Part shown: positions 1-61,418 of the stretch, one piece after another | How positions within the stretch are numbered: position 1 is the stretch's first letter | Layout: every line of letters starts with the position of its first letter | Origin: a virus | Taxonomy: Duplodnaviria > Caudoviricetes | Virus record (IMG/VR): IMGVR_UViG_3300034110_000167 | Span: 1-61,418 of that record | Direction: 5' to 3' (one strand) | DNA length: 61,418 nt | Notes under the pieces: generated by a model | Database searches by the model: none | Seen by the model: only the letters and a program-made list of their open reading frames with translations | What the model was told of the DNA's origin: nothing | Position numbers and translations under genes: made by a program

Positions 1-225
1 CCCGTGACGCACACACATTAGATGATGCCGCGTTTGTGGGTATTCAAATTGACATGACTCGTTCTGAAATCCGAAAGTATTTCCCTGATATTGCTGACAA
101 TATTGATTGGGATAATATTGGCGATGGTTCTGCTGATTGGGCAACCAAGTACACGGAAGAACAAGCTGCCCGTAAAGCTTTAGTCGGTCAAGAATACTGG
201 ATTGGCGGTAATGCCCGTGAGGTAT
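1..225. repeat. Terminal overlap, copy 1 (matches 61194..61418); indicates a circular or circularly permuted assembly
   Basis: Direct comparison: 225-bp match with 3 mismatches (pos 26, 95, 98), all synonymous in the portal frame. Confidence 0.97.
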
Positions 226-1550
226 ATGCTACAGAGGCTAACAGACAAGTTACTGTGGTTGAATGCTGGTTACGCGTTGACCGTGACGGTGACGGTATTG
301 CTGAATTAAAACATTTTATTATTGCAGGTTCAACAGTACTTCTTGAGGAAGACTGTGATATGATTCCGCTAGCCACACTATGCCCATTTGAGGTACCCCA
401 TGAATTCTTTGGTTTATCAGTTGCCGATATGGTACGTCCATCTACAATGGCTACTACCGCTATTATGCGCGGCTTTGTTGAGAACGTTTATCTAACTAAC
501 TACTCTCCTAAACTAGCCGATCCTAACGTAGTTGATTTCTCTGCTCTTCAAAACATGAAGCCTAAGCAGATTATTGCTACTAATGGTAACCCTCAAACTG
601 CTGTTTCTGCTTTGACACCTGACACTATTAGTACAGGTACAGTGCCTCTTCTCGAGTTACTACAAATGCACAAAGAGCAGGCTACTGGTATGGGTAAAGC
701 TGCTCAGGGTTTGAACGATACGTTGTTTGTTTCAGGTAACTCTGAAGAGAAGATGTCTCGTGCTATGTCTGCTGCACAGGTACGTATCCAGTTTATGGCA
801 CGTAGGTTTGCTGAGACAGGTTTTAAACGACTCACTGAAGGTGTATACAAAACTTTGAGATCAAAACTTCGTGGTAAAGTTACAAAGTACTATGACCAGA
901 ATAATCTATTTAAACAAATTGATCCGGGTACTCTACCAGACAACATGATGCTCTATATTGATGTTGATGTCGGTGAAAACAGTAACAGTAACATTATGAA
1001 AAAGATGGTTCAGATTGGTACACAACTAATTCCTGCCTTACAACAGGCCGGTGCTGGTGGTGCTGTTAATCCTGAAGCCGCTGTACGTATTGCTTGTAAG
1101 TCTCTTGAAGCTATGGACTTAGACCCATTAGACTACTTAGTAGACTATACTGATCCTAGTTTTAAAGAACAAGCTAAAAAGTCCAGAGATGCAGAAATGC
1201 AATCTGCTGAGAAACAAAAGCAGTTACAAGAACAAGACTTACAGCTAACATTAGCTCAAAAGCAAGCCACATTAGATTTAACTAATATTCAGTCTAAGAA
1301 CGCTATGCAAGATAACACCAAACAACTTATGGTTGCCTTAGATACCTCTCACCAAAAGTGGGCTGATCTCTATATTAAAGCAGCTAAAGAAGGTGTTGAG
1401 TTGCCACCTAAGCCTGATATTACTGAACTATTAAAGATTGCCCAGCAGACAATCCAAATGTCAGGTGGTATGGATGCATCTCGCCCACAAGGTGGAGCAC
1501 CTATGCCCGAAGTATCTGGTCCGGCAGCTTCTGGTGAACCACAAATGTAA
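1..1550 (+). CDS. Portal protein, C-terminal part
   Basis: VVECWLRVDRDGDGIAEL, PHEFFGLSVAD and a coiled-coil C-terminus, typical of podovirus portals; lies between terL and scaffold/MCP. Confidence 0.88.
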   Translation, partial: RDAHTLDDAAFVGIQIDMTRSEIRKYFPDIADNIDWDNIGDGSADWATKYTEEQAARKALVGQEYWIGGNAREVYATEANRQVTVVECWLRVDRDGDGIAELKHFIIAGSTVLLEEDCDMIPLATLCPFEVPHEFFGLSVADMVRPSTMATTAIMRGFVENVYLTNYSPKLADPNVVDFSALQNMKPKQIIATNGNPQTAVSALTPDTISTGTVPLLELLQMHKEQATGMGKAAQGLNDTLFVSGNSEEKMSRAMSAAQVRIQFMARRFAETGFKRLTEGVYKTLRSKLRGKVTKYYDQNNLFKQIDPGTLPDNMMLYIDVDVGENSNSNIMKKMVQIGTQLIPALQQAGAGGAVNPEAAVRIACKSLEAMDLDPLDYLVDYTDPSFKEQAKKSRDAEMQSAEKQKQLQEQDLQLTLAQKQATLDLTNIQSKNAMQDNTKQLMVALDTSHQKWADLYIKAAKEGVELPPKPDITELLKIAQQTIQMSGGMDASRPQGGAPMPEVSGPAASGEPQM

Positions 1551-1562
1551 TTAATAACACGG

Positions 1563-1598
1563 CCTTCCCACTCAGAAATGAGGCGGGAGGGTTCTTCT
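1563..1598 (+). terminator. GC-rich GAAA-loop hairpin after the portal gene (weak terminator or processing site)
   Basis: CCTTCCC-ACTCA-GAAA-TGAG-GC-GGGAGG followed by GTTCTTCT. Confidence 0.45.
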
Positions 1599-1611
1599 AA
1601 AGAAATAAATA

Positions 1612-1977
1612 ATGGATAAATATCGTAAAGGCTTTGAAGAGAAGATTAAGCCAAAGATGAACCATGAAACAGGTGAATATAAAGTAGAACCTTTTCGTGA
1701 TGCACAAGTAGCACTAGGTCGAGCACAGTTTGTACAAAGAGAACGTGAACAGTTCTTTGGTGAAGCGTACTCAGAAATCCTTGCTGACTTATTTGTATCA
1801 TGGTTAAAAACAGAACCACACGCTCAGAAAGAACGTGAGTTCCTATACCATACGGCTATGGCCCTTGGTAGTGTAAAAGAAAAATTGGTTGGTATTGAAA
1901 TGTACGGTAATAACGTAAAGTTCATAGCACAACAAAATAAAGTTGCCCAAGAGGGGCCAGAGGAAAAAAATGAGTAA
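1612..1977 (+). CDS. Hypothetical protein, head module
   Basis: 121-aa ORF in operon context between portal and scaffold. Confidence 0.75.
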   Translation: MDKYRKGFEEKIKPKMNHETGEYKVEPFRDAQVALGRAQFVQREREQFFGEAYSEILADLFVSWLKTEPHAQKEREFLYHTAMALGSVKEKLVGIEMYGNNVKFIAQQNKVAQEGPEEKNE

Positions 1978-2209
1978 ATATAACAAAGCAAAAGATGTAC
2001 TTGTTCGCAGTCGTGAAGAAGTATTAAATGAACTCGCCCGTACAGGTGAGTCTGGTGGTACTGGTTTAGCCCAACGCTATGCCCCTATCCTTGTATCCTT
2101 ACAACAAGCTATTGATGTTGTTAGTGGGCTACTCGAAGAACCAGTGCAGATGAACTTCGCTGAGAAGATGAAAGCTGCAAAAGAAGCTAAGAAATTGGCT
2201 GTACAATAA
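1970..2209 (+). CDS. Hypothetical protein (start likely MSKYNK at 1970)
   Basis: ORF track 1943..2209; GAGG upstream of the ATG at 1970. Confidence 0.65.
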   Translation: MSKYNKAKDVLVRSREEVLNELARTGESGGTGLAQRYAPILVSLQQAIDVVSGLLEEPVQMNFAEKMKAAKEAKKLAVQ

Positions 2210-2234
2210 TCGGACACAAAGGTAAAATAATTAT

Positions 2235-3371
2235 ATGAATCTATCACATCTCTCTACCAATACCCCTGCCTCAGAAGTGAGCAGTGCGAACTTTGATGAC
2301 GGATACAATAGTAATGATTCGGAAGTAAAGAGTCTTGATGACATTCTACGTAACTCACCTGCAGCTAATCTGCTTGGGTTAAAGGAATCTCTACCAGAAG
2401 AAGACGAAGACGTCCCGAATCCAGATGAATCATCGGAAGAAAAAGAAGCCCAAGAGAACGATGAAGAGTCTGCTAACGACCTAGATGAAAATGAAGAATC
2501 AAAGGATTCTGAAGAAGATAAAGAAGCTGAGGATGATAAGTCTACCCAAAACGCTGATTTACCAACTGAAGAAGATATTGATTGGGAATACCAAGTACCT
2601 GTTACCGTTGACGGTAAAACAGAGTACGTAACCCTAGAAGAAATCCGTAAAGGTTATTCTACTGATAAGCATCTATCTCAAAAGGGGCGCGAACTAGGCG
2701 AGCTGAAGAAGCAACTAGAAACCGAACGAACAGAAAAGTTACAAGAGATTGTTACACTAGGACAGGTAATTCATGAAGAATTAACTGCCGTAGAAACAAA
2801 CCTTGCATCCCAATACCATAAGCTAAAATCTGATATTGATAAGGCCCGAGAAGAAGGTGATACGTACACCGCACGGGAATTAAAAGAACAGTTAGAAGCT
2901 ACCCAAGAAAAGTATTGGACTGCTCGTAATAAAAGAGAAGAACAAACTAAAGCTGTAATTGAGAAAATTCAAATTCAACAAGCAGAGCAACAACAAGTGT
3001 TACTTAAGGAATATGAGTCTAGGATCATTGATCTTATTCCAGATTACTCAGAAAAAGTTGCCACTTCTGTCCGTGAATTTGCTATTAAAGAAGGCATCCC
3101 CGAAGCGCTATTAGGTAGTGTCTATAGCCCCGAGGTTGTCAGATTTATTAACGATTATCGTAAATTAAAAACAGCTAAAGATACTGGTGAAGCAAAACGT
3201 AAAACCGTTCCCGTGACTAAATCTATCCCTTCCAAAAAGGGTACACCACAGTCTCAAAAAGAACGTGAGCAAACTAGCACATCACGACAAAAAGTTCTAT
3301 CTGGTCAAGGTTCTAAACAAGACGAATTAGATTTTCTAAAACGTATTTCTTCAGTAAGCAAAAAACTTTAA
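2235..3371 (+). CDS. Capsid scaffolding protein
   Basis: Acidic N-terminus, VTVDGKTEYVTLEEIRKGY motif, coiled coil; directly upstream of the MCP. Confidence 0.85.
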   Translation: MNLSHLSTNTPASEVSSANFDDGYNSNDSEVKSLDDILRNSPAANLLGLKESLPEEDEDVPNPDESSEEKEAQENDEESANDLDENEESKDSEEDKEAEDDKSTQNADLPTEEDIDWEYQVPVTVDGKTEYVTLEEIRKGYSTDKHLSQKGRELGELKKQLETERTEKLQEIVTLGQVIHEELTAVETNLASQYHKLKSDIDKAREEGDTYTARELKEQLEATQEKYWTARNKREEQTKAVIEKIQIQQAEQQQVLLKEYESRIIDLIPDYSEKVATSVREFAIKEGIPEALLGSVYSPEVVRFINDYRKLKTAKDTGEAKRKTVPVTKSIPSKKGTPQSQKEREQTSTSRQKVLSGQGSKQDELDFLKRISSVSKKL

Positions 3372-3401
3372 TTCAATTCTTACTATAAAAGGAATAATAA
3401 A

Positions 3402-4499
3402 ATGGCCGCAAATAACTTTGCAACTGGTGGTCCTAAGGCCGCCGCTCGTAGCGCATCTGCTACTGGCAACTCCGTAAACGCTGGTGAAAGAGAAGACCTA
3501 GCTAATTTCATTTCTATGATTAGCCGTGATGAGACTCCTTTCCTAAGCTCTATTGGTAAAACTAAAGCTACTGCCGTGTTCCACGAGTGGCAGACTGACG
3601 AACTAGCAGCTCCTGCTTCTGGTGCCGTTGCTGAAGGCGTATCTTACGCTACTCAGAACGCTGCCCAAGGTGCTGAACCTTTCCGTACTCGTCTAGGTAA
3701 CTACACCCAGATCAACTCCAAGACCGTTACCGTTACTGGTACTAAGCGTGCTGTTGATCAAGCCGGTGTTGCCGATGAATACGCATACCAGCTCAAGAAG
3801 CGTGGTACTGAAATGCGCCGTGACGTTGAGTTCGATCTAGTTAACAGCTGGAATAGCTCAAACGGTTCTGGTGTCCGTAAGTTTGGTGGCTACCAAGCTT
3901 GGATCAACACCGCCAGCACTGCACTAAACGTACTAGCTACTCCTGCTGAGTACACCGCACCTACTAACCCAGGTGGTGGTATTGCTGGTACTTTCGCTAC
4001 TGTAACTTCTGCTGATAAGGTTTCACTACAGCTATCACATGTTGATACCGTAATGCAAGCTATCTACGAAAACGGTGGTAAGGCTACTAAGCTTATGGTT
4101 TCCCCCTCAAACCGCCGTGTATTCTCTGCTAAGGCTCAGAGTGCAGGTTCTAGCACCTCTAATGCTGGTGACGGTAACGTTCGCCGCAATATTGATGCTG
4201 ATGGTAAGCTACGTCAGTCCGTTGAGATTTACATGTCTGACTTCGGTGATATCATGGTTGTTCCTAACTACGTTATGGGCATTGCCAACACCAGCGTTTC
4301 AGGTCTCGACAACACCGCTAACTTCAGTGCATTAGTATATGATCCAATGTGGTTCAGCTACGCTTCCCTACGTCCTACCCAAGAAGTTGACTTAGGTCAG
4401 CTTGGTGATTCCATCATCGGTCAGATCGTTGAAGAAGGTACGCTAGAGTGCCGTAATCCTAAGGGTTGCGGTTTGATCTTCGGTCTATCAGGCCAGTGA
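3402..4499 (+). CDS. Major capsid protein (DUF5309 / SU10-phiEco32-type)
   Basis: REDLANFISMISRDETPFLSSIGKTKATAVFHEWQTDEL, GNYTQI, Y.SDFG and EGTLECRN motifs; strong RBS; highly biased codon usage. Confidence 0.93.
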   Translation: MAANNFATGGPKAAARSASATGNSVNAGEREDLANFISMISRDETPFLSSIGKTKATAVFHEWQTDELAAPASGAVAEGVSYATQNAAQGAEPFRTRLGNYTQINSKTVTVTGTKRAVDQAGVADEYAYQLKKRGTEMRRDVEFDLVNSWNSSNGSGVRKFGGYQAWINTASTALNVLATPAEYTAPTNPGGGIAGTFATVTSADKVSLQLSHVDTVMQAIYENGGKATKLMVSPSNRRVFSAKAQSAGSSTSNAGDGNVRRNIDADGKLRQSVEIYMSDFGDIMVVPNYVMGIANTSVSGLDNTANFSALVYDPMWFSYASLRPTQEVDLGQLGDSIIGQIVEEGTLECRNPKGCGLIFGLSGQ

Positions 4500-4518
4500 T
4501 CGGTAAGTAATACCTAAT

Positions 4519-4549
4519 AAAAGGGATGGGAGAAATCCTGTCCCTTTTT
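4519..4549 (+). terminator. Rho-independent terminator after the MCP gene
   Basis: AAAAGGGATGGGA-GAAA-TCCTGTCCCTTTTT. Confidence 0.85.
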
Positions 4550-4564
4550 AATTTAAGGAACACA

Positions 4565-4807
4565 ATGCAAACCCTAAAAATTACTGCAACAAACGGTACC
4601 TCTAAGCTTATTCCATTGGATAACGTATTAGAGCTGGTAGTCAATACCAATTTCTTTATTACTAGCGTAAGCTATGTTAATAACGCCAATTCACCTATCA
4701 CGGTAGCTGTAGCTGCGTATGACGGTACAAATGACAAATATGAATATGGTCATTTAGAAGATGGTTATATTTTCAGCGCACACGTAGCTAACTACAAGAC
4801 ACGATAA
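4565..4807 (+). CDS. Hypothetical virion-module protein (start MQTLK at 4565)
   Basis: AAGGAA RBS before the ATG at 4565; the ORF-track start at 4526 lies inside the terminator. Confidence 0.7.
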   Translation: MQTLKITATNGTSKLIPLDNVLELVVNTNFFITSVSYVNNANSPITVAVAAYDGTNDKYEYGHLEDGYIFSAHVANYKTR

Positions 4808-4819
4808 ATAAGAGGACAC

Positions 4820-5143
4820 ATGGGCTTTCTATCACAAGATAACAACAAAAATAGCTTTACTGTCAAAGACACTAAAGACGATTTCAGACTGGAACAAGAC
4901 GTTTCAGCTTACAAAGAGTATGCAGCTCAACAACGGGAACTAGATAGCTTTTCTAGCAATGGCCGGACATACAGGTCTTTTGCTATTATCCCCGATATTG
5001 TTGCTATTGATATTCTGACTAAATATGGTTTAGATATTCATGGCACAGAATTCATGAGTAACCCTGCTAATCTAAGAAAACTAAAACAAATTATTGAAAC
5101 AGATTACCCGTTACTTAAAACAAGTAATGTAAAAGCTTTATAA
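4820..5143 (+). CDS. Hypothetical protein
   Basis: 107-aa ORF with GAGGA RBS. Confidence 0.75.
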   Translation: MGFLSQDNNKNSFTVKDTKDDFRLEQDVSAYKEYAAQQRELDSFSSNGRTYRSFAIIPDIVAIDILTKYGLDIHGTEFMSNPANLRKLKQIIETDYPLLKTSNVKAL

Positions 5144-5152
5144 GGAAGATAT

Positions 5153-6019
5153 ATGGCAACACCTAGATATGACGCTCTTGTAGCGAAAGTAAGAGATTGG
5201 TCTAATAAACCAGAAGCAAACACTATTGAGGACAGCGTTATTCAGGATTGCCTAAAATATTCCGCTGATGAGTGTTACAGAAAATTAAGAATTCCTCCTT
5301 TAGAAACTACAGTAAGATACACTGTTACCGGGGAAGATAACAGTTCAACAATTGCGTCTCCAAGTAACTATACTTCTTTCGCAATACCTGAAGACCTTAC
5401 ACAGTTTAACTATGTAAGAACTTTTAGGGATAACAATACAAGTATTGTGTTTAATGAGATTACAGATAAAAGAACTTTCTTTGATTCATACAGTGAAAAG
5501 TACTCTACCCATAATTGGATGTGGCAAGATAATAAAATCTTTATCCACCCACAATTAGAAGTAGGATCAGTTATAGAAATTAACTACTATAAAAGATTAC
5601 CTGCGTTAGATGCGCGATACACAGTAGCGCCTATTAACTATCTTATTGGTTTGTCTGATGCACAACAACCATATTTAACACTAGTTACTGAATCAGGCAC
5701 TAACCTATATTTCTCTACAAGTAACTCAGTAACTAAATGTTTTACATCTTATGCTGAAGCTGCTGTATATGCATTACCTGTTACCACAAAAATGTATACA
5801 GGCAAAGAAGTAGATAATTGGCTGAGAGATCAAAATGAAAGATTATTAACTTGGGGTGCTTTATACAACTTAGGCGCTTACTTGTTTGATGATAAGATGG
5901 AACAAAGATATCAATTAAAGTTTACTGAGAATATTGAATCTTTGAATAAAGAAGAAAAATGGCGTAGAAGTCTTGGTGGTAATGTCCAAATGAACTTTAA
6001 TACCAATGGTTTAATTTAA
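5153..6019 (+). CDS. Head-tail adaptor protein
   Basis: YDALVAKVRDW...RKLRIP...NWLRDQ.E.LL.WGAL pattern of podovirus adaptors; position after the MCP. Confidence 0.7.
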   Translation: MATPRYDALVAKVRDWSNKPEANTIEDSVIQDCLKYSADECYRKLRIPPLETTVRYTVTGEDNSSTIASPSNYTSFAIPEDLTQFNYVRTFRDNNTSIVFNEITDKRTFFDSYSEKYSTHNWMWQDNKIFIHPQLEVGSVIEINYYKRLPALDARYTVAPINYLIGLSDAQQPYLTLVTESGTNLYFSTSNSVTKCFTSYAEAAVYALPVTTKMYTGKEVDNWLRDQNERLLTWGALYNLGAYLFDDKMEQRYQLKFTENIESLNKEEKWRRSLGGNVQMNFNTNGLI

Positions 6020-6028
6020 GGAGATTAA

Positions 6029-7927
6029 ATGGCATACGAACAAAAACCAGGATCTACAAGTAGTATTGCTTTAGGTGGTCAATACGATGACCCATTAACT
6101 ACTAACAATTTTGTTTACGATAAAATTAGTGCAGAAGCTGCTGCTAATGCTGCCTTATCTGCACAAGCTGCTGCTACAAGTGCTGCCGCTGCATTAGTAA
6201 GTGAGAATAATGCAGATACTTCAGAAGCTAATGCTCTGGCCTCAGCTAATGCAGCCGCTATTTCAGAAAGTAATGCAGACACCTCTGAGGCTAATGCCTT
6301 AACAAGCGCAAATAACGCAGCTGCATCTGCTACTACTGCAACAACACAAGCAGGTATTGCTACTACTAAAGCAGGAGAGGCATCTACAAGTGCAACTAAT
6401 GCGGCTAACAGCGAAACATCAGCATCTAATAGCGCTATTGCAGCAAGTACCTCCGAGTCTAATGCTGCTATTAGTGCAGCTAACGCCGCAAGTTCTTCAA
6501 ATAGCGCACAATCTTTTGCAACATCAGCATCTAATAGCGCAACAGCTGCAGCTGCAAGTGCTGCCGAAGCCGCAACAATTTTAACTAGCAAGTTAGATAA
6601 AAACAGTAACTTAAGCGACCTTACAAACGTATCAACAGCAAGAACAAACCTAGGTTTAGGTTCTGCGGCTACTCTTAATGCAGGTTCAGCTCTTGGAGTT
6701 GCAACCCTAGATGCCGGTGGTACAGTACCATTATCCCAAATTCCCACATCAATTCAAGGTGGTGTATCTTATCAGGGTACTTGGGATGCTTCAACCAATA
6801 CCCCAACACTTACTTCAAGCGTAGGTTCCAAGGGTAACTATTACGTTGTGTCGGTTGCAGGTAGCACTACACTTAACGGAATATCTGAATGGAAGATTAA
6901 CGACTGGGCTATCTTTAACGGATTAGCTTGGGAAAAGATTGATAACACAGACTTAGTTACTTCAGTCAATGGTTATACAGGTACAGTAGTTTTAACCTAT
7001 ACAGATGTTGGTGGTGCATCAGCGGCACAAGGTGTGTTAGCGGATACAGCAGTTCAACCTGAAGATATTTCTACAATGGCTTATCAATCAAGCTCATCCG
7101 TAAATATTACTGGTGGTACGTTATCAGGTGTAACTTTAGATGATGTTGATGCTATTGTAGGTGCTGATCATCTTCACTTTAAAGTTAAAGCTACTGAAAA
7201 CATTTCTAAAGGTGACCCTGTAAGATTTGTGGGCTTTAACATCGGAGAGGGTGCTATTAAGGTAGCAAAAATTAGTTCATCAGCTCATGTAGCTATTGGT
7301 GTCGCACATGATACTTTAACTAATGGTTCATTTGGAGCTATTGTTAATACTGGTGTTTTAAGAGATATAAATACAAGCACTTATACTGAAGGCACTATTC
7401 TATACCCTGCGGTGGGTGGTGGATTAACTCCTGTAAAGCCAACTAGTGGTTACTACCAAGCTATTGCTTTTGTATTAAGATCTAATACTAACAATGGCAC
7501 GTTACTTATTGAGGCATCTGAGCCACAACTTGTGTTAGGTACAGCAGCAACTACTGATAGTAGTGCATATGCTACTGCAGCCCAAGGTGCTAAAGCTGAC
7601 ACCTCCGTACAACAAACAAGTGCTGTAGGTAGTGCTGATATTCCAACTGGAACTACTGCAGAACGAGATGGATCACCACAAACAGGATATTTTCGCTTCA
7701 ACACTTCATTAGGTAAATTTGAAGGGTATAGCGGAACAACGTGGGGTAGTGTTGGCGGTGGAGCAACGGGTGGTGGAGCAGATGCGGTATTCATTGAAAA
7801 TGATCAAACAGTTACAGCTAACTATACAATTCCAACAACAAAAAATGCAATGAGTACAGGGCCAGTAGCAATTAATAGCGGTGTTACAATTACCGTATCT
7901 AGTGGTGCTCGTTGGGTAGTTATTTAA
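6029..7927 (+). CDS. Tail fibre protein with Ala/Ser-rich coiled-coil repeats
   Basis: Tandem SENNADTSEANAL repeats; NLSDLTNVSTARTNLGLG, YQGTWDASTNTP and FRFNTSLGKFEGY fibre motifs. Confidence 0.85.
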   Translation: MAYEQKPGSTSSIALGGQYDDPLTTNNFVYDKISAEAAANAALSAQAAATSAAAALVSENNADTSEANALASANAAAISESNADTSEANALTSANNAAASATTATTQAGIATTKAGEASTSATNAANSETSASNSAIAASTSESNAAISAANAASSSNSAQSFATSASNSATAAAASAAEAATILTSKLDKNSNLSDLTNVSTARTNLGLGSAATLNAGSALGVATLDAGGTVPLSQIPTSIQGGVSYQGTWDASTNTPTLTSSVGSKGNYYVVSVAGSTTLNGISEWKINDWAIFNGLAWEKIDNTDLVTSVNGYTGTVVLTYTDVGGASAAQGVLADTAVQPEDISTMAYQSSSSVNITGGTLSGVTLDDVDAIVGADHLHFKVKATENISKGDPVRFVGFNIGEGAIKVAKISSSAHVAIGVAHDTLTNGSFGAIVNTGVLRDINTSTYTEGTILYPAVGGGLTPVKPTSGYYQAIAFVLRSNTNNGTLLIEASEPQLVLGTAATTDSSAYATAAQGAKADTSVQQTSAVGSADIPTGTTAERDGSPQTGYFRFNTSLGKFEGYSGTTWGSVGGGATGGGADAVFIENDQTVTANYTIPTTKNAMSTGPVAINSGVTITVSSGARWVVI

Positions 7928-7936
7928 AGGAAATAT

Positions 7937-8815
7937 ATGACAATTATTTTAAATGGAACCACAGGTATTACCAACGATGGTGGATACACAGGTGACGGCG
8001 TAGTCTTTGCCGACACGACCCCTGCGAACACGCTGGTGACGACTACTGGCGGCAACGTGGGTGTGGGGACCGCCACTCCAACTGATATTGCAGGGTACAA
8101 CTCAGTTACTGTTGCTTCAACTACGGGCGGTTGGGTTGAAGTCACTAACGGAACTGTGCGCGGCGCTTTGCAGAACGGCTCCGGTGATGTGACGCTTGAA
8201 ACCCGATCCGTACACCCTTTGATTTTTGGCATCAACGGCACTGAACGCGCCCGTATCGACACCAGCGGTAACTTGCTGGTGGGGACTACGGTTGCCTCTG
8301 TTGGTACGACTACAGGTTGCCGTATTGTAAATGACAGTGGTGTTGCCGCTTCTCGTATGGAGCTAGCAAGCACAGCAACAACAAATTCGGGTATCGGTTA
8401 CTCAATGCTGTCTACTGGCGCTGGCGCGTACCGCTTTTATATTGGTTACGGCGGAAATATTTATGCAACTAGCACATCGATTACTGGCATTTCAGACCAA
8501 AGGCTGAAAGAAAACATTCGTGACTTGGATGACGGGCTGGATGTAGTGTTGGCGCTCAAACCGCGAAAATTTGATTGGAAAGAAGGTAGGGGTAAAGGCA
8601 CTTCAAACGACAGGGGTTTTATTGCCCAAGAATTTGAGGCTGTGCTGCCTGACATGATTGAGCAATGGTTGGACAAAGCCCCTGAAGGCGAGGAACCATA
8701 CAAAGCGATCAATGCAAACTTGATCCCAACGCTGGTCAAAGCCATCCAAGAACTCAAGGCCATCGTTGACGCACAAGGCGCTGAGATCGCCGCCCTGAAA
8801 GGAACACAACCATGA
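7937..8815 (+). CDS. Tail fibre protein with C-terminal intramolecular chaperone (peptidase S74)
   Basis: ERARIDTSGNLLVG; SDQRLKENIRDL...LKPRKFDWK...GFIAQE...LVKAIQEL. Confidence 0.9.
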   Translation: MTIILNGTTGITNDGGYTGDGVVFADTTPANTLVTTTGGNVGVGTATPTDIAGYNSVTVASTTGGWVEVTNGTVRGALQNGSGDVTLETRSVHPLIFGINGTERARIDTSGNLLVGTTVASVGTTTGCRIVNDSGVAASRMELASTATTNSGIGYSMLSTGAGAYRFYIGYGGNIYATSTSITGISDQRLKENIRDLDDGLDVVLALKPRKFDWKEGRGKGTSNDRGFIAQEFEAVLPDMIEQWLDKAPEGEEPYKAINANLIPTLVKAIQELKAIVDAQGAEIAALKGTQP

Positions 8816-9384
8816 GTAAAGTCGCCCTCTCCGGCAACGCCAGCGGCACAGGCACGTTCACAATAGCCAGCCCAAACGGCAACACTGACCGAACACTGAC
8901 GCTGCCAGACAACACTGGCACAATATTGACCACTGCAACAGCGGGTGTGCCTGTGAATGGCCCTGCGTTTGCGGCAACGCCCACCACAGGGCAAAGCGTG
9001 TCTGCTTCTACGTGGACAAAAGTTGTGTATGGAACTGAAGCGTTTGACACCAACTCAAACTACGACACTTCGCTATCCCGCTTTACCCCGACTGTTGCGG
9101 GCTATTACCAAATTTCAGGCACTATCTACATTTCTGCCGGTGTTCTTGGTGCTATTGCCGCAGTATATAAAAACGGCTCCATTTCACTTATCGGCACAGA
9201 TATACGATCGGTAAGCACTGGTTACACAACCGTATATGGATCACAAGTCACTGACCTTGTTTACATGAACGGTTCGACAGACTATGTTGAAATTTACACT
9301 TTTATGTCGGCAGCAACACTTGCAAGTGGCGCTACGGGTCTAACTTGCAAATTCTCTGGTTTCCTTGCACGGAGCGCAACATGA
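8812..9384 (+). CDS. Tail fibre-associated protein with a C1q/TNF-like domain
   Basis: RTLTLPD; FDTNSNYDTSLSRFTPTVAGYYQI...YMNGSTDYVEIY...FSGFL. Confidence 0.75.
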   Translation: MSKVALSGNASGTGTFTIASPNGNTDRTLTLPDNTGTILTTATAGVPVNGPAFAATPTTGQSVSASTWTKVVYGTEAFDTNSNYDTSLSRFTPTVAGYYQISGTIYISAGVLGAIAAVYKNGSISLIGTDIRSVSTGYTTVYGSQVTDLVYMNGSTDYVEIYTFMSAATLASGATGLTCKFSGFLARSAT

Positions 9385-9542
9385 CCTTGTACGAAAAAAT
9401 CAAAGCCCTGTACCCTGAACTTACAGACCGTGACTTCATGACCGTCATCCGCTTGCAGAACGACAGTAATGGGGTGGGTGATTACATTGCTGCGTGGGAT
9501 CACCCCACACTGGCACGACCAACTGAACAGGAACTTACATGA
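9381..9542 (+). CDS. Small XkdW-like tail fibre chaperone
   Basis: MTLYEKIKALYPEL...LQNDSNGVGDYIAAW...PTEQEL; ATGA overlap with the upstream gene. Confidence 0.7.
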   Translation: MTLYEKIKALYPELTDRDFMTVIRLQNDSNGVGDYIAAWDHPTLARPTEQELT

Positions 9543-10570
9543 GTAATTTAAAAGTAAATTCAATTAACGATGCTAACGGCGGCAACACAGCCAAGCTGTA
9601 TGGCGTATCCATGCGTGACGGCGGGACTGGTTGGGTCAACCGCATCATCAACGGGGATATGCAAGTCGCTCAGAGGGGCAATTTGATTTTGTCTGCCAAC
9701 GGCACAACCTTCGGTGGACCGGACAGATTCTTTTTGACTGTTGGAGGGTTCTCTACTGTTAGCGTGATTGCTCTACAGGCTGGCGCGGTCTTTCCCGGAT
9801 CGGCATACTGCTACCAAATTGGTAACTTGCTAACAACCGGTGGACCAGGAACTGTTACTGTAACTCAACGGATTGAGTCTGCAAACAGCTACGACCTGAA
9901 CTCTCAGCCTGTGACAATCACACTAAAGGTACTGCAACAAACTGGCGCATCTGTAAACGCACAGATTGTTTTGCGAAAGCCAAGCACCAAAGACAACTTT
10001 GCAAGTGTGTCATTGGTCGCCAACTCAAGTCTTATACCTGTTCCGGACTCGACCATTACAACCCTGACGTTCACAACAACGCTCGGTGCGTCGGATGCCT
10101 CAAACGGATTGCAGGTAGAACTGTATTTCCCAACAATGCCCGCTACTGCCAGCAAGCAAATTTATATCGGTCAGTGGCAACTCGAAGCTGGCAGCGTTGC
10201 AACCCCGTTTGAGCGCAGGGATTATGGGCGTGAGCTGATGATGTGCCAGCGGTATTTACCTGCATGGAGTGGCTCAGGGCCAATATCTTCAGGTTGGTGC
10301 GCTGGAAGCACGTCTGCTTTTGCTGAAATCGCTTTGCCAGTTGCTCCTCGCGTAGCGCCAACAGGTATTACGGTTTCAAGTGCCTCACATTTTGCCGTTT
10401 ACAACAGCGGTGCAGGGAGTGTTACTTGTACTTCGGTGATATTTAACCAAGGATCATTGTCTTCTTTGCGGTTAAATGTGGGCGTTGCATCAGGGCTTGT
10501 TGCTGGAAATGGAACGGGGTTTGTGGGTGCTGGTGCAGCGCAGCTTCTTGCTACAGGATGTGAACTATGA
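9539..10570 (+). CDS. Tail fibre / receptor-binding protein
   Basis: NRIINGDMQVAQRG...QLEAGSVATPFERR...ELMMCQRY, a widespread fibre domain. Confidence 0.85.
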   Translation: MSNLKVNSINDANGGNTAKLYGVSMRDGGTGWVNRIINGDMQVAQRGNLILSANGTTFGGPDRFFLTVGGFSTVSVIALQAGAVFPGSAYCYQIGNLLTTGGPGTVTVTQRIESANSYDLNSQPVTITLKVLQQTGASVNAQIVLRKPSTKDNFASVSLVANSSLIPVPDSTITTLTFTTTLGASDASNGLQVELYFPTMPATASKQIYIGQWQLEAGSVATPFERRDYGRELMMCQRYLPAWSGSGPISSGWCAGSTSAFAEIALPVAPRVAPTGITVSSASHFAVYNSGAGSVTCTSVIFNQGSLSSLRLNVGVASGLVAGNGTGFVGAGAAQLLATGCEL

Positions 10571-10743
10571 ACGAGCCAATCTGGAAACTGATGCCTTTGC
10601 AGCCAATGCAAACAACGCAAGTCGTATGGCGGGAATGGCCTGATGGCCGACAAGAGTCATGCCTTGTGACTGCCCCTGAATATTTGAAATGGCTGGACGA
10701 AGGGAATACACCTTTACCACCTGACACTGACCAAGAAAGGTAA
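10567..10743 (+). CDS. Small tail fibre chaperone-like protein (58 aa; absent from the ORF track)
   Basis: Manual translation MNEPIWKL...EYLKWLDEGNTPLPPDTDQER; YLxWLxEGNTP motif; ATGA overlap. Confidence 0.75.
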   Translation: MNEPIWKLMPLQPMQTTQVVWREWPDGRQESCLVTAPEYLKWLDEGNTPLPPDTDQER

Positions 10744-10745
10744 CC

Positions 10746-10940
10746 ATGTCAACAGCACTACAACACACTACCGAAACGGGGGTATCTATGGCAACTAAAG
10801 CTGCCGCTCCCGTAACCGTTTCCCTAGCCACTGTTGCTGGCTACCAAGTATCTGAAATTCTTTTATGGTGTACTCTTATATATACCGTACTTATGATTTG
10901 TCATAAGCTATATTCTATTTATAAGGATGTTACTAAATGA
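10746..10940 (+). CDS. Putative holin / small membrane protein
   Basis: Hydrophobic segments; directly upstream of the endolysin. Confidence 0.6.
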   Translation: MSTALQHTTETGVSMATKAAAPVTVSLATVAGYQVSEILLWCTLIYTVLMICHKLYSIYKDVTK

Positions 10941-11320
10941 CTTTTTATTTTAGTCAAAGAAGTAAAGATAAATTAGCTACTACTCATGAAAAACTACAAA
11001 CATTATTTAACACAGCTATTACTAATAGCCCATTTGACTTTGGTATTACCCAAGGCATTCGTACCAAAGAAGAACAACAGAAATTATTTAATGAGGGTAA
11101 ATCTCAAACATTAAATAGCAGACATCTTACGGGTAAAGCCGTGGATATTGCTGTGTTTGTTAATGGTAAATTAACTTGGGAATTTGATAAGTATAAACAA
11201 GTAGCTGATCATATTAAGCAGGTAGCTACCAAACTTAATATACCTATTGTTTGGGGTGGGGACTGGAAGTCTTTTAAAGACGGCCCTCATTTCGAACTCA
11301 ATAAAAAGGAATACCCATGA
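10937..11320 (+). CDS. Endolysin, M15 family L-Ala-D-Glu peptidase
   Basis: GIRTKEEQ, SRHLTGKAVD, WGGDW..FKDGPHFEL. Confidence 0.92.
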   Translation: MTFYFSQRSKDKLATTHEKLQTLFNTAITNSPFDFGITQGIRTKEEQQKLFNEGKSQTLNSRHLTGKAVDIAVFVNGKLTWEFDKYKQVADHIKQVATKLNIPIVWGGDWKSFKDGPHFELNKKEYP

Positions 11321-11724
11321 TAGCAGATGCATTACTAGGTTTTGGTGGAAAACTTCTAGATAAGTTTTTCCCAGACCCTATTCAAAAAGCAGAGGCACAA
11401 ACCAAGTTAATTGAATTAGCTCAATCAGGTGAATTAGCTAAGATGGCTAATGATACTGATCTATACAAAACAGAACAAAATAACTTAACAGCCAGACTTC
11501 AAGCAGATACTGCTACAGACAGCTGGTTGCCTAAGAACATTCGCCCACTTACCTTAGTCTATATTTTAGTCGCATATTTGTTACTTGCTATCCTAGATGC
11601 GAGTGTTTTAGACATTGCTGATTCATTTGTAGAATTATTAGGTCAATGGGGTATGTTAGTCATGAGCTTCTATTTTGGTGGTCGTACATTAGAAAAAATA
11701 ATGGATATGAAAAACCGGAAGTAA
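11317..11724 (+). CDS. 3TM-type holin
   Basis: DSWLPKNIRPL...two TM helices...SFYFGGRTLEK. Confidence 0.8.
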   Translation: MIADALLGFGGKLLDKFFPDPIQKAEAQTKLIELAQSGELAKMANDTDLYKTEQNNLTARLQADTATDSWLPKNIRPLTLVYILVAYLLLAILDASVLDIADSFVELLGQWGMLVMSFYFGGRTLEKIMDMKNRK

Positions 11725-11738
11725 CCGGTACCTAATAG
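11722..11738 (+). promoter_or_regulatory. Putative phage RNAP promoter
   Basis: TAACCGGTACCTAATAG; one of 8 copies of the motif. Confidence 0.75.
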
Positions 11739-11746
11739 GAACTAAA

Positions 11747-12019
11747 ATGATAGAATATATGGGTGAAAAGTTTGAGGGTTACAACAAACCTAAACGTACT
11801 CCTAATCACCCTACCAAGTCACATGTAGTACTTGTCAAAGAAAATGGCAAAGAAAAGATGATTCGGTTTGGTGAGCAAGGTACACAAGGAAGCCCCAAGA
11901 AAGAAGGTGAGTCTGAATCATACCGTAAACGAAGAGAATCTTTTAAAGCACGGCATGCAGCAGATATTGCTAAGGGTCCATTAAGCGCAGCTTATTGGGC
12001 AAATAAAGTCAAGTGGTAA
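11747..12019 (+). CDS. Conserved basic phage protein of unknown function
   Basis: IRFGEQG...RRESFKARH...SAAYWANKVKW, a pattern common in phages. Confidence 0.8.
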   Translation: MIEYMGEKFEGYNKPKRTPNHPTKSHVVLVKENGKEKMIRFGEQGTQGSPKKEGESESYRKRRESFKARHAADIAKGPLSAAYWANKVKW

Positions 12020-12030
12020 TAAGGACTTAA

Positions 12031-12714
12031 ATGAAAAGAGTACATAAGCAGCGTAATGAACGTATTCAACGTGATGAGCGTTCATTTCATATTCAACCTA
12101 AAACGGAAAATCAACGGTTACTACTAGATGCTATCCATGAATTTCCTATTACCGTCACTCTAGGCGCTGCTGGTGTCGGTAAAACTTATTGTGCTGCTTC
12201 TAAAGTAGCTCAACTATATTTAACAGGTAAGTATGATCATATTATTCTTACCCGGAGTAACGTACCAACCGGAAGATCTTTAGGTTTCTTTCCCGGTGAT
12301 ATTAATGAAAAACTAACGCCTTGGCTATTACCATTAATTAGCGTAATTCAAAAACAATTAGGTAAAACTAAATATGACTATATCTTAGAAAAAGATATTT
12401 TACAATTACAGCCTCTTGAGACTATCAGAGGTCGATCATTTGAGAATTCTTTAGTTCTAGTTGATGAATGTCAAAACCTTACAATAGAAGAATTAAAAGC
12501 AATAACAACTCGATTAGGTGAAAACTCTAAGATGATTCTTATGGGTGATGCTTCTCAATCGGATATTGACAATGGATCGAACATTATTAAATTTTGTAAA
12601 ATATGTGAAAAGCATAATATTGAAATTCCTATTGTACGTTTTACAGTAGATGATATTGTAAGATCAGATATTGTCGGGCAATTAGTAAGAGCCTTTATCA
12701 AAGAAAAATTATAA
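12031..12714 (+). CDS. phoH: PhoH-family ATPase
   Basis: GAAGVGKT, LGFFPGD, IRGRSF, DECQN, TRLGENSK, GDASQSD, DIVRS. Confidence 0.95.
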   Translation: MKRVHKQRNERIQRDERSFHIQPKTENQRLLLDAIHEFPITVTLGAAGVGKTYCAASKVAQLYLTGKYDHIILTRSNVPTGRSLGFFPGDINEKLTPWLLPLISVIQKQLGKTKYDYILEKDILQLQPLETIRGRSFENSLVLVDECQNLTIEELKAITTRLGENSKMILMGDASQSDIDNGSNIIKFCKICEKHNIEIPIVRFTVDDIVRSDIVGQLVRAFIKEKL

Positions 12715-12722
12715 GGAATAAT

Positions 12723-14246
12723 ATGCCACAAGTTAATCAATTAGGTAGTGGTGGTCTTAACAAAGATGTCTCACCGCTTTTACTACCACCAAACACATTT
12801 ACCGATGTGTTAAACGTAAGATTCCGTAATGAATCCGTAGAAACAATTACTGGTGAAGTATTTGGTCGAACACTACCTGTTGCAGCTAACTTTGGCATTC
12901 ACTGGAGACGACCTGATCAAGGGTATAATATCTTTGCCCGTGATGGTTTTATCTACAGAGTAGACTCTGCAGGTAATATCTCAAATATGTTTAGCTCTAA
13001 TGACTCAGTATATAGTAACAGTGATTGGCAAGCCACAACTTTTAACGGTGGGTTTGCTATCATCATGAATAACGGTAAGACAACCCCTTTATATTGTTTA
13101 TATGGTTCTGCAACAGCTCAAAATACATTCCAACCATTACCTAACTGGAATTATTTAAGTGGTTTAATTATTACAGCTAAGGTAGTCAGATCCTTAAACT
13201 ATTCGCTGGTTGCTGCTAACTTAACTATTAATGATAACAACATTCTGACTTACGCACCTGGAACAATTCGAGTATCAGCACAGTCACCTACAGGTAATGT
13301 ACCTCAAGTATGGCAACCTGGCTTAACAGCAGATACCGCTGATGAATTTGAGTTATCCTCTACATCACCTATCTTAGATATGGCAGAGCTAAGAGGTAAC
13401 ATGTTTGTTTATTCAGAAGACAGTATTTCAATGCTGACTATTGGTGCGCAAACCAACGTAAGACCTTACTCAAAAACTTATGGTATTATGAATACTGATT
13501 GTGTTGTTGAGTTTGATGGTAATCATTTTGTTGTAGATAACAATGATGTGTATGTACATAATGGTTCAGGTAAGATTGACCCTATTCTTGAAGGTAAAAA
13601 TAAAGATTATTTCTTTAGTAATTTAAATAAAGCCGCCACAAATAAAGTACATATTGTTAAAGACAGATACTATAAAGAAATCTGGATTGTATATCCTAAA
13701 GGTATTTCTACTGTTTGCAACGAAGCCTTAATCTTTAATTATAAGAACGGTACATGGACAAAGAGAGCTTTAACTAATATTACATATTCATTTAATGGTC
13801 CTTCTAATTTAAATAATATCTTTCAATATGCTAAAGATTCTGTGTATATGACTACAAATACTACAGCTACTTTAGTTACAAATGATACCTATCAAATGTA
13901 TGATGGTTCTAATATTAGTAATTATTTATCATATGTAGAAAAGAAAAAATTAAATACAGGTGATATTAAAGGTAGTTCATTAATCAGTTCTATTTATACT
14001 GTATTTGATAATGTACCTAGTAATAGTAACATTAATATATACGTTAAAGGTCAAAACAATTATACAGATAACGTTACTTTTACTAATGATGATTTATTTG
14101 TTTTTGAACCTAACAACCAAAAAGCTCAAGGTTATCGTGTAGATCCCAGAGTTAACGGTCGTATTATGAATTTTAAAATTGAATCATCTGGATATTGGCG
14201 ACTTGCTTTATACGACTTTGATGCCAAAGCTTCTGATAGGAGATAA
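12723..14246 (+). CDS. Tail nozzle / tail tubular (beta-propeller) protein
   Basis: GGLNKD...NVRF N-terminus; beta-rich; position after lysis genes and before the ejection proteins. Confidence 0.7.
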   Translation: MPQVNQLGSGGLNKDVSPLLLPPNTFTDVLNVRFRNESVETITGEVFGRTLPVAANFGIHWRRPDQGYNIFARDGFIYRVDSAGNISNMFSSNDSVYSNSDWQATTFNGGFAIIMNNGKTTPLYCLYGSATAQNTFQPLPNWNYLSGLIITAKVVRSLNYSLVAANLTINDNNILTYAPGTIRVSAQSPTGNVPQVWQPGLTADTADEFELSSTSPILDMAELRGNMFVYSEDSISMLTIGAQTNVRPYSKTYGIMNTDCVVEFDGNHFVVDNNDVYVHNGSGKIDPILEGKNKDYFFSNLNKAATNKVHIVKDRYYKEIWIVYPKGISTVCNEALIFNYKNGTWTKRALTNITYSFNGPSNLNNIFQYAKDSVYMTTNTTATLVTNDTYQMYDGSNISNYLSYVEKKKLNTGDIKGSSLISSIYTVFDNVPSNSNINIYVKGQNNYTDNVTFTNDDLFVFEPNNQKAQGYRVDPRVNGRIMNFKIESSGYWRLALYDFDAKASDRR

Positions 14247-14248
14247 TT

Positions 14249-15193
14249 ATGAATGTAATCCCACCATATACAGGTAATCCGGAGCTAGACACCTTCCTAT
14301 ACGACTTAGCTTTAAACGGTAGTGGTGCTGGTTCTACAACAACTAATATCCCTAACACAGGTGCAGGTGACTTAACTGAATATCCTTTCAGGTATATTCA
14401 TATTAAATACGCAGATAGTGGCACAGGTGCTGGTTTATCTAATATCCAGACCTATAAAACTTTCTTTGGTATCTTTAACTCTGAGTCTACAACCGAATCA
14501 ACTAATCCAGCTGACTACACTTGGTATGAAATAGCTAATGGGTTTGGTACTCAGAGGAGTTTGTATTACAAACCTCTTGGTGCAAGATCAATTAAGTTCG
14601 CTGTTGATTTAAATTTACCTGATACTACATGGAAGATTGATCCGGGTATTGCTGTTGACCTTGACGTTATTGTTCCACCACAAACAATTGGAACAAGTGA
14701 ACTGGTAGATGAAGCTATTACTGAACTTAAAATCGCTAATGCGGCCATTACTGCAGCTAAAACGAACGTTGCAGCTTTAGATCAAAGCACTGGTAACTTA
14801 AACCCTGATACGGTATCCGCTGATCAAATCCAAACTAATGCTGTTACGGCAATTAAAATTGAAGCTAACGCTGTCACTGCAGATAAGATTGCTGCAAATG
14901 CTGTTACTGCTAATAAGATTTTTGCTGGAGCTGTTACTGCTGTTAAGATTGCTGCAGATGCTGTTACTGCTGAAAAGATTGATGTAGCTAACCTTTCGGC
15001 TATTAGCGCAAATATGGGTAGTATTACTGCTGGTAATTTAAATATTAATAATAAATTTATTGTTGATGGGTCAGGTAACGCAACGATTAGGAGCGCAACA
15101 ACAGGTGAACGTATGGAAGTTAAAAATAATGTAATTAAAGTATACGATACAAACGGAATTCTTCGCGTAAAAATAGGTGACTTGTCAGCATGA
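14249..15193 (+). CDS. Tail needle / central fibre with AVTAxKI repeats and a lambda-J-like C-terminus
   Basis: YIHIKYAD...NPADYTW; (A/N)AVTAxKI repeats; RMEVKNNVIKVYDTNGILRVKIG. Confidence 0.75.
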   Translation: MNVIPPYTGNPELDTFLYDLALNGSGAGSTTTNIPNTGAGDLTEYPFRYIHIKYADSGTGAGLSNIQTYKTFFGIFNSESTTESTNPADYTWYEIANGFGTQRSLYYKPLGARSIKFAVDLNLPDTTWKIDPGIAVDLDVIVPPQTIGTSELVDEAITELKIANAAITAAKTNVAALDQSTGNLNPDTVSADQIQTNAVTAIKIEANAVTADKIAANAVTANKIFAGAVTAVKIAADAVTAEKIDVANLSAISANMGSITAGNLNINNKFIVDGSGNATIRSATTGERMEVKNNVIKVYDTNGILRVKIGDLSA

Positions 15194-15495
15194 GCTACGG
15201 TATTGCTGTATATGATACTGTTGGTTCTTTAGTATGGGATTCAGACGGTATCTTAGCTAGATTAGTTGGAGTTGGAACTGTTTCATTTGCAGCTTTTGAA
15301 ATAGCTGTCAAGACTATAACTATAACTGGAATGATTGATAGCGATGAATTAATTGTGTATGCAATAGTACCTGATGCCCCTGCAGTTAGGGTGTATATAA
15401 CACGATCGGGGAATACAGTATCTTTTAACCGCCCCCCTGCAGCTATAGCGCCTTCTGCATCGTCTTATAAAGCTATAGTATTGAGGAGGTCATAA
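15190..15495 (+). CDS. Tail tip accessory protein
   Basis: MSYGIAVYDTVGSLVWDS N-terminus, typical of genes that follow J-like tips. Confidence 0.65.
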   Translation: MSYGIAVYDTVGSLVWDSDGILARLVGVGTVSFAAFEIAVKTITITGMIDSDELIVYAIVPDAPAVRVYITRSGNTVSFNRPPAAIAPSASSYKAIVLRRS

Positions 15496-16187
15496 TGTAT
15501 GGGTTAAATTGTTTTAATCAAAATGGGGCTACTATTCTAGATATGGAATTAGCACATACACCTTTAATTGCTTCAGGCTCTGTTGTAGCAATAGGTTGGA
15601 ATTTAACAGATTTTAGCGGTCAATTAGTCAATTGTGGTACCAGCTCCCCTAATACCTTACTGTTTGTAAGAACTAGAAATTCTGAAAATTACTTATCTAT
15701 TGGTCAAATAAATGATTCTAGTTTTAGATTTAAGGCTCCAGCTGGGGCTATTGTAGATTGGAGAATGTACGCAGCTAATGGCACTTCCGATTGGTCTGAG
15801 GATAACACTCATGGTCTTACTGTAAGATCACAATCTAACAATATATTATACACTACAAATAAATATCCACCATATATAAAAGCAATTAACGATATTATAG
15901 TTGACGATAGTACATATACCGGTAACGATAATTCTTTTATAAAAACAGTTAATTATGGAATAACGGCATATGACGGAAACATTCCATTTATAAGCGCACA
16001 CTCTTTAACTTACCGATATGTTGTTTACGGTGGATCAACTCAGGTTGGTTATTGTTTAGCCTCTAAATGGTCAGATACAACTACTTGTTCTTTTTACTGG
16101 AAAAGGTATTATTCAACAGGGTTTAGTGGGATATACCAATCAGCCCCAGTAGGTCAAAGACCTGTAAGCGCATTCATAATAAGGTAA
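15495..16187 (+). CDS. Putative receptor-binding tail tip protein
   Basis: MYGLNCFNQNG...HGLTVRSQSNNILYTT repeated pattern of J-associated RBPs. Confidence 0.6.
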   Translation: MYGLNCFNQNGATILDMELAHTPLIASGSVVAIGWNLTDFSGQLVNCGTSSPNTLLFVRTRNSENYLSIGQINDSSFRFKAPAGAIVDWRMYAANGTSDWSEDNTHGLTVRSQSNNILYTTNKYPPYIKAINDIIVDDSTYTGNDNSFIKTVNYGITAYDGNIPFISAHSLTYRYVVYGGSTQVGYCLASKWSDTTTCSFYWKRYYSTGFSGIYQSAPVGQRPVSAFIIR

Positions 16188-16191
16188 TATA

Positions 16192-16626
16192 ATGAAGTAT
16201 TTTTACATAGATTCTTTTGGTAAAGTGCATAGTTGCGTTGAAACAGGTAGTATCCATGATATACCTACGGATGCTATACTTTGGCCTGATGGTCTAGATT
16301 TTTCTAAAGCGTTAGATTTTTATTATAATGAAGTTACATCTGAGTTTTTTAAAGTAGATATCACAAAACAACCCTCAGAATTTTATAAGTTTAACATAAA
16401 AACTATGGAATGGGAATATCAAAAAGAAATGCACGAAGAGTCCTTGCGTAATACTAGAGACCTTAAACTGCTAGAAGTAGATTCATTAGTTACGAATCCG
16501 CTGAGGTGGCAAGAATTATCTGACCACAAAAAGCTAGAATTTAATATTTATCGTAAACAATTATTAGATGTACCTCAACAATCTGGCTTTCCTACAAATA
16601 TTGTTTGGCCTACACCTCCCCAATAA
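16192..16626 (+). CDS. Tail fibre assembly chaperone
   Basis: LRNTRDLKL...YRKQLLDVPQQSGFPTNIVWP. Confidence 0.85.
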   Translation: MKYFYIDSFGKVHSCVETGSIHDIPTDAILWPDGLDFSKALDFYYNEVTSEFFKVDITKQPSEFYKFNIKTMEWEYQKEMHEESLRNTRDLKLLEVDSLVTNPLRWQELSDHKKLEFNIYRKQLLDVPQQSGFPTNIVWPTPPQ

Positions 16627-16628
16627 CT

Positions 16629-17042
16629 ATGCACATCCAACAACTAACCAAAGAACAAACAATAGAAAACTGGCCTACATTATCCCGGTATCTTAAACAA
16701 GTATTACAGCATGGTCAAGGTGAATCTACTCTTACAGATTACTTAACTAAAGTACTTACAAACTACGCTCAGTGTTGGGCTGTGTTAGAGGGTACCGCTA
16801 TTGTGGGTGTTGGATTAACAGAGTTTCTTCAATACTCACAACATAAAACACTTCACATTATTGCTTTCAGTGGTAGTAACTTTGAAGAACAATCTAAAGT
16901 GTTTCCTACAGTAGAAGCATTTGCAAAAGAATCAGGCTGCAAAGCAATTGAACAATGGGGTAGACAAGGTTGGGCGAAAGTCTTACCTCAATACGTTCCC
17001 GGATTTAAGCAAGCCTATGTGGTAATGCGAAAGGATTTATAA
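16629..17042 (+). CDS. GNAT-fold virion-module protein
   Basis: TEFLQYSQHKTLHII...EAFAKESGCKAIEQWGRQGWAKVL; such genes usually precede ejection proteins. Confidence 0.65.
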   Translation: MHIQQLTKEQTIENWPTLSRYLKQVLQHGQGESTLTDYLTKVLTNYAQCWAVLEGTAIVGVGLTEFLQYSQHKTLHIIAFSGSNFEEQSKVFPTVEAFAKESGCKAIEQWGRQGWAKVLPQYVPGFKQAYVVMRKDL

Positions 17043-17722
17043 TGAAATTTACTAAAAGAGGTTCTTTCAAAAAGAACTATGGTGGCGGTGGCGGTGGCCC
17101 AACTACTACGACTTCTGAGAGTATTCCAAGTTGGGCAAGACCTTACTTCGAAAATGTAGGTAGAGCTTCTGAGTCAGCTTATGCAAGCGGCGCATTAGGT
17201 CGGGTAGCTGGACCCTCAGAAAACCAAAAAAACGCTTTTGGCATGGGTAGTACTATTAGAGATGTTGGCACAAGTGGGTTAACTAGTTTATCAGATCAAC
17301 AAAACCGTTTAACCGATATGGCAAAAACAGGTGGTGCAAATGAATTAAAAGATGCTTTAGCTTTAGATGTTGGTATGTCTAATGCAGATATCTCAAACAA
17401 GTTTGGTGCATCAGGTACTTTAGGTTCTGCAAGACAACTTCTTGCATCTAAGACCTCGGAAGATGCTGCTAAAGCTAAGTTTGCACAACAAGTAATTACT
17501 AATAAGAGTGCTGCAGAACAAGCACTAGGTAGCTCTATTGGGCAGGGTGTATCAACCGCTGGTACTACCACTTCTAACTTAGCTAACATTGGTAATCAAG
17601 AGAGAGGTATTGCACAACAAGAAGCTGATTCTGCTTGGCAAGCATTACAAAGATATTCATCTTCTATCTATGGCAATCCTGCAAGACAACAAGCCGTTCA
17701 ATCAGGTGGAGGTGGAAAATAA
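17042..17722 (+). CDS. Internal virion / ejection protein
   Basis: GGGGGG-TTTSESIPSWARPY N-terminus; Gly/Ala/Ser-rich; no Cys. Confidence 0.7.
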   Translation: MKFTKRGSFKKNYGGGGGGPTTTTSESIPSWARPYFENVGRASESAYASGALGRVAGPSENQKNAFGMGSTIRDVGTSGLTSLSDQQNRLTDMAKTGGANELKDALALDVGMSNADISNKFGASGTLGSARQLLASKTSEDAAKAKFAQQVITNKSAAEQALGSSIGQGVSTAGTTTSNLANIGNQERGIAQQEADSAWQALQRYSSSIYGNPARQQAVQSGGGGK

Positions 17723-18009
17723 TGAGTGGAGCATCACCTAATGAAGTTCAAAATTTTGTTAATCAAAAATTTGGAGTAAATGCACCTTTAGCCCAAGTAC
17801 CTTCTGAGGCTGGCACTCTTGCAGGAATACCTGTAATGCAGTCTAGCACAAATGTACCTATTACGCAAGGTGAAACCTTTTTAAAGCCGTATGAAACTAC
17901 TGCTGCTAAACAGGCAATGACAGAAACATCTGGTGGCAAAGGTGCTGGGGCTCCTATAGCCCAACAAAGCAACAGACCCACTGGTAACGCTTATGAAATG
18001 AATACTTAA
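17722..18009 (+). CDS. Small virion-module protein (start MSGASP at 17722)
   Basis: TAATG overlap with the upstream stop; in frame with ORF 17635..18009. Confidence 0.6.
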   Translation: MSGASPNEVQNFVNQKFGVNAPLAQVPSEAGTLAGIPVMQSSTNVPITQGETFLKPYETTAAKQAMTETSGGKGAGAPIAQQSNRPTGNAYEMNT

Positions 18010-18558
18010 ATGGCACAATATCAAGATCCGTGGTCATGGGTTGACCAACAAAAACCTTCCGCGCCCTTAGCTGCTCAAATCCAACCATCAGCACCAGAAC
18101 AAGTGTCTCCTTTATATGTTCAACCAGAACAAGACCCTATGGAACAACAGCTACAAAGTATGGCTATGGGTAAAGGAGTTGAGGCGGTTGGTAAAGGTTT
18201 AGATACTGGTTACAAAGCTTATCAGGCAGGACAAGCAGCTTCTGCAATGGCACCTTTATCAGCTAATGCTGTTATTGGTTCAGCTGCACCTGCTATGAGT
18301 GTTGCACCTGTTATTGCCACACCCGCTACAGCTGCACTAACCGGAACCGCTGCTGCAAGTGGTGCTCCACTGTTAGCTGCTGCTCCGGCAATGTCTACTG
18401 CAGCAGGTGCCGCGCTAGGTGCTGGTGGTACAGCTGCTGCTGCACCATTGGCTACGGGTGCTGCTATGGCTGGCGGTGAAGCTGCATTAGCTGCCTTGGG
18501 TCCAGTAGGTTGGGCAATAGGCGCTGGTTTACTGGCCAAAAAATTAGGAATTTTTTAA
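18010..18558 (+). CDS. Ejection protein with Ala-rich hydrophobic C-terminus
   Basis: ALAALGPVGWAIGAGLLA membrane-interacting motif. Confidence 0.65.
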   Translation: MAQYQDPWSWVDQQKPSAPLAAQIQPSAPEQVSPLYVQPEQDPMEQQLQSMAMGKGVEAVGKGLDTGYKAYQAGQAASAMAPLSANAVIGSAAPAMSVAPVIATPATAALTGTAAASGAPLLAAAPAMSTAAGAALGAGGTAAAAPLATGAAMAGGEAALAALGPVGWAIGAGLLAKKLGIF

Positions 18559-18567
18559 GGAGTCTTT

Positions 18568-21495
18568 ATGGGACCATTATCTATGTCTGCAAAGCAGCAT
18601 CGTGAATATCTTAAGCTACAATCTGAAGAACAAAGAAAACAAGCTAAGATGCAACAAGACGAAAGTCGTAAACAACAACTGCATGAAATTAAGCTTCAAG
18701 AAGCTGCTGCTAAGGCTAACCAAGGTATTGGTCATAAAGAAAATCTTCATGCAGCTAAACTAAATGATCTGGGTATTAAAGCACCCAGACTAAATAAACA
18801 AAAATTAGGTATCCCTAGCCAGAATCCTTTGGCAGGGGCAGGAGTATTAGGTCGAGGTCAAAAGAACCTATATGCCGAAGGTACCGATACAGTACCCGCC
18901 ATGTTAACTCCCGGTGAAGCTGTCATTCCAGAACCTGCTGCACAGAACCCTGCTAATAAGCCTATTATTAAAGCCTTAGTTGAAGAAGGTCGTGCTAAGA
19001 ATCAATTAAAAGATGGTACAGATTACGTACAAGAACAAGTACAGCCTTTAGTTAGTAATGATCCAAGATTAGGATATACAGCTCCTATGTATAACGGTAA
19101 GTACGTTGAGAATATTCCTACACGTAGCAATAATCCGGGTAACTTAATGTATGCAGGTCAGCCTAATGCTATTCCCGGTACTCCTAAAAAAGGTGGAGGT
19201 AGTTTTGCTTTGTTTGCTAATCCACAAGCAGGTGTTGAAGCCTTAGAGCGCCAAATTACATTAAACACTCAGGAACGTGGTCAGAATATCCAACAAATGA
19301 TGGCTAAGTACGCTCCTAAAAGTGAAAATAAAACTTCTAAGTATGTTAAAGACCTCTCAAAAGACCTAGGTATTAGTCCTACTGCAAAGGTTCCTGCAAA
19401 TAAAGTACCCGAGTTAGCTCGTGCTATTAGTAAGCATGAAGGTTATAAAGGTGAGTACTATGCTGACGGTACAATAGATGTTCAACACTACAATGATGGT
19501 ACCGAAAGCGTAAGTTGGTTTGATAAAGCCCTTAACTTTATTGCTGGTCAAAAACCTGAAGTTCCACCTGTAGAAGTTGTTGAAGCCCCTAAAATGCCTA
19601 ACCCTCAGACTAATCAAGAACGTAAATTAACCGTAGCTGAGAGGCATAATAATCCCGGTAATTTAATTTTTGTTAAACAAGCAGGTGCTGAACAAGGGGA
19701 ACCTAAACAGGGTGGTGGTTATTGGGCAAAGTTTCCCGACTACAATACAGGTCGTAAAGCTTTAGAAAGCCAAATTAATCTAGATACTCAAGAACGTAGT
19801 ATGAATTTAAGTGATTTTATGGAAAAGTATGCACCACGTAAGGATAAAAATGATACTGATGCTTACGTTGCTACTATTGCAAAAGACTTAGGCATTGACC
19901 CCAAAGGCAAAGTACCTGCAGAACTTATTCCTAAGCTAGCAGACACTATTACTCGTGTGGAGAGCGACGGTAAGTATGCTGTACCAACCGAAACTAAACA
20001 GATTCCCGGTGGTGGCTTTGCTACTAACGCCGGTGGTGCTGCATTTGGTAATCCCAATATTACCCGTGAAGCTGCTTTATCTGTACCAAGACAACAGGCT
20101 ATTGCCCGTGGTGAGTATGTTCCTGTTCCTGATAAAACTCAAACAACTTCAGCAATGAAGGAAAAATACCCACAAGGTATTCCTGTCACACCTGCTCAAG
20201 TAGCTGAATCAAGAACTGCTAAGGAAGTTCCTCAAGTAGAAACACAAGCACCTAGTTTACTAGAAACAAAACCCCAAGAAGCTAATAAAGTCATTGCTGA
20301 AGTATCACAAAGTAATGCGGATATTATTAAAGGCTTTATTAATGATCCTGGGTTTAATCAGATTAAAGACCCTGAAGAAAAGAAGTCATGGTTAGAAAAT
20401 GCTATTTCTTCTGTGTATGGTCCAACAGGTGTATTTAGTAATGCTGAACTAGCTCGGTTTGCTGTTATTGCTGCTGGTGGTTTATTAACTGGTGGTTCTG
20501 TAGGTGGTTCTTTAAAGTATGCTGGCTTAGATGCGCTTAAATCTGCCGATGCAAGACGTGCTCAACAAGGTGCTCGTGCTGCTGAAGAATTAAAGAACAC
20601 TCGTGAACTAACTGAACGATTAGACAGCGACTATAGAACTGCATTAGGTGAAAATGTTCCTGCAACTGTAAGGGAAAGAGCAGTTTTACTGTATCAAGAT
20701 GCTAAAACACCTGAACAGAAAAGAGCTGTTATCCAATTACTAAAAATGAACAAGTCTACCGAAGATACTACTGGTGCAGGTAAACCCGGTAATGTAAGTC
20801 AAGGTTTCTTTGATGGTAAGCCAATGAATTTCCGTAATCAAGCAGGTAATGTTCAAAGGGTTAATGCAAAAGGTGAATGGGAAAATATTCCTCCTGCTGA
20901 ATTAAAACGATTTGAGAACAAAGAACAATACGATACTAATCGTAAACAAATGCTTGACTCTACCGTAAATAGAATTACTCCTTATCTAAAAGACCTTAAC
21001 AAAGGTGATAAGAATTATAGTGCAAAAGATGATGCTCAAGCTGTTGCTGAATCACTTGCATTATTAAAAGAGGATCTTGGCCCTAATATCTCTGCAACAT
21101 CGTTTGCTAAAATGTCTGAAAATACTATCCGTTCAGCTACTGAAGCTGCTAAAGCTAATGGTACTAAATTGACTGAAGAGGGTATTCGTAAACAATTTTT
21201 TGGTAACGCTGTTATTGAAACTAAAATGGTTACGGGTAATAAAGAAATGTATATGTCTAAGGATAATAAAGGTAAGTTCATTTTACCATCCGCACCTTAT
21301 CAAGCAGCTTTGGGTTCTGCTATGGAAACATACAAGAAACAAGGTATTGATTTAGGTGAGGCTAGTAATGCCCTTGAAAAGAAATTCAATAGCTTACCTA
21401 CAGAAACTAGGAAGAAGTTTACACAGATGTCTGCTGGTGCTCCCGGCTCAACACCTATGCTATTGTGGCTACAACAAACAGGTGGCACAAACTAA
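18568..21495 (+). CDS. Ejection protein with two tandem lysozyme/lytic-transglycosylase-like domains
   Basis: Two copies of RxNNPGNL...F...G..ALE.QI.L.TQER...M.KYAP...N.T..YV; DTVPAMLTPGEAVI motif. Confidence 0.75.
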   Translation: MGPLSMSAKQHREYLKLQSEEQRKQAKMQQDESRKQQLHEIKLQEAAAKANQGIGHKENLHAAKLNDLGIKAPRLNKQKLGIPSQNPLAGAGVLGRGQKNLYAEGTDTVPAMLTPGEAVIPEPAAQNPANKPIIKALVEEGRAKNQLKDGTDYVQEQVQPLVSNDPRLGYTAPMYNGKYVENIPTRSNNPGNLMYAGQPNAIPGTPKKGGGSFALFANPQAGVEALERQITLNTQERGQNIQQMMAKYAPKSENKTSKYVKDLSKDLGISPTAKVPANKVPELARAISKHEGYKGEYYADGTIDVQHYNDGTESVSWFDKALNFIAGQKPEVPPVEVVEAPKMPNPQTNQERKLTVAERHNNPGNLIFVKQAGAEQGEPKQGGGYWAKFPDYNTGRKALESQINLDTQERSMNLSDFMEKYAPRKDKNDTDAYVATIAKDLGIDPKGKVPAELIPKLADTITRVESDGKYAVPTETKQIPGGGFATNAGGAAFGNPNITREAALSVPRQQAIARGEYVPVPDKTQTTSAMKEKYPQGIPVTPAQVAESRTAKEVPQVETQAPSLLETKPQEANKVIAEVSQSNADIIKGFINDPGFNQIKDPEEKKSWLENAISSVYGPTGVFSNAELARFAVIAAGGLLTGGSVGGSLKYAGLDALKSADARRAQQGARAAEELKNTRELTERLDSDYRTALGENVPATVRERAVLLYQDAKTPEQKRAVIQLLKMNKSTEDTTGAGKPGNVSQGFFDGKPMNFRNQAGNVQRVNAKGEWENIPPAELKRFENKEQYDTNRKQMLDSTVNRITPYLKDLNKGDKNYSAKDDAQAVAESLALLKEDLGPNISATSFAKMSENTIRSATEAAKANGTKLTEEGIRKQFFGNAVIETKMVTGNKEMYMSKDNKGKFILPSAPYQAALGSAMETYKKQGIDLGEASNALEKKFNSLPTETRKKFTQMSAGAPGSTPMLLWLQQTGGTN

Positions 21496-21511
21496 TTAAC
21501 ATGAGGAATCT

Positions 21512-24500
21512 ATGAGTACATTAGAAGAAGATGCAAGGCTATTAGCCGAATCTAAAAAGCAACAACCCGGTTCTCCGGTTACAACTATTGATGACAAACC
21601 TGTAGGTTCCCCTGTTAAAGTTATTGACCCTGATACTATCAGAGTTGGTCAAGAATCATACCGTCTCAGAGGCTTTAATGCCCCGGAAACAGCGAAGTTC
21701 CAAGGCGGTATATTTGTGCCTAACCAAGTAGCCAATGATACATCCCAACAAGATGTTAACACTATTGCAACTCTTGGTGGTTACACTAATCTAGCAACAG
21801 AGGGTCGTGACCCTTATGGTCGTGTATTAGCTAAACAGACTAACCGTATTGGTGAATCATTAGGTGATACACTTACTGCATTAGGTTTGCAAAGAACTAA
21901 CTTACATAGTACAGATGCAGCTGTTCAAAAGAACGCTACACTAGGTGCTATCTCCAGAGTTCTACCTGAGCTAACTAATGCAGATCCAATGCTCCGTTAT
22001 GCCAGAGAAGCAAAAGAAAAGGCAATAGCAGATGCTGGTGGTAACCCTTTATACATTCCTAAAGTAAATGTACATGATGAAAAAATGTATGCTGCTTTTA
22101 AAAACTCTACTGGTATCCCTGCTGTAAAAGAAGAAGTGGAAGAAGTAGCAAGGCTTGAAAAGATTCTCAAAGAAGAACAATTAAAACCTGAGACAAGAAA
22201 GAATTTACAAGCTAAACTAGAACAGTCTAAACAAAGATTATTTTTAGCTGCAACTACGCCTGATATTGTTGGTGGTACACTTGTCAGAAATTCTGATCGT
22301 AATATTATGAATCAGGCCCATGACCAGTTTGATACTACCCTACACAGAGCAGCATTAGATATGTACAAAGGTCTTGGTGGTATTCTTCAATTATCCGGTG
22401 ACAAAACTGAATGGGAATGGTTATCAACTAAGGGTCAGGAGATAGTAAGAGAAACAAAGATGAAGCAAGATAACCTTGCCGATACTCTAACTTCTTTTAA
22501 GGACATTCGTACCAATGATCCTTGGACAGCTATTAAAGATACAGCGACTTACTCAACAAACCTTATTGCAGGTACATTACCTAGTATGGCTTTGTTACTG
22601 GCTTCTACTGCTGCCACTGGTGGTACTAACCTACCAGCATTAGCTGCTTACGGTTTATCTACGGTACCTCCTGCTATTATGTACTCAGGCAGCTTCTATG
22701 CTGATCAACCTGACGACAAGAAAAATGCTGAATTAGCTTTGGTGCTAGGTCTTGGTTCTGCTGTATTAGACCGAGTTGGTCTTGATGGTATGATGATGAG
22801 TGGTAATATTCTCACCAAATCTGGTAGAGAAGAAGTTGTTAATGCATTGGTACAAGCAGGTAAAGCAGCTACACCTCAAGAAGCTATGTCTATGATTGAA
22901 ATAGCTACTAAACGTGAGTTGGTGGATATGTCTAAGGCAGGTGCTGCGTTAGCTAAGTCACAATACGCTTCTACCGAAGCTGCCTTACGTGGTTTAGGTA
23001 AACTAACTACGGCTACTGGTGGTGAAGCTTCTACCGAAAGTGCTCAACAGTACTTAGAAATGATGGCTACTACTGGTGCATGGAATACTGATATTCAATA
23101 CGAGCGTAACTTTTATCAGAACCTTATGGATGCTGCTATTGGTGGTGGTACTATGGGTGGTATGTTCCAAACAGTGGGCCAATTAAAAGATGCTGCACAG
23201 TGGCAGTCATTAGGTAATGCCAGAGAAGTTTACAATCAACAACTTACAGAAGCACAAACATTTAACAATGACCAACTATTAAGAGTACGTGAAGGTGATC
23301 CAACAGCGTATGCAAGTACAGTTGAAATGGCTCGTGGGGTTAAGTCACAACCGACAAACACTCCTGTGCCTGATCTCAAATCACTACCTGCTTTAGAAGG
23401 TGCTTGGAATGGATTTAAATCTATTGTTACTGATCCCGGTAGGTTGTTAAGGCAATTAGTTGAAACCGCTATCCCTAGTATTACTAAAGAAGACGGTACA
23501 TTTAAAACAAACCTAGGTTATCTTAAGTCTATTATTGGTGGTAAAGGTATTTTACCCGGTGATAACTATGCTGGATTTAAGCAAAGATTAATGGGTAATT
23601 GGTCTGGTAATACTGCTGAGGAATTAGCAAGTAATTTAGGCACTAACGTATCTAACGCTAATAGAATGGCAAAGGAAGCTTGGCAAAACTACTGGTCTAA
23701 AGATCAAGAACTACCACAAACAACTAAAGAAAATATTGAGCTTCAAAACTGGAAGAACAACTTAGATACTGTTATGAATAAAATGAGAACTGAAGTTTCT
23801 CGTTTTAATACAACTAGTTCTGATCTTGATTCTGTTAATCCTTTGTTTGAGTCAGCCACTATTCATCCTGCTACACTAAACCGTAACAGAGAAGCAGTTA
23901 TCAATACTATGGTAGCTAATGGTAGTACAAGAAGACAGGCCCAAGAAGCATTAGAGAATGTTGTTTCAGGTGACCCAGACAAGGCAAAGCCAGCAAGAGA
24001 CTGGATGTCTAGGTATGGTGTTTTTAGTGACCCCAAATTGAATAATGTTTTTGAAACAAACTTATTTAATAGCATGGAGAACCTGAAAGAAAACGTAGCT
24101 AATAGGATTGCCCATGAAGTATTCTTAGGTGAAAACGGTAAAGTACTTTCTAAGTTACTAACTCAAGCTAAAGCTAATGGTGAGTTTGATTCTGAGCAAG
24201 AATACATGGACACTGTAAAGAACGTTCGTGATTGGTATGATATTGTTACGGGCCAGTATAACCCTTTAACTAAATACCCTAAGTTAGAGAAAATGCTTGG
24301 TTGGGGTACTACCTTAACTATGTTAGCTTCTTTAGGTAAAGCTGCTATTAGCTCTCAAGCTGAGGTTGCTATGTCTACACTAGGTACTAATGGTAATCAG
24401 GTTAAAAACCAATTGGCATTGTACGCAAAAACATTGGCCTCAGAACTTCGTAGTGACCTGAGTGGTGGTGCTTCTTTTGCAACTGCTAGTTTAGGTATTG

Positions 24501-25693
24501 CTTACACAAGGTATAGTCCACATGCTGCTATCAATACAAAGATTGAAAAGCTACAAAAAGAATTAGACATTGCTCAACAAAGTAATGATACTAAAACTTA
24601 TGAAAGAATTTCTAAAGAAGTTTCCGACCTCCACAGAAAAGCTTTTGGCAGATCATTGTTTGAAACCTTAGGTTATAATGAAACCGGATACAACACACAA
24701 GCTAAGTTTGAATTACCTAACAGTAATATGAGAAAGACTATGCAAGTGTTTGCTGCTATTATTGGCTTGAGAGCTACTACCGACTCTGTTCGTATTGCTT
24801 CTTTGGCTTTTGCCTCTGATGCAGTTATTACTAAGCTACAATCGCTAAGAGCTATTCCAGCGGAAGATCGGGTAACAGCGTTAACTACTGGTCGTGGTTT
24901 AGATAATCAACAAGGCCAAGCTCTTAAGGAACTTCAAGAGTCAGGCATGGATGTTCTAGGTGTTATAGAAGTACTAGACAATATGGAATCAATGAATCTT
25001 GATCCGTATGACTTCTTCTCTGAACAGAACCTAACTAAAGACGGTTATCCAGCTAATACACAAGCTAAGTTCCTACAAGAAAATATTCTTACGACTATTG
25101 GTAATATGACTGATGGTAAGATAGCTAACCCACAAGCGCATAATTTACCTAAGTATTACCATGATCCACGGCTACGTATAATTACTGCAATGACTCGCTT
25201 TATTGCAACCTTGCATGCAACTGTGCTACCAAAACTATACAGAAACTATATCCTAAATGGCGATGCTGGTATGCGTTACCAAGCCTTTAGTGTTGTTGCT
25301 ATGTCTATTATGTTCTCAATGTTAGCTAACATGATCAAAGATGAATTGTCCTATGGTGAAGAAAACCCTTATATTAAGGGTAAAGTAGCTAATGCACAAA
25401 GAACATTATATGGTTCTGGTTTATTAGGTCAGTATGAAAAGTTAGTAGATGGCATTATGCCATTGTATCCAGATAAGAAACCTTCTGTATTGGATAATCC
25501 TGTAAGATGGTCTTATGAAACGTTAAAAGATATTTCACCAGTTGTATCTTGGGCAGATAAGCCTGTTCAAGGTGCATACAAATTAAGTCAGGGAGATACT
25601 GCAGGTGGCGTTGCTCAACTAGTTAGAGCTGCACCCGTTGTAGGTAGTTTCCCTATTGTAGCTAATAAAGCAAAAGAAGCTTTAAAGGAGTAA
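21512..25693 (+). CDS. Large ejection protein with an N-terminal thermonuclease (SNase)-like domain
   Basis: [11 protein letters not shown]...[10 protein letters not shown]...DPYGRVLA matches the SNase VIDGDT / RL.GIDAPE / DxYGRxLA signature. Confidence 0.72.
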
Positions 25694-25699
25694 ATATAA

Positions 25700-28600
25700 A
25701 TGGCAATTCAAACTAAAGTCGCACCTTTAGGTAGCCCGAAGTCTGGTCTTTCATTAGATCAAATGTTAGCATTACAAGGTCAAACTACAGCGGCTATGGG
25801 CACAGTACCAGCACCTGTAGAAGATCCAAGAGCCACTGTACAAGCTACAGTGGATCAGTATATGCCAGACCCAATGGCTATTCCACAACCAACTGCACCT
25901 TCAGAAGAAGTTCTTGCATCAACACCGACTATCAGAACATACGAAGATATTGCTCGTGCATCTGGTTCTCAGTTCGGTGCTCGTCCAGTAGAAGAACCTG
26001 TATTGGATGCTCAGGGTAATCCTGTAGTAGACCCCATGACAGGTATGCCCCAAATGAGGGTTATTACTCCGGAAGATTATGCGAATCAGCAGTCCATTGA
26101 AAAGGCTTCTCAGCTAAACACAATGGAAGCTATGGAAGGTATGGCTCAAGACCCTTACGGTCAAGCTAAAGACGCTACCTCCGCATTGTTGTCTGGTAAA
26201 CAAGACTCAATGTTCAATGCTTCAGCACGAGACGTTGCAAAGTCTTCTATGGATGAAGACACCATTGATAGATATTCTGACAAAACCGCTACTGCTTTGG
26301 CCACTATTGTTTCTCAAACCAATGATGCCTTGTTTACTGCTAATGCACGTATCAAGAGTGAAATGAAAGGTGCTGACGGTAGCTCTGTCCTTATTGCTGC
26401 TGGTCTTAAAGCAGCTGCTGAAGATGGTTTTAGTTCTCCGGAAGAGTTGGCTGACCTAGGTTTAGTCTTTGGCGTTGCCTTAGCTAAGTCTGCTTCACAG
26501 GGCAAAGTAGAAAAGGGTGAGAAAGAAGGTACAGGTAAAGTAATGTCTGAGTCAGGCGCATCAGTTGATGATGCTACCTACATGCTTGACTTTATTAATT
26601 CTATTAAACACTTTGCTACCAATGGTCTTAACCGTATGGGTAAAAAGGTATCAGCCAAAGCTGTTAACGAAATGGCTAAGGCTGTAGCTATGGACGCTAT
26701 TGACCGTGGTGCTGTAAAGGTATTCCATATTGGTGATCGCCCTGTAGTTCAAATGAGTTCAGATATTAAAGATATTGCTCGTGACCTACAGATTGCTTCA
26801 GAAGCTTTAGTAGGTGACTACGGTCGTAGACGCTCTTCTTCTACACCTAACCGTAGTGGTACTTCCTTTGCCGCTAACAGACCCCAATTAACTAAGCGTT
26901 CTATTAAGAAAGGTGACTTAGTTACTACTGCTGCTGAAGCTACTAAAGACATTCTCGGTTCAGTTGGTTTAATGTTTGGTGCTAAAGATATTCAATACAA
27001 AGAGATTGAACTAGGTTTAGTTATGAGTCCTGAGTATCTTGAAAAAGACTCTCAAGGTAAAATTAAGTGGAGTAATCATTGGGCGGCCAAGCGTTTAGGA
27101 GTAAGTGAAAAAGATTTCAATGCAGCTAAAATGAAAACAAAGCCTGAGAAAGACTTTAATCCTGCAGACCCAGATGCTGTTAGACGCTTTGAGGCACAAC
27201 AGGAATACCAAGCAACAGAAGTTATTAATAACAAACTAAAGACCATTGAGTTTGATATTAAGAACGCTAAAAGTTCTCCCGGTATTCGTTACTCAGAATG
27301 GGTACACAGTTTATCTAACCAACGATTCTTCCCTAACAGCTTTGACGTAGACTACATGGGTTCCAAAAATGCAACTCGTGATATGCTAGGTTTTGCAGTT
27401 AAAGAATATGTTACTTCAGACATGTTGTTTGATCCACGTACAGTAGAAAACCTTAAGCAAAAAGCTATTGGTATCCTACGTATGCCCGGTGAAAAACAAA
27501 ATGAAGCTTTAGAAAAATTAACACCTTCTGAGCGTGGTGCTATTGGCACTATGCTTAATGCTGTTATTGGTTACTACTCTGCCGTTGAAGGTTCTAATCC
27601 TGACATTGTTAAGGAAGCACCCGCATCTATTGTATCTAAATATACACCTGCTATTGGTGATAAACTAGCTGAGGCTGGTAGAGACTATAATGCTTTCCTT
27701 GTTGATCCTATGAATGCCTCTGATAACATTCAGGAGCTATTAGCCGGTATGGAAAAAGGCGAATCTATGGGTTCTAAAAACCTGTGGGATGACATGTTTA
27801 ATCTAAAGGCTGCTTCACTCATTCCTGAAACAAAGCGTAAGCATATTCCATTAACTCACCATGCATTTGACGATGGTAATCAGAACGGTATTTTCTTACA
27901 GGCACTATTCTTTGGTAGTCCTGATAATGCTATTCGTCTGGGTACCTTTAATCCCTCATTGGATGACATGCGTGAGTACGCAATGAATACCATGATTGCT
28001 AATTTGGAAGAGAACTTAAAAGATAATATTGAGGCTAACGATGCCTTCAGAAATTTCTTTAAGGCCGTTAGAGATAAGCAAGGTAAAGCAGTTATGTCTA
28101 AAGATTTCTTCAAGAAACCTTTGATGCAGAATGCTTATGGTAAAGATGCCAGTATGTTTGGTGATATGATGGTTGAAATCTTAACCAACGTATACCCAGA
28201 TGAAGCACAACAATACTTATTGAACAGCAGTGTTTACAACCGTGATGTTGATAAAGCATCCTCAGCTTTGAGTGACGCATTAGAAAGCACTCTCAGAGAA
28301 GTTATTAACTCTAAATCAACACAAGTTCTTAAAGACATTGGCCGGTATACAGCTATCCTTAACCAAACAGTTATGATGCCTGGTATTACTGGCGACACCT
28401 ATGTGCTTACACCTGTAGAGGTTGTACCTATTAACAAAGCAAATGATAGTGGAGAAATCTTACCTATTAAGCTTGATGATGGTACTACTGTTATGGTTAA
28501 GTATAAGGCGTATGAGTCAGATACTTTTATTAACAGTGAAGGTCAAGAAGTAACTGTGGAGTCAAGTGCTATGGGCTACAGTCCTGCAGCAAGTAAAGGC

Positions 28601-29494
28601 GCTCAGTTAATTTACAACCAAAGAACTAAAAAGTATGATGTGTTTAACAACGCTATTGGTACAAGTCAGTCACGACAAATGGTAGTTATGCCTATCCAGT
28701 CTATTGACGGTGACTTAGTTAAGTCTACTACACTATCTGTGAATAAAAATAGATCAACTCCAGTACCTATTTTATGGGTACACGACTCAGCTATTTCTAC
28801 TCCGGGCGGCTCATTGCTGTATCGTAATGCCTATAACAATATCTCTATTCCTAAAGCTATTCCTCAAATTGCTAAGTTTGGAAATCAATTTGCAGCTGTT
28901 ATTAAAGACAGTGAAGAAGCGGTGTTCAACAAAGTAATGGAAAGGGGTCGTCCAGTAAGTATCGGTGATCAAGGGGACTTCCCTGCACTAGGCTCTTACC
29001 TAGATGAGCAGTTTGAAAGAGTACAAGATGATGGTGCTTATAAACAAATCTTCTTAAAGAGAGCTTATAACAACGAAACAACTTGGCTGAAATACCAACA
29101 GAAGACTAACGCTATTCTAAAAGAAGCTGAAGCTAATGGTTGGAAAGCACCAAGAAGTATTCCCGATACAGCCAATATGACTGGTGAACAGATCAGAAGA
29201 CACCTTGCGGTTACACCAAGGCAATTCAAAAACTTAGTTAATCTTTCTAAAGAAATGTTAAAGCTAAGTGGACCCTCAAATAGGTTTGATTCTTGGGTTC
29301 GTAACTTCGCAAGTAATGTTAATGATACTGCTTCTAAGCTAATGACTGCATCTAAGAAAGATGGTATTGGTCAAATGACTTATGGCGCTACTGGTGAACG
29401 TGCTGGTATTACTAAGTCTAAAGCTATTGCTGAACAAATGGATATTAAACGAGACGAAGAGTTCGTAGCTAAATACGAAAAAGCTTTTAAGTAA
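25700..29494 (+). CDS. Putative virion-encapsidated single-subunit RNA polymerase
   Basis: Ordered T7/N4-type motifs: SNQRFF, FDDGNQNG (A), KDFFKKPLMQNAYG (B), PIQSIDG, VHDS (C); last gene of the ejection module; no Cys seen. Confidence 0.85.
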   Translation: MAIQTKVAPLGSPKSGLSLDQMLALQGQTTAAMGTVPAPVEDPRATVQATVDQYMPDPMAIPQPTAPSEEVLASTPTIRTYEDIARASGSQFGARPVEEPVLDAQGNPVVDPMTGMPQMRVITPEDYANQQSIEKASQLNTMEAMEGMAQDPYGQAKDATSALLSGKQDSMFNASARDVAKSSMDEDTIDRYSDKTATALATIVSQTNDALFTANARIKSEMKGADGSSVLIAAGLKAAAEDGFSSPEELADLGLVFGVALAKSASQGKVEKGEKEGTGKVMSESGASVDDATYMLDFINSIKHFATNGLNRMGKKVSAKAVNEMAKAVAMDAIDRGAVKVFHIGDRPVVQMSSDIKDIARDLQIASEALVGDYGRRRSSSTPNRSGTSFAANRPQLTKRSIKKGDLVTTAAEATKDILGSVGLMFGAKDIQYKEIELGLVMSPEYLEKDSQGKIKWSNHWAAKRLGVSEKDFNAAKMKTKPEKDFNPADPDAVRRFEAQQEYQATEVINNKLKTIEFDIKNAKSSPGIRYSEWVHSLSNQRFFPNSFDVDYMGSKNATRDMLGFAVKEYVTSDMLFDPRTVENLKQKAIGILRMPGEKQNEALEKLTPSERGAIGTMLNAVIGYYSAVEGSNPDIVKEAPASIVSKYTPAIGDKLAEAGRDYNAFLVDPMNASDNIQELLAGMEKGESMGSKNLWDDMFNLKAASLIPETKRKHIPLTHHAFDDGNQNGIFLQALFFGSPDNAIRLGTFNPSLDDMREYAMNTMIANLEENLKDNIEANDAFRNFFKAVRDKQGKAVMSKDFFKKPLMQNAYGKDASMFGDMMVEILTNVYPDEAQQYLLNSSVYNRDVDKASSALSDALESTLREVINSKSTQVLKDIGRYTAILNQTVMMPGITGDTYVLTPVEVVPINKANDSGEILPIKLDDGTTVMVKYKAYESDTFINSEGQEVTVESSAMGYSPAASKGAQLIYNQRTKKYDVFNNAIGTSQSRQMVVMPIQSIDGDLVKSTTLSVNKNRSTPVPILWVHDSAISTPGGSLLYRNAYNNISIPKAIPQIAKFGNQFAAVIKDSEEAVFNKVMERGRPVSIGDQGDFPALGSYLDEQFERVQDDGAYKQIFLKRAYNNETTWLKYQQKTNAILKEAEANGWKAPRSIPDTANMTGEQIRRHLAVTPRQFKNLVNLSKEMLKLSGPSNRFDSWVRNFASNVNDTASKLMTASKKDGIGQMTYGATGERAGITKSKAIAEQMDIKRDEEFVAKYEKAFK

Positions 29495-29500
29495 GCAAAT

Positions 29501-29547
29501 AAAAACCCCTACTAGGATTATTCCTAATAGGGGTTATTTTTTTTTTT
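29501..29547. terminator. Bidirectional rho-independent terminator at the junction of the two arms
   Basis: AAAAACCCCTACTAGGA-TTAT-TCCTAATAGGGGTT-ATTTTTTTTTTT; A-run on the left, T-run on the right. Confidence 0.9.
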
Positions 29548-29803
29548 ATTTACTTAGCTCTTTAATTTGGGACCGTACATCATCAGCTAACTTATCAGCC
29601 AAAGATAAAGCACTATCACTATCAATACCACGCTCAAGGTAAGACTCATAATTCTCTCGGTGCATTGCTTTAATAGCAGCATCATTAATGGCAGGTGTAT
29701 TAGCTAGCCGTGGGTCTAGCCCAAGGGTAGAGCATACATCCTGATCGGTTGTTTCGGTATCACCACGAAGGGCAAATAAATTATAATGTTTTAACTCAGA
29801 CAT
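29546..29803 (-). CDS. Hypothetical protein
   Basis: ORF track; likely start MSELKH. Confidence 0.65.
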   Translation of the reverse strand: MSELKHYNLFALRGDTETTDQDVCSTLGLDPRLANTPAINDAAIKAMHRENYESYLERGIDSDSALSLADKLADDVRSQIKELSK

Positions 29804-30222
29804 GAATCTACTTTCCATTTAAGTTTAGAGACTCCAGTCATATAGTCTCCGATATATGTTTCTAAGGCACCGTGGCCCTCAGCACCTGCTTCTTCATATA
29901 GTTTTTGGCTACAATCAAGAATCATTTTAAGATCATTACAGGTATTTGTCAGCATATCCTTTAACTTAGTCTCACCGGCAGATACATTAACAATACTGTC
30001 TGTAAGATAACTCTTCAAACTAATAGGTACTTTGTAACCCATTTGACGAAGCTGTTCGTTTAATGTGTCATGGTTCTCAAAAAGATATGTGTATACTTCA
30101 CTAAACAAATTGTGATACTGAACAAAGTCAGGACCAACAACGTTAAAGTGGTATACATGTGCGTTAAAATATGCCAGAAAATTATCGGCAATAAGGTTAT
30201 TCAGTTTTGTTTGGCAACTCAT
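29791..30222 (-). CDS. dps: Dps / ferritin-like protein
   Basis: HVYHFNVVGPDFVQYHNLFSEVY...HDTLNEQLRQMG retains the Dps ferroxidase H, H, D, E residues. Confidence 0.85.
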   Translation of the reverse strand: MSCQTKLNNLIADNFLAYFNAHVYHFNVVGPDFVQYHNLFSEVYTYLFENHDTLNEQLRQMGYKVPISLKSYLTDSIVNVSAGETKLKDMLTNTCNDLKMILDCSQKLYEEAGAEGHGALETYIGDYMTGVSKLKWKVDSCLS

Positions 30223-30352
30223 TTGTTTCCTTTGTTTCAGGGAACAACTCTTGCTGCTCCACTTCTTTTACTTTCTTACCAAAGATAGTATCCCAATTAC
30301 TTCGGACTTTATCTTCATCACAGGGTCTACGCCCTGAACCTTTACCACTCAT
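30197..30352 (-). CDS. Small conserved phage protein (51 aa; absent from the ORF track)
   Basis: Manual translation MSGKGSGRRP...NWDTIFGKK; GAAGG RBS. Confidence 0.65.
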   Translation of the reverse strand: MSGKGSGRRPCDEDKVRSNWDTIFGKKVKEVEQQELFPETKETNELPNKTE

Positions 30353-30535
30353 AATATACCTTCATGTTATTTTAACTTCATAGACAGGTTAAAATTAGGC
30401 GCTTGATAGCTACCCCATCCCATCTCTACAGACAATGCTTCTAACTCTAAATCTAATAAGAAAGCCCTATCATCGTGAAGAATTTCTTCAGGTGTCAGAT
30501 CATAGTTAGGGTTCATGTCTGCAATGTCATGTTCA

Positions 30536-30871
30536 TTAATCATCTTCTTCCTCTGATATTGCTTCTAAGATACTTTTATTACCACGCTTCTTATTAGCTT
30601 CTGTGTTTAGTTTAATAAAGTCTGTAGTAGCTTCTTCTAGATATGTTCTTAGGTTTGTTAATTCAAAGATTAATAAATTTAGTTTATCCATTTTTTCTTT
30701 AACAGCTTTGGCTTCCCACATATTGAAATCAAGATCAATACGTCTGTTACAGTCAGTCAGTGTAACATCACAACCAAAGTTCCATGCCGTATAGTTAGCA
30801 TCTACTTCAATACAAGCAATCCCTTTTGTTTTGTTAAGGAATTTCCTTACATGATATTTCTTTTTAGCCAT
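30536..30871 (-). CDS. Hypothetical protein (start MAKKKY at 30871)
   Basis: AAGGA RBS; the longer ORF-track start overlaps tRNA-Arg. Confidence 0.7.
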   Translation of the reverse strand: MAKKKYHVRKFLNKTKGIACIEVDANYTAWNFGCDVTLTDCNRRIDLDFNMWEAKAVKEKMDKLNLLIFELTNLRTYLEEATTDFIKLNTEANKKRGNKSILEAISEEEDD

Positions 30872-30888
30872 TTTAATCCTTAGGTTAT

Positions 30889-30963
30889 TGGAGGGTAGTA
30901 GAGGAATCGAACCCCTATTCAAGCGGTAGAAGCACTTTGTATTATCCGTTATACGAACCACCC
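30889..30963 (-). tRNA. tRNA-Arg(TCT)
   Basis: Cloverleaf; anticodon arm AAGTG-CTTCTAC-CGCTT; GTTCGATTC; encoded CCA. Confidence 0.9.
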
Positions 30964-31012
30964 AATAGTTTGCACCCTTTATTTTACTATGCGGGTGCTA
31001 CATAGGACGCCT

Positions 31013-31537
31013 TTACTGTGACGACAACAGCCCTAAGGTATTCCCATTTAAGGGAGGGATCTTTTCAAAGCTATATCCTTGATGTGTACTTTGTTTACCA
31101 TTTAAACATTTATACACTGCTTCTGGAGTAAAACCAAAATCTTTTAATTCATTTTTACCTGATAATGTAATTGACACACCATCTTTAACAGCCTTAATTT
31201 TGTATTTAGTTAAACCAATTCTACTTTTATTACCAATAGCTTGTTTACCATTAGGTTTAGGTGGCTTACCACCTCCTTTAATAATGTTCCAACCTATTTT
31301 ATCATTAGGTCTAAGCATTTCTTCAGCAAGCAAAACTAATTCTTCATCTAATCCAACAACTAACGGTTGCTTAATTAATTTATCCCAAGAATATTTTGAT
31401 ATAACATTATTTAAAATAGCGTTAGGGTAAGCAAAGTGTTCTTTCATTCGCCTATCAAAATTATTTGTAATGCCAATATATCCTTGAGAGTTATAGTCAT
31501 TATGGTTAGGACTACAGATCCAATATAATGTATACAT
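31013..31537 (-). CDS. Free-standing GIY-YIG homing endonuclease (Seg-like) within the tRNA cluster
   Basis: TLYWI...GYIGITNNFDRRMKEH; C-terminal NUMOD1-like VYKCLNGKQSTHQGYSF; AT-rich. Confidence 0.82.
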   Translation of the reverse strand: MYTLYWICSPNHNDYNSQGYIGITNNFDRRMKEHFAYPNAILNNVISKYSWDKLIKQPLVVGLDEELVLLAEEMLRPNDKIGWNIIKGGGKPPKPNGKQAIGNKSRIGLTKYKIKAVKDGVSITLSGKNELKDFGFTPEAVYKCLNGKQSTHQGYSFEKIPPLNGNTLGLLSSQ

Positions 31538-31552
31538 ATAGTCCTTTCTATT

Positions 31553-31626
31553 TGGAAGCGGGTACTGGATTCGAACCAGTGATGCTGCGAGCTTATGAGA
31601 CTGCAGTAGTGACCACCTTACCCGCT
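31553..31626 (-). tRNA. Atypical tRNA with CAT anticodon (Met/Ile2-like)
   Basis: Perfect acceptor stem AGCGGGT/ACCCGCT, T arm, CCA; shortened D arm and extended anticodon stem. Confidence 0.7.
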
Positions 31627-31632
31627 ATTGTT

Positions 31633-31709
31633 TGGTCTCAAGAACCGGACTCGAACCGATAACCAATGAATTATGAGTTCACTGCTCTAACCAGTTGAGC
31701 TATCTTGAG
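31633..31709 (-). tRNA. tRNA with CAT anticodon (elongator Met or Ile2)
   Basis: Canonical cloverleaf; GTGAA-CTCATAA-TTCAT; CCA. Confidence 0.9.
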
Positions 31710-31717
31710 TATTTGTT

Positions 31718-31793
31718 TGGCATACCCCGTAGGACTTGAACCTACAACCTGTGGGTTTGGAATCCACTGCTCTGCCAATTGAGCTAGAGGCAC
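31718..31793 (-). tRNA. tRNA-Trp(CCA)
   Basis: Cloverleaf; loop TTCCAAA; G73; CCA. Confidence 0.88.
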
Positions 31794-31800
31794 ATTTGTT

Positions 31801-31888
31801 TGGTGGATGCTCTTGGAATCGAACCAAGTGTGCTCCTTAGAGCGGAGGATTTACAATCCCCTGAAGTCACCAATGCTTCTCAACATCC
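31801..31888 (-). tRNA. tRNA-Tyr(GTA)
   Basis: GGGGA-TTGTAAA-TCCTC; long variable arm; CCA. Confidence 0.92.
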
Positions 31889-31894
31889 TTTGTT

Positions 31895-31970
31895 TGGCTG
31901 GCAAACCTGGGCTCGAACCAGGGACATCATGATTAACAGTCATGCGCTCTACCAACTGAGCTATATGCCA
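31895..31970 (-). tRNA. tRNA-Asn(GTT)
   Basis: CATGA-CTGTTAA-TCATG; canonical D and T arms; CCA. Confidence 0.93.
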
Positions 31971-32060
31971 AAAGGGTATACGTCTCATATACCTAGTATT
32001 TCGTTTTGTATACCGTATAATACTTACTACGGGGTTAAGTCACCGAGAATCCCCAGTTTC

Positions 32061-32077
32061 CTATTAGGAACCGGCTA
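32061..32077 (-). promoter_or_regulatory. Putative phage RNAP promoter for the tRNA cluster
   Basis: TAGCCGGTTCCTAATAG, overlapping the nrdB stop codon. Confidence 0.75.
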
Positions 32078-33044
32078 GTTTACCCCAGTCCCAGTCACCT
32101 TCCATACCATTAATAGAGTATTCAGTAACACGCTTCTCAAAGAAATTGTCATGGGACACACCATTAAGAATCCAGTCTAACCAAGTCAGTGGATTCTCTT
32201 TTACTTTGAAGTTAGTCTTAAGACCTAGTTGAAGCAATCTACGATCGGTAATATACCGGATGTACTGCTTAACATCTTCTTTAGTAATACCTTCAATATC
32301 ATATTCGGCAAATGCAAGATCAATAAAGCTATCTTCAAGACCAACTACATCTCGAGCCATCTGATAAATCTTAGATTTAAATTCATCATTAACTACTTTA
32401 GGGTGCTCATTACAGAACTCCCTGAATAGCCGTGAGTTACCTTCTACGTGTACAGTCTCATCTCTAATAGACCATTCAACAATAGTGCTCATACCTTTCA
32501 TCTTACCAAACCGTTGTAGGTTAAGTAGCATAACAAAGGAAGCAAACAAAGATACACCTTCGTTTAATACTGACTTAGCTAATGACAAGGCCAAGCCCGA
32601 TTGTGTTGATGAGTCAGACCTAGCCATAAAGTCAATCTTGTCCGACATTTCTTTATAGTCAAGAAACTTATGAAACTCTTCGTCAGGTAAACCTAAGGTG
32701 TCGTTGAGTAAAGCATAAGCACGTTGGTGGGTACCTTCACGACCAGCAAAGGAACCTAACATAACTCGTACTTCATTGTTTTTAAACTTAGGAATTAAGA
32801 AGTCATAATAGTTCTGACCTACTTGTACATCGCCCTGAGTAAACAACCGTAAGATATTAGTAATAAAATCTTTTTCACCATTTGTTAACTTGATTTTCCA
32901 ATCATTAACGTCTTCAGATAAGTCAGCCTCATCCTCTGTCCAGTGAATCTCTTCGTGTTTCTTAGTAATTTCTACAGCCCATTCATGGTTAAATGGTTTG
33001 TAGGTCTTAGAGAAATTTAGTAATGATGACATATTATCCTTCAC
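32064..33044 (-). CDS. nrdB: Ribonucleotide reductase class Ia, beta subunit
   Basis: FTQGD, EGTHQRAY (radical Tyr), NEG, RDETVH, NFFEKRVTEY. Confidence 0.95.
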   Translation of the reverse strand: MKDNMSSLLNFSKTYKPFNHEWAVEITKKHEEIHWTEDEADLSEDVNDWKIKLTNGEKDFITNILRLFTQGDVQVGQNYYDFLIPKFKNNEVRVMLGSFAGREGTHQRAYALLNDTLGLPDEEFHKFLDYKEMSDKIDFMARSDSSTQSGLALSLAKSVLNEGVSLFASFVMLLNLQRFGKMKGMSTIVEWSIRDETVHVEGNSRLFREFCNEHPKVVNDEFKSKIYQMARDVVGLEDSFIDLAFAEYDIEGITKEDVKQYIRYITDRRLLQLGLKTNFKVKENPLTWLDWILNGVSHDNFFEKRVTEYSINGMEGDWDWGKLAGS

Positions 33045-35013
33045 AAGCTTTACATTCGTTATCTTCTTGAACTACTTCAGTTAACTCTTTGTAGAGTTCG
33101 TTGAATCCCCCAATGTATACACCATTGAGATATACCTGAGGTAAGGATCTAACATCAGGTCGTCCTGTGATTTCTGCTGCTGTTTTGCCTGTAGTTGTGA
33201 TGTCAACATATTCAAATTCAATTCCTCGGGAGTCAAGCAAGGACTTTGCCATAGTGCATTGGGGGCAGTTTGGTTTACCATAAATAATTGTTTCCTTAAT
33301 TTCAATCAATTTGTCTTCCTTTACCTTTTCAGATACATTCTCTGCCCGTTGTTTAGCTTCGGTACGTAAGTAGTATAAACCTTTAAGACCTTTATCCCAT
33401 GATTTAAAGTGTACCGAGTTAACATAACTTCTGTCAGCACCTGCAGGGAACGCCAGATTAACTGATTGCCCTTGGCAGATATATCTTTGACGATCTGCTG
33501 CATGGTCTACAACCCAATGCTGATCTAATTCAAAGAATGTTTTAAAAATATCTTTTGTTTCTTTGGATAAATCTAAGTGTTGAATACTACCTTTGTTAGT
33601 AATAATAGAAGACCAAACAGCTTCTGTATTCATACCTAGTGCATCAAGCTTCTTCTCAAGGTATTTGTTTTTAACTAAGAAAGAACCTGCACGGGTACGG
33701 TGAGTGTAAGCATTTGCCTTGTTAGGCTCAATACTAGGAGACGTACTCAGTAAAATACCTGAAGAGGCGTTAGGCGCAATAGCTAGTAGGTGAGCATTAC
33801 GTTTGCCGCTACCAACCATATCTAAGGCTTCTCCACGATATTCACCTAACCAATAAGTTTCTTTTAAAGCTTGTTGCTTAATACGACTGAAAATAGTAAT
33901 GTTGTTTAGACGGGCTTCATCAGATTCAAAAGGAATACCTTTACGTTGTAAATATTCATGGAAACCCATAGCACCCAGACCAATAGAGCGTTCATGTTTA
34001 GCTGAGAACACAGCCCGTGATAATGCATCATGAGCGTTCTCAATAAAGTATTCTAGTACGTTATCAAGCATACGTACTAAGTCTTCAACCATATGGGTAT
34101 CTTTCCAATCATCGTAGTATTCTAAGTTGACTGAAGATAAACAGCATACTGCGGTACGGTCTTCACTGGTAGGTAAATGAATTTCATTACACAAATTACT
34201 ACCGTGAATTTTAAGACTTTTATCCTTTAGTTCTTGTGGTAAAGCTTCGTTAGCCGTATCAATAAAGTTTAAGTATGGTTCACCAGTACGGAAACGAGTC
34301 TCAAGCAACTTAGCCCACACAGTACGTGCATCTAGGAATTCACCTGTGTTACCTACTTTGGGGTCTACCAATTCATAGGTTTTACCGCTCCGAACACAAT
34401 CCATAAAATGATCACTGATATTAACAGCATTATGGAGATTAAAACACTTACGATTAACATCGCCTGTGGGAATACGTAAACCAATGAATTCAAGAATATC
34501 AGGGTGATCAATGTTAAGATAGGCAGCATAAGAACCTTTCCGGGTTTTTCCTTGTCGATAAGCAGTCATATCAGCATCTACTGTATGTAAGAATGGGATA
34601 GGGCCAGGCGCTACGTCCGATACTGAACGAACATCAGACCAATGGCCACCAACACCACCACCCATTACAGACAACCAACGTAGCTCAGAGGAATGATCAA
34701 TCAAGCCTTGTACAGTATCAGGTACGTATGTAAGGAAACAACTAATAGGTAATCCTTTAGCTTTCTGACCGTCAATAGGTGCATTTGAAAGCACAGGAGA
34801 GGCAAACATAAACCACTTCTTAGACACATAGTCATACAGACGTTGTGCCAAGTCTTCGTCTCGTACACCTTTGTATACGCTCCATGCCCATGCTGCTCGT
34901 GCAAACACGTCTTGTGGGGAATTTTCACCCTCTTTAGAATAAAAATCCATGATCATATCTACAGCATAATCTGTAAGCAAAGTATCACGGATGTATTCAA
35001 TCTTAATATTCAT
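33034..35013 (-). CDS. nrdA: Ribonucleotide reductase class I, alpha subunit, with a fused glutaredoxin domain
   Basis: PISCF, GSNLCNEI, AIAPNASS, KGLYY; Grx domain CPQC...SLPQV...IGGF; terminal CKAC. Confidence 0.95.
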   Translation of the reverse strand: MNIKIEYIRDTLLTDYAVDMIMDFYSKEGENSPQDVFARAAWAWSVYKGVRDEDLAQRLYDYVSKKWFMFASPVLSNAPIDGQKAKGLPISCFLTYVPDTVQGLIDHSSELRWLSVMGGGVGGHWSDVRSVSDVAPGPIPFLHTVDADMTAYRQGKTRKGSYAAYLNIDHPDILEFIGLRIPTGDVNRKCFNLHNAVNISDHFMDCVRSGKTYELVDPKVGNTGEFLDARTVWAKLLETRFRTGEPYLNFIDTANEALPQELKDKSLKIHGSNLCNEIHLPTSEDRTAVCCLSSVNLEYYDDWKDTHMVEDLVRMLDNVLEYFIENAHDALSRAVFSAKHERSIGLGAMGFHEYLQRKGIPFESDEARLNNITIFSRIKQQALKETYWLGEYRGEALDMVGSGKRNAHLLAIAPNASSGILLSTSPSIEPNKANAYTHRTRAGSFLVKNKYLEKKLDALGMNTEAVWSSIITNKGSIQHLDLSKETKDIFKTFFELDQHWVVDHAADRQRYICQGQSVNLAFPAGADRSYVNSVHFKSWDKGLKGLYYLRTEAKQRAENVSEKVKEDKLIEIKETIIYGKPNCPQCTMAKSLLDSRGIEFEYVDITTTGKTAAEITGRPDVRSLPQVYLNGVYIGGFNELYKELTEVVQEDNECKACEG

Positions 35014-35042
35014 TGTTGTTCCTTGTTAGTATTTATTGTTAG

Positions 35043-35059
35043 GTATTAGGTACCAGCTA
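35043..35059 (-). promoter_or_regulatory. Putative phage RNAP promoter upstream of nrdA
   Basis: TAGCTGGTACCTAATAC. Confidence 0.72.
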
Positions 35060-35070
35060 TTCTCGCTACA

Positions 35071-37278
35071 TTAGCAAAAGAAATATTTTGAATTAATTAC
35101 TTCGGCTAAGTCTAAATTACCTAGCTCAGGTTGTTCAAAAGTAAAGGAGTCTTTGTTAAGCATCAAAGTATCTTTAAGTACTTCAAAGAAGTTTTCCACA
35201 TCATATTGTGCAATGAATGTTACTTTAGTTACTTCTTGTAGAAAGTCCACTTCATCAGCATGGGTACTAAATGAGTCGTGAACCGCACCAAATGAACCAT
35301 TGAAAGAAACAATAGTGTTAGCCATATGAGCAGCATCATAGGAATGAACAACGTTAGGGCTAATACCAGACGCAAAACTACGGCGGCAAGGTACACGCTC
35401 ATTAGTCTCTTTATTAATGACATCGACTTTAACCACATGCATGACACGACCGTCTTTATTGCCTTGAATACCTTTAATAGTACCACGTTGTTTCCTTTCA
35501 TGTTGTAGGTTAGCCTTATACACTACAGGAAAACCACTTGGGGTATGCCAAGTTAAATTGTTACGGCCAGAGTTTAATTCATGTTCAGCTATTTTCTGTA
35601 GGAACTTAGTAGTTTTCAGTGGACCAGCACATACACTGTTAATAGCTTTAATAAGGTTACTGGCAAGGTTATTACAGTCATCCTCACTGATACCATACTT
35701 TACCGTAAAGCCTTCCATGTGACAGTCATCGTACATGTTCTTTGCAATACGTTGCTTACCCGCTGAGTATGCTCGGGTCATAGAACCACGTTTGGCAATG
35801 CCTTTACGGATATGTTTCATGGGCATTTGCTTTTCATTAAACCATTCAGGCATAACAGTAATAAGCTCTTTAGCTACAGCTACATAGAAGTCTTTCTGAA
35901 TAGGAGTAGGTACTAAGGAGACTAATGTACCTGCTTGTTTATCCTTAGACATAGCTGCCAGATGTTGCCAACCGTTGTTACTACCATCAATAGGAATAGG
36001 AAACCCTGACATGTATTCTTGTCGTAAGATTTTACACTTATGATATGCAGCAATCTCAATACAACAAGCTAAGAAGCTATAAGGTTTTTCGGCACTGTGA
36101 TCAATGTATTTAGCACGAGCTGATTGAATAATAAACTCTAGGTTATGTTTAACCCATAGAGCACGATCATCCAACGTCATTTTATCTACAGAGATAGTGT
36201 CCAGACCTTCATCTTGGAGGTATTTAGCATAATCTGTGGTAAGGTATACCATACTTTTAAGCTCATCGATTGAATATGATTTGTTGTAACAAGCTGCAGT
36301 GTGTACGCTAAGCCAGTAGTAGCCTCGTTCACTGACCCGTTTTTTGTTAGCAAACAAAAACAAGGATCGAGCAAGATCACTTCCTTGGAATTCAAGAAAG
36401 GATTCAGCGTAATATACTCGTCCACGATAGTCACAGGATACCTCTTGATAAAATGTTTTGTTACCAACCAACTCAGCCTTCTTAATGACTTGATTATACT
36501 CAAAGTATTTACTAAGCATACGTTGTAGCTTAGGGTCTTTCTTACCTAAGAATTTTGTACCGTCAAGGTTATTAAGCTTCTTTGGTAAGTGCAGGTTTTC
36601 ATGGTGGATATTGTATAGTTGGATCTCACCATTTTCATCGACTAACTCTAGTACTTCTGGTGGTTTAACCGCTTTCATAGCAGACAACAATGGCTGATTT
36701 AATTGCCAAGGTTGTTGGCGTAACCCTTCAAGACTTTGAATGAAAGGTTTACTTAAGTACTCGTGAAACAGTTTACTGTTAGTCCATCCTTTAATAAAAG
36801 GTTCTTTAGTTAAAGGGCTATATAAACCAGCAATAGGTAGTAAGGGCTCAAAAGAAGTACCGATAAGTGTAGGCTTAATGTCATCGTCCATATTAACAAT
36901 ACGAACTAAGTAAGGTGCCTTACGACCATCGTATTCTCTGAAGATATCTATTAGGCTATCTTGTAGGAATGTCTCAAGTAGAAGATCTCCCAGAGACAAA
37001 GTAGTTTTGATATCTGATTCGTCAGCCCCAATACCTCGGGCAATTCTCTTTCCAATAAGATCAGATGCAAATGTGAGTTTAACGGATGCTGAATGAGTAG
37101 CATTTTTATTTCGGATACAGTATTTGAGTAAGGTATCCCATGCCTCATTGATAAATCGTTCGAGATCATACTCCCAAGTTGAATGATGTGCCAGAAGACG
37201 AGCACCTTCATTCTGAATCTTATCTGAGTTGAGGGCAATCTTCGATACACGTTCAGTAAGATATTGTAGTGGATTCAT
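35071..37278 (-). CDS. T7-like single-subunit DNA-directed RNA polymerase
   Basis: DYRGRVY, PIDGSNNGWQH (A), RKGIAKRGSMTRAYS (B), GISPNVVHSYDA, VHDSF (C). Confidence 0.96.
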   Translation of the reverse strand: MNPLQYLTERVSKIALNSDKIQNEGARLLAHHSTWEYDLERFINEAWDTLLKYCIRNKNATHSASVKLTFASDLIGKRIARGIGADESDIKTTLSLGDLLLETFLQDSLIDIFREYDGRKAPYLVRIVNMDDDIKPTLIGTSFEPLLPIAGLYSPLTKEPFIKGWTNSKLFHEYLSKPFIQSLEGLRQQPWQLNQPLLSAMKAVKPPEVLELVDENGEIQLYNIHHENLHLPKKLNNLDGTKFLGKKDPKLQRMLSKYFEYNQVIKKAELVGNKTFYQEVSCDYRGRVYYAESFLEFQGSDLARSLFLFANKKRVSERGYYWLSVHTAACYNKSYSIDELKSMVYLTTDYAKYLQDEGLDTISVDKMTLDDRALWVKHNLEFIIQSARAKYIDHSAEKPYSFLACCIEIAAYHKCKILRQEYMSGFPIPIDGSNNGWQHLAAMSKDKQAGTLVSLVPTPIQKDFYVAVAKELITVMPEWFNEKQMPMKHIRKGIAKRGSMTRAYSAGKQRIAKNMYDDCHMEGFTVKYGISEDDCNNLASNLIKAINSVCAGPLKTTKFLQKIAEHELNSGRNNLTWHTPSGFPVVYKANLQHERKQRGTIKGIQGNKDGRVMHVVKVDVINKETNERVPCRRSFASGISPNVVHSYDAAHMANTIVSFNGSFGAVHDSFSTHADEVDFLQEVTKVTFIAQYDVENFFEVLKDTLMLNKDSFTFEQPELGNLDLAEVINSKYFFC

Positions 37279-37286
37279 TTTGTTAT

Positions 37287-38891
37287 TTAATCAAAGTCAA
37301 CAAGAGAAGTTTTCTTTAGACGACCTGTTTTAGAGTCGTAGCTGGTACTACCACAGTCACCAGTTTTACCTGTGAACCGTGATTTAAGTACCCGTAACTT
37401 AATAGTGTTACGTAGTTGCTCTGTCTCAGCAATCATGTTACGAGCAAAAGCAATAATGTCAAAGGAAATCTGTTTGATAGAACCAGAACCTTTGATATCG
37501 TCAATAGAAGGTAAATGACCTTCTTCAAAAGGCTTTTCACCTTTACGTAGGTGAGATACAACACCTAACCAGATGTTGTGCTTCTTACATAGCTTAAGTA
37601 AGTCAGACATCAATGAGTCAACAGCCTCATTACCTGTTTTACCTTTAGAACCTTCACTTACAGCAATAGTAATGTGGTCTAGGATAATATACTTGCAACC
37701 CATTAAAGCTAGTCGTTCCATCTTGTCTACTAGAGACTCATCACTTACAGAACCTTGATGATCAAGTAAAACCAACCGTTCATCACCAAACACTTTATTA
37801 AAGGCAGCATACTGTTCCTCTTCGGTTACATCATCTACAGTAAGGTTCTTCTTAAGCTCCATACCAATAAATTTCTCTGCAGTATCACCCACAGATTCTT
37901 CTAATGATACCATGCCTACCATATCCCCAGTCTTTTCAAGGATATTTAAGACAATCTCTTTAATAACAGTTGACTTACCTGAGCCTGTACCTGAGGTGAA
38001 CAAAACAATTTCGCCCAGACGCATACCAAAAAGTTTCTCATTCAGAGAGTCCAGGCAATGAGGGTAAGGTAAAGATACAATTGTTTGCTTAAGCTTAAAT
38101 TGTTCCCATACAGCCTCACCTTTAACAATACCAGCAGGACTCATCTCTTTGGCATCAAAGATACATTGCATTAGTTTTAGTGATCCGTGTTTAATAAGCA
38201 CATCACACGGATCTTTTTCAGGTAGCGTAACTAATTTGACTTTATCATAGCCAATTATCTTAGCAGCTTCTTGAGCAGCTTTTTGACCGGGTTCATCCAT
38301 GTCAAAGCATAATACTACTTCATCGAAAGATCGTAACCACTCGCGCTGTTCAAGGATGAGAGACTTACTGCTAGCTGACGGGACCGCAACCGCTGGATAA
38401 AATCGTTGATACTTATCGTATTGTGCTTGAGCAACTGCCAGAGCATCGAGTTCACCCTCAGCGATAACAATCCGTTTTCCTCCAGACGATACACTTTGTC
38501 CGAAGAATTGTACATCCTTAAATTCACCGTGGATATTAAACTTCTTTGGTAGCTTACGTTCTTTGTATGCCACAATCTGACCGTCTTTAGTATAAGGATA
38601 GAAGTGGCTACTGATAGTACCGTCTTCTGCATAGCTAACTTTAACGCCGTAGTATGCAGCAACTGTTTTTGTAATACCTCGTTCTTGAAAACCACGGGTG
38701 TCATAAGATTGAATTTCATTTAGTGTGTGCATATCGTAATTTTCTTTAGTATATGTTGAAGACTTTACTTCAGGATTGATAGGTGAATTCTTATTACAAC
38801 TAAAACAAAAGCCCCATTCATCTTCATCTTTGTAAGAAAAGGCATCTGATGAATGACATTTAGGGCATGGTGCATGGTACCATCTAGACAT
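37287..38891 (-). CDS. DNA primase-helicase (T7 gp4-like)
   Basis: CPKC/CFSC zinc finger; TOPRIM EGELD and DMD; GTGSGKST; ILDHI; KSRFTG. Confidence 0.96.
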   Translation of the reverse strand: MSRWYHAPCPKCHSSDAFSYKDEDEWGFCFSCNKNSPINPEVKSSTYTKENYDMHTLNEIQSYDTRGFQERGITKTVAAYYGVKVSYAEDGTISSHFYPYTKDGQIVAYKERKLPKKFNIHGEFKDVQFFGQSVSSGGKRIVIAEGELDALAVAQAQYDKYQRFYPAVAVPSASSKSLILEQREWLRSFDEVVLCFDMDEPGQKAAQEAAKIIGYDKVKLVTLPEKDPCDVLIKHGSLKLMQCIFDAKEMSPAGIVKGEAVWEQFKLKQTIVSLPYPHCLDSLNEKLFGMRLGEIVLFTSGTGSGKSTVIKEIVLNILEKTGDMVGMVSLEESVGDTAEKFIGMELKKNLTVDDVTEEEQYAAFNKVFGDERLVLLDHQGSVSDESLVDKMERLALMGCKYIILDHITIAVSEGSKGKTGNEAVDSLMSDLLKLCKKHNIWLGVVSHLRKGEKPFEEGHLPSIDDIKGSGSIKQISFDIIAFARNMIAETEQLRNTIKLRVLKSRFTGKTGDCGSTSYDSKTGRLKKTSLVDFD

Positions 38892-39073
38892 ATTTAATAC
38901 AAATAAAGAAGTTTAACCATTTCATTTTAAGGATATTAAATCCCTTAAACAAAATAGCATCACCATTTTTAGACAATTGTTTGCGTTTATCAAGAGCTGC
39001 ATTATACAACCAAAATTTTTTATGATTAACATCAAACAAGATATAACCTCTTAGCAAGGCTTCTAGGGATTTA

Positions 39074-39232
39074 TTAATTCCAATCACGATCTTCTTGTAG
39101 TTCTCTGATACGTTGCCTACGATTGTGCGCATCTTTTTGTGTTTCTTTTTTACGCTTAAATTGATTTTTAAACTCATCTTTTAATGAAGGTAGCTCTTCA
39201 TCGTATTGTTTTTCTTTATTCTTCTTACTCAT
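39074..39232 (-). CDS. Small charged hypothetical protein (52 aa; absent from the ORF track)
   Basis: Manual translation MSKKNKEKQYDEELP...DRDWN; ATGA overlap with the upstream gene. Confidence 0.6.
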   Translation of the reverse strand: MSKKNKEKQYDEELPSLKDEFKNQFKRKKETQKDAHNRRQRIRELQEDRDWN

Positions 39233-39651
39233 AATGTTTTAGGTTTCAGGAATTTTACTGCCCCGATATTACCGTTATACCAGACACGCTCTCCATTAGG
39301 GAGTTCCTCTCGGGATAAGACCTCACATGCCCATTGCTCTTGCACTTCGCTGTATGTAAGATCTCCGGGACCGATGCACCATTTATAGATAACAAATGTA
39401 AATACGTCAAGTCCCGATCGCTTAATATCGTCCAAAAGTTCTCTGCATGAAGAGGTGTAGTTACGCCAATCAGATTCCTTGCGTGTGACAGTACGGCGGC
39501 TTGCTCCGGGTTTAAGTTTTCTTGATACACTTATTAGTTGCTTTCTTCCAATATATCGTCTTCCTGTTTCAAGGTTTTCGATGTAGTAGATGAATCCAAA
39601 GGCGTTGTCTGGTCGTTCTGTAAGGGGGTGCCAGTGTCCGTAATCTTCCAT
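39229..39651 (-). CDS. GIY-YIG-like nuclease
   Basis: FGFIYYIENLETGRRYIGRKQ...ESDWRNYTSS...YNGNI. Confidence 0.8.
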   Translation of the reverse strand: MEDYGHWHPLTERPDNAFGFIYYIENLETGRRYIGRKQLISVSRKLKPGASRRTVTRKESDWRNYTSSCRELLDDIKRSGLDVFTFVIYKWCIGPGDLTYSEVQEQWACEVLSREELPNGERVWYNGNIGAVKFLKPKTL

Positions 39652-40376
39652 TGTAATTTCTCTTGTAGTTCTTTATAGGTTAATGGTCGGCAGTTGTCTG
39701 CACTATCTCTGATCCAGATTAGATTAGCTGATTTAACAAAGTCAGATTCCCATGTGTTACCGCATTTAATACGGTAGGTATCTAGCACAACAGATAACAG
39801 TGTTTCTACTGGTTTATCAGATAAAATTTTTTCAGCAGTCTTTGGCCCAAGACCTTTAATACCCTGAATATTATCTGTAGCATCTCCCATAAGAATTTGT
39901 TTCATTAAGAAAGTATAACCTTGTTCGGGTGTTACTTTATAAAACTCTTTCTTACGGAAGTTATAGTGCCAACCCGGTAATGCATCTAAGTCTTTGTCAA
40001 TATGACAGACAATAGCTGATTTACCTTCTTCTTGAGCTAACTTAAAAGCAATACCACAGTAGTCGTCAGCCTCAGCATTGTCAGATTCAATACAGAAGTC
40101 TTGAGCGTACTTGTACAGCATTTCTAACCTGTCTTTTACTTCAGGCTCTAGTGTATCTTTACGATTACCTTTGTAGTCAGATGCTGCTTGATATCGAAAG
40201 TTATCCTTACCTTTAATAAACACTGCACCACTATATGCAGATACTTCTGACATAATCTCAGCTAAACGTGAATCAAAAGCTTTTTTACATAGTGCAGGTG
40301 ATGGTTGGTAGTGTGCTATTTGGTACAGAATAGAGTCTGCATCAATAATAGCTACGTCAAATGTTTCTTCAGTCAT
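39534..40376 (-). CDS. 5'-3' exonuclease (T7 gp6 / FEN family)
   Basis: IDADSILY, YKGNR, EADD, DKDLD, GDATDNIQGIKGLGPKTA. Confidence 0.93.
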   Translation of the reverse strand: MTEETFDVAIIDADSILYQIAHYQPSPALCKKAFDSRLAEIMSEVSAYSGAVFIKGKDNFRYQAASDYKGNRKDTLEPEVKDRLEMLYKYAQDFCIESDNAEADDYCGIAFKLAQEEGKSAIVCHIDKDLDALPGWHYNFRKKEFYKVTPEQGYTFLMKQILMGDATDNIQGIKGLGPKTAEKILSDKPVETLLSVVLDTYRIKCGNTWESDFVKSANLIWIRDSADNCRPLTYKELQEKLQWKITDTGTPLQNDQTTPLDSSTTSKTLKQEDDILEESN

Positions 40377-42241
40377 TAGTGTACTTCCGCATAATTAGTT
40401 CCTGTATGGGCATCACCACCCATACACATAACACCAAAAGCTTTAGGTGCTTCTGTAAAAGCTTGGATAGATAATTGAGCCACTTCTTCGGCATATTCTT
40501 CTTTAACTACCACAGCTAGCTCGTCATGATAATGTAGTGCAAAGTAGTGTTTAATACCACGCTTATTTAGTTCATCACGTAGCCATACAATAGCTGCTTT
40601 GCATGTGATACCTTCAGCTGTTTGTAGTAGGTAGTTTAGTACTTGATGTTTAGAACTTACAAATACCAGACGACCATCTAAGCCACGGATAAAAGCATTA
40701 TCTTTACCAAACGCATTTGATGTATTATCAAACAAAGCACCTAAAGAATCTTTAAGTTCTTTTAATCCGGGGATACTAGATTCATACAATGCTTTAGACT
40801 GCTTACCAATGTTAGCATTAGATTTTCCTGTAAGGATTAAGCCAAGCTTTGCATCGCCACCACCAAACAGATAAGCATATAGCCAAGGCTTAGCCGTTTT
40901 ACGGGGCGTTTCATATACTCCAGATAAAATGTTAGCATTTTTCGTGTGTACATCTCCATTGATTACCTCATTAGTGAAATCATCATTACCAATATAGTGG
41001 CATAAACCACGCATCTGATTACCTGCCGAGTCAGCACCCACAATGACTGTCCCTGGCTCACATACCAGTAGAGATCGCATTTCTTTTCCGTAAACTGAGT
41101 CCACAGAAGGTAAATTAGCAACAAGCTCGTGACGACATCTAAAAGTGGGAGTACCAATGGTCCACATACGACCGTGTAAACGATTATCCGGGGATGCCTT
41201 AACAGCTTCAATCCACCCTTCCAAGATACCTTTCCTTGATCGGATTGTATAGTATTCACTGACCAACATAGCATCAGCACCCAAGCGTTCCAAAGAACTC
41301 TCAGTGATTTTAGGAGATTTATTAACAAATTTACCATTAATTTTCTCCACATTCCATTCGTCAGGTACCCATCCAATAGAGTACAGCCAGTCCTTTACTA
41401 CTTCAATTGATCCGACTTTGCCTTGTTCAAAGCTAATTCGGCAGTATGGGCCTTCAATAGGTCTCGTAGTTCTTCCTGACTCTTGTGGTAAATTAAAGTG
41501 TTTGACAGTGGCAACTGTATAACATCCGTCTTTACGCCATGCTGGTTCTTTGAATTCATCTTTACCATCCGTCTTAATACACCTCATACCAATACGAGGT
41601 TCTAATACATTCTCAATGGCATTTAGTTTGTTGTTGATTTCTGTCAGTAATGTTTGAGCAGAGGACATGTCAAACATCCAACCTTTTTGGCGGATATCAG
41701 ATTCTATCTTAGCAAATTCAAACTCTACGTTAAGACCTTGTTTATATAGAGGGTTCTTGGCAATAAGCTTTCCAGCTTCTTCTACCAGTACTTTATAGAC
41801 TTTAACGTTAAGCTCTACATCTCGGATACAATATGTAAGCATTTCATCTGAGTATTCATCGAACTTATCAAATGAAAGCTTGGGGTAGCCTAATTTAGAA
41901 CCCCAACCTTCAAGACCATGTTTGTGATCTCGTTTATATTGATTACATTGAGACATTACCCATGTATCAACCACTTGTTGATGTGGTTTAGGTACCCATC
42001 CACATAAATGTTTTAATACAACATTGTCGTAACCAATAATGTTATGGCCAATGATAACGTCAGCGGTATGAAGCTCTTCTAGGCCATTTTGTAATTCATA
42101 ATGATCGGGATTACCATCTTTACTTACATACTCCTTTACTTCACCTGTATCAGGATTAACTAATACAAGCATCCAGATTTTGTTGACTTCAGGCATAAAA
42201 CCATTAGTCTCGATATCAAACACATATCTTTTCTTAGTCAT
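40376..42241 (-). CDS. DNA polymerase family A with 3'-5' exonuclease (T7 gp5-like)
   Basis: FDIET, GHNIIGYD, YCIRDV; DSAGNQMR (A), RKTAKPWLYAYLFG (B), YHDE (C). Confidence 0.96.
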   Translation of the reverse strand: MTKKRYVFDIETNGFMPEVNKIWMLVLVNPDTGEVKEYVSKDGNPDHYELQNGLEELHTADVIIGHNIIGYDNVVLKHLCGWVPKPHQQVVDTWVMSQCNQYKRDHKHGLEGWGSKLGYPKLSFDKFDEYSDEMLTYCIRDVELNVKVYKVLVEEAGKLIAKNPLYKQGLNVEFEFAKIESDIRQKGWMFDMSSAQTLLTEINNKLNAIENVLEPRIGMRCIKTDGKDEFKEPAWRKDGCYTVATVKHFNLPQESGRTTRPIEGPYCRISFEQGKVGSIEVVKDWLYSIGWVPDEWNVEKINGKFVNKSPKITESSLERLGADAMLVSEYYTIRSRKGILEGWIEAVKASPDNRLHGRMWTIGTPTFRCRHELVANLPSVDSVYGKEMRSLLVCEPGTVIVGADSAGNQMRGLCHYIGNDDFTNEVINGDVHTKNANILSGVYETPRKTAKPWLYAYLFGGGDAKLGLILTGKSNANIGKQSKALYESSIPGLKELKDSLGALFDNTSNAFGKDNAFIRGLDGRLVFVSSKHQVLNYLLQTAEGITCKAAIVWLRDELNKRGIKHYFALHYHDELAVVVKEEYAEEVAQLSIQAFTEAPKAFGVMCMGGDAHTGTNYAEVH

Positions 42242-42717
42242 GAGGATAGTAAATCTTGTGCGTATAGTGTGGAGTAGGGCGCTTCCAGCATTCTGGCTTC
42301 CATTTCTTCGGGATCAAAGAAGTATTTTTCTTTGTCATCTTTTGGATTGTATTTAAGACCTTTTACTTTAAAACCTTTTCTTCCGGTAAGGTTCTGACAG
42401 GCATGAACAAACTCATGACATACAATGTCAGTAAATTTACTGAACATATATGTGTTGTCTTCCCAATCATTTAGGAAAGGGTCTCTCATTTGGATTAGCA
42501 TAATACCTTCATCCTCATTATACATAGTGAGGCCTTGGGACATTGCGTCTTCTCCATACTCTACTAGGCAGATAGAGATAGTCACAGGTTTCTCTGTAAC
42601 TTTTACGTTAAACCTTTTAGTGTAGTCATCAAGGATATTAAAGAAGATATCCTTAACATCCTTTTGACAGTTGTGTATTGATGATACAGTAACTTTTAGG
42701 TTTTTATATTTATTCAT
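42238..42717 (-). CDS. Putative zinc metallopeptidase
   Basis: HEFVH (HExxH) plus PEEMEAR. Confidence 0.7.
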   Translation of the reverse strand: MNKYKNLKVTVSSIHNCQKDVKDIFFNILDDYTKRFNVKVTEKPVTISICLVEYGEDAMSQGLTMYNEDEGIMLIQMRDPFLNDWEDNTYMFSKFTDIVCHEFVHACQNLTGRKGFKVKGLKYNPKDDKEKYFFDPEEMEARMLEAPYSTLYAQDLLSS

Positions 42718-42919
42718 AGTTAATATTGTAAGTAGGTGTACTACTTTCTTTTACGTTAGGCGATCCTAACTTGGTTAGCTCTTCAGCCATACACCCAATT
42801 AGGTTATTTTGTGCTTCAATAGTATCATTTGCTTCCTCAACTTCATTTGTCAGCTGCCAGTTCTTCCATCCAATCCAGACAAAAGCTGCTGCAATAATAA
42901 GTAGGTAGTCTGAATTCAT
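42710..42919 (-). CDS. Small membrane-anchored protein
   Basis: N-terminal TM segment followed by a coiled coil. Confidence 0.65.
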   Translation of the reverse strand: MNSDYLLIIAAAFVWIGWKNWQLTNEVEEANDTIEAQNNLIGCMAEELTKLGSPNVKESSTPTYNINYE

Positions 42920-43383
42920 AGTAATCCTGTCTGCTTAAGCCATTCAATATCGGCAAATTTATTGGGGTCAAATACTTCGTTTACAAGAATAAAGTTGTCT
43001 TTAAGGTATTTAACTCCTTTAAGACATTTATACTCGGATTGATACACCACACGAACAATACCGCAAGCGTATATAAGCTTAGCGCAATCAATACAAGGGG
43101 AAAGAGTACAATAGAGAGTGCTACCCTGAGTAGACAGGTTAGAACGAGCGACTTTAGCAATAGCTTGGGCTTCTGCATGCAATACAGGGTTACTTTGTGT
43201 ATCATTGTCTGTACCTCGTGCTGTACCATTGTATGAGAAGGCAATGATGTTATCATCCTTAACAATGATAGCACCTACCTTACGATCTTCTGCGTATGAT
43301 TGTTGTGCAATTAATGAGCAGATATTTAAATAAAAGTTATCCCAATCAGTTTGTGTTTTCATGTGCGTAATGGGCAAAGTCAT
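42916..43383 (-). CDS. dCMP deaminase
   Basis: RKVGAIIVKD, SYNG, HAEAQAI, LSPCIDC. Confidence 0.9.
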   Translation of the reverse strand: MTLPITHMKTQTDWDNFYLNICSLIAQQSYAEDRKVGAIIVKDDNIIAFSYNGTARGTDNDTQSNPVLHAEAQAIAKVARSNLSTQGSTLYCTLSPCIDCAKLIYACGIVRVVYQSEYKCLKGVKYLKDNFILVNEVFDPNKFADIEWLKQTGLL

Positions 43384-43496
43384 AGTCTGTTTCTAATTCA
43401 GAAATAGTATCTAAAATGTACTCCAGTTGTTGTTTAAGGTATTCACTGACAGGCTTTTTAAGAACAAGTGTTACATCCACAGTTTCACCTGAGGTA

Positions 43497-43763
43497 TCAA
43501 CGATCATAGTATGCCTTCCATTTATTCCAGTTAATCATTTTATCGTCATAGCATTCTTGAATAAACTTAGTATCTAGCTGCAGTTCTCGGGTTACTTTGT
43601 GAAGGCAGTATTGCAGCTGACCAATCTCCTCAGACAGTTGTTGTTTGTTAGTATCACCTGTGTAAGGATTAGTTTGTTCAAGACCAAACCTTAGTACCTT
43701 TGTCAGTGCCTGAATTACTTCAGAACATTCCTCTGCTGCTGTGTATAGTGTATATTTGTCCAT
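43497..43763 (-). CDS. MazG-like NTP pyrophosphohydrolase
   Basis: AEECSEVIQALTK...LSEEIGQL. Confidence 0.75.
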   Translation of the reverse strand: MDKYTLYTAAEECSEVIQALTKVLRFGLEQTNPYTGDTNKQQLSEEIGQLQYCLHKVTRELQLDTKFIQECYDDKMINWNKWKAYYDR

Positions 43764-43936
43764 CAGAATTTTACCTCAGTTGTGTCTACAATAGACCACG
43801 ATTCATTTAAGTTTGTGTTTAAAATATAGTCTTGGATAGCTACTGCTGCAGTCATTTCTGCTTCATCAGTATCTTTTGCGTTAATATAAAACACCACTGT
43901 CACTGCATACTGTTGCATACATTCTTTCGTTGTTAG

Positions 43937-43953
43937 GTATTAGGTACCGACTA
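43937..43953 (-). promoter_or_regulatory. Putative phage RNAP promoter upstream of the replication genes
   Basis: TAGTCGGTACCTAATAC. Confidence 0.72.
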
Positions 43954-43955
43954 GG

Positions 43956-44171
43956 TTAGCTGCCAAAAAGTTCTTTACGGATATCATTTAGAATAAATTG
44001 TTCAAGTTTTTTTCTCAAATAGTGCTCAGGTGCTCCTGTTGAATCTTTAGTATGTGCATAGAATCTTTTACCACTTACCTCTACTACTAAGCTACAACTG
44101 TACGTGTTGTAGTAGCAATAATCTAATCCGTTATACGGGTCACGGGCATAAGAGTACTGTATAACTTTCAT
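43956..44171 (-). CDS. Hypothetical protein
   Basis: Tightly packed operon ORF. Confidence 0.6.
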   Translation of the reverse strand: MKVIQYSYARDPYNGLDYCYYNTYSCSLVVEVSGKRFYAHTKDSTGAPEHYLRKKLEQFILNDIRKELFGS

Positions 44172-44172
44172 A

Positions 44173-45048
44173 TTACATATCCATTTTATTACGGAAACCT
44201 AAGAATATAGGGTGTCGTGGTTTATCTTTCACTCCGATGGGGAAGTGTTTGTATTTAACAATATATCCAAGCAGACTTGATTTATTCTGCCAGAAATTTT
44301 CTCGATCTTGTTGATCGAATCCAGAACCAATTTTAAATTCGACTCCGTCACGGGTCTTGCAGATGAATGCTCCAAGAGTTCCTTTGCCAGACATGCCAGA
44401 CTGTTTAGTTGAGCGTTTAGTTCTTCCGAGTTCATTAACTTCTGCATCGTTTCCATTATACATTTCCTCTTCCCAACCAATGATAACAGCTTCGTCATCC
44501 TCAAACCGTTTTAGTTTGAATGCATTAGCTTCTTTGATAGTGCAGCGACCGTATTTGTATCTACCTTGAGGATTACGGATAATAATACCTTCATAACCTA
44601 GGTTAAGCATCTGCTCTTCGTAGTTCAATAATTCTTCTTTGTTATTAACTAACTTGTATCCGGTATACATCATACATTCGTTATTAAAAACAAAAGTACT
44701 TTCCATACGCTCACGATATAGGCTTACGGTGTCATCCCAATGGTCAAATTGATAGAAAGAGAATTCACCTACTTTATCATGCGACATAACAAAGGAGTTA
44801 GTATCACGATATACTGTAGATGACGTAGGTTTTCCTACAATAAGTTCACCATCCATACCTTCAAGTTCTTCAGCGTATAAGTATACCCATGCTTGGATAT
44901 GTTTGTTAGGGATAGGTTTAAGGGTACGTGATAAGGCTACACCATTTTTAATAAGGCACCTGATACCATCTAACTTAGGGGTAACATAGACGGGGTATTT
45001 CAGTGTATCTAGGTCAGGAGTTTCACGGGGTAACAACATTGGTTTCAT
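44173..45048 (-). CDS. ATP-dependent DNA ligase
   Basis: TPKLDGIR, DGEL, EGIIIR, KLKRF, IGSGF, PRHPIF. Confidence 0.94.
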   Translation of the reverse strand: MKPMLLPRETPDLDTLKYPVYVTPKLDGIRCLIKNGVALSRTLKPIPNKHIQAWVYLYAEELEGMDGELIVGKPTSSTVYRDTNSFVMSHDKVGEFSFYQFDHWDDTVSLYRERMESTFVFNNECMMYTGYKLVNNKEELLNYEEQMLNLGYEGIIIRNPQGRYKYGRCTIKEANAFKLKRFEDDEAVIIGWEEEMYNGNDAEVNELGRTKRSTKQSGMSGKGTLGAFICKTRDGVEFKIGSGFDQQDRENFWQNKSSLLGYIVKYKHFPIGVKDKPRHPIFLGFRNKMDM

Positions 45049-45275
45049 TAAAAGTCCTTATCACACATACCAAACATCACAAGAATATTCTTTACTTCAG
45101 AAGGTAATTCAAATACACCATCATAATCAATTAGTTTGAGGTCATGATCAAACCAAAGACCACCACCTGAATTGTCACCTAGAGTATCATGTTCAAAACA
45201 ACCATACTTATTCTTAACATCTAACTCAATAGTATAGTTTTGAGTACCTAACTTACAGTTGAAGTTGTATTTCAT
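45048..45275 (-). CDS. Conserved hypothetical phage protein
   Basis: GGLWFD...LIDYDGVFELP. Confidence 0.7.
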   Translation of the reverse strand: MKYNFNCKLGTQNYTIELDVKNKYGCFEHDTLGDNSGGGLWFDHDLKLIDYDGVFELPSEVKNILVMFGMCDKDF

Positions 45276-45277
45276 AT

Positions 45278-45877
45278 TTACTTTCGAAGGTTATTACTCA
45301 AATTATAGTACATATCAGACTTTAGTGCTCGTAACTGTAACAATAGCATTGTCTCTAATTCATGCATTTCATCATCAGTACCGTACGCCAGAATAGTACG
45401 CTTAAAGTCATCAGGAAACTCGTTATAGGCTTCTAGGAAAGCTTCACCTGACCCAATATATCCATCATCATGCGTTCCTTTGTGCTTTCCAAGGTACTTT
45501 CTGTCTGTACTTTTGGATACCCAAAGATACACAAATGACTCACCGCTAGAGTTGTAGGTGTTAGTTTCGGCGGGTACTTCGGTGTGGTACTCTCCTTTAA
45601 TATGGTCTTGCCAGATTTCTTTGACATATGCTACCCAAGGTTTATTTTTACTACGCCATAGTACTACAAAAGAAGGTGATCCTTCGTTTTCACAGAGATG
45701 TTCATAAACCCATTTGTTGTATAGACCTGAGAACTCTTTGTCACCTACTTTAATTCGGATCATTGACTTACCTGAATCACTGGTAAATTGTTCAACTTCA
45801 TCTACGGTACATGTATAGATGTCAAACAGTTTATCATCACCGGCAACCCAACGTTTAACTGTTTTAATAAGATTCAT
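45278..45877 (-). CDS. Protein with a C-terminal GIY-YIG-like domain
   Basis: FVYLWVSKSTDRKYLGKHKG...GYIGSG...YYNL. Confidence 0.7.
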   Translation of the reverse strand: MNLIKTVKRWVAGDDKLFDIYTCTVDEVEQFTSDSGKSMIRIKVGDKEFSGLYNKWVYEHLCENEGSPSFVVLWRSKNKPWVAYVKEIWQDHIKGEYHTEVPAETNTYNSSGESFVYLWVSKSTDRKYLGKHKGTHDDGYIGSGEAFLEAYNEFPDDFKRTILAYGTDDEMHELETMLLLQLRALKSDMYYNLSNNLRK

Positions 45878-46130
45878 TTACCAGTCCAAATTCAGATGCG
45901 GGATTAACCTTCTCGTAGATTGTGTTACGTGTTTCGAATGTACCACTTTTATCAGGGAACTTCACAATACCCGAAGTACGTACTTGAGAACACTTTCCTA
46001 AATTAGGGTGGTCTAGTACTTCAGGTAGATAGGCAATATACTCAATGTTATTTGGTTTAGAGTATAACCATTCACGGATAGAAATTGGCCCTGAGTAATG
46101 TACTACTGGTTTAATCATAATGTTTTCCAT
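45864..46130 (-). CDS. Hypothetical protein
   Basis: DHPNLG...VRTS...FETRNTIY pattern common in phages. Confidence 0.65.
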   Translation of the reverse strand: MENIMIKPVVHYSGPISIREWLYSKPNNIEYIAYLPEVLDHPNLGKCSQVRTSGIVKFPDKSGTFETRNTIYEKVNPASEFGLVNESY

Positions 46131-46651
46131 GTTTCATTTCTTGCAATACTTTCTGACTTACTTTTATCACGATCATCATTCATACTGCTGTGTAATTCAC
46201 TATCCAACAAGATAGCGCAACTGGCCATAATATGAGCTAAGTGATTTACTTTGCTGTCATGGGCAAAGTCTTCACCGTTATACCAGTCTGCTAAGTGTCG
46301 ATGCATAGCGTCATAGAATACGCTAGCAGTGGTACCTGTTTCACGCCAGTTATAGCGGCCATATTTACTTGCACCGTCAGACATAGCAGCACCTAAAGCA
46401 AATAGAGCTACTGGTGGTACGTCTGATAGTTTAGGTTTACCTTGAGCAGCAGCTGTTTTAAGGTTGGTGTCTACTAATTTGTTTATATCCATACCTTTAA
46501 ATCCTTTATAGTATTCTTCTTCATCGGCTTCAATGTTATATTGTTTAGCCATAGCATTAGACCATTTAGGTGTCATTGCATCGTAGAAGTCTTTCTTTTG
46601 TTGATTAGTAAATGGTTCGTAGTATTCATTCACATACTTAGGTAGAGCCAT
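46115..46651 (-). CDS. dATP/dGTP diphosphohydrolase domain protein (DUF5664-like)
   Basis: GKPKLSDVP...GASKYGRYNW...AMHRHL...GED...DS..NHLAH. Confidence 0.85.
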   Translation of the reverse strand: MALPKYVNEYYEPFTNQQKKDFYDAMTPKWSNAMAKQYNIEADEEEYYKGFKGMDINKLVDTNLKTAAAQGKPKLSDVPPVALFALGAAMSDGASKYGRYNWRETGTTASVFYDAMHRHLADWYNGEDFAHDSKVNHLAHIMASCAILLDSELHSSMNDDRDKSKSESIARNETWKTL

Positions 46652-46923
46652 TAATATACATCTCCGTTTTCTTTTATTTTTAAGTCTTCATAAGGTGCAG
46701 CTACACGGCGATAGAACTCAAGTTTAGCACCTTCTAATGCACCTACAATATCGTTGATAGACTGGTAGCAGGGTTTGTTATTAAAGTAGTTTTTAATTAG
46801 CATAGTAATAACATAGTTTAGTTCGCCTGGATTATCAGGGAATTCAATTCCAAGATCCATAGTGTTATGTTTGGTATACTCAACTACTAATTTTTTCTTT
46901 TGTTCGGGATTAATATATGGCAT
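46651..46923 (-). CDS. Conserved phage protein (start MPYI)
   Basis: PGELNY...IVGALEGAKLEFYRRVAAPYED.KI.ENGDV. Confidence 0.8.
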   Translation of the reverse strand: MPYINPEQKKKLVVEYTKHNTMDLGIEFPDNPGELNYVITMLIKNYFNNKPCYQSINDIVGALEGAKLEFYRRVAAPYEDLKIKENGDVY

Positions 46924-47010
46924 TTTAGATATGTACTTTAGGTTTACGGAAAAATTGTGCAATGACAATTAAGGATGCAATGCATAGAATGGTGACCCAG
47001 ATATTTGTAA

Positions 47011-47424
47011 TCATAGATATTCTTCAATAATACTTTCACAAGCTTTTGTTACATCAGAGCGCCACTCAGTTACAAGTGACTCAAAGAACGGGTGAATAAC
47101 AGAAGCATCAGCTTTAAAGGCTACTACAGGTTTACGTAGTACATAGGATGCATAAAAGACTTCCATAGCTGTACCGTGTTTGGCTACAGTTGGTTTGTCT
47201 AGGTTTACTAGGATAATATCTGACTCTTGAATATCACGAAGATCTAATTCAAAGATACGCTTCATGTATCTTGGTTCAAAGTTATGAACACGGCGACATG
47301 GATTTAGTGTTTGAACTTCATTACGCCATAGCAGTAATTCTGCTTTTGTACGCCAACCTACAGCGTCTTCAACGGATACATGCTCCATAGGGCCAGCTAA
47401 ATACACGGTTCTTTGTTTATTCAT
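47011..47424 (-). CDS. Nucleoside 2-deoxyribosyltransferase / deoxynucleotide N-hydrolase family protein
   Basis: VYLAGPM, DLRDIQESDIILV, GTAMEV. Confidence 0.82.
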   Translation of the reverse strand: MNKQRTVYLAGPMEHVSVEDAVGWRTKAELLLWRNEVQTLNPCRRVHNFEPRYMKRIFELDLRDIQESDIILVNLDKPTVAKHGTAMEVFYASYVLRKPVVAFKADASVIHPFFESLVTEWRSDVTKACESIIEEYL

Positions 47425-47720
47425 AATTCACTTAGTACTTTCATATTGTTAGCAGTATACCACAAACCACCTTGGCTTTCAGGACGTTTGTGTTCAGTGT
47501 ATTGTGTGATCATTACCTTGCACCATACACGATCTTTTTTGGAGAGATGTGGTGCAGTAGGTTCAGCACAGCAGTGCCAACCGGGACGTACTGCAAAACC
47601 TTTTGTTGGGTGCTCTTCAGCTTCATACCAGATCATCGGTTGTACTTTTTGCTTACGGTTAATAAACAAAGGACCATAGGTACCGTCTTTACGTTTACGG
47701 AACAATTTGTAGGCGATCAT
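47421..47720 (-). CDS. Conserved hypothetical phage protein
   Basis: AYKLFR...RPGWH...PHL...QGGLWY. Confidence 0.7.
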   Translation of the reverse strand: MIAYKLFRKRKDGTYGPLFINRKQKVQPMIWYEAEEHPTKGFAVRPGWHCCAEPTAPHLSKKDRVWCKVMITQYTEHKRPESQGGLWYTANNMKVLSEL

Positions 47721-47880
47721 CGTTGTAAATAATATTTAGTTGATCTTCTTTAGACATTTCAGAGAATCTCTCAAAGTGATTCTCACCACAACACCGAAAG
47801 CTACTTTGCTCACAACCGCAATAACAGCAATATGTTGTGCTATCTGACATGTATTCTTGATGTAGCTCTTCTTTGGTCAT
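47695..47880 (-). CDS. Small Cys-rich hypothetical protein
   Basis: CCYCG...CCGENHF. Confidence 0.6.
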   Translation of the reverse strand: MTKEELHQEYMSDSTTYCCYCGCEQSSFRCCGENHFERFSEMSKEDQLNIIYNDDRLQIVP

Positions 47881-48337
47881 ACAAACACCTCATCTAAGAA
47901 CACTTCAAGATGCTCAGGAGTATAACCTAAGTAAGCATCAGCTTCATAATATGCTTCAGCTTCTGAGTTAGCATACACAAAGAAGTTTTTAAGGGACGAT
48001 ACAACGTAATATTGGTTCATTCTACAACCTTTGATTTAATAAGACTTTCAACTGCTTCTATTTCATCAAGATACAAAGCTAAAGCTTGTTCTCGGTTAAT
48101 ACGGTAGAATTTCATTACAAACTCTATTGCTTTTTCGTTCATTTGAAACTCACTCGATACCATACAAAATAAATAACAACAATACCTAATAGACCAATCA
48201 TTGTGCCATCTTCCATAGACCAATGTTACCTACAGCATAGCCAAAGTAACATATACCCATACCAACGTTACCTTTAATGGTTTGCTCTACTGAGATGTAG
48301 GCATAGATACATCCTGTCAGTACAATAAGCCAGCTAC

Positions 48338-48556
48338 TCATGCATGTGCCTGTACATAGTTAGGTTGATTACCTGCATAGGTTTTAACAGGCTTTACAAT
48401 ATTAACATCAGTCCATGCAGCAATATGAACGAGTTCATCACTCATATTATAGCATACAGAGTACATACCGTCAATATGTTTGAATAGATAGACTTTGTTT
48501 AGTAAGTCACCTTCAATACTGAAGTAAGTATCACGGGGTAGTTCGTAGAGTTTCAT
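48338..48556 (-). CDS. Hypothetical protein
   Basis: MKLYELPR...HIDGMYS. Confidence 0.65.
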   Translation of the reverse strand: MKLYELPRDTYFSIEGDLLNKVYLFKHIDGMYSVCYNMSDELVHIAAWTDVNIVKPVKTYAGNQPNYVQAHA

Positions 48557-48843
48557 GCTTCATCTTTCTGGTAAGGACGATAGATATACAAGGAACACTG
48601 TTTAGCGGAACAGTTGGTAATGTCACTACGGATATCACCTACACAATTATTACAGAAGTTTTTAATAGCTTGCATAGGTGACGTTTTCTTTTGAGCTTTC
48701 TTCAGTGCTTGTTCTTCAATCCATGCTTCAAGGAACTTACCACCTTTCTTTTCAGCATAGGCTTTTTCTTTACGCCACTGTTCTAAGGCTAATTTACCTT
48801 TAGCCAGAACTTCAGGATTCATTGAGCGTTTCTTTTTAAGCAT
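48553..48843 (-). CDS. Hypothetical protein with a Cys cluster
   Basis: AIKNFCNNC...C...CSLYIYRP. Confidence 0.65.
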   Translation of the reverse strand: MLKKKRSMNPEVLAKGKLALEQWRKEKAYAEKKGGKFLEAWIEEQALKKAQKKTSPMQAIKNFCNNCVGDIRSDITNCSAKQCSLYIYRPYQKDEA

Positions 48844-48986
48844 TGTTTAACTCTTCACAGTGTTTATGGGCTATTTCGTAGAAATTGTATGTGTTGAACA
48901 CATCACCGGTACGTCCATCTACAATTTCATGTAGGTAACCGTCAAAGTAAGCACGTTGTCTTACAAAGTATCGTTGAGGGAAGTCT

Positions 48987-49184
48987 TTAGGTTCCATAGG
49001 TACCCCATTCAGGCATTACAAACTCATATTTAAAGTCTGTTGGTACTGCATATGCATCAAAAGCTTTTTCTTGGGCTTTTATAATCCAATATTTTTTACT
49101 CATTTCTGGAGCTTTAGTTGCATTATACATAAGATGATTTGCATCAGAAAGTAATTCGTTAACTCGCTTTTCATAGTCACTCAT
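48987..49184 (-). CDS. Hypothetical protein
   Basis: AGGAG RBS. Confidence 0.6.
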   Translation of the reverse strand: MSDYEKRVNELLSDANHLMYNATKAPEMSKKYWIIKAQEKAFDAYAVPTDFKYEFVMPEWGTYGT

Positions 49185-49304
49185 ACAACTCCTAAGATCA
49201 TATTAATTCCTTGAACAACCTGCATTTGCTGCATTGGATGTAGTTCATGCCAAGGTTTCCAGTTAGGAAAGTGTGGTTGAAGTTTTAACCAGAATTGTTC
49301 TACG

Positions 49305-49514
49305 TCAGACATCTTTAACTCTTTCATATTGAGCTTCTATTGCCATATTACCTATATCTATAGCACATTGTTCATGAAGGTGGATATGCATACCACTGTT
49401 TAGGTATGACCACCAACTAATCATAGGTGTACCTTTAGGAATAGTCTCTTGACAGGCACGACACATTGCATTACGTTCCGCTAGCCGTGATACTGGTTTG
49501 AAGTTACTTGACAT
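49305..49514 (-). CDS. Small putative zinc-binding protein
   Basis: CRAC...IPKG...HEQC. Confidence 0.6.
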   Translation of the reverse strand: MSSNFKPVSRLAERNAMCRACQETIPKGTPMISWWSYLNSGMHIHLHEQCAIDIGNMAIEAQYERVKDV

Positions 49515-50301
49515 TCACCATGCCTTTAAAGTCCATTGGAACAACAATAGTGTGTACGCGTCCTGCTGCAATACCCTCAGCAATTTTCATTTGAGCTTGT
49601 GCTTGCATGTAAGCAATACTCTGACCTGAGTTGGATGATAATGCAGCCATACGCTCAGATTCTTTCTTGGCAATTTCAACTTCAGTTTGTTTTACTTTAA
49701 GTTCATTTTGTGCTTTGACATATTGAGTAGCAGATGCTAGGATATCAGCATTAGGCAGGATGTTACGTACTTGTACTACAGTTAGTTGGATAGCTGTATC
49801 AAGCTTTTCTGTTTTAAGTTGCTCAGTTACTGTTTGCTGGATTTCAGCCTCAATCTTAGCGCGGTTATCAGCTACTTCAAGTGACTTGTACTGACGAACG
49901 ACTTTATAAGCAGCATTGTTTACCAGAGTGCTCATATAGTTGTGCATCAGGAAGATATCACCTTTGTGTTCAGTATGGAATGAACGACTCTTTGTAGAGT
50001 ATAGTTCAGCAACCGATGTGGAGTTTAAACCATACACAACTGTAATATCGAAGTCAGCTAATGGACTGTTATCAGCAGTCATCGGTGTTTTGTTTTCCAG
50101 AGTTACAGCAATATCTTTTACAGGGAATGTAAGGATAGAACCAACCATAGTTTGGTAGAAACCACCGGGCTGTAGTTCGGTACCCTCAATTTGTTTAGAT
50201 GCATTCATACGAACACCTACTTCACCTGTTTCAATACGGGTACAGGCTTGTAGAGAGATTAATGCAGCAATGATAGCGGTGATTTTGAAGAATTTAGTCA
50301 T
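49504..50301 (-). CDS. SPFH / band-7 domain lipoprotein
   Basis: Lipobox LQAC; IETGEVGV; coiled-coil C-terminus. Confidence 0.85.
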   Translation of the reverse strand: MTKFFKITAIIAALISLQACTRIETGEVGVRMNASKQIEGTELQPGGFYQTMVGSILTFPVKDIAVTLENKTPMTADNSPLADFDITVVYGLNSTSVAELYSTKSRSFHTEHKGDIFLMHNYMSTLVNNAAYKVVRQYKSLEVADNRAKIEAEIQQTVTEQLKTEKLDTAIQLTVVQVRNILPNADILASATQYVKAQNELKVKQTEVEIAKKESERMAALSSNSGQSIAYMQAQAQMKIAEGIAAGRVHTIVVPMDFKGMVNVK

Positions 50302-50322
50302 GTTATGTGTCCTTTGAGTTGA

Positions 50323-50538
50323 TTAAGCGGAAATAAGTTTAGCGATTTTATCGGCAATAGCTTTGGCATTGAATGCTTCTGCTTGTGCGTTCTTTTGTTC
50401 AGCGTTCAGTTGCTGGATTTCAATTTCAATATTGTTGTATCGTTGAGTTTCTTTTTCATTGATAGCCAGCAGATCATCAATAGTCTTTTGAAATGATGCA
50501 ACGACTGAGGCAACTGTTTTGGGTGTATTGAAGAACAT
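50323..50538 (-). CDS. Coiled-coil hypothetical protein
   Basis: ORF with AAGG RBS. Confidence 0.65.
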   Translation of the reverse strand: MFFNTPKTVASVVASFQKTIDDLLAINEKETQRYNNIEIEIQQLNAEQKNAQAEAFNAKAIADKIAKLISA

Positions 50539-50708
50539 TTTTAAACCTTTAAAAGAGAAGTGTAATGGCTGTTAATACTGATACGGATACGAAAGCCGTG
50601 GCTAATACAGCTAACATAATTTTAGCTGTTTTTAAGGTGAAATTATCTTTGAAGAACCAGTAACTACCGGCCACAACAAACATTGTCAGGAAGAATACAA
50701 ATAGCAAT

Positions 50709-51734
50709 TTAATCATTTTTTAATAACCATTTATTAGAGATAGCTTTGAAAGATTTGGATGGATCATTTACATTTTTGAATACAAGTCCTTCACGTTCTG
50801 TTTTAGGGTTTAATAATGATTTGCCTTCTGCAACAGCTAGGAGTTCATTTACTTTGGTATCTTCACTGGTGTGGTAGTTGGCAAAGACAGGTGCATGTTG
50901 GATACCAATAGACTTACACAGAGATAATCTTTGCTCAGTTGAGTAGTATTGTTGTGTGGAAATATCCCAGATATCAAAGCAGAAGAATGTTGGCTCATTC
51001 ATGTTGTAGCTGTTACCTTGAATACCTGGGCCTAACAGTTCACCTTGGATAGCTACATTTAGATTATGAGCAGCTAGTTTAGATAGGATACATTCTTTAT
51101 GAGCTGTTTTTACAAATGCATTATCAAGATCATCAATTTTAAGTTCATAGTTACGACTACATACGCCAAGATGTGTTGAACCGTCTTCTTTGGAGGTACG
51201 GAAGACAGTCATTGAAGAACCATCAAGCTTTTCAGTGATTTCCCATGTTTGTGTACCAAGGCTTTCAAGTGTACGACCGTAGTTTTGGATGCGTTCTTGA
51301 TCAGTTTTTGGGATAAATGAAGGGAAGTTACCAGCCATTTTACCGGCTAATTGTGCTGGAATAGTTTGTTCCCATTTGAGAATATTGTATTCAGTAGTTA
51401 CATCTTCATTAATACCGTAGAACTCTTTATCAGCAGGTGATAGTGGTAATACTAAACCTTGACTAATTTGGCCTTTAAGTCTAATAGTGCGTAGACGTTC
51501 ACCTTTAACACCTTGGTATTCACGAGGTTCTTTACCTTTAGATAGGAATGGGGCTAGTTCTGTGGGAATCCATGAGTCAATTTCAAAGTATACACATAGA
51601 TCACCTACATTGAATTCACCTTTTTTGATAACGACTTCCCAACCATCAATAACAGCTACTTCAATTAAGTCAGCGTCTTTAATAGGCTTTAGTTGTTGGA
51701 TAACACGGATTGTTGCTAGTTTACGATCAGACAT
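50709..51734 (-). CDS. RNA ligase (DRB0094-like family)
   Basis: RKLATIR...ADLIE N-terminal domain; KTDQERIQN, EKLDGSS, QGEL.GPGIQGN, FDI, REGLVFK, FKAISNKWL. Confidence 0.9.
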   Translation of the reverse strand: MSDRKLATIRVIQQLKPIKDADLIEVAVIDGWEVVIKKGEFNVGDLCVYFEIDSWIPTELAPFLSKGKEPREYQGVKGERLRTIRLKGQISQGLVLPLSPADKEFYGINEDVTTEYNILKWEQTIPAQLAGKMAGNFPSFIPKTDQERIQNYGRTLESLGTQTWEITEKLDGSSMTVFRTSKEDGSTHLGVCSRNYELKIDDLDNAFVKTAHKECILSKLAAHNLNVAIQGELLGPGIQGNSYNMNEPTFFCFDIWDISTQQYYSTEQRLSLCKSIGIQHAPVFANYHTSEDTKVNELLAVAEGKSLLNPKTEREGLVFKNVNDPSKSFKAISNKWLLKND

Positions 51735-51996
51735 TTACAGATTCCCAACTGGTTACTTCAATAACTTTCTTTACAGGCTTTACTTCACGGATTTCAGAAT
51801 CACCGTATTCATAGTCAGACCAGTAAGATCCACTACGATTTTGCATGATTTCATAGTATTTATTGTTATATTCAATGATGTCGGTTTTGAATTGGTGTTT
51901 ATGTTCATTAATCCAGTCACCTTCTTCAATTACTTTACACTCTAGTTCATCACTATCGTATTGGTCTAGGATTTGTTTTAAGCTTAATTCAGACAT
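51727..51996 (-). CDS. Acidic hypothetical protein
   Basis: RSGSYWSDYEY...EVKPVKK. Confidence 0.7.
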   Translation of the reverse strand: MSELSLKQILDQYDSDELECKVIEEGDWINEHKHQFKTDIIEYNNKYYEIMQNRSGSYWSDYEYGDSEIREVKPVKKVIEVTSWESVNV

Positions 51997-52246
51997 GGAT
52001 AATTCCTACAACTTGTTTAATGGTTTTGATACTATCACGAATGGCTTTTAGTTTACGCTTGGTTTGACGAGCTAATTCTTTATGCTGGTTTAGTGATGCA
52101 AATAGTACTTCAGTGTATGGATTGTTCTTTTGAAGTGGATCACAGAGTTCCCACAGATAAGCAATTTCTGCTTTGTGGAATAGGAGGTTTTCTTCTTGTA
52201 CATGAAGTTCTGCACGGAGAATATTGAGTACAATTTGCTTGTTCAT
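51989..52246 (-). CDS. Hypothetical protein
   Basis: Operon ORF. Confidence 0.6.
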   Translation of the reverse strand: MNKQIVLNILRAELHVQEENLLFHKAEIAYLWELCDPLQKNNPYTEVLFASLNQHKELARQTKRKLKAIRDSIKTIKQVVGIIHV

Positions 52247-52257
52247 ATAGTCTTTCG

Positions 52258-52302
52258 AAATAAAAAGCCCTATAACAGACCTTTTCAGGACCGTTATGGG
52301 CT
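52258..52302 (-). terminator. Rho-independent terminator after the SSB gene
   Basis: Minus strand GCCCATAACGG...CTGTTATAGGGC-TTTTTATTT. Confidence 0.75.
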
Positions 52303-52327
52303 ATATTTATAGAGGGTAATTATCTAT

Positions 52328-52846
52328 TCAGAAATCGTCATTTTTAGACGGTGCTGCGTTAGTTTCATTACCACCTTCATCGTCAAAATCAACGAAGTTA
52401 TCAGACTTACGCTCGTATTTGACGAGGTTTGTTACTTGTACTTTGGTTAGCATTGTGGAAGTACCTGACTTGGTAACTTTACCGTTAGGTGCTTTGATTT
52501 CGTAAGGACGCTGGAATACAATAATGTTACCTGTAGAGCCGTTACCAATTAACTTGCTGTCAAATGGTTGCTTATTGGCATCTACTACACCTACTTTAGC
52601 TGCTTCTGTACCGTCTGCCTTTAAAGCTTTCTTTTTGAGAGCTACTGCTACGGTACCTTTATCAAAACCTTCTTTGACTTTACCAAATGATGAGATTTCA
52701 GACTCACGCTTTTTAGGCACTTGAACAGTCAGTTCCCATTGCAATGTGCCAAATGGATCGACTGGCTTGTCTAGCTTAGCCCAATAGAGTTGTACATCGC
52801 GTACAATAGTGTTGAAGCCTTCGGTTTGGTTTGTGTTAGTAGTCAT
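52328..52846 (-). CDS. Single-stranded DNA-binding protein (T7 gp2.5-like; start MTTNTN)
   Basis: WAKL, IGNGS, VQVTNLVKY; acidic tail ending in Phe; AAGGA RBS. Confidence 0.82.
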   Translation of the reverse strand: MTTNTNQTEGFNTIVRDVQLYWAKLDKPVDPFGTLQWELTVQVPKKRESEISSFGKVKEGFDKGTVAVALKKKALKADGTEAAKVGVVDANKQPFDSKLIGNGSTGNIIVFQRPYEIKAPNGKVTKSGTSTMLTKVQVTNLVKYERKSDNFVDFDDEGGNETNAAPSKNDDF

Positions 52847-52929
52847 GGTTTTATTTCCTTTTGGATTTGTGAATTGTGTGATTAAATTTTCTTTGAATGA
52901 ATAGTCGTTTTTGTATTCGATATATTCAC

Positions 52930-53259
52930 TCATTTGTTAGTAGCAATATATAGTGCAATACGGGTAGCAACAGGTAGCTCAGTACGGCGGTAAGATTCTT
53001 CTTCGTTAGTTTGTAGTTGTACACCTAAGGCAGTTAGCAGGGTGTTAGCTTGGGAAACTTCAGATGTTACTTTATCACGACTCTCAGAAGCCCATTTATA
53101 GTTGGACTTTTGTGTTTCAACTTCTTTGTTCAGGTTTTTAACTTCTTCTTTGAGACTTTTGTTTTGTTCATAGATAGCTTTAACTTCTTTATCAGATAGT
53201 GTAATGGCAATAATTTCAAGATCAGTGCCTGTAACTTCGATTTGGATAGAGTTTGACAT
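52930..53259 (-). CDS. Coiled-coil hypothetical protein
   Basis: ORF track. Confidence 0.6.
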   Translation of the reverse strand: MSNSIQIEVTGTDLEIIAITLSDKEVKAIYEQNKSLKEEVKNLNKEVETQKSNYKWASESRDKVTSEVSQANTLLTALGVQLQTNEEESYRRTELPVATRIALYIATNK

Positions 53260-53276
53260 GAGCTGGTACCTATTAG
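53260..53276 (+). promoter_or_regulatory. Putative phage RNAP promoter for the isolated + strand gene
   Basis: GAGCTGGTACCTATTAG. Confidence 0.65.
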
Positions 53277-53299
53277 GTAAAGTTTATTAAAGGAACGAA

Positions 53300-53698
53300 A
53301 TGAAGAAAAATTATGTTAGAGTAGCACACCCTAACTCTTTGGCTAACCTGAAGGTTATTACTAACAAAGACATGGCCAGAGAATATCAAGCTAAGTCTGT
53401 TGATAGTCGTAAGCGTAACGCTGAAGCAATTAAAGCCCTTACTGAGGAATTTAATTGCAGTGCAGAGGTTGTCAAGAAAGTGTTAGCTTCTGTTGATATT
53501 AAAGCCTTAGATGTTATTAAAATGAGTATGATGGATGCTTTATCAAAGCAGAACTATGAAGATGCCAGTAGGTATGCATCACAATTAGCTGAGTACGAAG
53601 CACCTAAGCTATCTCGTTTGGAACAGACAAATGTATCTAAAGTAGAAGATTTGACTGATGAAGAACTTAAAGAAATTCTTAAAAGAGAAGGTATGTAA
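53300..53698 (+). CDS. Putative terminase small subunit
   Basis: HPNSLANLK, LAEYEAPKLSR and EDLTDEEL are TerS-like; no TerS adjacent to terL; has its own promoter, RBS and terminator. Confidence 0.6.
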   Translation: MKKNYVRVAHPNSLANLKVITNKDMAREYQAKSVDSRKRNAEAIKALTEEFNCSAEVVKKVLASVDIKALDVIKMSMMDALSKQNYEDASRYASQLAEYEAPKLSRLEQTNVSKVEDLTDEELKEILKREGM

Positions 53699-53707
53699 TT
53701 ATAAATT

Positions 53708-53736
53708 GACCACATTAATTTGTGGTCTTTTTATTT
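53708..53736 (+). terminator. Rho-independent terminator
   Basis: GACCACA-TTAATT-TGTGGTC-TTTTTATTT. Confidence 0.8.
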
Positions 53737-53772
53737 ATGGTACATGCTGTCTCATTCTGTTCTTTGTATTCT

Positions 53773-53789
53773 CTATTAGGTACCGGCTA
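53773..53789 (-). promoter_or_regulatory. Putative phage RNAP promoter (consensus copy)
   Basis: TAGCCGGTACCTAATAG. Confidence 0.78.
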
Positions 53790-53973
53790 GCTCTAGCTGC
53801 TGTTTGTTGAGGTATTCTGAGGGTAGTCTGCCTAGGTATTGTACATAGTCTTCCTTTGTCACAGAGAACATTTCGCCTGATACAGGATCATAGAACAATC
53901 CATCAGGTGTATTCCAGTTACAACGCAGAGACCATACAAAAGGGCGTTTATGTGGTTGTAGTGTGTAGGTCAT
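53776..53973 (-). CDS. Hypothetical protein
   Basis: ORF ends inside the promoter motif (LAGT-stop). Confidence 0.55.
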   Translation of the reverse strand: MTYTLQPHKRPFVWSLRCNWNTPDGLFYDPVSGEMFSVTKEDYVQYLGRLPSEYLNKQQLELAGT

Positions 53974-54138
53974 TTCAGTCAGTTACATATTTGATAATTG
54001 TAGCAGCAGACCATGTAATTCCAGCAGCTATTCCGAAACCAATACCTAGGCCTGGAATAGTAACTAGCATGAGAAGGTACACGGCTGTTAGTATAGCTAT
54101 GGCTATTTTAACGCTCAATGGGAGTTCTTTAAGGAATT

Positions 54139-54408
54139 TCATACAATCTCTAATGTTTGTTTGATACTTTTTAGTTCAGACTTTTTGAAAGTAAGTACTC
54201 GGATTCGTTCGATAGGGTATCCTTCCCAATCATAATTCACTACATTTACAATATCTTGTACTGTTGCTTTTTCTTTGTCAACAACAAAATAACATTCAGT
54301 ATCAAGCTGACCATCATCAGTACCAAATACTAGGTATGATACACTTTCTTTATCGGTGTCTGGTTTATTGCTGTTTGACACACGGGACACGGTTTTGCTA
54401 GTAGCCAT
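54139..54408 (-). CDS. Hypothetical protein
   Basis: ORF track. Confidence 0.55.
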   Translation of the reverse strand: MATSKTVSRVSNSNKPDTDKESVSYLVFGTDDGQLDTECYFVVDKEKATVQDIVNVVNYDWEGYPIERIRVLTFKKSELKSIKQTLEIV

Positions 54409-54638
54409 TTTGAGGATTTTCCTTGACGAAAGATGTGAATGGAATGTGCTTTGGATATATCTTTACACTTGATGATAGCGTCTATCTCGGCATGAAGATA
54501 TATCTTTTCTGGATGACCAGCTTTGTGAGCACATAGAGCTTGGTAAGGATGTGTCTTTACATAGTTGTTTTGACCTATGCTGAGAATGTTACCTTTCTTG
54601 TCTTTAATAAAGGCAGTAATGCTTTGTTCTGAAGACAT
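54330..54638 (-). CDS. Second CDA-fold deaminase
   Basis: SIGQN...KTHP...HAEIDAI...AKPCPVC. Confidence 0.8.
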   Translation of the reverse strand: MSSEQSITAFIKDKKGNILSIGQNNYVKTHPYQALCAHKAGHPEKIYLHAEIDAIIKCKDISKAHSIHIFRQGKSSKWLLAKPCPVCQTAINQTPIKKVYHT

Positions 54639-54979
54639 ATTGTTCCATCAGCGTTTAGAGTACCTACAATTTTTGCTTTCCTACGATCAAATATACATTG
54701 AGTACTTCCTTTTACAATTAAGTCTTTGGGTACAGCTAGTACCCTTATTTTGAAGTTCTTTGGATGATACTTAAAGTCTTTTTTACACCACCATTTGAAG
54801 ATATCTGTTTTACGAGTACAACCACACCACCATTCACTTAAGGCACCTGTGTTTATATTATCTACTCTTGGTACAGGTAAGCTATACCAATGTGAATCAG
54901 GTACTTTTGAAGGTCTACCATTAAGAGGTTTCTTAGTACACTCACCACGATACACTATTGTATAGTCTTTAAGGTTCAT
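54575..54979 (-). CDS. Hypothetical protein
   Basis: AAGGA RBS; IVYRGE N-terminus. Confidence 0.65.
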   Translation of the reverse strand: MNLKDYTIVYRGECTKKPLNGRPSKVPDSHWYSLPVPRVDNINTGALSEWWCGCTRKTDIFKWWCKKDFKYHPKNFKIRVLAVPKDLIVKGSTQCIFDRRKAKIVGTLNADGTICLQNKALLPLLKTRKVTFSA

Positions 54980-55252
54980 CTTTGGTCCTTAGAACAGAAG
55001 GTATAAACTTCTTTACACCTAAGAGTTTACCATGAAGAAAGGTCTTTTGGATACCTGTATTTGGATCATACACTACTCTCATTTCAGACTTAACCTTAGC
55101 TTTAACTCTTTTGATAAGGTCAAAGTAGATGTCATTGGCATTAGTCATGGTTGATTTCTTGGTTTAAAGGAAAAGAATAGATACATTAACTAAATACCTT
55201 TATTAAAGTACTTATATTAATATATCTATAGAATATTTACCGGACTGGTTTT

Positions 55253-55269
55253 CTATTAGGTACCGGCTA
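55253..55269 (-). promoter_or_regulatory. Putative phage RNAP promoter (consensus copy)
   Basis: TAGCCGGTACCTAATAG. Confidence 0.78.
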
Positions 55270-55519
55270 ACTTTTGATTACGATTGAAGTCAGAGGCAGC
55301 AAAGTAGATTTCTGCCAGTAGGTGTGAACATTCGTTATTATTTTCTTTGGAGTTATGTGGTCCATTACATTTGTCTAGTAGTCCTACTCTAGTTATATGA
55401 GAGGTACCACCTAATGCCAACAGTGCTTTCAGTTCTTCGGGTGTGAATGTCAGAGTCAAAACAGGTTGGTCTTCGTAGACAGTTTTAACTACTTGTAAGG
55501 TTTGAGTTGAGGATTTCAT
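55256..55519 (-). CDS. Early protein, member of a paralogous family
   Basis: LTLTFTPEELKAL. Confidence 0.65.
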   Translation of the reverse strand: MKSSTQTLQVVKTVYEDQPVLTLTFTPEELKALLALGGTSHITRVGLLDKCNGPHNSKENNNECSHLLAEIYFAASDFNRNQKLAGT

Positions 55520-55722
55520 GATTTAATAGCAATATAGAGTTTGTTGAGGAATGATTGTAGGAGACTAAACGAATGTTTGTCATCTAGGTATAGTATTACG
55601 GGTACAGCCCATTGTTTCTCAGAGAGCGTCTTTAGGGTATTATGTTCTTCTTGGGTGTCTATGTAGATTGTGAGTGAGTATGGTTCGAAGGGTTTTGGGT
55701 GGGTGTTTTTGGTTATTTGCAT
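55516..55722 (-). CDS. Early protein, member of a paralogous family
   Basis: LTIYIDTQEEHNTL. Confidence 0.65.
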   Translation of the reverse strand: MQITKNTHPKPFEPYSLTIYIDTQEEHNTLKTLSEKQWAVPVILYLDDKHSFSLLQSFLNKLYIAIKS

Positions 55723-55724
55723 TA

Positions 55725-55967
55725 TCAGCTTTCTGTAAAAGTGATTGTCAGAGTACCGGCTTCTTTAATAACAGTGTATTCTTCATTGAAGAAGTTTCGA
55801 CTGGAGTAACTGACATGACCAGTTTTATCTATGTAAGTAACGCCGTATGGGGAAGGTAGTGCATAGTAGGTATATTCACTGGAGTTTTTTACATGGTACC
55901 ATTGGAAGGAACAGTTTTTTGTAGTGAGTATTTGCCTGGATTTGGTTTCTGTTACAGTGGCTTTCAT
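55725..55967 (-). CDS. Early hypothetical protein
   Basis: Tightly packed ORF. Confidence 0.6.
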   Translation of the reverse strand: MKATVTETKSRQILTTKNCSFQWYHVKNSSEYTYYALPSPYGVTYIDKTGHVSYSSRNFFNEEYTVIKEAGTLTITFTES

Positions 55968-55968
55968 T

Positions 55969-56169
55969 TTATAATGTTCTCATTGAGTTGTGGATTTCAC
56001 CTAAGATATCGCTTAGTATCTTTTTCATTTTATAGTCGTCTGGGTATACTATATCGGGTATTGTTTCGTCATAAGTCATAGCCCATTGAAGGGCTTTGTA
56101 TTCTTCTAAACTTTCGAAGTTTACGGTTAGTGTCGCTGAGAATGGTGCTTGGGAGACAGAGGATTTCAT
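55969..56169 (-). CDS. Early protein, member of a paralogous family
   Basis: LTVNFESLEEYKAL; AAGGA RBS. Confidence 0.65.
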   Translation of the reverse strand: MKSSVSQAPFSATLTVNFESLEEYKALQWAMTYDETIPDIVYPDDYKMKKILSDILGEIHNSMRTL

Positions 56170-56311
56170 TATAACATTTCCTTATTGATTGATGTTCATT
56201 GATAAGCTTTTGATACCCACACAAAATCTCACCCAAAAGTATACCTTTCCCAACGATCTCGCTAGAATAGTCATCGAAGTACACTTTGGGCGTCTTTTGT
56301 GGGTATGTTAC

Positions 56312-56524
56312 TTAACAATTTTCTGCCAGAGCCTCCTGTTCTTGCATGTATTGTTCGTAGGATATAGCAAAAGCCTTGAACTTGGTAAGTTCTTTAAGGG
56401 CTTTTGTTACTTCTTCCTGTTGTTCTACCGACTGAGGGTCTGATCCTAGTACGTTTACCAGAAAAACCAGTTCTTCAGGTGAGCATGTGATAATAAACTC
56501 ATCACGGTGTTTAGTTAGTTGCAT
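56312..56524 (-). CDS. Early protein, possible paralogous family member
   Basis: FIITCSPEELVFL; GGAG RBS. Confidence 0.65.
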   Translation of the reverse strand: MQLTKHRDEFIITCSPEELVFLVNVLGSDPQSVEQQEEVTKALKELTKFKAFAISYEQYMQEQEALAENC

Positions 56525-56874
56525 TATTTTTCTCCAAGAATAGTGATTGAAGTAAGTTTTCCGTCAGTGAACGTCCATTCAAGCATTTCCTCTCTTGTTG
56601 CTGGTTCATCATACCATACTTGTGGTGTCATGTTGTTGAGATCTTGTTTGGTTCGTACGTATTTTTCAATACGATCAAAGAAAGTGTACTGTTTGACAAT
56701 TACTGGTTGTGGTTTGATGCGGTATTCAAGGCAATTAAACCAATGAGGGTTTTTTATTGATTCCCAAGTATCGTAGCCGTCACTACGTACTTCAATCTTT
56801 GCACCATCAGCCCATGCTTTGATACATTCTGCGTGTTTATGTGGTACTGAACGTAGCGAAGTGTTTGTGTTCAT
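56524..56874 (-). CDS. Conserved phage early protein
   Basis: PHKHAECIKAWADGAKIE...W...P.W...EYRIKP. Confidence 0.75.
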   Translation of the reverse strand: MNTNTSLRSVPHKHAECIKAWADGAKIEVRSDGYDTWESIKNPHWFNCLEYRIKPQPVIVKQYTFFDRIEKYVRTKQDLNNMTPQVWYDEPATREEMLEWTFTDGKLTSITILGEK

Positions 56875-56883
56875 GTTAGTTCC

Positions 56884-57132
56884 TTAAATAGTTTGTGCTT
56901 GATCATACACAGCGGTGTACTCAATGACAATACCCGGTAATTCTACCTGAGCAGTCATGTTGGTCATTGTTTTTTGGGTATTTGCTATTGCAAACATTAC
57001 TGTGTTACCTAGTGGATCAATGCTGGTGAGCGTTGAACAGCTGAACTCTTCAAGAGCCTCTGTGATTTCATCGTAGGTGTTCATCCCGAACATTGATGGG
57101 ATAAGAGGTGTGAGTAATAAGAAGCGTGTCAT
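56884..57132 (-). CDS. Early hypothetical protein
   Basis: AAGGAG RBS. Confidence 0.7.
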   Translation of the reverse strand: MTRFLLLTPLIPSMFGMNTYDEITEALEEFSCSTLTSIDPLGNTVMFAIANTQKTMTNMTAQVELPGIVIEYTAVYDQAQTI

Positions 57133-57245
57133 AGTATTCTCCTTGAGTTATGACGGTTAAAGAGCAGAGTCTGCGACCCTGTAGTAGTACCGGATAGCAC
57201 TACCCATAGGACACTACAAGAATGTCCTACAGGTACTGTTATATA

Positions 57246-57575
57246 TTAGACAGCATCAACAATGTTATAGAACCATACGTTAGGATCGTTGCCACCAGCA
57301 GCAACAAAGCTGATCTTAGTCTGTGCATCATACACTTTCTGAAGACGCTTTGTCAAAGCCTGAACTAATTTCTCATCGTTGAGACGATCAATACGGCACT
57401 GACGCTTACGGTTATCAGAACCGGTAGCTTCAATAGAACGAGTTGTCTCATTGAATGTCAATTCAGCAATGGTCACAGGAAGGCTCTTACGATCTTCACC
57501 AAAGGGATTGTTGGTTGAGAAGGCAACATTGGCCTTAGCAGCGACTTTGAAGGAAGGAGTGAAAGCTTTAGTCAT
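57246..57575 (-). CDS. Early hypothetical protein with codon bias suggesting high expression
   Basis: AAGGA RBS; flanked by two homologous hairpins. Confidence 0.75.
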   Translation of the reverse strand: MTKAFTPSFKVAAKANVAFSTNNPFGEDRKSLPVTIAELTFNETTRSIEATGSDNRKRQCRIDRLNDEKLVQALTKRLQKVYDAQTKISFVAAGGNDPNVWFYNIVDAV

Positions 57576-57889
57576 GGTATTATCCTTGGTTGACTGGTTA
57601 TGGACGGATTGTCCCCATAGAATACTCAGAGAATATTCTATAGGTACAGAACCTTAATGGCAGTAATGTACATCCACCAGTGTTGGTAGGTATTGAGTGA
57701 GGTTTTGTTTGTCAGTTGTTTTAAACAACAGACGACCAGTACGTTTAGAGTAGACGTAGTACATTAGAAGTCCTCCTGAGAAACAAACAAGATACAACCT
57801 GCCATTATCCCTGACATTAGACCAACATAGGCCATAGGCCACAGACCGAAGAATAGTACCAGTATTACAGAGGAAACACTGATACCAGT

Positions 57890-58440
57890 GAGAAGGGCAA
57901 GCAAGAGAGGTGTGAACATAGTAGTCCTAGGTAACAGAGCAAAGACGCTCTCGGAAGGCACCACAGAGGAGCCAACCGGGAAAGCCCTTAGAAGGGGAGC
58001 AAGTCATCCGAAGCACGGACAGGGAAGAACCGAGACAACCAAGCCACAGAGCTTTCGACCCAAGCAGGAGGCCAACCAGACAACAGCACAACGTCACTGT
58101 AGTACGGAACAGCAACCCAGTCACGAGCAACAACACAGCCCCACAGCAGAGACCAAGCACGAGGACCACCGAAGGACCACACCAAGACAGAAGCAACAAA
58201 CGAAGCAAACATACCAACCCCAAAGAGCGCAGACAAGGAAGCCGACAGCACCGCGCCAAGCACAGCCGACAGGAAGGACGGGACCGCCGCAGACAACGCA
58301 GCCCACAGAAACGAGGGGGGCCACGGAACCAGAACGGGGGAACCCAAACAAACACACATCTTTTTCTCACACACAAAGAAAGAGATACCCACAGACAAAT
58401 ACCCAAACCAAAACTCCCAAAATAAAACAAGGGGTACCCT
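57890..58440. other. Non-coding, strand-skewed (T-depleted on +) region between the divergent arms; probable physical genome end
   Basis: Only one T in 58122..58358; iterated short motifs; lies between the first early genes and terL. Confidence 0.7.
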
Positions 58441-58538
58441 AAAACAATTTCCAATTACATCTCGCCAATAAAATATCACAATTATATTCTCCATAAAATA
58501 GTAATCTAAATATTACTCTTCCAATACGTAATATAAGG

Positions 58539-58555
58539 TAGTCGGTTCCTAATAG
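58539..58555 (+). promoter_or_regulatory. Putative phage RNAP promoter for the late arm
   Basis: TAGTCGGTTCCTAATAG upstream of terL. Confidence 0.75.
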
Positions 58556-58598
58556 GAAAATAATACACTTAGAGTAGTGTTAAATAAGGACACATACA

Positions 58599-60242
58599 TT
58601 GACAGTAACTAACAAACAAAAATTAGAAGCCCTGAGAGAGCTGCAGAAAAGACAAAAGTTAGCTCAATATCAAACTAACTTTGAGCTATTTGCAAAAGAA
58701 CAAATCAAAATTTTACCCAAAGACAGCTCTCAGGGATTTAAATACTTTGAGTTTAATGAAGCTCAAAAAATTGTTAACAATAAAATTGAAGAACAATTAG
58801 CGGAGACTGGAAGAGTACGTGCTATTATTCTTAAGGCCCGACAAATGGGTTTAAGTACGTATACTACAGCTAGGGTTTTCTGGAAATCCTATTTTAATGC
58901 TTACAACAAATCAGTTGTTATGGCTCATGATGCAGCTACCTCTGATGCCTTGTTTAGTATGTCCAGAAATACTATTTCAAACATGGACCCAACATTCAGA
59001 CCTGCATTTAAGAAATCTAACGCCAAAGAAATTATGTTTGAACATAATGATTCGGGTTACAGACTATACACGGCGGGTGCCCCTGAAGCGGGTAGAGGTA
59101 CAACACCTACTATTGCACACTTATCTGAAGTTGCCTTCTGGACACATGATGAGAAAATTCTTGCTGGTTTATTTCAGGGTATTTCTCAGGCTAAAGGTAC
59201 CGAAGTAATTCTAGAGAGTACAGCTAACGGTGTGGGTAACGCTTTTCACAGATTGTGGAAGGGAGCTGTTGCCGGTGAAAACGAATACATTGCTATTTTC
59301 GTACCATGGTTTCTGATGACAGAATACCGGAGAGAAATTCCTTCAAAAATTACTTTTGAAAGAACTACCGAAGAAGAGGTACTGGTCACAAGGTTTAACC
59401 TAGACAACGAACAACTGTATTGGAGACGATTAAAGATAGCTGAGGGAGGCTTAGATAAATTTAAGCAAGAGTATCCGGCTACACCTGAAGAAGCATTTAT
59501 TGTTTCAGGTTCTAACGTATTTAATATTGAGAAGTTATCACAATTAATTCCTCAGCCAATACTAAAGCAAATGGAGTTTAGTTTTGAATCAATGATGATG
59601 GAAGAAAAACCAAGGGGTTCAATAGAAATTTTTAAGTTTCCTACCTTTGAAGATTCTTTTGTTGTTGGCGCTGACGTTGCCTTAGGGGTAGGTAAAGACT
59701 ATTCCACGGCTGTAGTTATGAATAATAAAAGAGAAGTTTGTGCTGTATACAGAAACAACACAATAGATCCTTCTCAGTTTGGTGATCTTTTATTTTATCT
59801 GGGAAGATACTACAATAATGCCCTCTTAGCTGTTGAGTCTAATTCAATGGGTATAGCAACATTAAACCGACTAACTCAAATGGGTTATGTCAATATGTAC
59901 TATCAAACTAAGATGGCTAATGTGTCCAAAGAAGAAGGTACACGTATTGGTTGGAGAACTACTTCTGCTTCTAAACCTGCAATAATTGGCTTCTTAAAGA
60001 ATGCTATTGAGCAGGAAGATATTTGGATCCCTTCAAGAATTATTATTGGGGAGTTAATGAATTATGTGGCAGATGATTCTGGAAAGACTAATGCTATTAT
60101 TGGCCATAATGATGACACTGTTATTGCTTTGGCCATTGCCCTAGAAGTAATAAGAACTCATGGTGATAAATTAACAACTAACAATGTACCTTTTTCACAA
60201 AGAATGGGGTCATTCCAACAAATAGAAAGTACTTGGCTATGA
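58599..60242 (+). CDS. terL: Terminase large subunit (TTG start)
   Basis: ILKARQMGLST (Walker A), AHLSEVAFW, ESTANG, GADVALG, HNDDTVIALAIA; AAGGA RBS. Confidence 0.95.
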   Translation: MTVTNKQKLEALRELQKRQKLAQYQTNFELFAKEQIKILPKDSSQGFKYFEFNEAQKIVNNKIEEQLAETGRVRAIILKARQMGLSTYTTARVFWKSYFNAYNKSVVMAHDAATSDALFSMSRNTISNMDPTFRPAFKKSNAKEIMFEHNDSGYRLYTAGAPEAGRGTTPTIAHLSEVAFWTHDEKILAGLFQGISQAKGTEVILESTANGVGNAFHRLWKGAVAGENEYIAIFVPWFLMTEYRREIPSKITFERTTEEEVLVTRFNLDNEQLYWRRLKIAEGGLDKFKQEYPATPEEAFIVSGSNVFNIEKLSQLIPQPILKQMEFSFESMMMEEKPRGSIEIFKFPTFEDSFVVGADVALGVGKDYSTAVVMNNKREVCAVYRNNTIDPSQFGDLLFYLGRYYNNALLAVESNSMGIATLNRLTQMGYVNMYYQTKMANVSKEEGTRIGWRTTSASKPAIIGFLKNAIEQEDIWIPSRIIIGELMNYVADDSGKTNAIIGHNDDTVIALAIALEVIRTHGDKLTTNNVPFSQRMGSFQQIESTWL

Positions 60243-60382
60243 CAGCTTTTTACAACGACAAACAACAAACACAAGATATGAAGAAGTTTTTGAAACCTTC
60301 TACTCCTGTGAAACAATTAAACCCCAAAGAAAAAGTAGGAGATAAAAGCGGTCGTACGCTACCTATTCGAGGGCAGGGTTAA
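60239..60382 (+). CDS. Small basic hypothetical protein (47 aa; absent from the ORF track)
   Basis: ATGA overlap with the terL stop; MTAFYNDKQ...PIRGQG. Confidence 0.5.
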   Translation: MTAFYNDKQQTQDMKKFLKPSTPVKQLNPKEKVGDKSGRTLPIRGQG

Positions 60383-60520
60383 ATTTGTCCTATGTGTCCT
60401 AACTCGGGGCGACTGGCGGGTGGACGTCCAGAAGATTAATAATAAGAGATAGCTTTAGCTATCGCTAAACCTAAGCCATTGTAGGCTTTGATTGAATGAA
60501 TGAACCAAGAAAGGTTTACA

Positions 60521-61418
60521 ATGACAGATAGATATAAAGAAGCAGTAGGGGATGAAGAACTTATTGCAATGATTGAGCAGGGTGTAATGAACTCTGTTGG
60601 TGACTTTTTGAATAGTGCTGACTTAGCACGAGAAAGACAAAAAGCCACATATGAATATGGTATGATGCCTCAGTTCCACCTGTCTCCACAAGGTGTTTCT
60701 CAGATTGTATCTTCAGATACGGTAGAGGCTATTGAAGGTTATACTGCTATTCTTGCTGAACTAATGTTCAACAATAACAGACTAGCTCGTTTTATTCCCG
60801 CTGGACAATCCCCAAGAGATTTTCATGAAGCTAAAGTAGCTTCTGACTTAGTTAACTATACTATTTTTAAACAGAACGCTGGTTGGGAAATCCTAAATAC
60901 ATGGGTTAAATCCGCTTTGCTATGGAAGAATAGTATTGTTCGTTGGGAATTTATTGAAGACTATGAGTACTCCTTTGAAGAGTACAGCTCTATTGACCAA
61001 GAGAATTTAGATATTATCCTTGCTGACCCTGATGTAGAAGTTACCGGGGAATTAGAGTACGAACAAGAACTGCGTACAGGTGAAGATGGTAATTCTTTTT
61101 ATGCTATGGTGTACAAAGATGTTCGGCTTAAAAAGAAGAATAATAAAACACGTATTAACATTAAGAACGTACACCCAGAAGCTTTCCGGATTACCCGTGA
61201 CGCACACACATTAGATGACGCCGCGTTTGTGGGTATTCAAATTGACATGACTCGTTCTGAAATCCGAAAGTATTTCCCTGATATTGCCGATAATATTGAT
61301 TGGGATAATATTGGCGATGGTTCTGCTGATTGGGCAACCAAGTACACGGAAGAACAAGCTGCCCGTAAAGCTTTAGTCGGTCAAGAATACTGGATTGGCG
61401 GTAATGCCCGTGAGGTAT
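60521..61418 (+). CDS. Portal protein, N-terminal part (continues across the junction to 1550; about 740 aa in total)
   Basis: ATG at 60521 after AAAGG; MTDRYKEAVGDEELIAMIEQG...SQIVSSDTVEAIEG...ALLWKNSIVRW; in frame with ORF 36..1550 through the overlap; lies downstream of terL. Confidence 0.88.
   Translation, partial: MTDRYKEAVGDEELIAMIEQGVMNSVGDFLNSADLARERQKATYEYGMMPQFHLSPQGVSQIVSSDTVEAIEGYTAILAELMFNNNRLARFIPAGQSPRDFHEAKVASDLVNYTIFKQNAGWEILNTWVKSALLWKNSIVRWEFIEDYEYSFEEYSSIDQENLDIILADPDVEVTGELEYEQELRTGEDGNSFYAMVYKDVRLKKKNNKTRINIKNVHPEAFRITRDAHTLDDAAFVGIQIDMTRSEIRKYFPDIADNIDWDNIGDGSADWATKYTEEQAARKALVGQEYWIGGNAREV
61194..61418. repeat. Terminal overlap, copy 2 (matches 1..225)
   Basis: Direct sequence comparison. 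Confidence 0.97.

Follow-up and report, generated by a model that had tools for sequence, protein, structure and literature searches.

A second, putatively ejected RNA polymerase in a lake-water phage genome that also encodes a T7-type enzyme

Introduction

Which polymerase transcribes which genes in a phage that appears to encode two convergent single-subunit RNA polymerases (RNAPs)? The locus that raises this question lies in IMG/VR record IMGVR_UViG_3300034110_000167, of which all 61,418 nucleotides (the window) were analysed. Bases 1-225 recur at 61194-61418, which indicates a circular assembly and a complete virus record of roughly 61.2 kb; the CheckV completeness is 99%, and the genome is contained in lake-water metagenome runs. 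A preliminary description had proposed that an injected virion RNAP (vRNAP) transcribes the early arm and a T7-like RNAP the middle and late genes, an overall interpretation that is partly supported here. With a probability of roughly 60%, we read the genome as coming from an uncultured podophage whose group is represented by roseophage CRP-7, running an N4-style two-polymerase programme from different parts, in which a catalytically competent 1264-aa single-subunit RNAP would be ejected and a T7-type RNAP would then take over.

Results and Discussion

Genome layout

The genome consists of two convergent arms, a late arm on the plus strand and an early/replication arm on the minus strand, with the following features around their meeting point.

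25700-29494, plus strand: hidden second single-subunit RNAP, 1264 aa, 0 Cys, candidate virion or ejected RNAP (AlphaFold model, Foldseek and motifs)
29504-29535: hairpin, candidate bidirectional terminator (14-bp stem, preceded by an A-run and followed by a T-run, where the two arms converge)
35071-37278, minus strand: T7-type single-chain RNAP, 735 aa, 11 Cys (PF00940, phrog_414, T7 RNAP in the PDB)

The 1264-aa ORF is the last gene of the plus arm, as had been claimed for the putative vRNAP, and the proposed likeness to the N4 layout holds, the N4 vRNAP gene gp50 being also the last of a leftward late arm that faces the end of the rightward arm. The two RNAP genes were further said to face each other across a central terminator. 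They are convergent and the hairpin is present, but the arrangement is not symmetrical: the hairpin is separated from the T7-type RNAP gene by about 5.5 kb of the minus arm, which carries small ORFs, a cluster of five tRNAs (30889-31970), nrdB and nrdA. The T7-type RNAP gene is flanked by a primase-helicase gene (37287-38891) and nrdA (33034-35013), and about 20.6 kb separate its start codon from the ORFs that come first in the early arm (near 57.9 kb), in agreement with the position between primase-helicase and RNR, about 20 kb from the first early genes, given previously.

Predicted fold and active site of the 1264-aa protein

The 1264-aa ORF has no Pfam, PHROG or PDB sequence match, and an hmmsearch against PDB sequences found nothing. 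Since hhalign gives probabilities of only 0.5% against N4 gp50 and 0.1% against T7-type RNAPs, such that homology to either is not found at the sequence level, the RNAP assignment rests on the predicted structure and the motifs. The AlphaFold (AF2) model has a pLDDT of 88.3 and a pTM of 0.87. Searched against the PDB with Foldseek, it yields 73 matches at E<=1e-3, the best 50 of which are without exception single-subunit RNAPs, among them yeast mitochondrial RNAP (8atv, E 1.3e-14), T7 RNAP (3e3j, TM 0.59), the N4 mini-vRNAP (2po4, E 4.3e-10) and the RNAP domain of N4 gp50 (9pnq, E 8.2e-10). A search of BFVD gives 54 matches at the same threshold, with T7-like RNAPs and N4-like vRNAP segments on top.

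The catalytic motifs are NQR (R542), motif A DDGNQNG (D725), motif B K805-x7-Y813-G814 and motif C H1028-D1029. In an alignment of 24 sequences from three clades (16-60% identical overall, 16-20% between clades), 14 columns are invariant, including R542, D725, K805, Y813, G814 and D1029, and these residues sit in the T/DxxGR-like, A, B and C motifs. The motif B lysine is replaced by arginine in CRP-7, and motif C differs among the clades (HDS, HDA or FDN). Judged by its predicted fold and active-site residues, the 1264-aa ORF is an RNA polymerase.

Co-occurrence of the two genes

The preliminary description would have been contradicted by relatives that often lose one of the two RNAPs. The pair is instead strictly conserved. 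Loci carrying the 1264-aa RNAP numbered 63, of which 12 end 13-3928 nt past the match; in all 51 informative ones a T7-type RNAP is present, convergent and 0.4-5.2 kb away. Conversely, 73 loci were retrieved with the T7-type RNAP. Too little downstream sequence is available in 42 of them and one more, L155, stops short of the point where the arms would meet, while the remaining 30 all have a convergent homologue of the 1264-aa RNAP (30/30), 21 detected by tblastn and nine belonging to a divergent clade. In these nine, the convergent ORF is 960-1204 aa long (hhalign against A1: probability 99.7%, E 2.7e-26, 770 columns). The 1264-aa family diverges much faster than its partner, with identities below 20% compared to 54-88% at the same loci.

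The giant late genes

The following genes lead up to the 1264-aa RNAP gene.

17042-18558, plus strand: two small ORFs (226 and 182 aa) without cysteine, immediately preceding the giant genes
18568-21495, plus strand: 975-aa cysteine-free protein with a lysozyme/transglycosylase-like domain, candidate ejection protein (phrog_873, 6.3e-35; phrog_7182, 2.7e-19)
21512-25693, plus strand: 1393-aa cysteine-free protein, mostly predicted all alpha-helical, candidate ejection protein

The 975-aa gene, whose match phrog_7182 is described as 'tail injection transglycosylase', opens a block of three giant genes that closes the late arm, the 1264-aa RNAP gene being the third, as gp50 is in N4 (PMC13434306). 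For the 1393-aa protein we found 55 homologues, two of which are named 'endonuclease YncB (thermonuclease family)' by their source; a thermonuclease-like N-terminus, for which the atlas points to SNase, is a lead only. Residues 194-1393 are modelled by AF2 as all helix (pLDDT 70.8), and the protein has no Foldseek match at E<=1e-3, known ejection proteins included, which counts against our main reading. Neither the 975-aa nor the 1393-aa protein resembles the N- and C-terminal domains of N4 gp50. The 226-aa and 182-aa ORFs, which have no PHROG match, may belong to the internal or ejected set together with the giant genes.

The last five late genes contain no cysteine in 4040 residues, as compared to 11 in the 735-aa RNAP. 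In the family of the 1264-aa RNAP, cysteine is absent from 53 of 70 members, with a maximum of two, and from 19 of 20 members of the divergent clades, whereas 9-16 cysteines are counted in the T7-type RNAPs encoded at the same loci (n=45). The controls behave alike: N4 gp50, gp51 and gp52, T7 gp15 and gp16, and CRP-7 gp33-35 have none, while T7 gp1 has 12 and CRP-7 gp30 has 14; the cytoplasmic enzymes counted in the present genome have 0.3-3.9% cysteine. Because other virion proteins of this phage, namely the scaffold and a 632-aa tail protein, also lack cysteine, the signature is suggestive rather than specific. The composition of the 1264-aa RNAP and its place after two giant cysteine-free proteins nevertheless fit the injected protein proposed in the preliminary description.

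The T7-type RNAP and a promoter-like motif

The 735-aa ORF is readily recognized by sequence (Pfam RNA_pol PF00940, 4.6e-57; phrog_414, 9.8e-99; T7 RNAP chains in the PDB, 7.7e-28), with the motifs DYRGR (D283), A DGSNNGWQH (D431), B K496...Y504-S505 and C HDSF (D668). Its best cultured-phage match is CRP-7, at 29% identity. Alignment with T7 and CRP-7 gp30 bears out the earlier remark that the enzyme is shorter than T7 RNAP (883 aa) and has YS for YG in motif B: about 150 aa are missing, mainly at the N-terminus, and motif B reads ...MTRAYSAG here and ...MTLAYGSK in T7. Across 113 loci of the family this position is Tyr-Ser in 110 and Tyr-Thr in two, and never Tyr-Gly. A lysozyme gene is also found in the minus arm.

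46115-46651, minus strand: T7-lysozyme-like amidase (phrog_2252 'endolysin; inhibits RNA polymerase', 5.1e-41)

The annotation of this amidase family in T7 is that of a phage RNAP inhibitor.

An 18-bp promoter-like motif with the consensus tAGCCGGTACCTAATAgg has seven sites with <=1 mismatch in the genome, 0.17 being expected, and 0/100 shuffles reach seven. The sites, together with a weaker one at the head of the late arm, are listed below.

58542-58554, plus strand: promoter-like, at the head of the late arm; differs from the core at two positions and precedes the large terminase gene (58599) by 45 nt
11725-11737, plus strand: promoter-like, internal to the late arm, ahead of a PhoH-like gene (12031-12714)
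55254-55266, minus strand: promoter-like, first on the minus arm, at the end of a roughly 3.2-kb motif-free early region
53774-53786, minus strand: promoter-like, middle region (motif scan)
53263-53275, plus strand: promoter-like, one mismatch, directly upstream of the lone plus-strand ORF (53300-53698) in the minus arm
43938-43950, minus strand: promoter-like, upstream of the dCMP deaminase/DNA polymerase block
35044-35056, minus strand: promoter-like, 15-27 nt past the stop codon of the T7-type RNAP
32062-32074, minus strand: promoter-like, one mismatch, upstream of the tRNA cluster

Every site is oriented with its downstream genes. Copies precede the middle (replication) blocks and the tRNA cluster, and one opens the late arm, to which the 1264-aa RNAP gene belongs. 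In 10 of 35 relatives the exact core precedes TerL by 33-125 nt, and the site just past the T7-type RNAP gene recurs at the same position in the loci of 12 relatives, analogous to T7 phi1.1A, located 26 nt past gene 1. By this analogy with T7, the motif may be read by the 735-aa enzyme. Of the claim that a second RNAP serves both middle and late genes, the part that stands is that one phage-specific motif heads both; the assignment of the enzyme is by analogy only. The placement of the motif fits a phage RNAP, and not that of the host, driving middle and late transcription, unlike in N4.

The early region

55267-58500, minus strand: putative early region with about a dozen small ORFs (motif-free, conserved hairpins, A-less tract)

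The 18-bp motif is missing from the initial 3.2 kb of the early arm (minus strand, 55267-58500). Two conserved hairpins with 11-14-bp stems (57610-57648 and 57194-57242) could equally be processing or termination sites, a T-poor/A-less tract covers about 57950-58440, and short hairpin promoters of the N4 type were not recognised. Sigma-70-like sites number 14 in the early 3.4 kb, compared to 7.7 +/- 3.2 expected (z about 2), and a good one, TTTAGA-18-TATAAT, lies at the head of the minus arm (58510-58481). Host RNAP could make the early transcripts, given this mild enrichment.

Proposed programme and alternatives

It is likely that the phage delivers a polymerase of its own into the cell in the manner of coliphage N4, albeit one about a third as large, because the second RNAP is encoded among genes for putatively injected proteins. 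In the programme that we propose, the 1264-aa RNAP would be a late product that enters the capsid along with the 975-aa lysozyme-domain and 1393-aa helical proteins and reaches the cell by ejection before the DNA does. It would then transcribe the first approximately 3 kb of the minus arm, and may assist DNA entry and continue in the direction of the T7-type RNAP gene; this early role is the least certain part, and the distance of about 18 kb from the motif-free early region downstream to the T7-type RNAP gene counts against the two-polymerase reading. The 735-aa RNAP would subsequently take over, initiating at the middle-block, tRNA-cluster and late-arm copies of the 18-bp duplex promoter, and the T7-lysozyme-like protein may modulate this enzyme.

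We have also considered that the 1264-aa RNAP is ejected mainly as a component of the DNA-delivery machine, gripping and pulling the incoming genome or else priming replication, with host RNAP acting early and the T7-type RNAP on the rest. This alternative, which we regard as unlikely, would correspond to the early use of host RNAP from sigma-70-type promoters in T7 and phiKMV-like phages; the latter are described, in the accessible text of PMC7552054, as having the RNAP gene late in the replication block and using host RNAP early. It draws on the excess of early sigma-70-like sites with TTTAGA-18-TATAAT at the head of the arm, a scan that is itself weak, and on the failure to recognise an N4-type promoter. 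The invariance of the catalytic residues across clades less than 20% identical argues instead for real polymerase activity.

The same residues bear on whether the protein is an inactive structural ejection protein with a polymerase fold, in a phage having one functional RNAP like Autographiviridae. Extreme sequence divergence and the clade-specific motif C would suit such a protein, but both catalytic aspartates, the motif B lysine (arginine in CRP-7) and Tyr-Gly are kept in 24/24 sequences and in CRP-7 gp33, a retention not expected in a dead enzyme, and we consider this very improbable. Scarcely more probable is a late cytoplasmic enzyme that is never packaged, e.g., a second transcriptase serving some of the genes or a polymerase that makes primers for replication or packaging. 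Packaging is indeed deduced indirectly, and unrelated cargo genes can also gather at the 3' end of a late arm. Against it stand the absence of cysteine from 1264 residues and from most relatives, a composition distinct from that of the counted cytoplasmic enzymes and the T7-type RNAPs and common to the experimentally ejected N4 gp50-52 and T7 gp15-16, the contiguity with the gene for the lysozyme-domain giant protein, and the faster divergence relative to the partner enzyme.

If the ejected-polymerase programme is correct, it follows that host RNAP may be largely dispensable, unlike for N4, whose late genes use it, and the phage would represent a variant of the N4 strategy outside Schitoviridae.

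Comparison with known systems

The 1264-aa protein shares with N4 gp50 (Schitoviridae) the predicted single-subunit RNAP fold (Foldseek 2po4, 3c3l and 9pnq, E about 4e-10 to 8e-10), a fully cysteine-free composition, a second phage RNAP of the T7 family alongside, and the position as last late-arm gene at the convergence point, after other ejection-protein genes (PMC13434306, in the part accessible). It is shorter (1264 compared to 3500 aa), the large domains at the N- and C-terminal ends of gp50 being absent, and sequence similarity is not detectable. Its neighbours are larger, 975 and 1393 aa, one with a lysozyme-like domain, as compared to 150 and 644 aa in N4. Hairpin promoters of the N4 type were not recognised, and the rest of the genome is not N4-like: its primase-helicase is of the T7 type and its DNA polymerase belongs to family A. 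According to the available portion of the same source, N4 RNAP II is a T7-family enzyme made after infection that succeeds the injected one, and N4 late genes use host RNAP with N4SSB (PMC13434306). RNAP II is a heterodimer of gp15 and gp16, in contrast to the single 735-aa chain, and the 18-bp motif here heads the late arm as well.

The likeness to T7 and Autographiviridae lies in the 735-aa enzyme, which passes the PF00940 cut-off and has the T/DxxGR, A, B and C motifs, in the promoter-like site right after its gene, in the T7-lysozyme-like gene, in the phiKMV-type position of the RNAP gene, and in cysteine-free ejection proteins, one with a lysozyme-type domain like gp16. The approximately 61-kb genome with convergent arms and two RNAPs sets the phage apart; we know of no second RNAP in Autographiviridae. 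The crAss-like phage phi14:2 does package a phage RNAP (gp66) in its virion outside Schitoviridae; that enzyme is of the two-barrel, multisubunit-like type, whereas the 1264-aa protein is, by Foldseek, of the T7/pol I-like type.

The only cultured relative found is CRP-7 (MK613349), in which the gene order is as here, with DNA polymerase, exonuclease, primase and RNAP (gp30) genes followed by the convergent giants gp35, gp34 and gp33. Although identity is only 20-29%, and CRP-7 was isolated from the sea whereas the present genome comes from lake water, gp33 aligns with the 1264-aa RNAP with the motif residues kept (BLASTP E 3e-7), and gp30 has Tyr-Ser in motif B as here. CRP-7 gp33-35 are annotated 'hypothetical protein', and the accessible text of its authors describes one RNAP (ORF30) and mentions no second one. 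A large cysteine-free protein of another non-N4 podophage, Stenotrophomonas phage StenR_269, has been proposed as a vRNAP, only from its size, its helical content and the absence of cysteine, the models being of low confidence (PMC10747016, as far as its accessible text goes). Compared with that description, the 1264-aa protein is set apart by a confidently predicted RNAP fold and by its active-site motifs.

Genome Organization

The window is a circularly assembled virus record, with bases 1-225 repeated at 61194-61418, and its completeness is put at 99% by CheckV. Near-identical DNA is carried by lake-water metagenome runs, at least half of the sampled words being present in nine of them, one of which is possibly the source. 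The genes are organized in two convergent arms with the following features:

58599-60242, + strand: large terminase, packaging/structural arm
Spanning the window junction, + strand: portal gene, packaging/structural arm
+ strand: scaffold, major capsid and tail/fiber genes, packaging/structural arm
12031-12714, within the structural arm: PhoH-like gene (phrog_170, 4.4e-75)
Ending at 29494, + strand: giant ORFs of 975, 1393 and 1264 aa, end of the late arm
29504-29535: 14-bp hairpin between an A-run and a T-run, meeting point of the arms
From ~58.5 kb down to 29546, - strand: the - arm, early and replication genes
~3 kb at the start of the - arm, - strand: small ORFs
arm, - strand: RNA ligase, DNA ligase, dCMP deaminase
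arm, - strand: family A DNA polymerase, exonuclease, primase-helicase
arm, - strand: 735-aa RNAP, nrdA, nrdB and some small ORFs
30889-31970, - strand: five tRNA genes (Arg-tct, Met, Trp, Tyr, Asn), between nrdB and the terminator

The tRNA cluster (30889-31970) sits downstream of a copy of the promoter-like motif discussed below; for the Roseobacter phage CRP-7, the available text of the published description reports only tRNA-Arg(TCT) (PMC6918029). The PhoH-like gene (12031-12714) has its own copy of the motif (11725-11737) some 300 nt upstream. The large subunit of RNR (33034-35013) carries a fused C-terminal glutaredoxin domain at residues 576-634 (PF00462, 1.9e-14).

The T7-Type RNAP

The 735-aa product of ORF 35071-37278 (-) scores 194.3 bits with PF00940, where the cut-off is 22 (E 4.6e-57; 185.2 bits when repeated on the virus record), and matches phrog_414 at 9.8e-99 and the T7 RNAP chains of the PDB at 7.7e-28. 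In the alignment with T7 gp1 and CRP-7 gp30, the sequences DYRGR, DGSNNGWQH, KRGSMTRAYS and VHDSF occupy the positions of the T7 catalytic motifs, while much of the T7 N-terminal region is missing. The sole deviation within the motifs is a Ser that replaces the Gly after the Tyr of motif B. The preliminary description had already pointed to YS rather than YG at this place, and the survey bears this out as a lineage-wide trait: among the 113 relatives' loci that cover motif B, Tyr-Ser is found in 110, Tyr-Thr in two and Tyr-Gly in none, the remaining one being missed by the search pattern. Tyr-Ser is also present in CRP-7 gp30, and Tyr-Gly in T7.

The gene is interrupted in a number of relatives. 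Insertions directly after the motif A residues DGSNNG are found at seven loci (L203, L202, L206, L211 and L213, with shorter inserts in L012 and L035), and the one in L203 (11256-11499) is a group I intron (RF00028, 88.8 bits, E 3.5e-23). The inserts of ~730 nt contain an ORF that, by eye, has a GIY-YIG-like start and is endonuclease-like. At one of 124 loci (L007:17776-19977, -), an in-frame TAG replaces the Tyr of DYRGR (codon 284), for which an error in sequencing, a defective genome or readthrough could be the reason. In another relative (L165:456-905), the N-terminal 150 residues are encoded once more, as a partial copy that lies ~1.5 kb upstream of the complete gene. The window also encodes a T7-lysozyme-like protein (46115-46651; phrog_2252, 5.1e-41), which suggests a T7-style modulation of the T7-type RNAP.

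Identification of the Hidden RNAP

The second polymerase, referred to here as the hidden RNAP, is the 1264-aa product of ORF 25700-29494 (+). It does not register as an RNAP in sequence-profile searches, with no family found in Pfam or PHROGs, and it has no tblastn match among 50,697 phage records and nothing beyond a chance match (E 0.5) in a phmmer search of the PDB. A profile of 45 homologues (alignment A1) retrieves no RNAP from the PDB sequences by hmmsearch, and the hhalign probabilities of the family profile are 0.5% with the N4 mini-vRNAP and 0.1% with the T7-type RNAP of the window itself.

The first clue came from a pairwise BLASTP comparison with CRP-7 gp33 (E 3e-7, 20% identity), in which the few conserved islands resembled the polymerase motifs A, B and C. 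A word-indexed search yielded 70 homologues of 776-1401 aa, mostly 1200-1400 aa, none of which has a Pfam domain or a source name better than 'hypothetical protein'. In A1, invariant residues occur at DGNQNG, K-x7-Y-G-K-D and H-D. AlphaFold2, run on A1 for residues 65-1264 without templates, gave a model with a mean pLDDT of 88.3 and a pTM of 0.87. A Foldseek search of the PDB with this model returned 73 matches at E<=1e-3, and the top 50 listed are all single-subunit RNAPs, the best being the yeast and human mitochondrial enzymes (top E 1.3e-14), with T7 RNAP at 2.1e-12 (TM 0.59 on the target) and the N4 mini-vRNAP and gp50 RNAP domain at 4.3e-10 and 8.2e-10. The predicted structure resembles these solved enzymes over its full length, with a Foldseek probability of 1.00, alignments of ~1000-1350 columns and TM values on the target of up to 0.59. 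When searched against predicted viral structures, the model matches T7-like RNAPs and the central parts of N4-like vRNAPs best.

The active site appears complete. In a core alignment of 24 sequences from three clades, 16-60% identical to the window protein, just 14 columns are invariant, and these include R542, D725, K805, Y813, G814 and D1029. R542 lies in NQR, at the place of T/DxxGR, while D725 belongs to motif A, K805, Y813 and G814 to motif B, and D1029 to motif C; we take the motif residues, from their context, to be the counterparts of T7 D537, K631, Y639 and D812. Read from the alignment, these motifs are strong evidence for the RNAP identity of the protein. Because the profiles link the family to neither the T7-type nor the N4 group, the assignment rests on the predicted fold together with the motifs, on which basis the 1264-aa protein is almost certainly a single-subunit RNAP with an intact active site.

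The profile of the 24 sequences finds 486 cluster representatives (50% identity) among 1.84 billion, 416 of them at E<=1e-10, and the longest relative among the best 150 of the 486 has 1476 aa. The members of the family are compact enzymes and not pieces of N4-size proteins.

Pairing of the Two Genes

According to the preliminary description, the two-RNAP arrangement would be refuted if relatives often lacked or had pseudogenized one of the genes. The surveys in both directions turned up no informative locus from which one of the two genes is missing, so that this refutation does not hold. In the forward direction, 63 IMG/VR loci encoding a relative of the hidden RNAP were considered. A T7-type RNAP is found on the opposite strand in 51 of them, starting 0.4-5.2 kb past the match, and the remaining 12 have merely 13-3928 nt of contig past it.

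The reverse survey comprised 73 loci picked up with the T7-type RNAP. A convergent homologue is detected by tblastn in 21, another 42 have less than 5.5 kb downstream and no match, and 10 have longer downstream sequence and no tblastn match. Nine of these 10 have a convergent ORF of 960-1204 aa at the right place, and the A1 HMM detects four of them. Together with two weak tblastn positives, eight of these ORFs form one BLASTP clade, and the ninth (L157) is assigned by its HMM match. The alignment of this divergent 10-member clade matches A1 with a probability of 99.7% (E 2.7e-26, 770 columns), and its motifs A, B and C read AIDMNSAGR, KKVLLTTDYGK and PVFDNFI. At the tenth locus (L155), other genes lie downstream and the contig stops before any convergence point. 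Within the same loci, the T7-type RNAPs are 54-88% identical and the hidden RNAPs less than 20%, so that, judged by sequence identity, the two polymerases evolve at very different rates.

Evidence for the Proposed Ejection of the Hidden RNAP

Ejection of the hidden RNAP is suggested by its position, its neighbors and its composition. Three giant genes follow one another directly at the extreme end of the late arm, in the order 975, 1393 and 1264 aa, and the gene of the hidden RNAP closes the row at the convergent terminator. It takes the place of the last ejection gene, as gp50 does after gp52 and gp51 in N4 according to the accessible part of PMC13434306, and as gp16 does after gp14 and gp15 in T7.

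As to the neighbors, the 975-aa protein has a lysozyme/transglycosylase-type domain, with matches that include a 'tail injection transglycosylase'. Residues 194-1393 of the 1393-aa protein give an all-helical AlphaFold2 model of moderate quality (pLDDT 70.8), which has no Foldseek match in the PDB at E<=1e-3. A PhiM1 ejectosome chain, appearing at rank 50 only with a probability of 0.25, was not used as evidence. The N-terminus of the 1393-aa protein (21512-21950, ~150 residues) looks staphylococcal-nuclease (thermonuclease)-like: a source uses that name for two homologues, and Atlas points to a cluster that bears SNase, at 0.90, with no Pfam match at E<=0.01. A nuclease domain on a putative ejected protein would be unusual.

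The composition is marked by the absence of cysteine, as in proteins that cross the tail and the periplasm. The last five late genes encode no Cys in 4040 residues, compared with 1.4-3.9% in the replication enzymes counted (0.3% in the nrdB subunit) and 11 Cys in the T7-type RNAP. The hidden RNAP itself has none in 1264 residues, and its family averages 0.26 Cys per protein, with zero in 53 of 70 members and a maximum of two. Two divergent clades are Cys-free in 19 of 20 members, the T7-type RNAPs of the same loci having 9-16 (n=45). The controls behave similarly: N4 gp50 (3500 aa), gp51 and gp52 have no Cys, T7 gp15 and gp16 none and gp14 one, against 12 in T7 RNAP, and CRP-7 gp33-35 none, against 14 in gp30. 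The signature is not exclusive to such proteins, since the scaffold and one tail protein are likewise Cys-free. On the strength of position, neighbors and composition, it is quite likely that the hidden RNAP is packaged and ejected.

Promoter-Like Motif and Proposed Division of Transcription

A repeat search revealed a motif shared by intergenic positions. Its core, CYGGTACCTAATA, occurs in seven copies at <=1 mismatch, against 0.17 expected and with none of 100 shuffles reaching seven, and an eighth copy has two mismatches. The aligned sites read tAGCCGGTACCTAATAgg, and every one of them points at downstream genes:

55254, 53774, 43938, 35044 and 32062, - strand: promoter-like motif copies
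58542, + strand: 45 nt before the terminase gene, head of the late arm
11725, + strand: before the PhoH-like gene
53263, + strand: before a lone + strand ORF

The copy located 15-27 nt past the stop codon of the T7-type RNAP gene keeps its position in 12 relatives' loci and recalls T7 phi1.1A, which follows gene 1 at a distance of 26 nt. In 10 of 35 relatives' loci, an exact core stands 33-125 nt upstream of the terminase gene as well. No copy is present on the - strand of 55267-58500, the putative early region, and the T7-type RNAP gene lies 18 kb beyond that region.

The simplest reading is that the T7-type RNAP reads an 18-bp duplex promoter and drives the middle and late genes, and that the first ~3.2 kb of the - arm are transcribed in a separate mode. 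That the T7-type enzyme reads the motif on both arms is probable. The injected RNAP could account for the separate early mode, and so could the host RNAP, because sigma-70-like sites are somewhat enriched in the early region (14 versus 7.7 +/- 3.2), with a good one at the arm head. We regard the chances that the hidden RNAP makes the early transcripts as evenly balanced. To the two-RNAP programme as a whole we assign a probability of about 0.6.

Three elements of the early region and its head deserve mention:

57610-57648: early hairpin in an intergenic gap, stable (z -3.0)
57194-57242: early hairpin in an intergenic gap, stable (z -3.7)
57950-58440, ~490 nt: T-poor tract between the early arm and the terminase promoter, + strand composition A 193, C 155, G 115, T 27

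The hairpins have stems of 11-14 bp, and both contain GTACCT(A/G)TAG, which is similar to the middle/late promoter core, with shared CTATGGG flanks. A pattern search of 35 relatives' loci found one of them again in two close relatives, where the stem changes are compensatory. N4-type vRNAPs start transcription at hairpin promoters on single-stranded DNA of the early region, and this early transcription resists rifampicin. We have also considered the 12-nt motif of the two hairpins as an early promoter, and it is not enriched genome-wide (15 versus 12.1 expected); the related pattern GTACCTRTAGRA occurs seven times versus 1.3, yet its exact copies are the two hairpins only.

The tract has 2.3% T in its poorest 300 nt on the + strand, and since this strand is almost T-free, a minus-sense transcript of the tract would be almost A-free. 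Three overlapping ORFs within it are probably spurious, owing to the lack of stop codons. The 300-nt window poorest in T (0.3-15.7%) is found 390-870 nt upstream of the terminase gene in every one of the 35 relatives' loci examined. Among 20 loci measured, the tract spans 158-884 nt at 19 and is missing from one, and the nucleotide identity is only 66-88%. It may serve as an R-loop or origin, as the DNA that enters first, or as a leader for the early polymerase.

A far-reaching combination of these elements, which we regard as improbable, would make the phage group fully independent of the host RNAP. The compact ejected RNAP, as a third single-subunit lineage that is neither N4-type nor T7-type, would start on the T-poor tract heading the early arm; transcription of this leader, needing essentially no ATP, would reel the genome in, and the T7-type enzyme would then take over at the 18-bp promoters. 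Such a strategy would be ancient and widespread in aquatic podophages and not peculiar to Schitoviridae.

Implications

A virion-carried single-subunit RNAP is currently regarded as the hallmark of one family. Here, a large group of uncultured aquatic podophages is marked by an enzyme that shares the predicted fold, the gene position and the composition, but has a third of the size and cannot be recognized from its sequence; in IMG/VR, 210 stretches matched this phage's terminase. Within this group, the hidden RNAP is always paired with a single-chain T7-type RNAP at the informative loci. If the hidden RNAP is injected, the N4 strategy would be older or more often reinvented than thought, and polymerase ejection would not need the giant N- and C-terminal domains of gp50. 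It would also open to study a minimal, naturally cysteine-free RNAP able to pass the phage tail, and both RNAPs, together with the 18-bp promoter, would be candidates for orthogonal transcription tools. The injection idea is directly testable because the relative CRP-7 is cultured.

Comparison with Known Systems

The closest cultured phage is CRP-7; its RNAP shares 29% identity with the T7-type RNAP of the window across 99% of the query. DNA polymerase, exonuclease, primase and RNAP follow one another in CRP-7 as they do here, facing the giant 'hypothetical' genes gp35, gp34 and gp33. The available text of its description reports one RNAP (ORF30) and mentions no second polymerase (PMC6918029), and the openly accessible literature searched does not describe a second RNAP for phages of the CRP-7 type. 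In an unrelated podophage, a vRNAP has been proposed, according to the accessible part of PMC10747016, from size, helicity and the absence of Cys alone.

Functionally, the closest system is N4, with its injected single-subunit RNAP, a second T7-family RNAP and convergent arms, ejection being the inferred element here. N4 gp50, however, is a giant chain of ~3500 aa with three domains, of which the central one is the RNAP, whereas the protein in the window has 1264 aa, a third of that length, and shows no detectable sequence homology to gp50 (hhalign 0.5%; no tblastn match). By size and homology, the hidden RNAP lies outside the N4-type vRNAP family. We have also considered the three giant ORFs (975 + 1393 + 1264 = 3632 aa) as a split gp50, and sequence comparison gives no support to this: the A2 profile of the 1393-aa protein matches full gp50 with a probability of 0.2%, the best BLASTP E value of the 975-aa protein with gp50 is 0.12, and neither protein has similarity to the gp50 flanking domains. 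The systems differ further in the partner RNAP, which is one chain here and two in N4, and in the late arm, which carries a phage promoter motif here, whereas the N4 late genes rely on the host RNAP, as the accessible text of PMC13434306 has it. The replication genes also set the phage apart from N4, being T7-like.

Follow-up and report, generated by a model that had tools for sequence, protein, structure and literature searches.

Why does one strand of a phage genome with 30.3% thymine dispense with that base almost entirely over 237 nucleotides? The question is raised by a locus in an IMG/VR record, which we analysed whole (61,418 nt, 99% complete; hereafter the window). A first-pass annotation, made from the sequence alone, had noticed the stretch, placed it at the probable genome end and offered several functions for it. 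Our results show that the feature is real, conserved and, to our knowledge, undescribed. The adenine-poor zone on the complementary strand probably helps the phage to survive the first moments of infection.

Composition and authenticity of the thymine-free run

Base counts for the plus strand at 58122..58358 give 95 A, 81 C, 60 G and a single T, at 58212, and no T in 58213..58358, which confirms the original observation. The longest T-free runs measure 146 nt (58213–58358) and 90 nt (58122–58211) and are followed by runs of 45, 38 and 36 nt, all inside 57952–58358; outside this interval the longest T-free run in the whole window is 30 nt. By simple arithmetic from the T content, the chance of a 146-nt T-free run at a given place is about 1e-23. 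The AT skew is at least 0.44 in all 200-nt windows from 57800 to 58499 and reaches a maximum of 0.90, in agreement with the T depletion that had been reported over roughly 57890..58440. The repeated words described in the stretch are also present (AGCCGACAG at 58240 and 58264, CGCAGACAA at 58228 and 58288). The CC-GAA-GG element near 58169 exists as well, but its description as a mini-hairpin does not hold, as it offers two base pairs only and lies within a coding frame.

An assembly artefact is excluded, because the stretch is also present in Logan contigs from three further lake-water runs: X2 (a single contig spanning 57121–59416), X3 and X12 (57797–58356). These runs differ from the window by a few substitutions, and one-nucleotide indels are found only within 58234–58336 (at 58234, 58315 and 58336). 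The sequencing runs listed as holding the stretch number 24, all of them lake-water DNA present as contigs; no RNA run is among the listed holders. Contigs from four of the 24, aligned to the window, revealed no termini.

The stretch lies ~3 kb from the contig ends. These ends share 187 12-mers at one offset, the last ~200 nt repeating the first. Since the contig ends within the portal gene and its two ends repeat each other, they are assembly ends rather than genome ends; the proposed location at a probable genome end is not confirmed.

Genome organization and predicted transcription

The phage is a podovirus of the SU10 type whose RNA polymerase is T7-like. Recognised genes include SU10-type portal, capsid and adaptor, a 975-aa gp16-like protein with a transglycosylase part, a family A DNA polymerase, a primase-helicase, a ribonucleotide reductase, a dCMP deaminase and an RNA ligase. 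We recognised no DNA hypermodification genes, and no thymidylate-synthase homologue, in the 37 + 40 ORFs scanned, and the early products have no family match. The RNA polymerase (735 aa; 35071–37278, minus strand) matches PF00940 at 4.6e-57 and T7 RNA polymerase (PDB 1aro) at 7.7e-28.

An 18-nt motif, TAG(T/C)CGGT(T/A)CCTAATAG(G/A), has six matches in the window at no more than three mismatches, versus 0.02 expected. The copies stand at 11722 and 58539 on the plus strand and at 32060, 43936, 53772 and 55252 on the minus strand, each in the direction of the genes downstream. The motif is conserved in relatives, and we read it as the probable promoter of the phage's own polymerase. The genome thus holds both marks of a T7-like scheme, a single-subunit RNA polymerase gene and a repeated, gene-directed phage promoter.

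The gene layout at the locus is divergent, with genes running rightward from terL (58599) and leftward from 57964, and the T-free stretch sits between the late operon on the plus strand and the early operon on the minus strand. The copy of the phage motif before terL, TAGTCGGTTCCTAATAGG at 58539..58556 on the plus strand, bounds the regulatory region on the right. A motif search finds no phage promoter on the minus strand between 55270 and 58500. A leftward sigma-70-like promoter (TTTAGA-18 nt-TATAAT, 10 of 12 consensus positions) lies at 58481..58510 on that strand, and we predict that the host polymerase reads the leftward early operon from this promoter, with the transcript starting near 58474. 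By eye, a TATAAT or TGnTATAAT is found at the matching place in most of 37 distinct relatives, where it stands ~110–150 nt before a GTGTGTG block. The promoter region directly upstream of the adenine-free zone retains mixed A/T and a conserved GGTACC.

Between this putative promoter and the adenine-free zone, the minus strand at 58381..58440 is A-poor and holds the palindrome GGGTACCC (58432–58439) and ~13-nt GGGTAT-type repeats, the copies of which vary among relatives from three to ~ten units (L070/L072/L074). Candidate roles for this region are those of an operator, an iteron or a terminal-repeat-like element. It is followed at 58359..58379, again on the minus strand, by a conserved block consisting of TCTTTGTGTGTG and a (T)AAAAGAATCAAG-type sequence (in the window ...GAGAAAAAGATG), at whose 3' end the adenine-free zone begins abruptly.

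The first-pass annotation had placed the stretch on the template strand of the early genes and just upstream of the first of them. The strand is right, the T-free plus strand being the template; the position is not, as 57988–58212 is itself the first early gene. Its further idea of an A-less leader transcript agrees with the adenine-free 5' part that the sequence predicts for the early transcript. Taken together, these data largely establish the T-free plus strand as the template for the first part of a leftward early operon that the host polymerase would transcribe.

An adenine-free leader and the first early genes

The predicted early transcript has an adenine-free leader at 58213..58358 (146 nt, minus strand), with an SD-like GGGG at 58218–58221. 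Among relatives the leader sequence is alignable and conserved, its length varies between 114 and 155 nt, every residue modulo 3 being represented, and its variability has no period of 3 (p 0.95 and 0.22). The free length, the missing period and the one-nucleotide indels in the other runs show that the leader is non-coding. It is also unstructured: folding of 58195–58372 is no better than that of shuffled sequences (z +0.81 for the minus strand, +1.22 for the plus strand), alifold of the leader yields five invariant pairs only, with no covariation or compensatory change, and an Rfam scan of 57000–59000 returns nothing relevant, its one match being at chance level and outside the zone. A/T-containing 4-mer palindromes are impossible by composition in 58213–58358, and none occurs. 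GC-only palindromes are present in the leader (GCGC twice, CGCG and GGCC), two of them within invariant motifs.

The leader is followed by the first early gene (57988..58212, minus strand; ATG at 58212–58210, TAA at 57990–57988), with a product of 74 aa (MFASFVASVLVW...SDDLLPF). Opposite the A of its ATG stands the lone T at 58212, and the start context reads GGGG, 5 nt, ATG. An SD and a start stand at the matching place in 33 related loci, and P0002 is a 74-aa relative of the product with 76% identity. The gene holds 10 A in 219 inner nucleotides, seven of the ten at second codon positions (D, Y, E). At third positions A is found once in 73 codons, versus 876 of 2895 (30%) in five long ordinary genes on the same strand. 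The AlphaFold model of the product is weak (pLDDT 63.5, three helices).

Open frames are uninformative at this locus, because a T-free strand and its A-free complement hold no stop codon; as a by-product of the purge, no ATG or TATAAT-type -10 box is possible on either strand either. With all six frames open, gene callers will tend to choose the wrong strand or the wrong start, and the gene call P0001, which starts inside the leader, is an example for annotators to heed.

Substitutions in relatives identify the coding strand. The relatives' long zones have a strong period-3 composition, and in 275 ungapped alignments between relatives, measured on their genes at this place and not on the window's gene, mismatches by phase number 1954/2874/5971; the slowest-changing phase is the second codon position of the minus-strand frame. 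Nei-Gojobori pN/pS over 10 disjoint pairs, again of relatives' genes, is 0.25 for the minus frame with the ATG (G-C-T-like codons), 0.33 for the plus frame sharing its third position and 1.1–1.7 for the other four frames. The relatives' minus frame begins with GGGG then ATG, or GGAGG then GTG, after the leader and stops at the zone's left edge. Together with the start context, the TAA, the second-position placement of A and the 76% identical relative of the window's own gene, these measures mark 57988–58212 on the minus strand as a protein-coding gene.

Two candidates were rejected. The 184-aa plus-strand ORF at 57888..58442 is not retained as a gene: its frame has a pN/pS of 1.66 in relatives, its third position falls by arithmetic on the second position of the minus-strand gene, it is closed by TAA, TAG or TGA beside the minus-strand ATG in many relatives, and it has no Pfam match. 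The 74-aa product is not a member of the 114-aa family described below, being unrelated to it by profile comparison.

The second early gene (57764..57919, minus strand) would encode a 51-aa hydrophobic peptide (MFTPLLLALLTG...) from an inner ATG of a 66-aa ORF, with AGGA before it. The depletion of A is fading in this gene, and in L013 its homologue comes first after the leader. A small conserved hairpin, AGAGC-6 nt-GCTCT, lies between the two early genes at 57936..57951 on the minus strand and recurs in L002, L003, L012, L044 and L078.

Conservation of the zone in relatives

A terL search yielded 80 related viral loci at 82–96% protein identity, of which 10 with little or no upstream sequence were left out. 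In the 1.5 kb preceding terL, 40 of the 70 loci have a T-free run of 100 nt or more, and 65 of the 70 have one of 44 nt or more. The longest run in relatives is 259 nt, followed by another of 178–180 nt, and their T-poor zones reach 830–905 nt. None of the 57 loci on the TerL tree has a T-poor zone shorter than 89 nt; zone length is very labile, with 22 state changes on the 57 tips, and some lineages are weakly depleted (L013, L015, L037 and others). The only match in the phage collection is Roseobacter phage CRP-7 (terL, 64% nucleotide identity), which has no such zone and in which co-directional small genes precede terL.

It had been proposed to check whether relatives keep the skew without keeping the sequence. 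The skew is kept, but the sequence is partly conserved: the leader can be aligned, and what follows it differs even between phages with nearly identical terL.

The first genes after the common leader differ as well. We collected 33 first ORFs (31 distinct) that fall into at least four unrelated families; in 15 further loci the start rule found no start. Among the types are a 52-aa two-helix peptide, in which none of 153 inner bases is A in five loci and 10–16 are in the others, a family of 114–117 aa, a family of 67–70 aa of otherwise normal make-up, and the 51-aa peptide which is the window's second gene. Over the 33 first ORFs, A occupies 123 of 2385 third positions.

The onset of the depletion is sharp and its end gradual. 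Averaged over 40 loci on the minus strand, the A content is 0.21 in the 100 nt before the block at 58359–58379 and 0.022 in the 100 nt after it; farther downstream it recovers through 0.033, 0.088, 0.13, 0.15, 0.20 and 0.28 to 0.33–0.36 beyond 1.4 kb. In the same 40 loci, T, G and C stand in the zone in about the proportions left by deleting A. Where A returns, A/T-containing 4-mer palindromes number 636 versus 741 expected in the zone and 1327 versus 1511 in the control, and GTAC is found at about twice its expectation. The palindromes are thus no rarer than composition predicts, which makes the base itself look like the target of selection. Palindrome statistics for the whole window (Markov ratios 0.67–1.24) and for 3-kb bins give no clear restriction signature.

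Because unrelated first genes are depleted and the constraint fades with distance, our data largely establish that in this phage clade adenine is purged by position, not by gene, over the first 150–900 nt.

Proteins reshaped by the purge

The consequences for the encoded proteins are best seen in the 114-aa family, which comprises 53 database clusters and corresponds to no Pfam family. Between 6% and 33% of its members' residues need an A-containing codon. The normal-composition members P0040 and P0047 carry K, T, I, N and Q where purged members have R, S, V, A and D, and the replacements include K to R, T to S and I to V. The purged form gives a confident model (pLDDT ~97 over residues 31–110) with an OB-like fold, the best structural matches of which (Z 7.8, Foldseek E 6e-3) are too weak to name a function. 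In a search for the genomic context of these normal members, P0040 was not found in viral contigs, the phage collection or genome contigs, and a scan with P0047 returned A-free relatives only.

Since one family spans 6–33% A-requiring residues and its purged form is still predicted to fold, the purge has reshaped real proteins. It is thus the nucleotide at a given place that is under selection, and the proteins follow, drawn toward some ten amino acids (F, L, S, C, W, P, R, V, A and G).

Explanations for the purge

The reading we prefer, to which we give a probability of about 40%, is that the purge serves to make first-entering DNA free of targets, a possibility that the first-pass annotation had raised for A/T-containing palindromic sites. 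In T7, promoter-proximal DNA enters first and waits, and slow entry precedes Ocr. By analogy, promoter-proximal DNA would here be drawn into the cell first by the host RNA polymerase, and the zone would lie open to attack ahead of the first early proteins. In a duplex where A is confined to one strand, no site needing A.T pairs in both orientations could occur, which would exclude all A/T-containing palindromes, Type I sites adenine-methylated on two strands and head-to-head asymmetric Type III pairs. The segment that waits longest would thus be uncuttable whatever the host enzymes, the variable first genes would be expressed from a protected zone, and the constraint would relax with distance. 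There is a parallel in T5-like phages, which are restricted only via sites in the first-entering region and in which sites near the first-injected end raise sensitivity (PMC10644984).

In favour of target-free DNA stand the T7/phiKMV-like layout, with early genes that the host polymerase would read, a gp16-like protein and a polymerase of the phage's own, the purge by position, its conservation among relatives, and the lack of A/T-containing 4-mer palindromes in 58213–58358. Against it, the contig-end positions of 61 loci form no sharp pile-up or common coordinate, with a mild excess 250–750 nt before terL; palindromes are not avoided beyond composition, with GTAC over-represented; GC-only palindromes stand in invariant leader motifs; no anti-restriction gene is recognised among the scanned products; zone length is labile and some lineages are weakly depleted; and mixed A/T and GGTACC persist just upstream.

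These points favour the main rival, protection at the level of RNA, which we consider possible but doubtful. The adenine-free 5' part of the early mRNA would escape A-dependent cutting or modification, whether by toxin or abortive-infection RNases, by adenine-modifying enzymes or by an RNase for host shutoff that the phage brings in or makes, and the first proteins would still be produced in the presence of such an activity. This would account for a purge that affects the RNA-like strand, in leader and synonymous sites alike, that starts downstream of the predicted promoter, that leaves the other three bases in roughly the proportions expected from removal of A, and that does not avoid palindromes beyond composition; the RNA ligase of the phage also shows at least that its life involves RNA damage of consequence. 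On the other hand, the downstream early genes, with 33–36% A, would be cut anyway, and transcription of the zone is itself a prediction. RNase E does not need A, and we know of no natural precedent for a nuclease-proof A-free message. Full-text literature searches found neither such a precedent nor a report of such a feature in phages.

The RNA shield can be joined to a second role of the zone, as a stop-free cradle or exchange site for new genes, a combination that we hold just as tentatively. Any GTG, TTG or ATG would here open a long frame, proteins could evolve and fold with about ten amino acids, and family members leaving the zone would regain the normal alphabet, as P0040 and P0047 may have done.

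It is unlikely that the depletion is a by-product of encoding small hydrophobic or secreted first proteins with U-rich, A-poor codons, even if such a U-rich, A-free message might also be guided to the membrane at the site of DNA entry. Many first genes do encode ~50-aa hydrophobic peptides, and the window's product is predicted to be helical; yet the most strictly A-free part is the non-coding leader, A is avoided at third positions even though GCA, TCA, GTA and similar codons would be synonymous, and the soluble OB-like domain is purged too.

Another kind of DNA signal, such as a terminal repeat or concatemer junction, a packaging site or a replication origin kept strand-pure for a DNA-handling protein, is improbable. 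The segment 58380–58440 and the GTGTGTG block resemble the right-hand, A-poor half of the T7 terminal repeat, where GGGGGTACC is present too, and iteron-like repeats of variable copy number lie just upstream. The depth of the unitig 57962–58269 exceeds that of its flanks (51.8 vs 25.4 and 21.7 in X1; 14.1 vs 5.4 and 3.7 in X12), but X2 shows no such excess, and a mixture of co-occurring strains accounts for the steps just as well. The zone is moreover protein-coding and hypervariable in sequence. It holds no recurring Chi-like oligomer in 34 non-redundant loci, where the only recurring words are explained by homology.

It is very improbable that hypermutation or a biased mutational process, for instance A-to-G change coupled to transcription on the exposed strand, produced the zone in place of selection. 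The non-template strand of heavily transcribed regions does tend toward G and T, but here the onset is sharp to within a few nucleotides, A is kept where the amino acid needs it (seven of ten at second positions), neighbouring early genes on the same strand are A-rich, and a pN/pS of 0.25 means purifying selection.

Coding on the plus strand, where the 184-aa ORF would be a gene without T whose product is very hydrophilic, basic and disordered, is hardly credible: an open frame exists, one plus frame has a pN/pS of 0.33 and relatives have TAA, TAG or TGA at one place, but the window's own frame stands at 1.66, the 0.33 frame lacks both a start codon and a stop at the point where the period-3 signal ceases, the codon position that changes most slowly and the conserved SD and start fit the minus strand, and the minus-strand products have folded homologues, by modelling, of normal composition. 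The earlier suggestion of an N4-style loading zone, at which an injected virion RNA polymerase would use single-stranded hairpin promoters, is just as implausible: the 1393- and 1264-aa proteins of the virion module have no recognisable family, so that a very divergent injected enzyme is conceivable, but they and the 975-aa protein give no Pfam, PHROG or PDB-sequence match to polymerases, the sole RNA polymerase found is the T7-like one with six promoter copies of its own, and the proposed hairpin has two pairs, versus the 5–7 bp stem and 3-nt loop on the template strand of N4-like promoters, in a region where both leader strands fold no better than shuffles.

Implications

If target-free DNA is the right reading, the phage would have made its first-entering DNA uncuttable without knowing the host's enzymes, by strand purity as opposed to site-by-site avoidance. 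This would be a new form of an old principle, that of T5 and T7, and in uncultured phages the zone would serve to find leading ends and early anti-defence cassettes. If protection of RNA is the right reading, this would be the first natural message built to lack a base. Under either reading, the zone would be a source of functional, well-folding proteins made without adenine (no K, N, I, M, T, Q or H), as the structure models suggest, and it offers a natural experiment on reduced amino-acid alphabets and on how a nucleotide-level constraint reshapes proteins.

Comparison with known systems

At the RNA level there is a likeness to the MazF system for single protein production: there, while the nuclease is at work, translation is confined to a message from which its ACA target has been removed. 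One triplet is missing from that engineered message, whereas the present case is natural and removes one base, and the nuclease here is hypothetical. Adenine-less tracts are also reported in vertebrate signal-sequence coding regions (PMC3635865, PMC2100147). The likeness lies in 5'-proximal coding sequence for hydrophobic peptides that is A-poor at synonymous sites and acts at the RNA level; the difference is that the vertebrate tracts serve eukaryotic nuclear export over tens of nucleotides, while the phage zone covers hundreds of nucleotides and includes a non-coding leader and soluble domains.

At the DNA level, the right half of the T7 terminal repeat (NC_001604, 100–160) resembles the minus strand at 58380–58440 together with the GTGTGTG block, in having an A-poor, T/G-rich run (…TTGGGTTTGTCTTTGGGTG…GTGTCTCTCTGTGTCCCT) upstream of host early promoters; the likeness extends to a GGGGTACC beside the A-poor run. 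The T7 run is ~60 nt long, non-coding and placed before the promoters, whereas the A-free zone here comes after the block and would be transcribed and translated.

The leading end of T7 with Ocr exposes early, promoter-bearing DNA before protective proteins are made, as the zone would if, as we infer, it enters first. The first-step-transfer region of T5 does the same (PMC10644984). In both phages particular sites are missing from an ordinary sequence, whereas here a whole nucleotide is off one strand over 150–900 nt, genes included. Kruger et al. 1995, as cited in PMC10644984, relate the strand bias of Type III sites in T7 to the disarming of enzymes that need two inverse sites. That bias concerns one site genome-wide; here it would concern any A- or T-containing asymmetric site, locally. 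We file the feature as a form of target avoidance in first-entering phage DNA, akin to those of T5 and T7, while an RNA shield joined to a gene cradle would be categorically new.

Composition of the early genes and genome arms

The adenine purge, the depletion of adenine on the - strand of the early leader and first genes, is not absolute within the population, because at position 58139, where the window carries C, the contigs of three other lake-water sequencing runs (X2, X3 and X12) carry T, which corresponds to an A in the coding strand of the first early gene (57988-58212, - strand). Codon make-up ranges from nearly adenine-free to normal across the family of 114-aa early proteins (P0003-P0055), found on the - strand of a related phage locus (L033, 4527-4868) and in its relatives. 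This family has no Pfam match; its N-terminus is disordered and rich in Ala, Ser, Pro and Val, and the predicted structure includes a confidently modelled OB-like domain.

In the arm that carries the early and middle genes (- strand, 29500-58358), GC-only 4-mer palindromes reach approximately 0.45 of the number expected from single-base frequencies. The corresponding value for the late arm, which spans 58556-29500 by way of the contig ends, is approximately 0.71.

Genome form, promoters and accessory genes

The last ~200 nt of the record repeat the first (1-225 compared with 61194-61418; 187 common 12-mers at one offset), and both repeated ends lie within the portal gene. The record, although labelled linear, is a closed, permuted assembly of ~61.2 kb.

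An 18-nt motif, TAG(T/C)CGGT(T/A)CCTAATAG(G/A), is present six times (11722, 32060, 43936, 53772, 55252 and 58539), each time in gene direction, and these copies are probably promoters for the phage's T7-like RNA polymerase. In one relative (L065), inspection by eye revealed a tRNA-like sequence ~20-95 nt before terL, between the late promoter and terL, which looks like a candidate tRNA-Asn with anticodon GTT. Two homing-endonuclease-like genes on the - strand, one of GIY-YIG type with a NUMOD-like part (31013-31537) and one matching phrog_314 (45278-45877), sit amid replication genes.

Repeats and similarity to the T7 terminal repeat

Upstream of the conserved GTGTGTG block (58359-58379, - strand), tandem repeats with a 13-16-nt unit, of the types GGGTAT.. 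and TAGAGAGTGTT.., are found at 58380-58440 and in three related loci (L070, L072 and L074). They adjoin a conserved palindrome, GGGGTACCCC, differ in copy number among close relatives (~3 to ~10), and resemble iterons or operators.

We compared 58360-58440 (- strand) with positions 26-160 of T7 (NC_001604). The T7 terminal repeat contains GGGGGTACC, together with a run that is poor in A, rich in T and G, and closes with ...CTCTGTGTCCCT. The counterparts in our phage, GGGGTACCC and ...CTTTGTGTGTG, are similar, and this segment may mark the phage's own terminal repeat.
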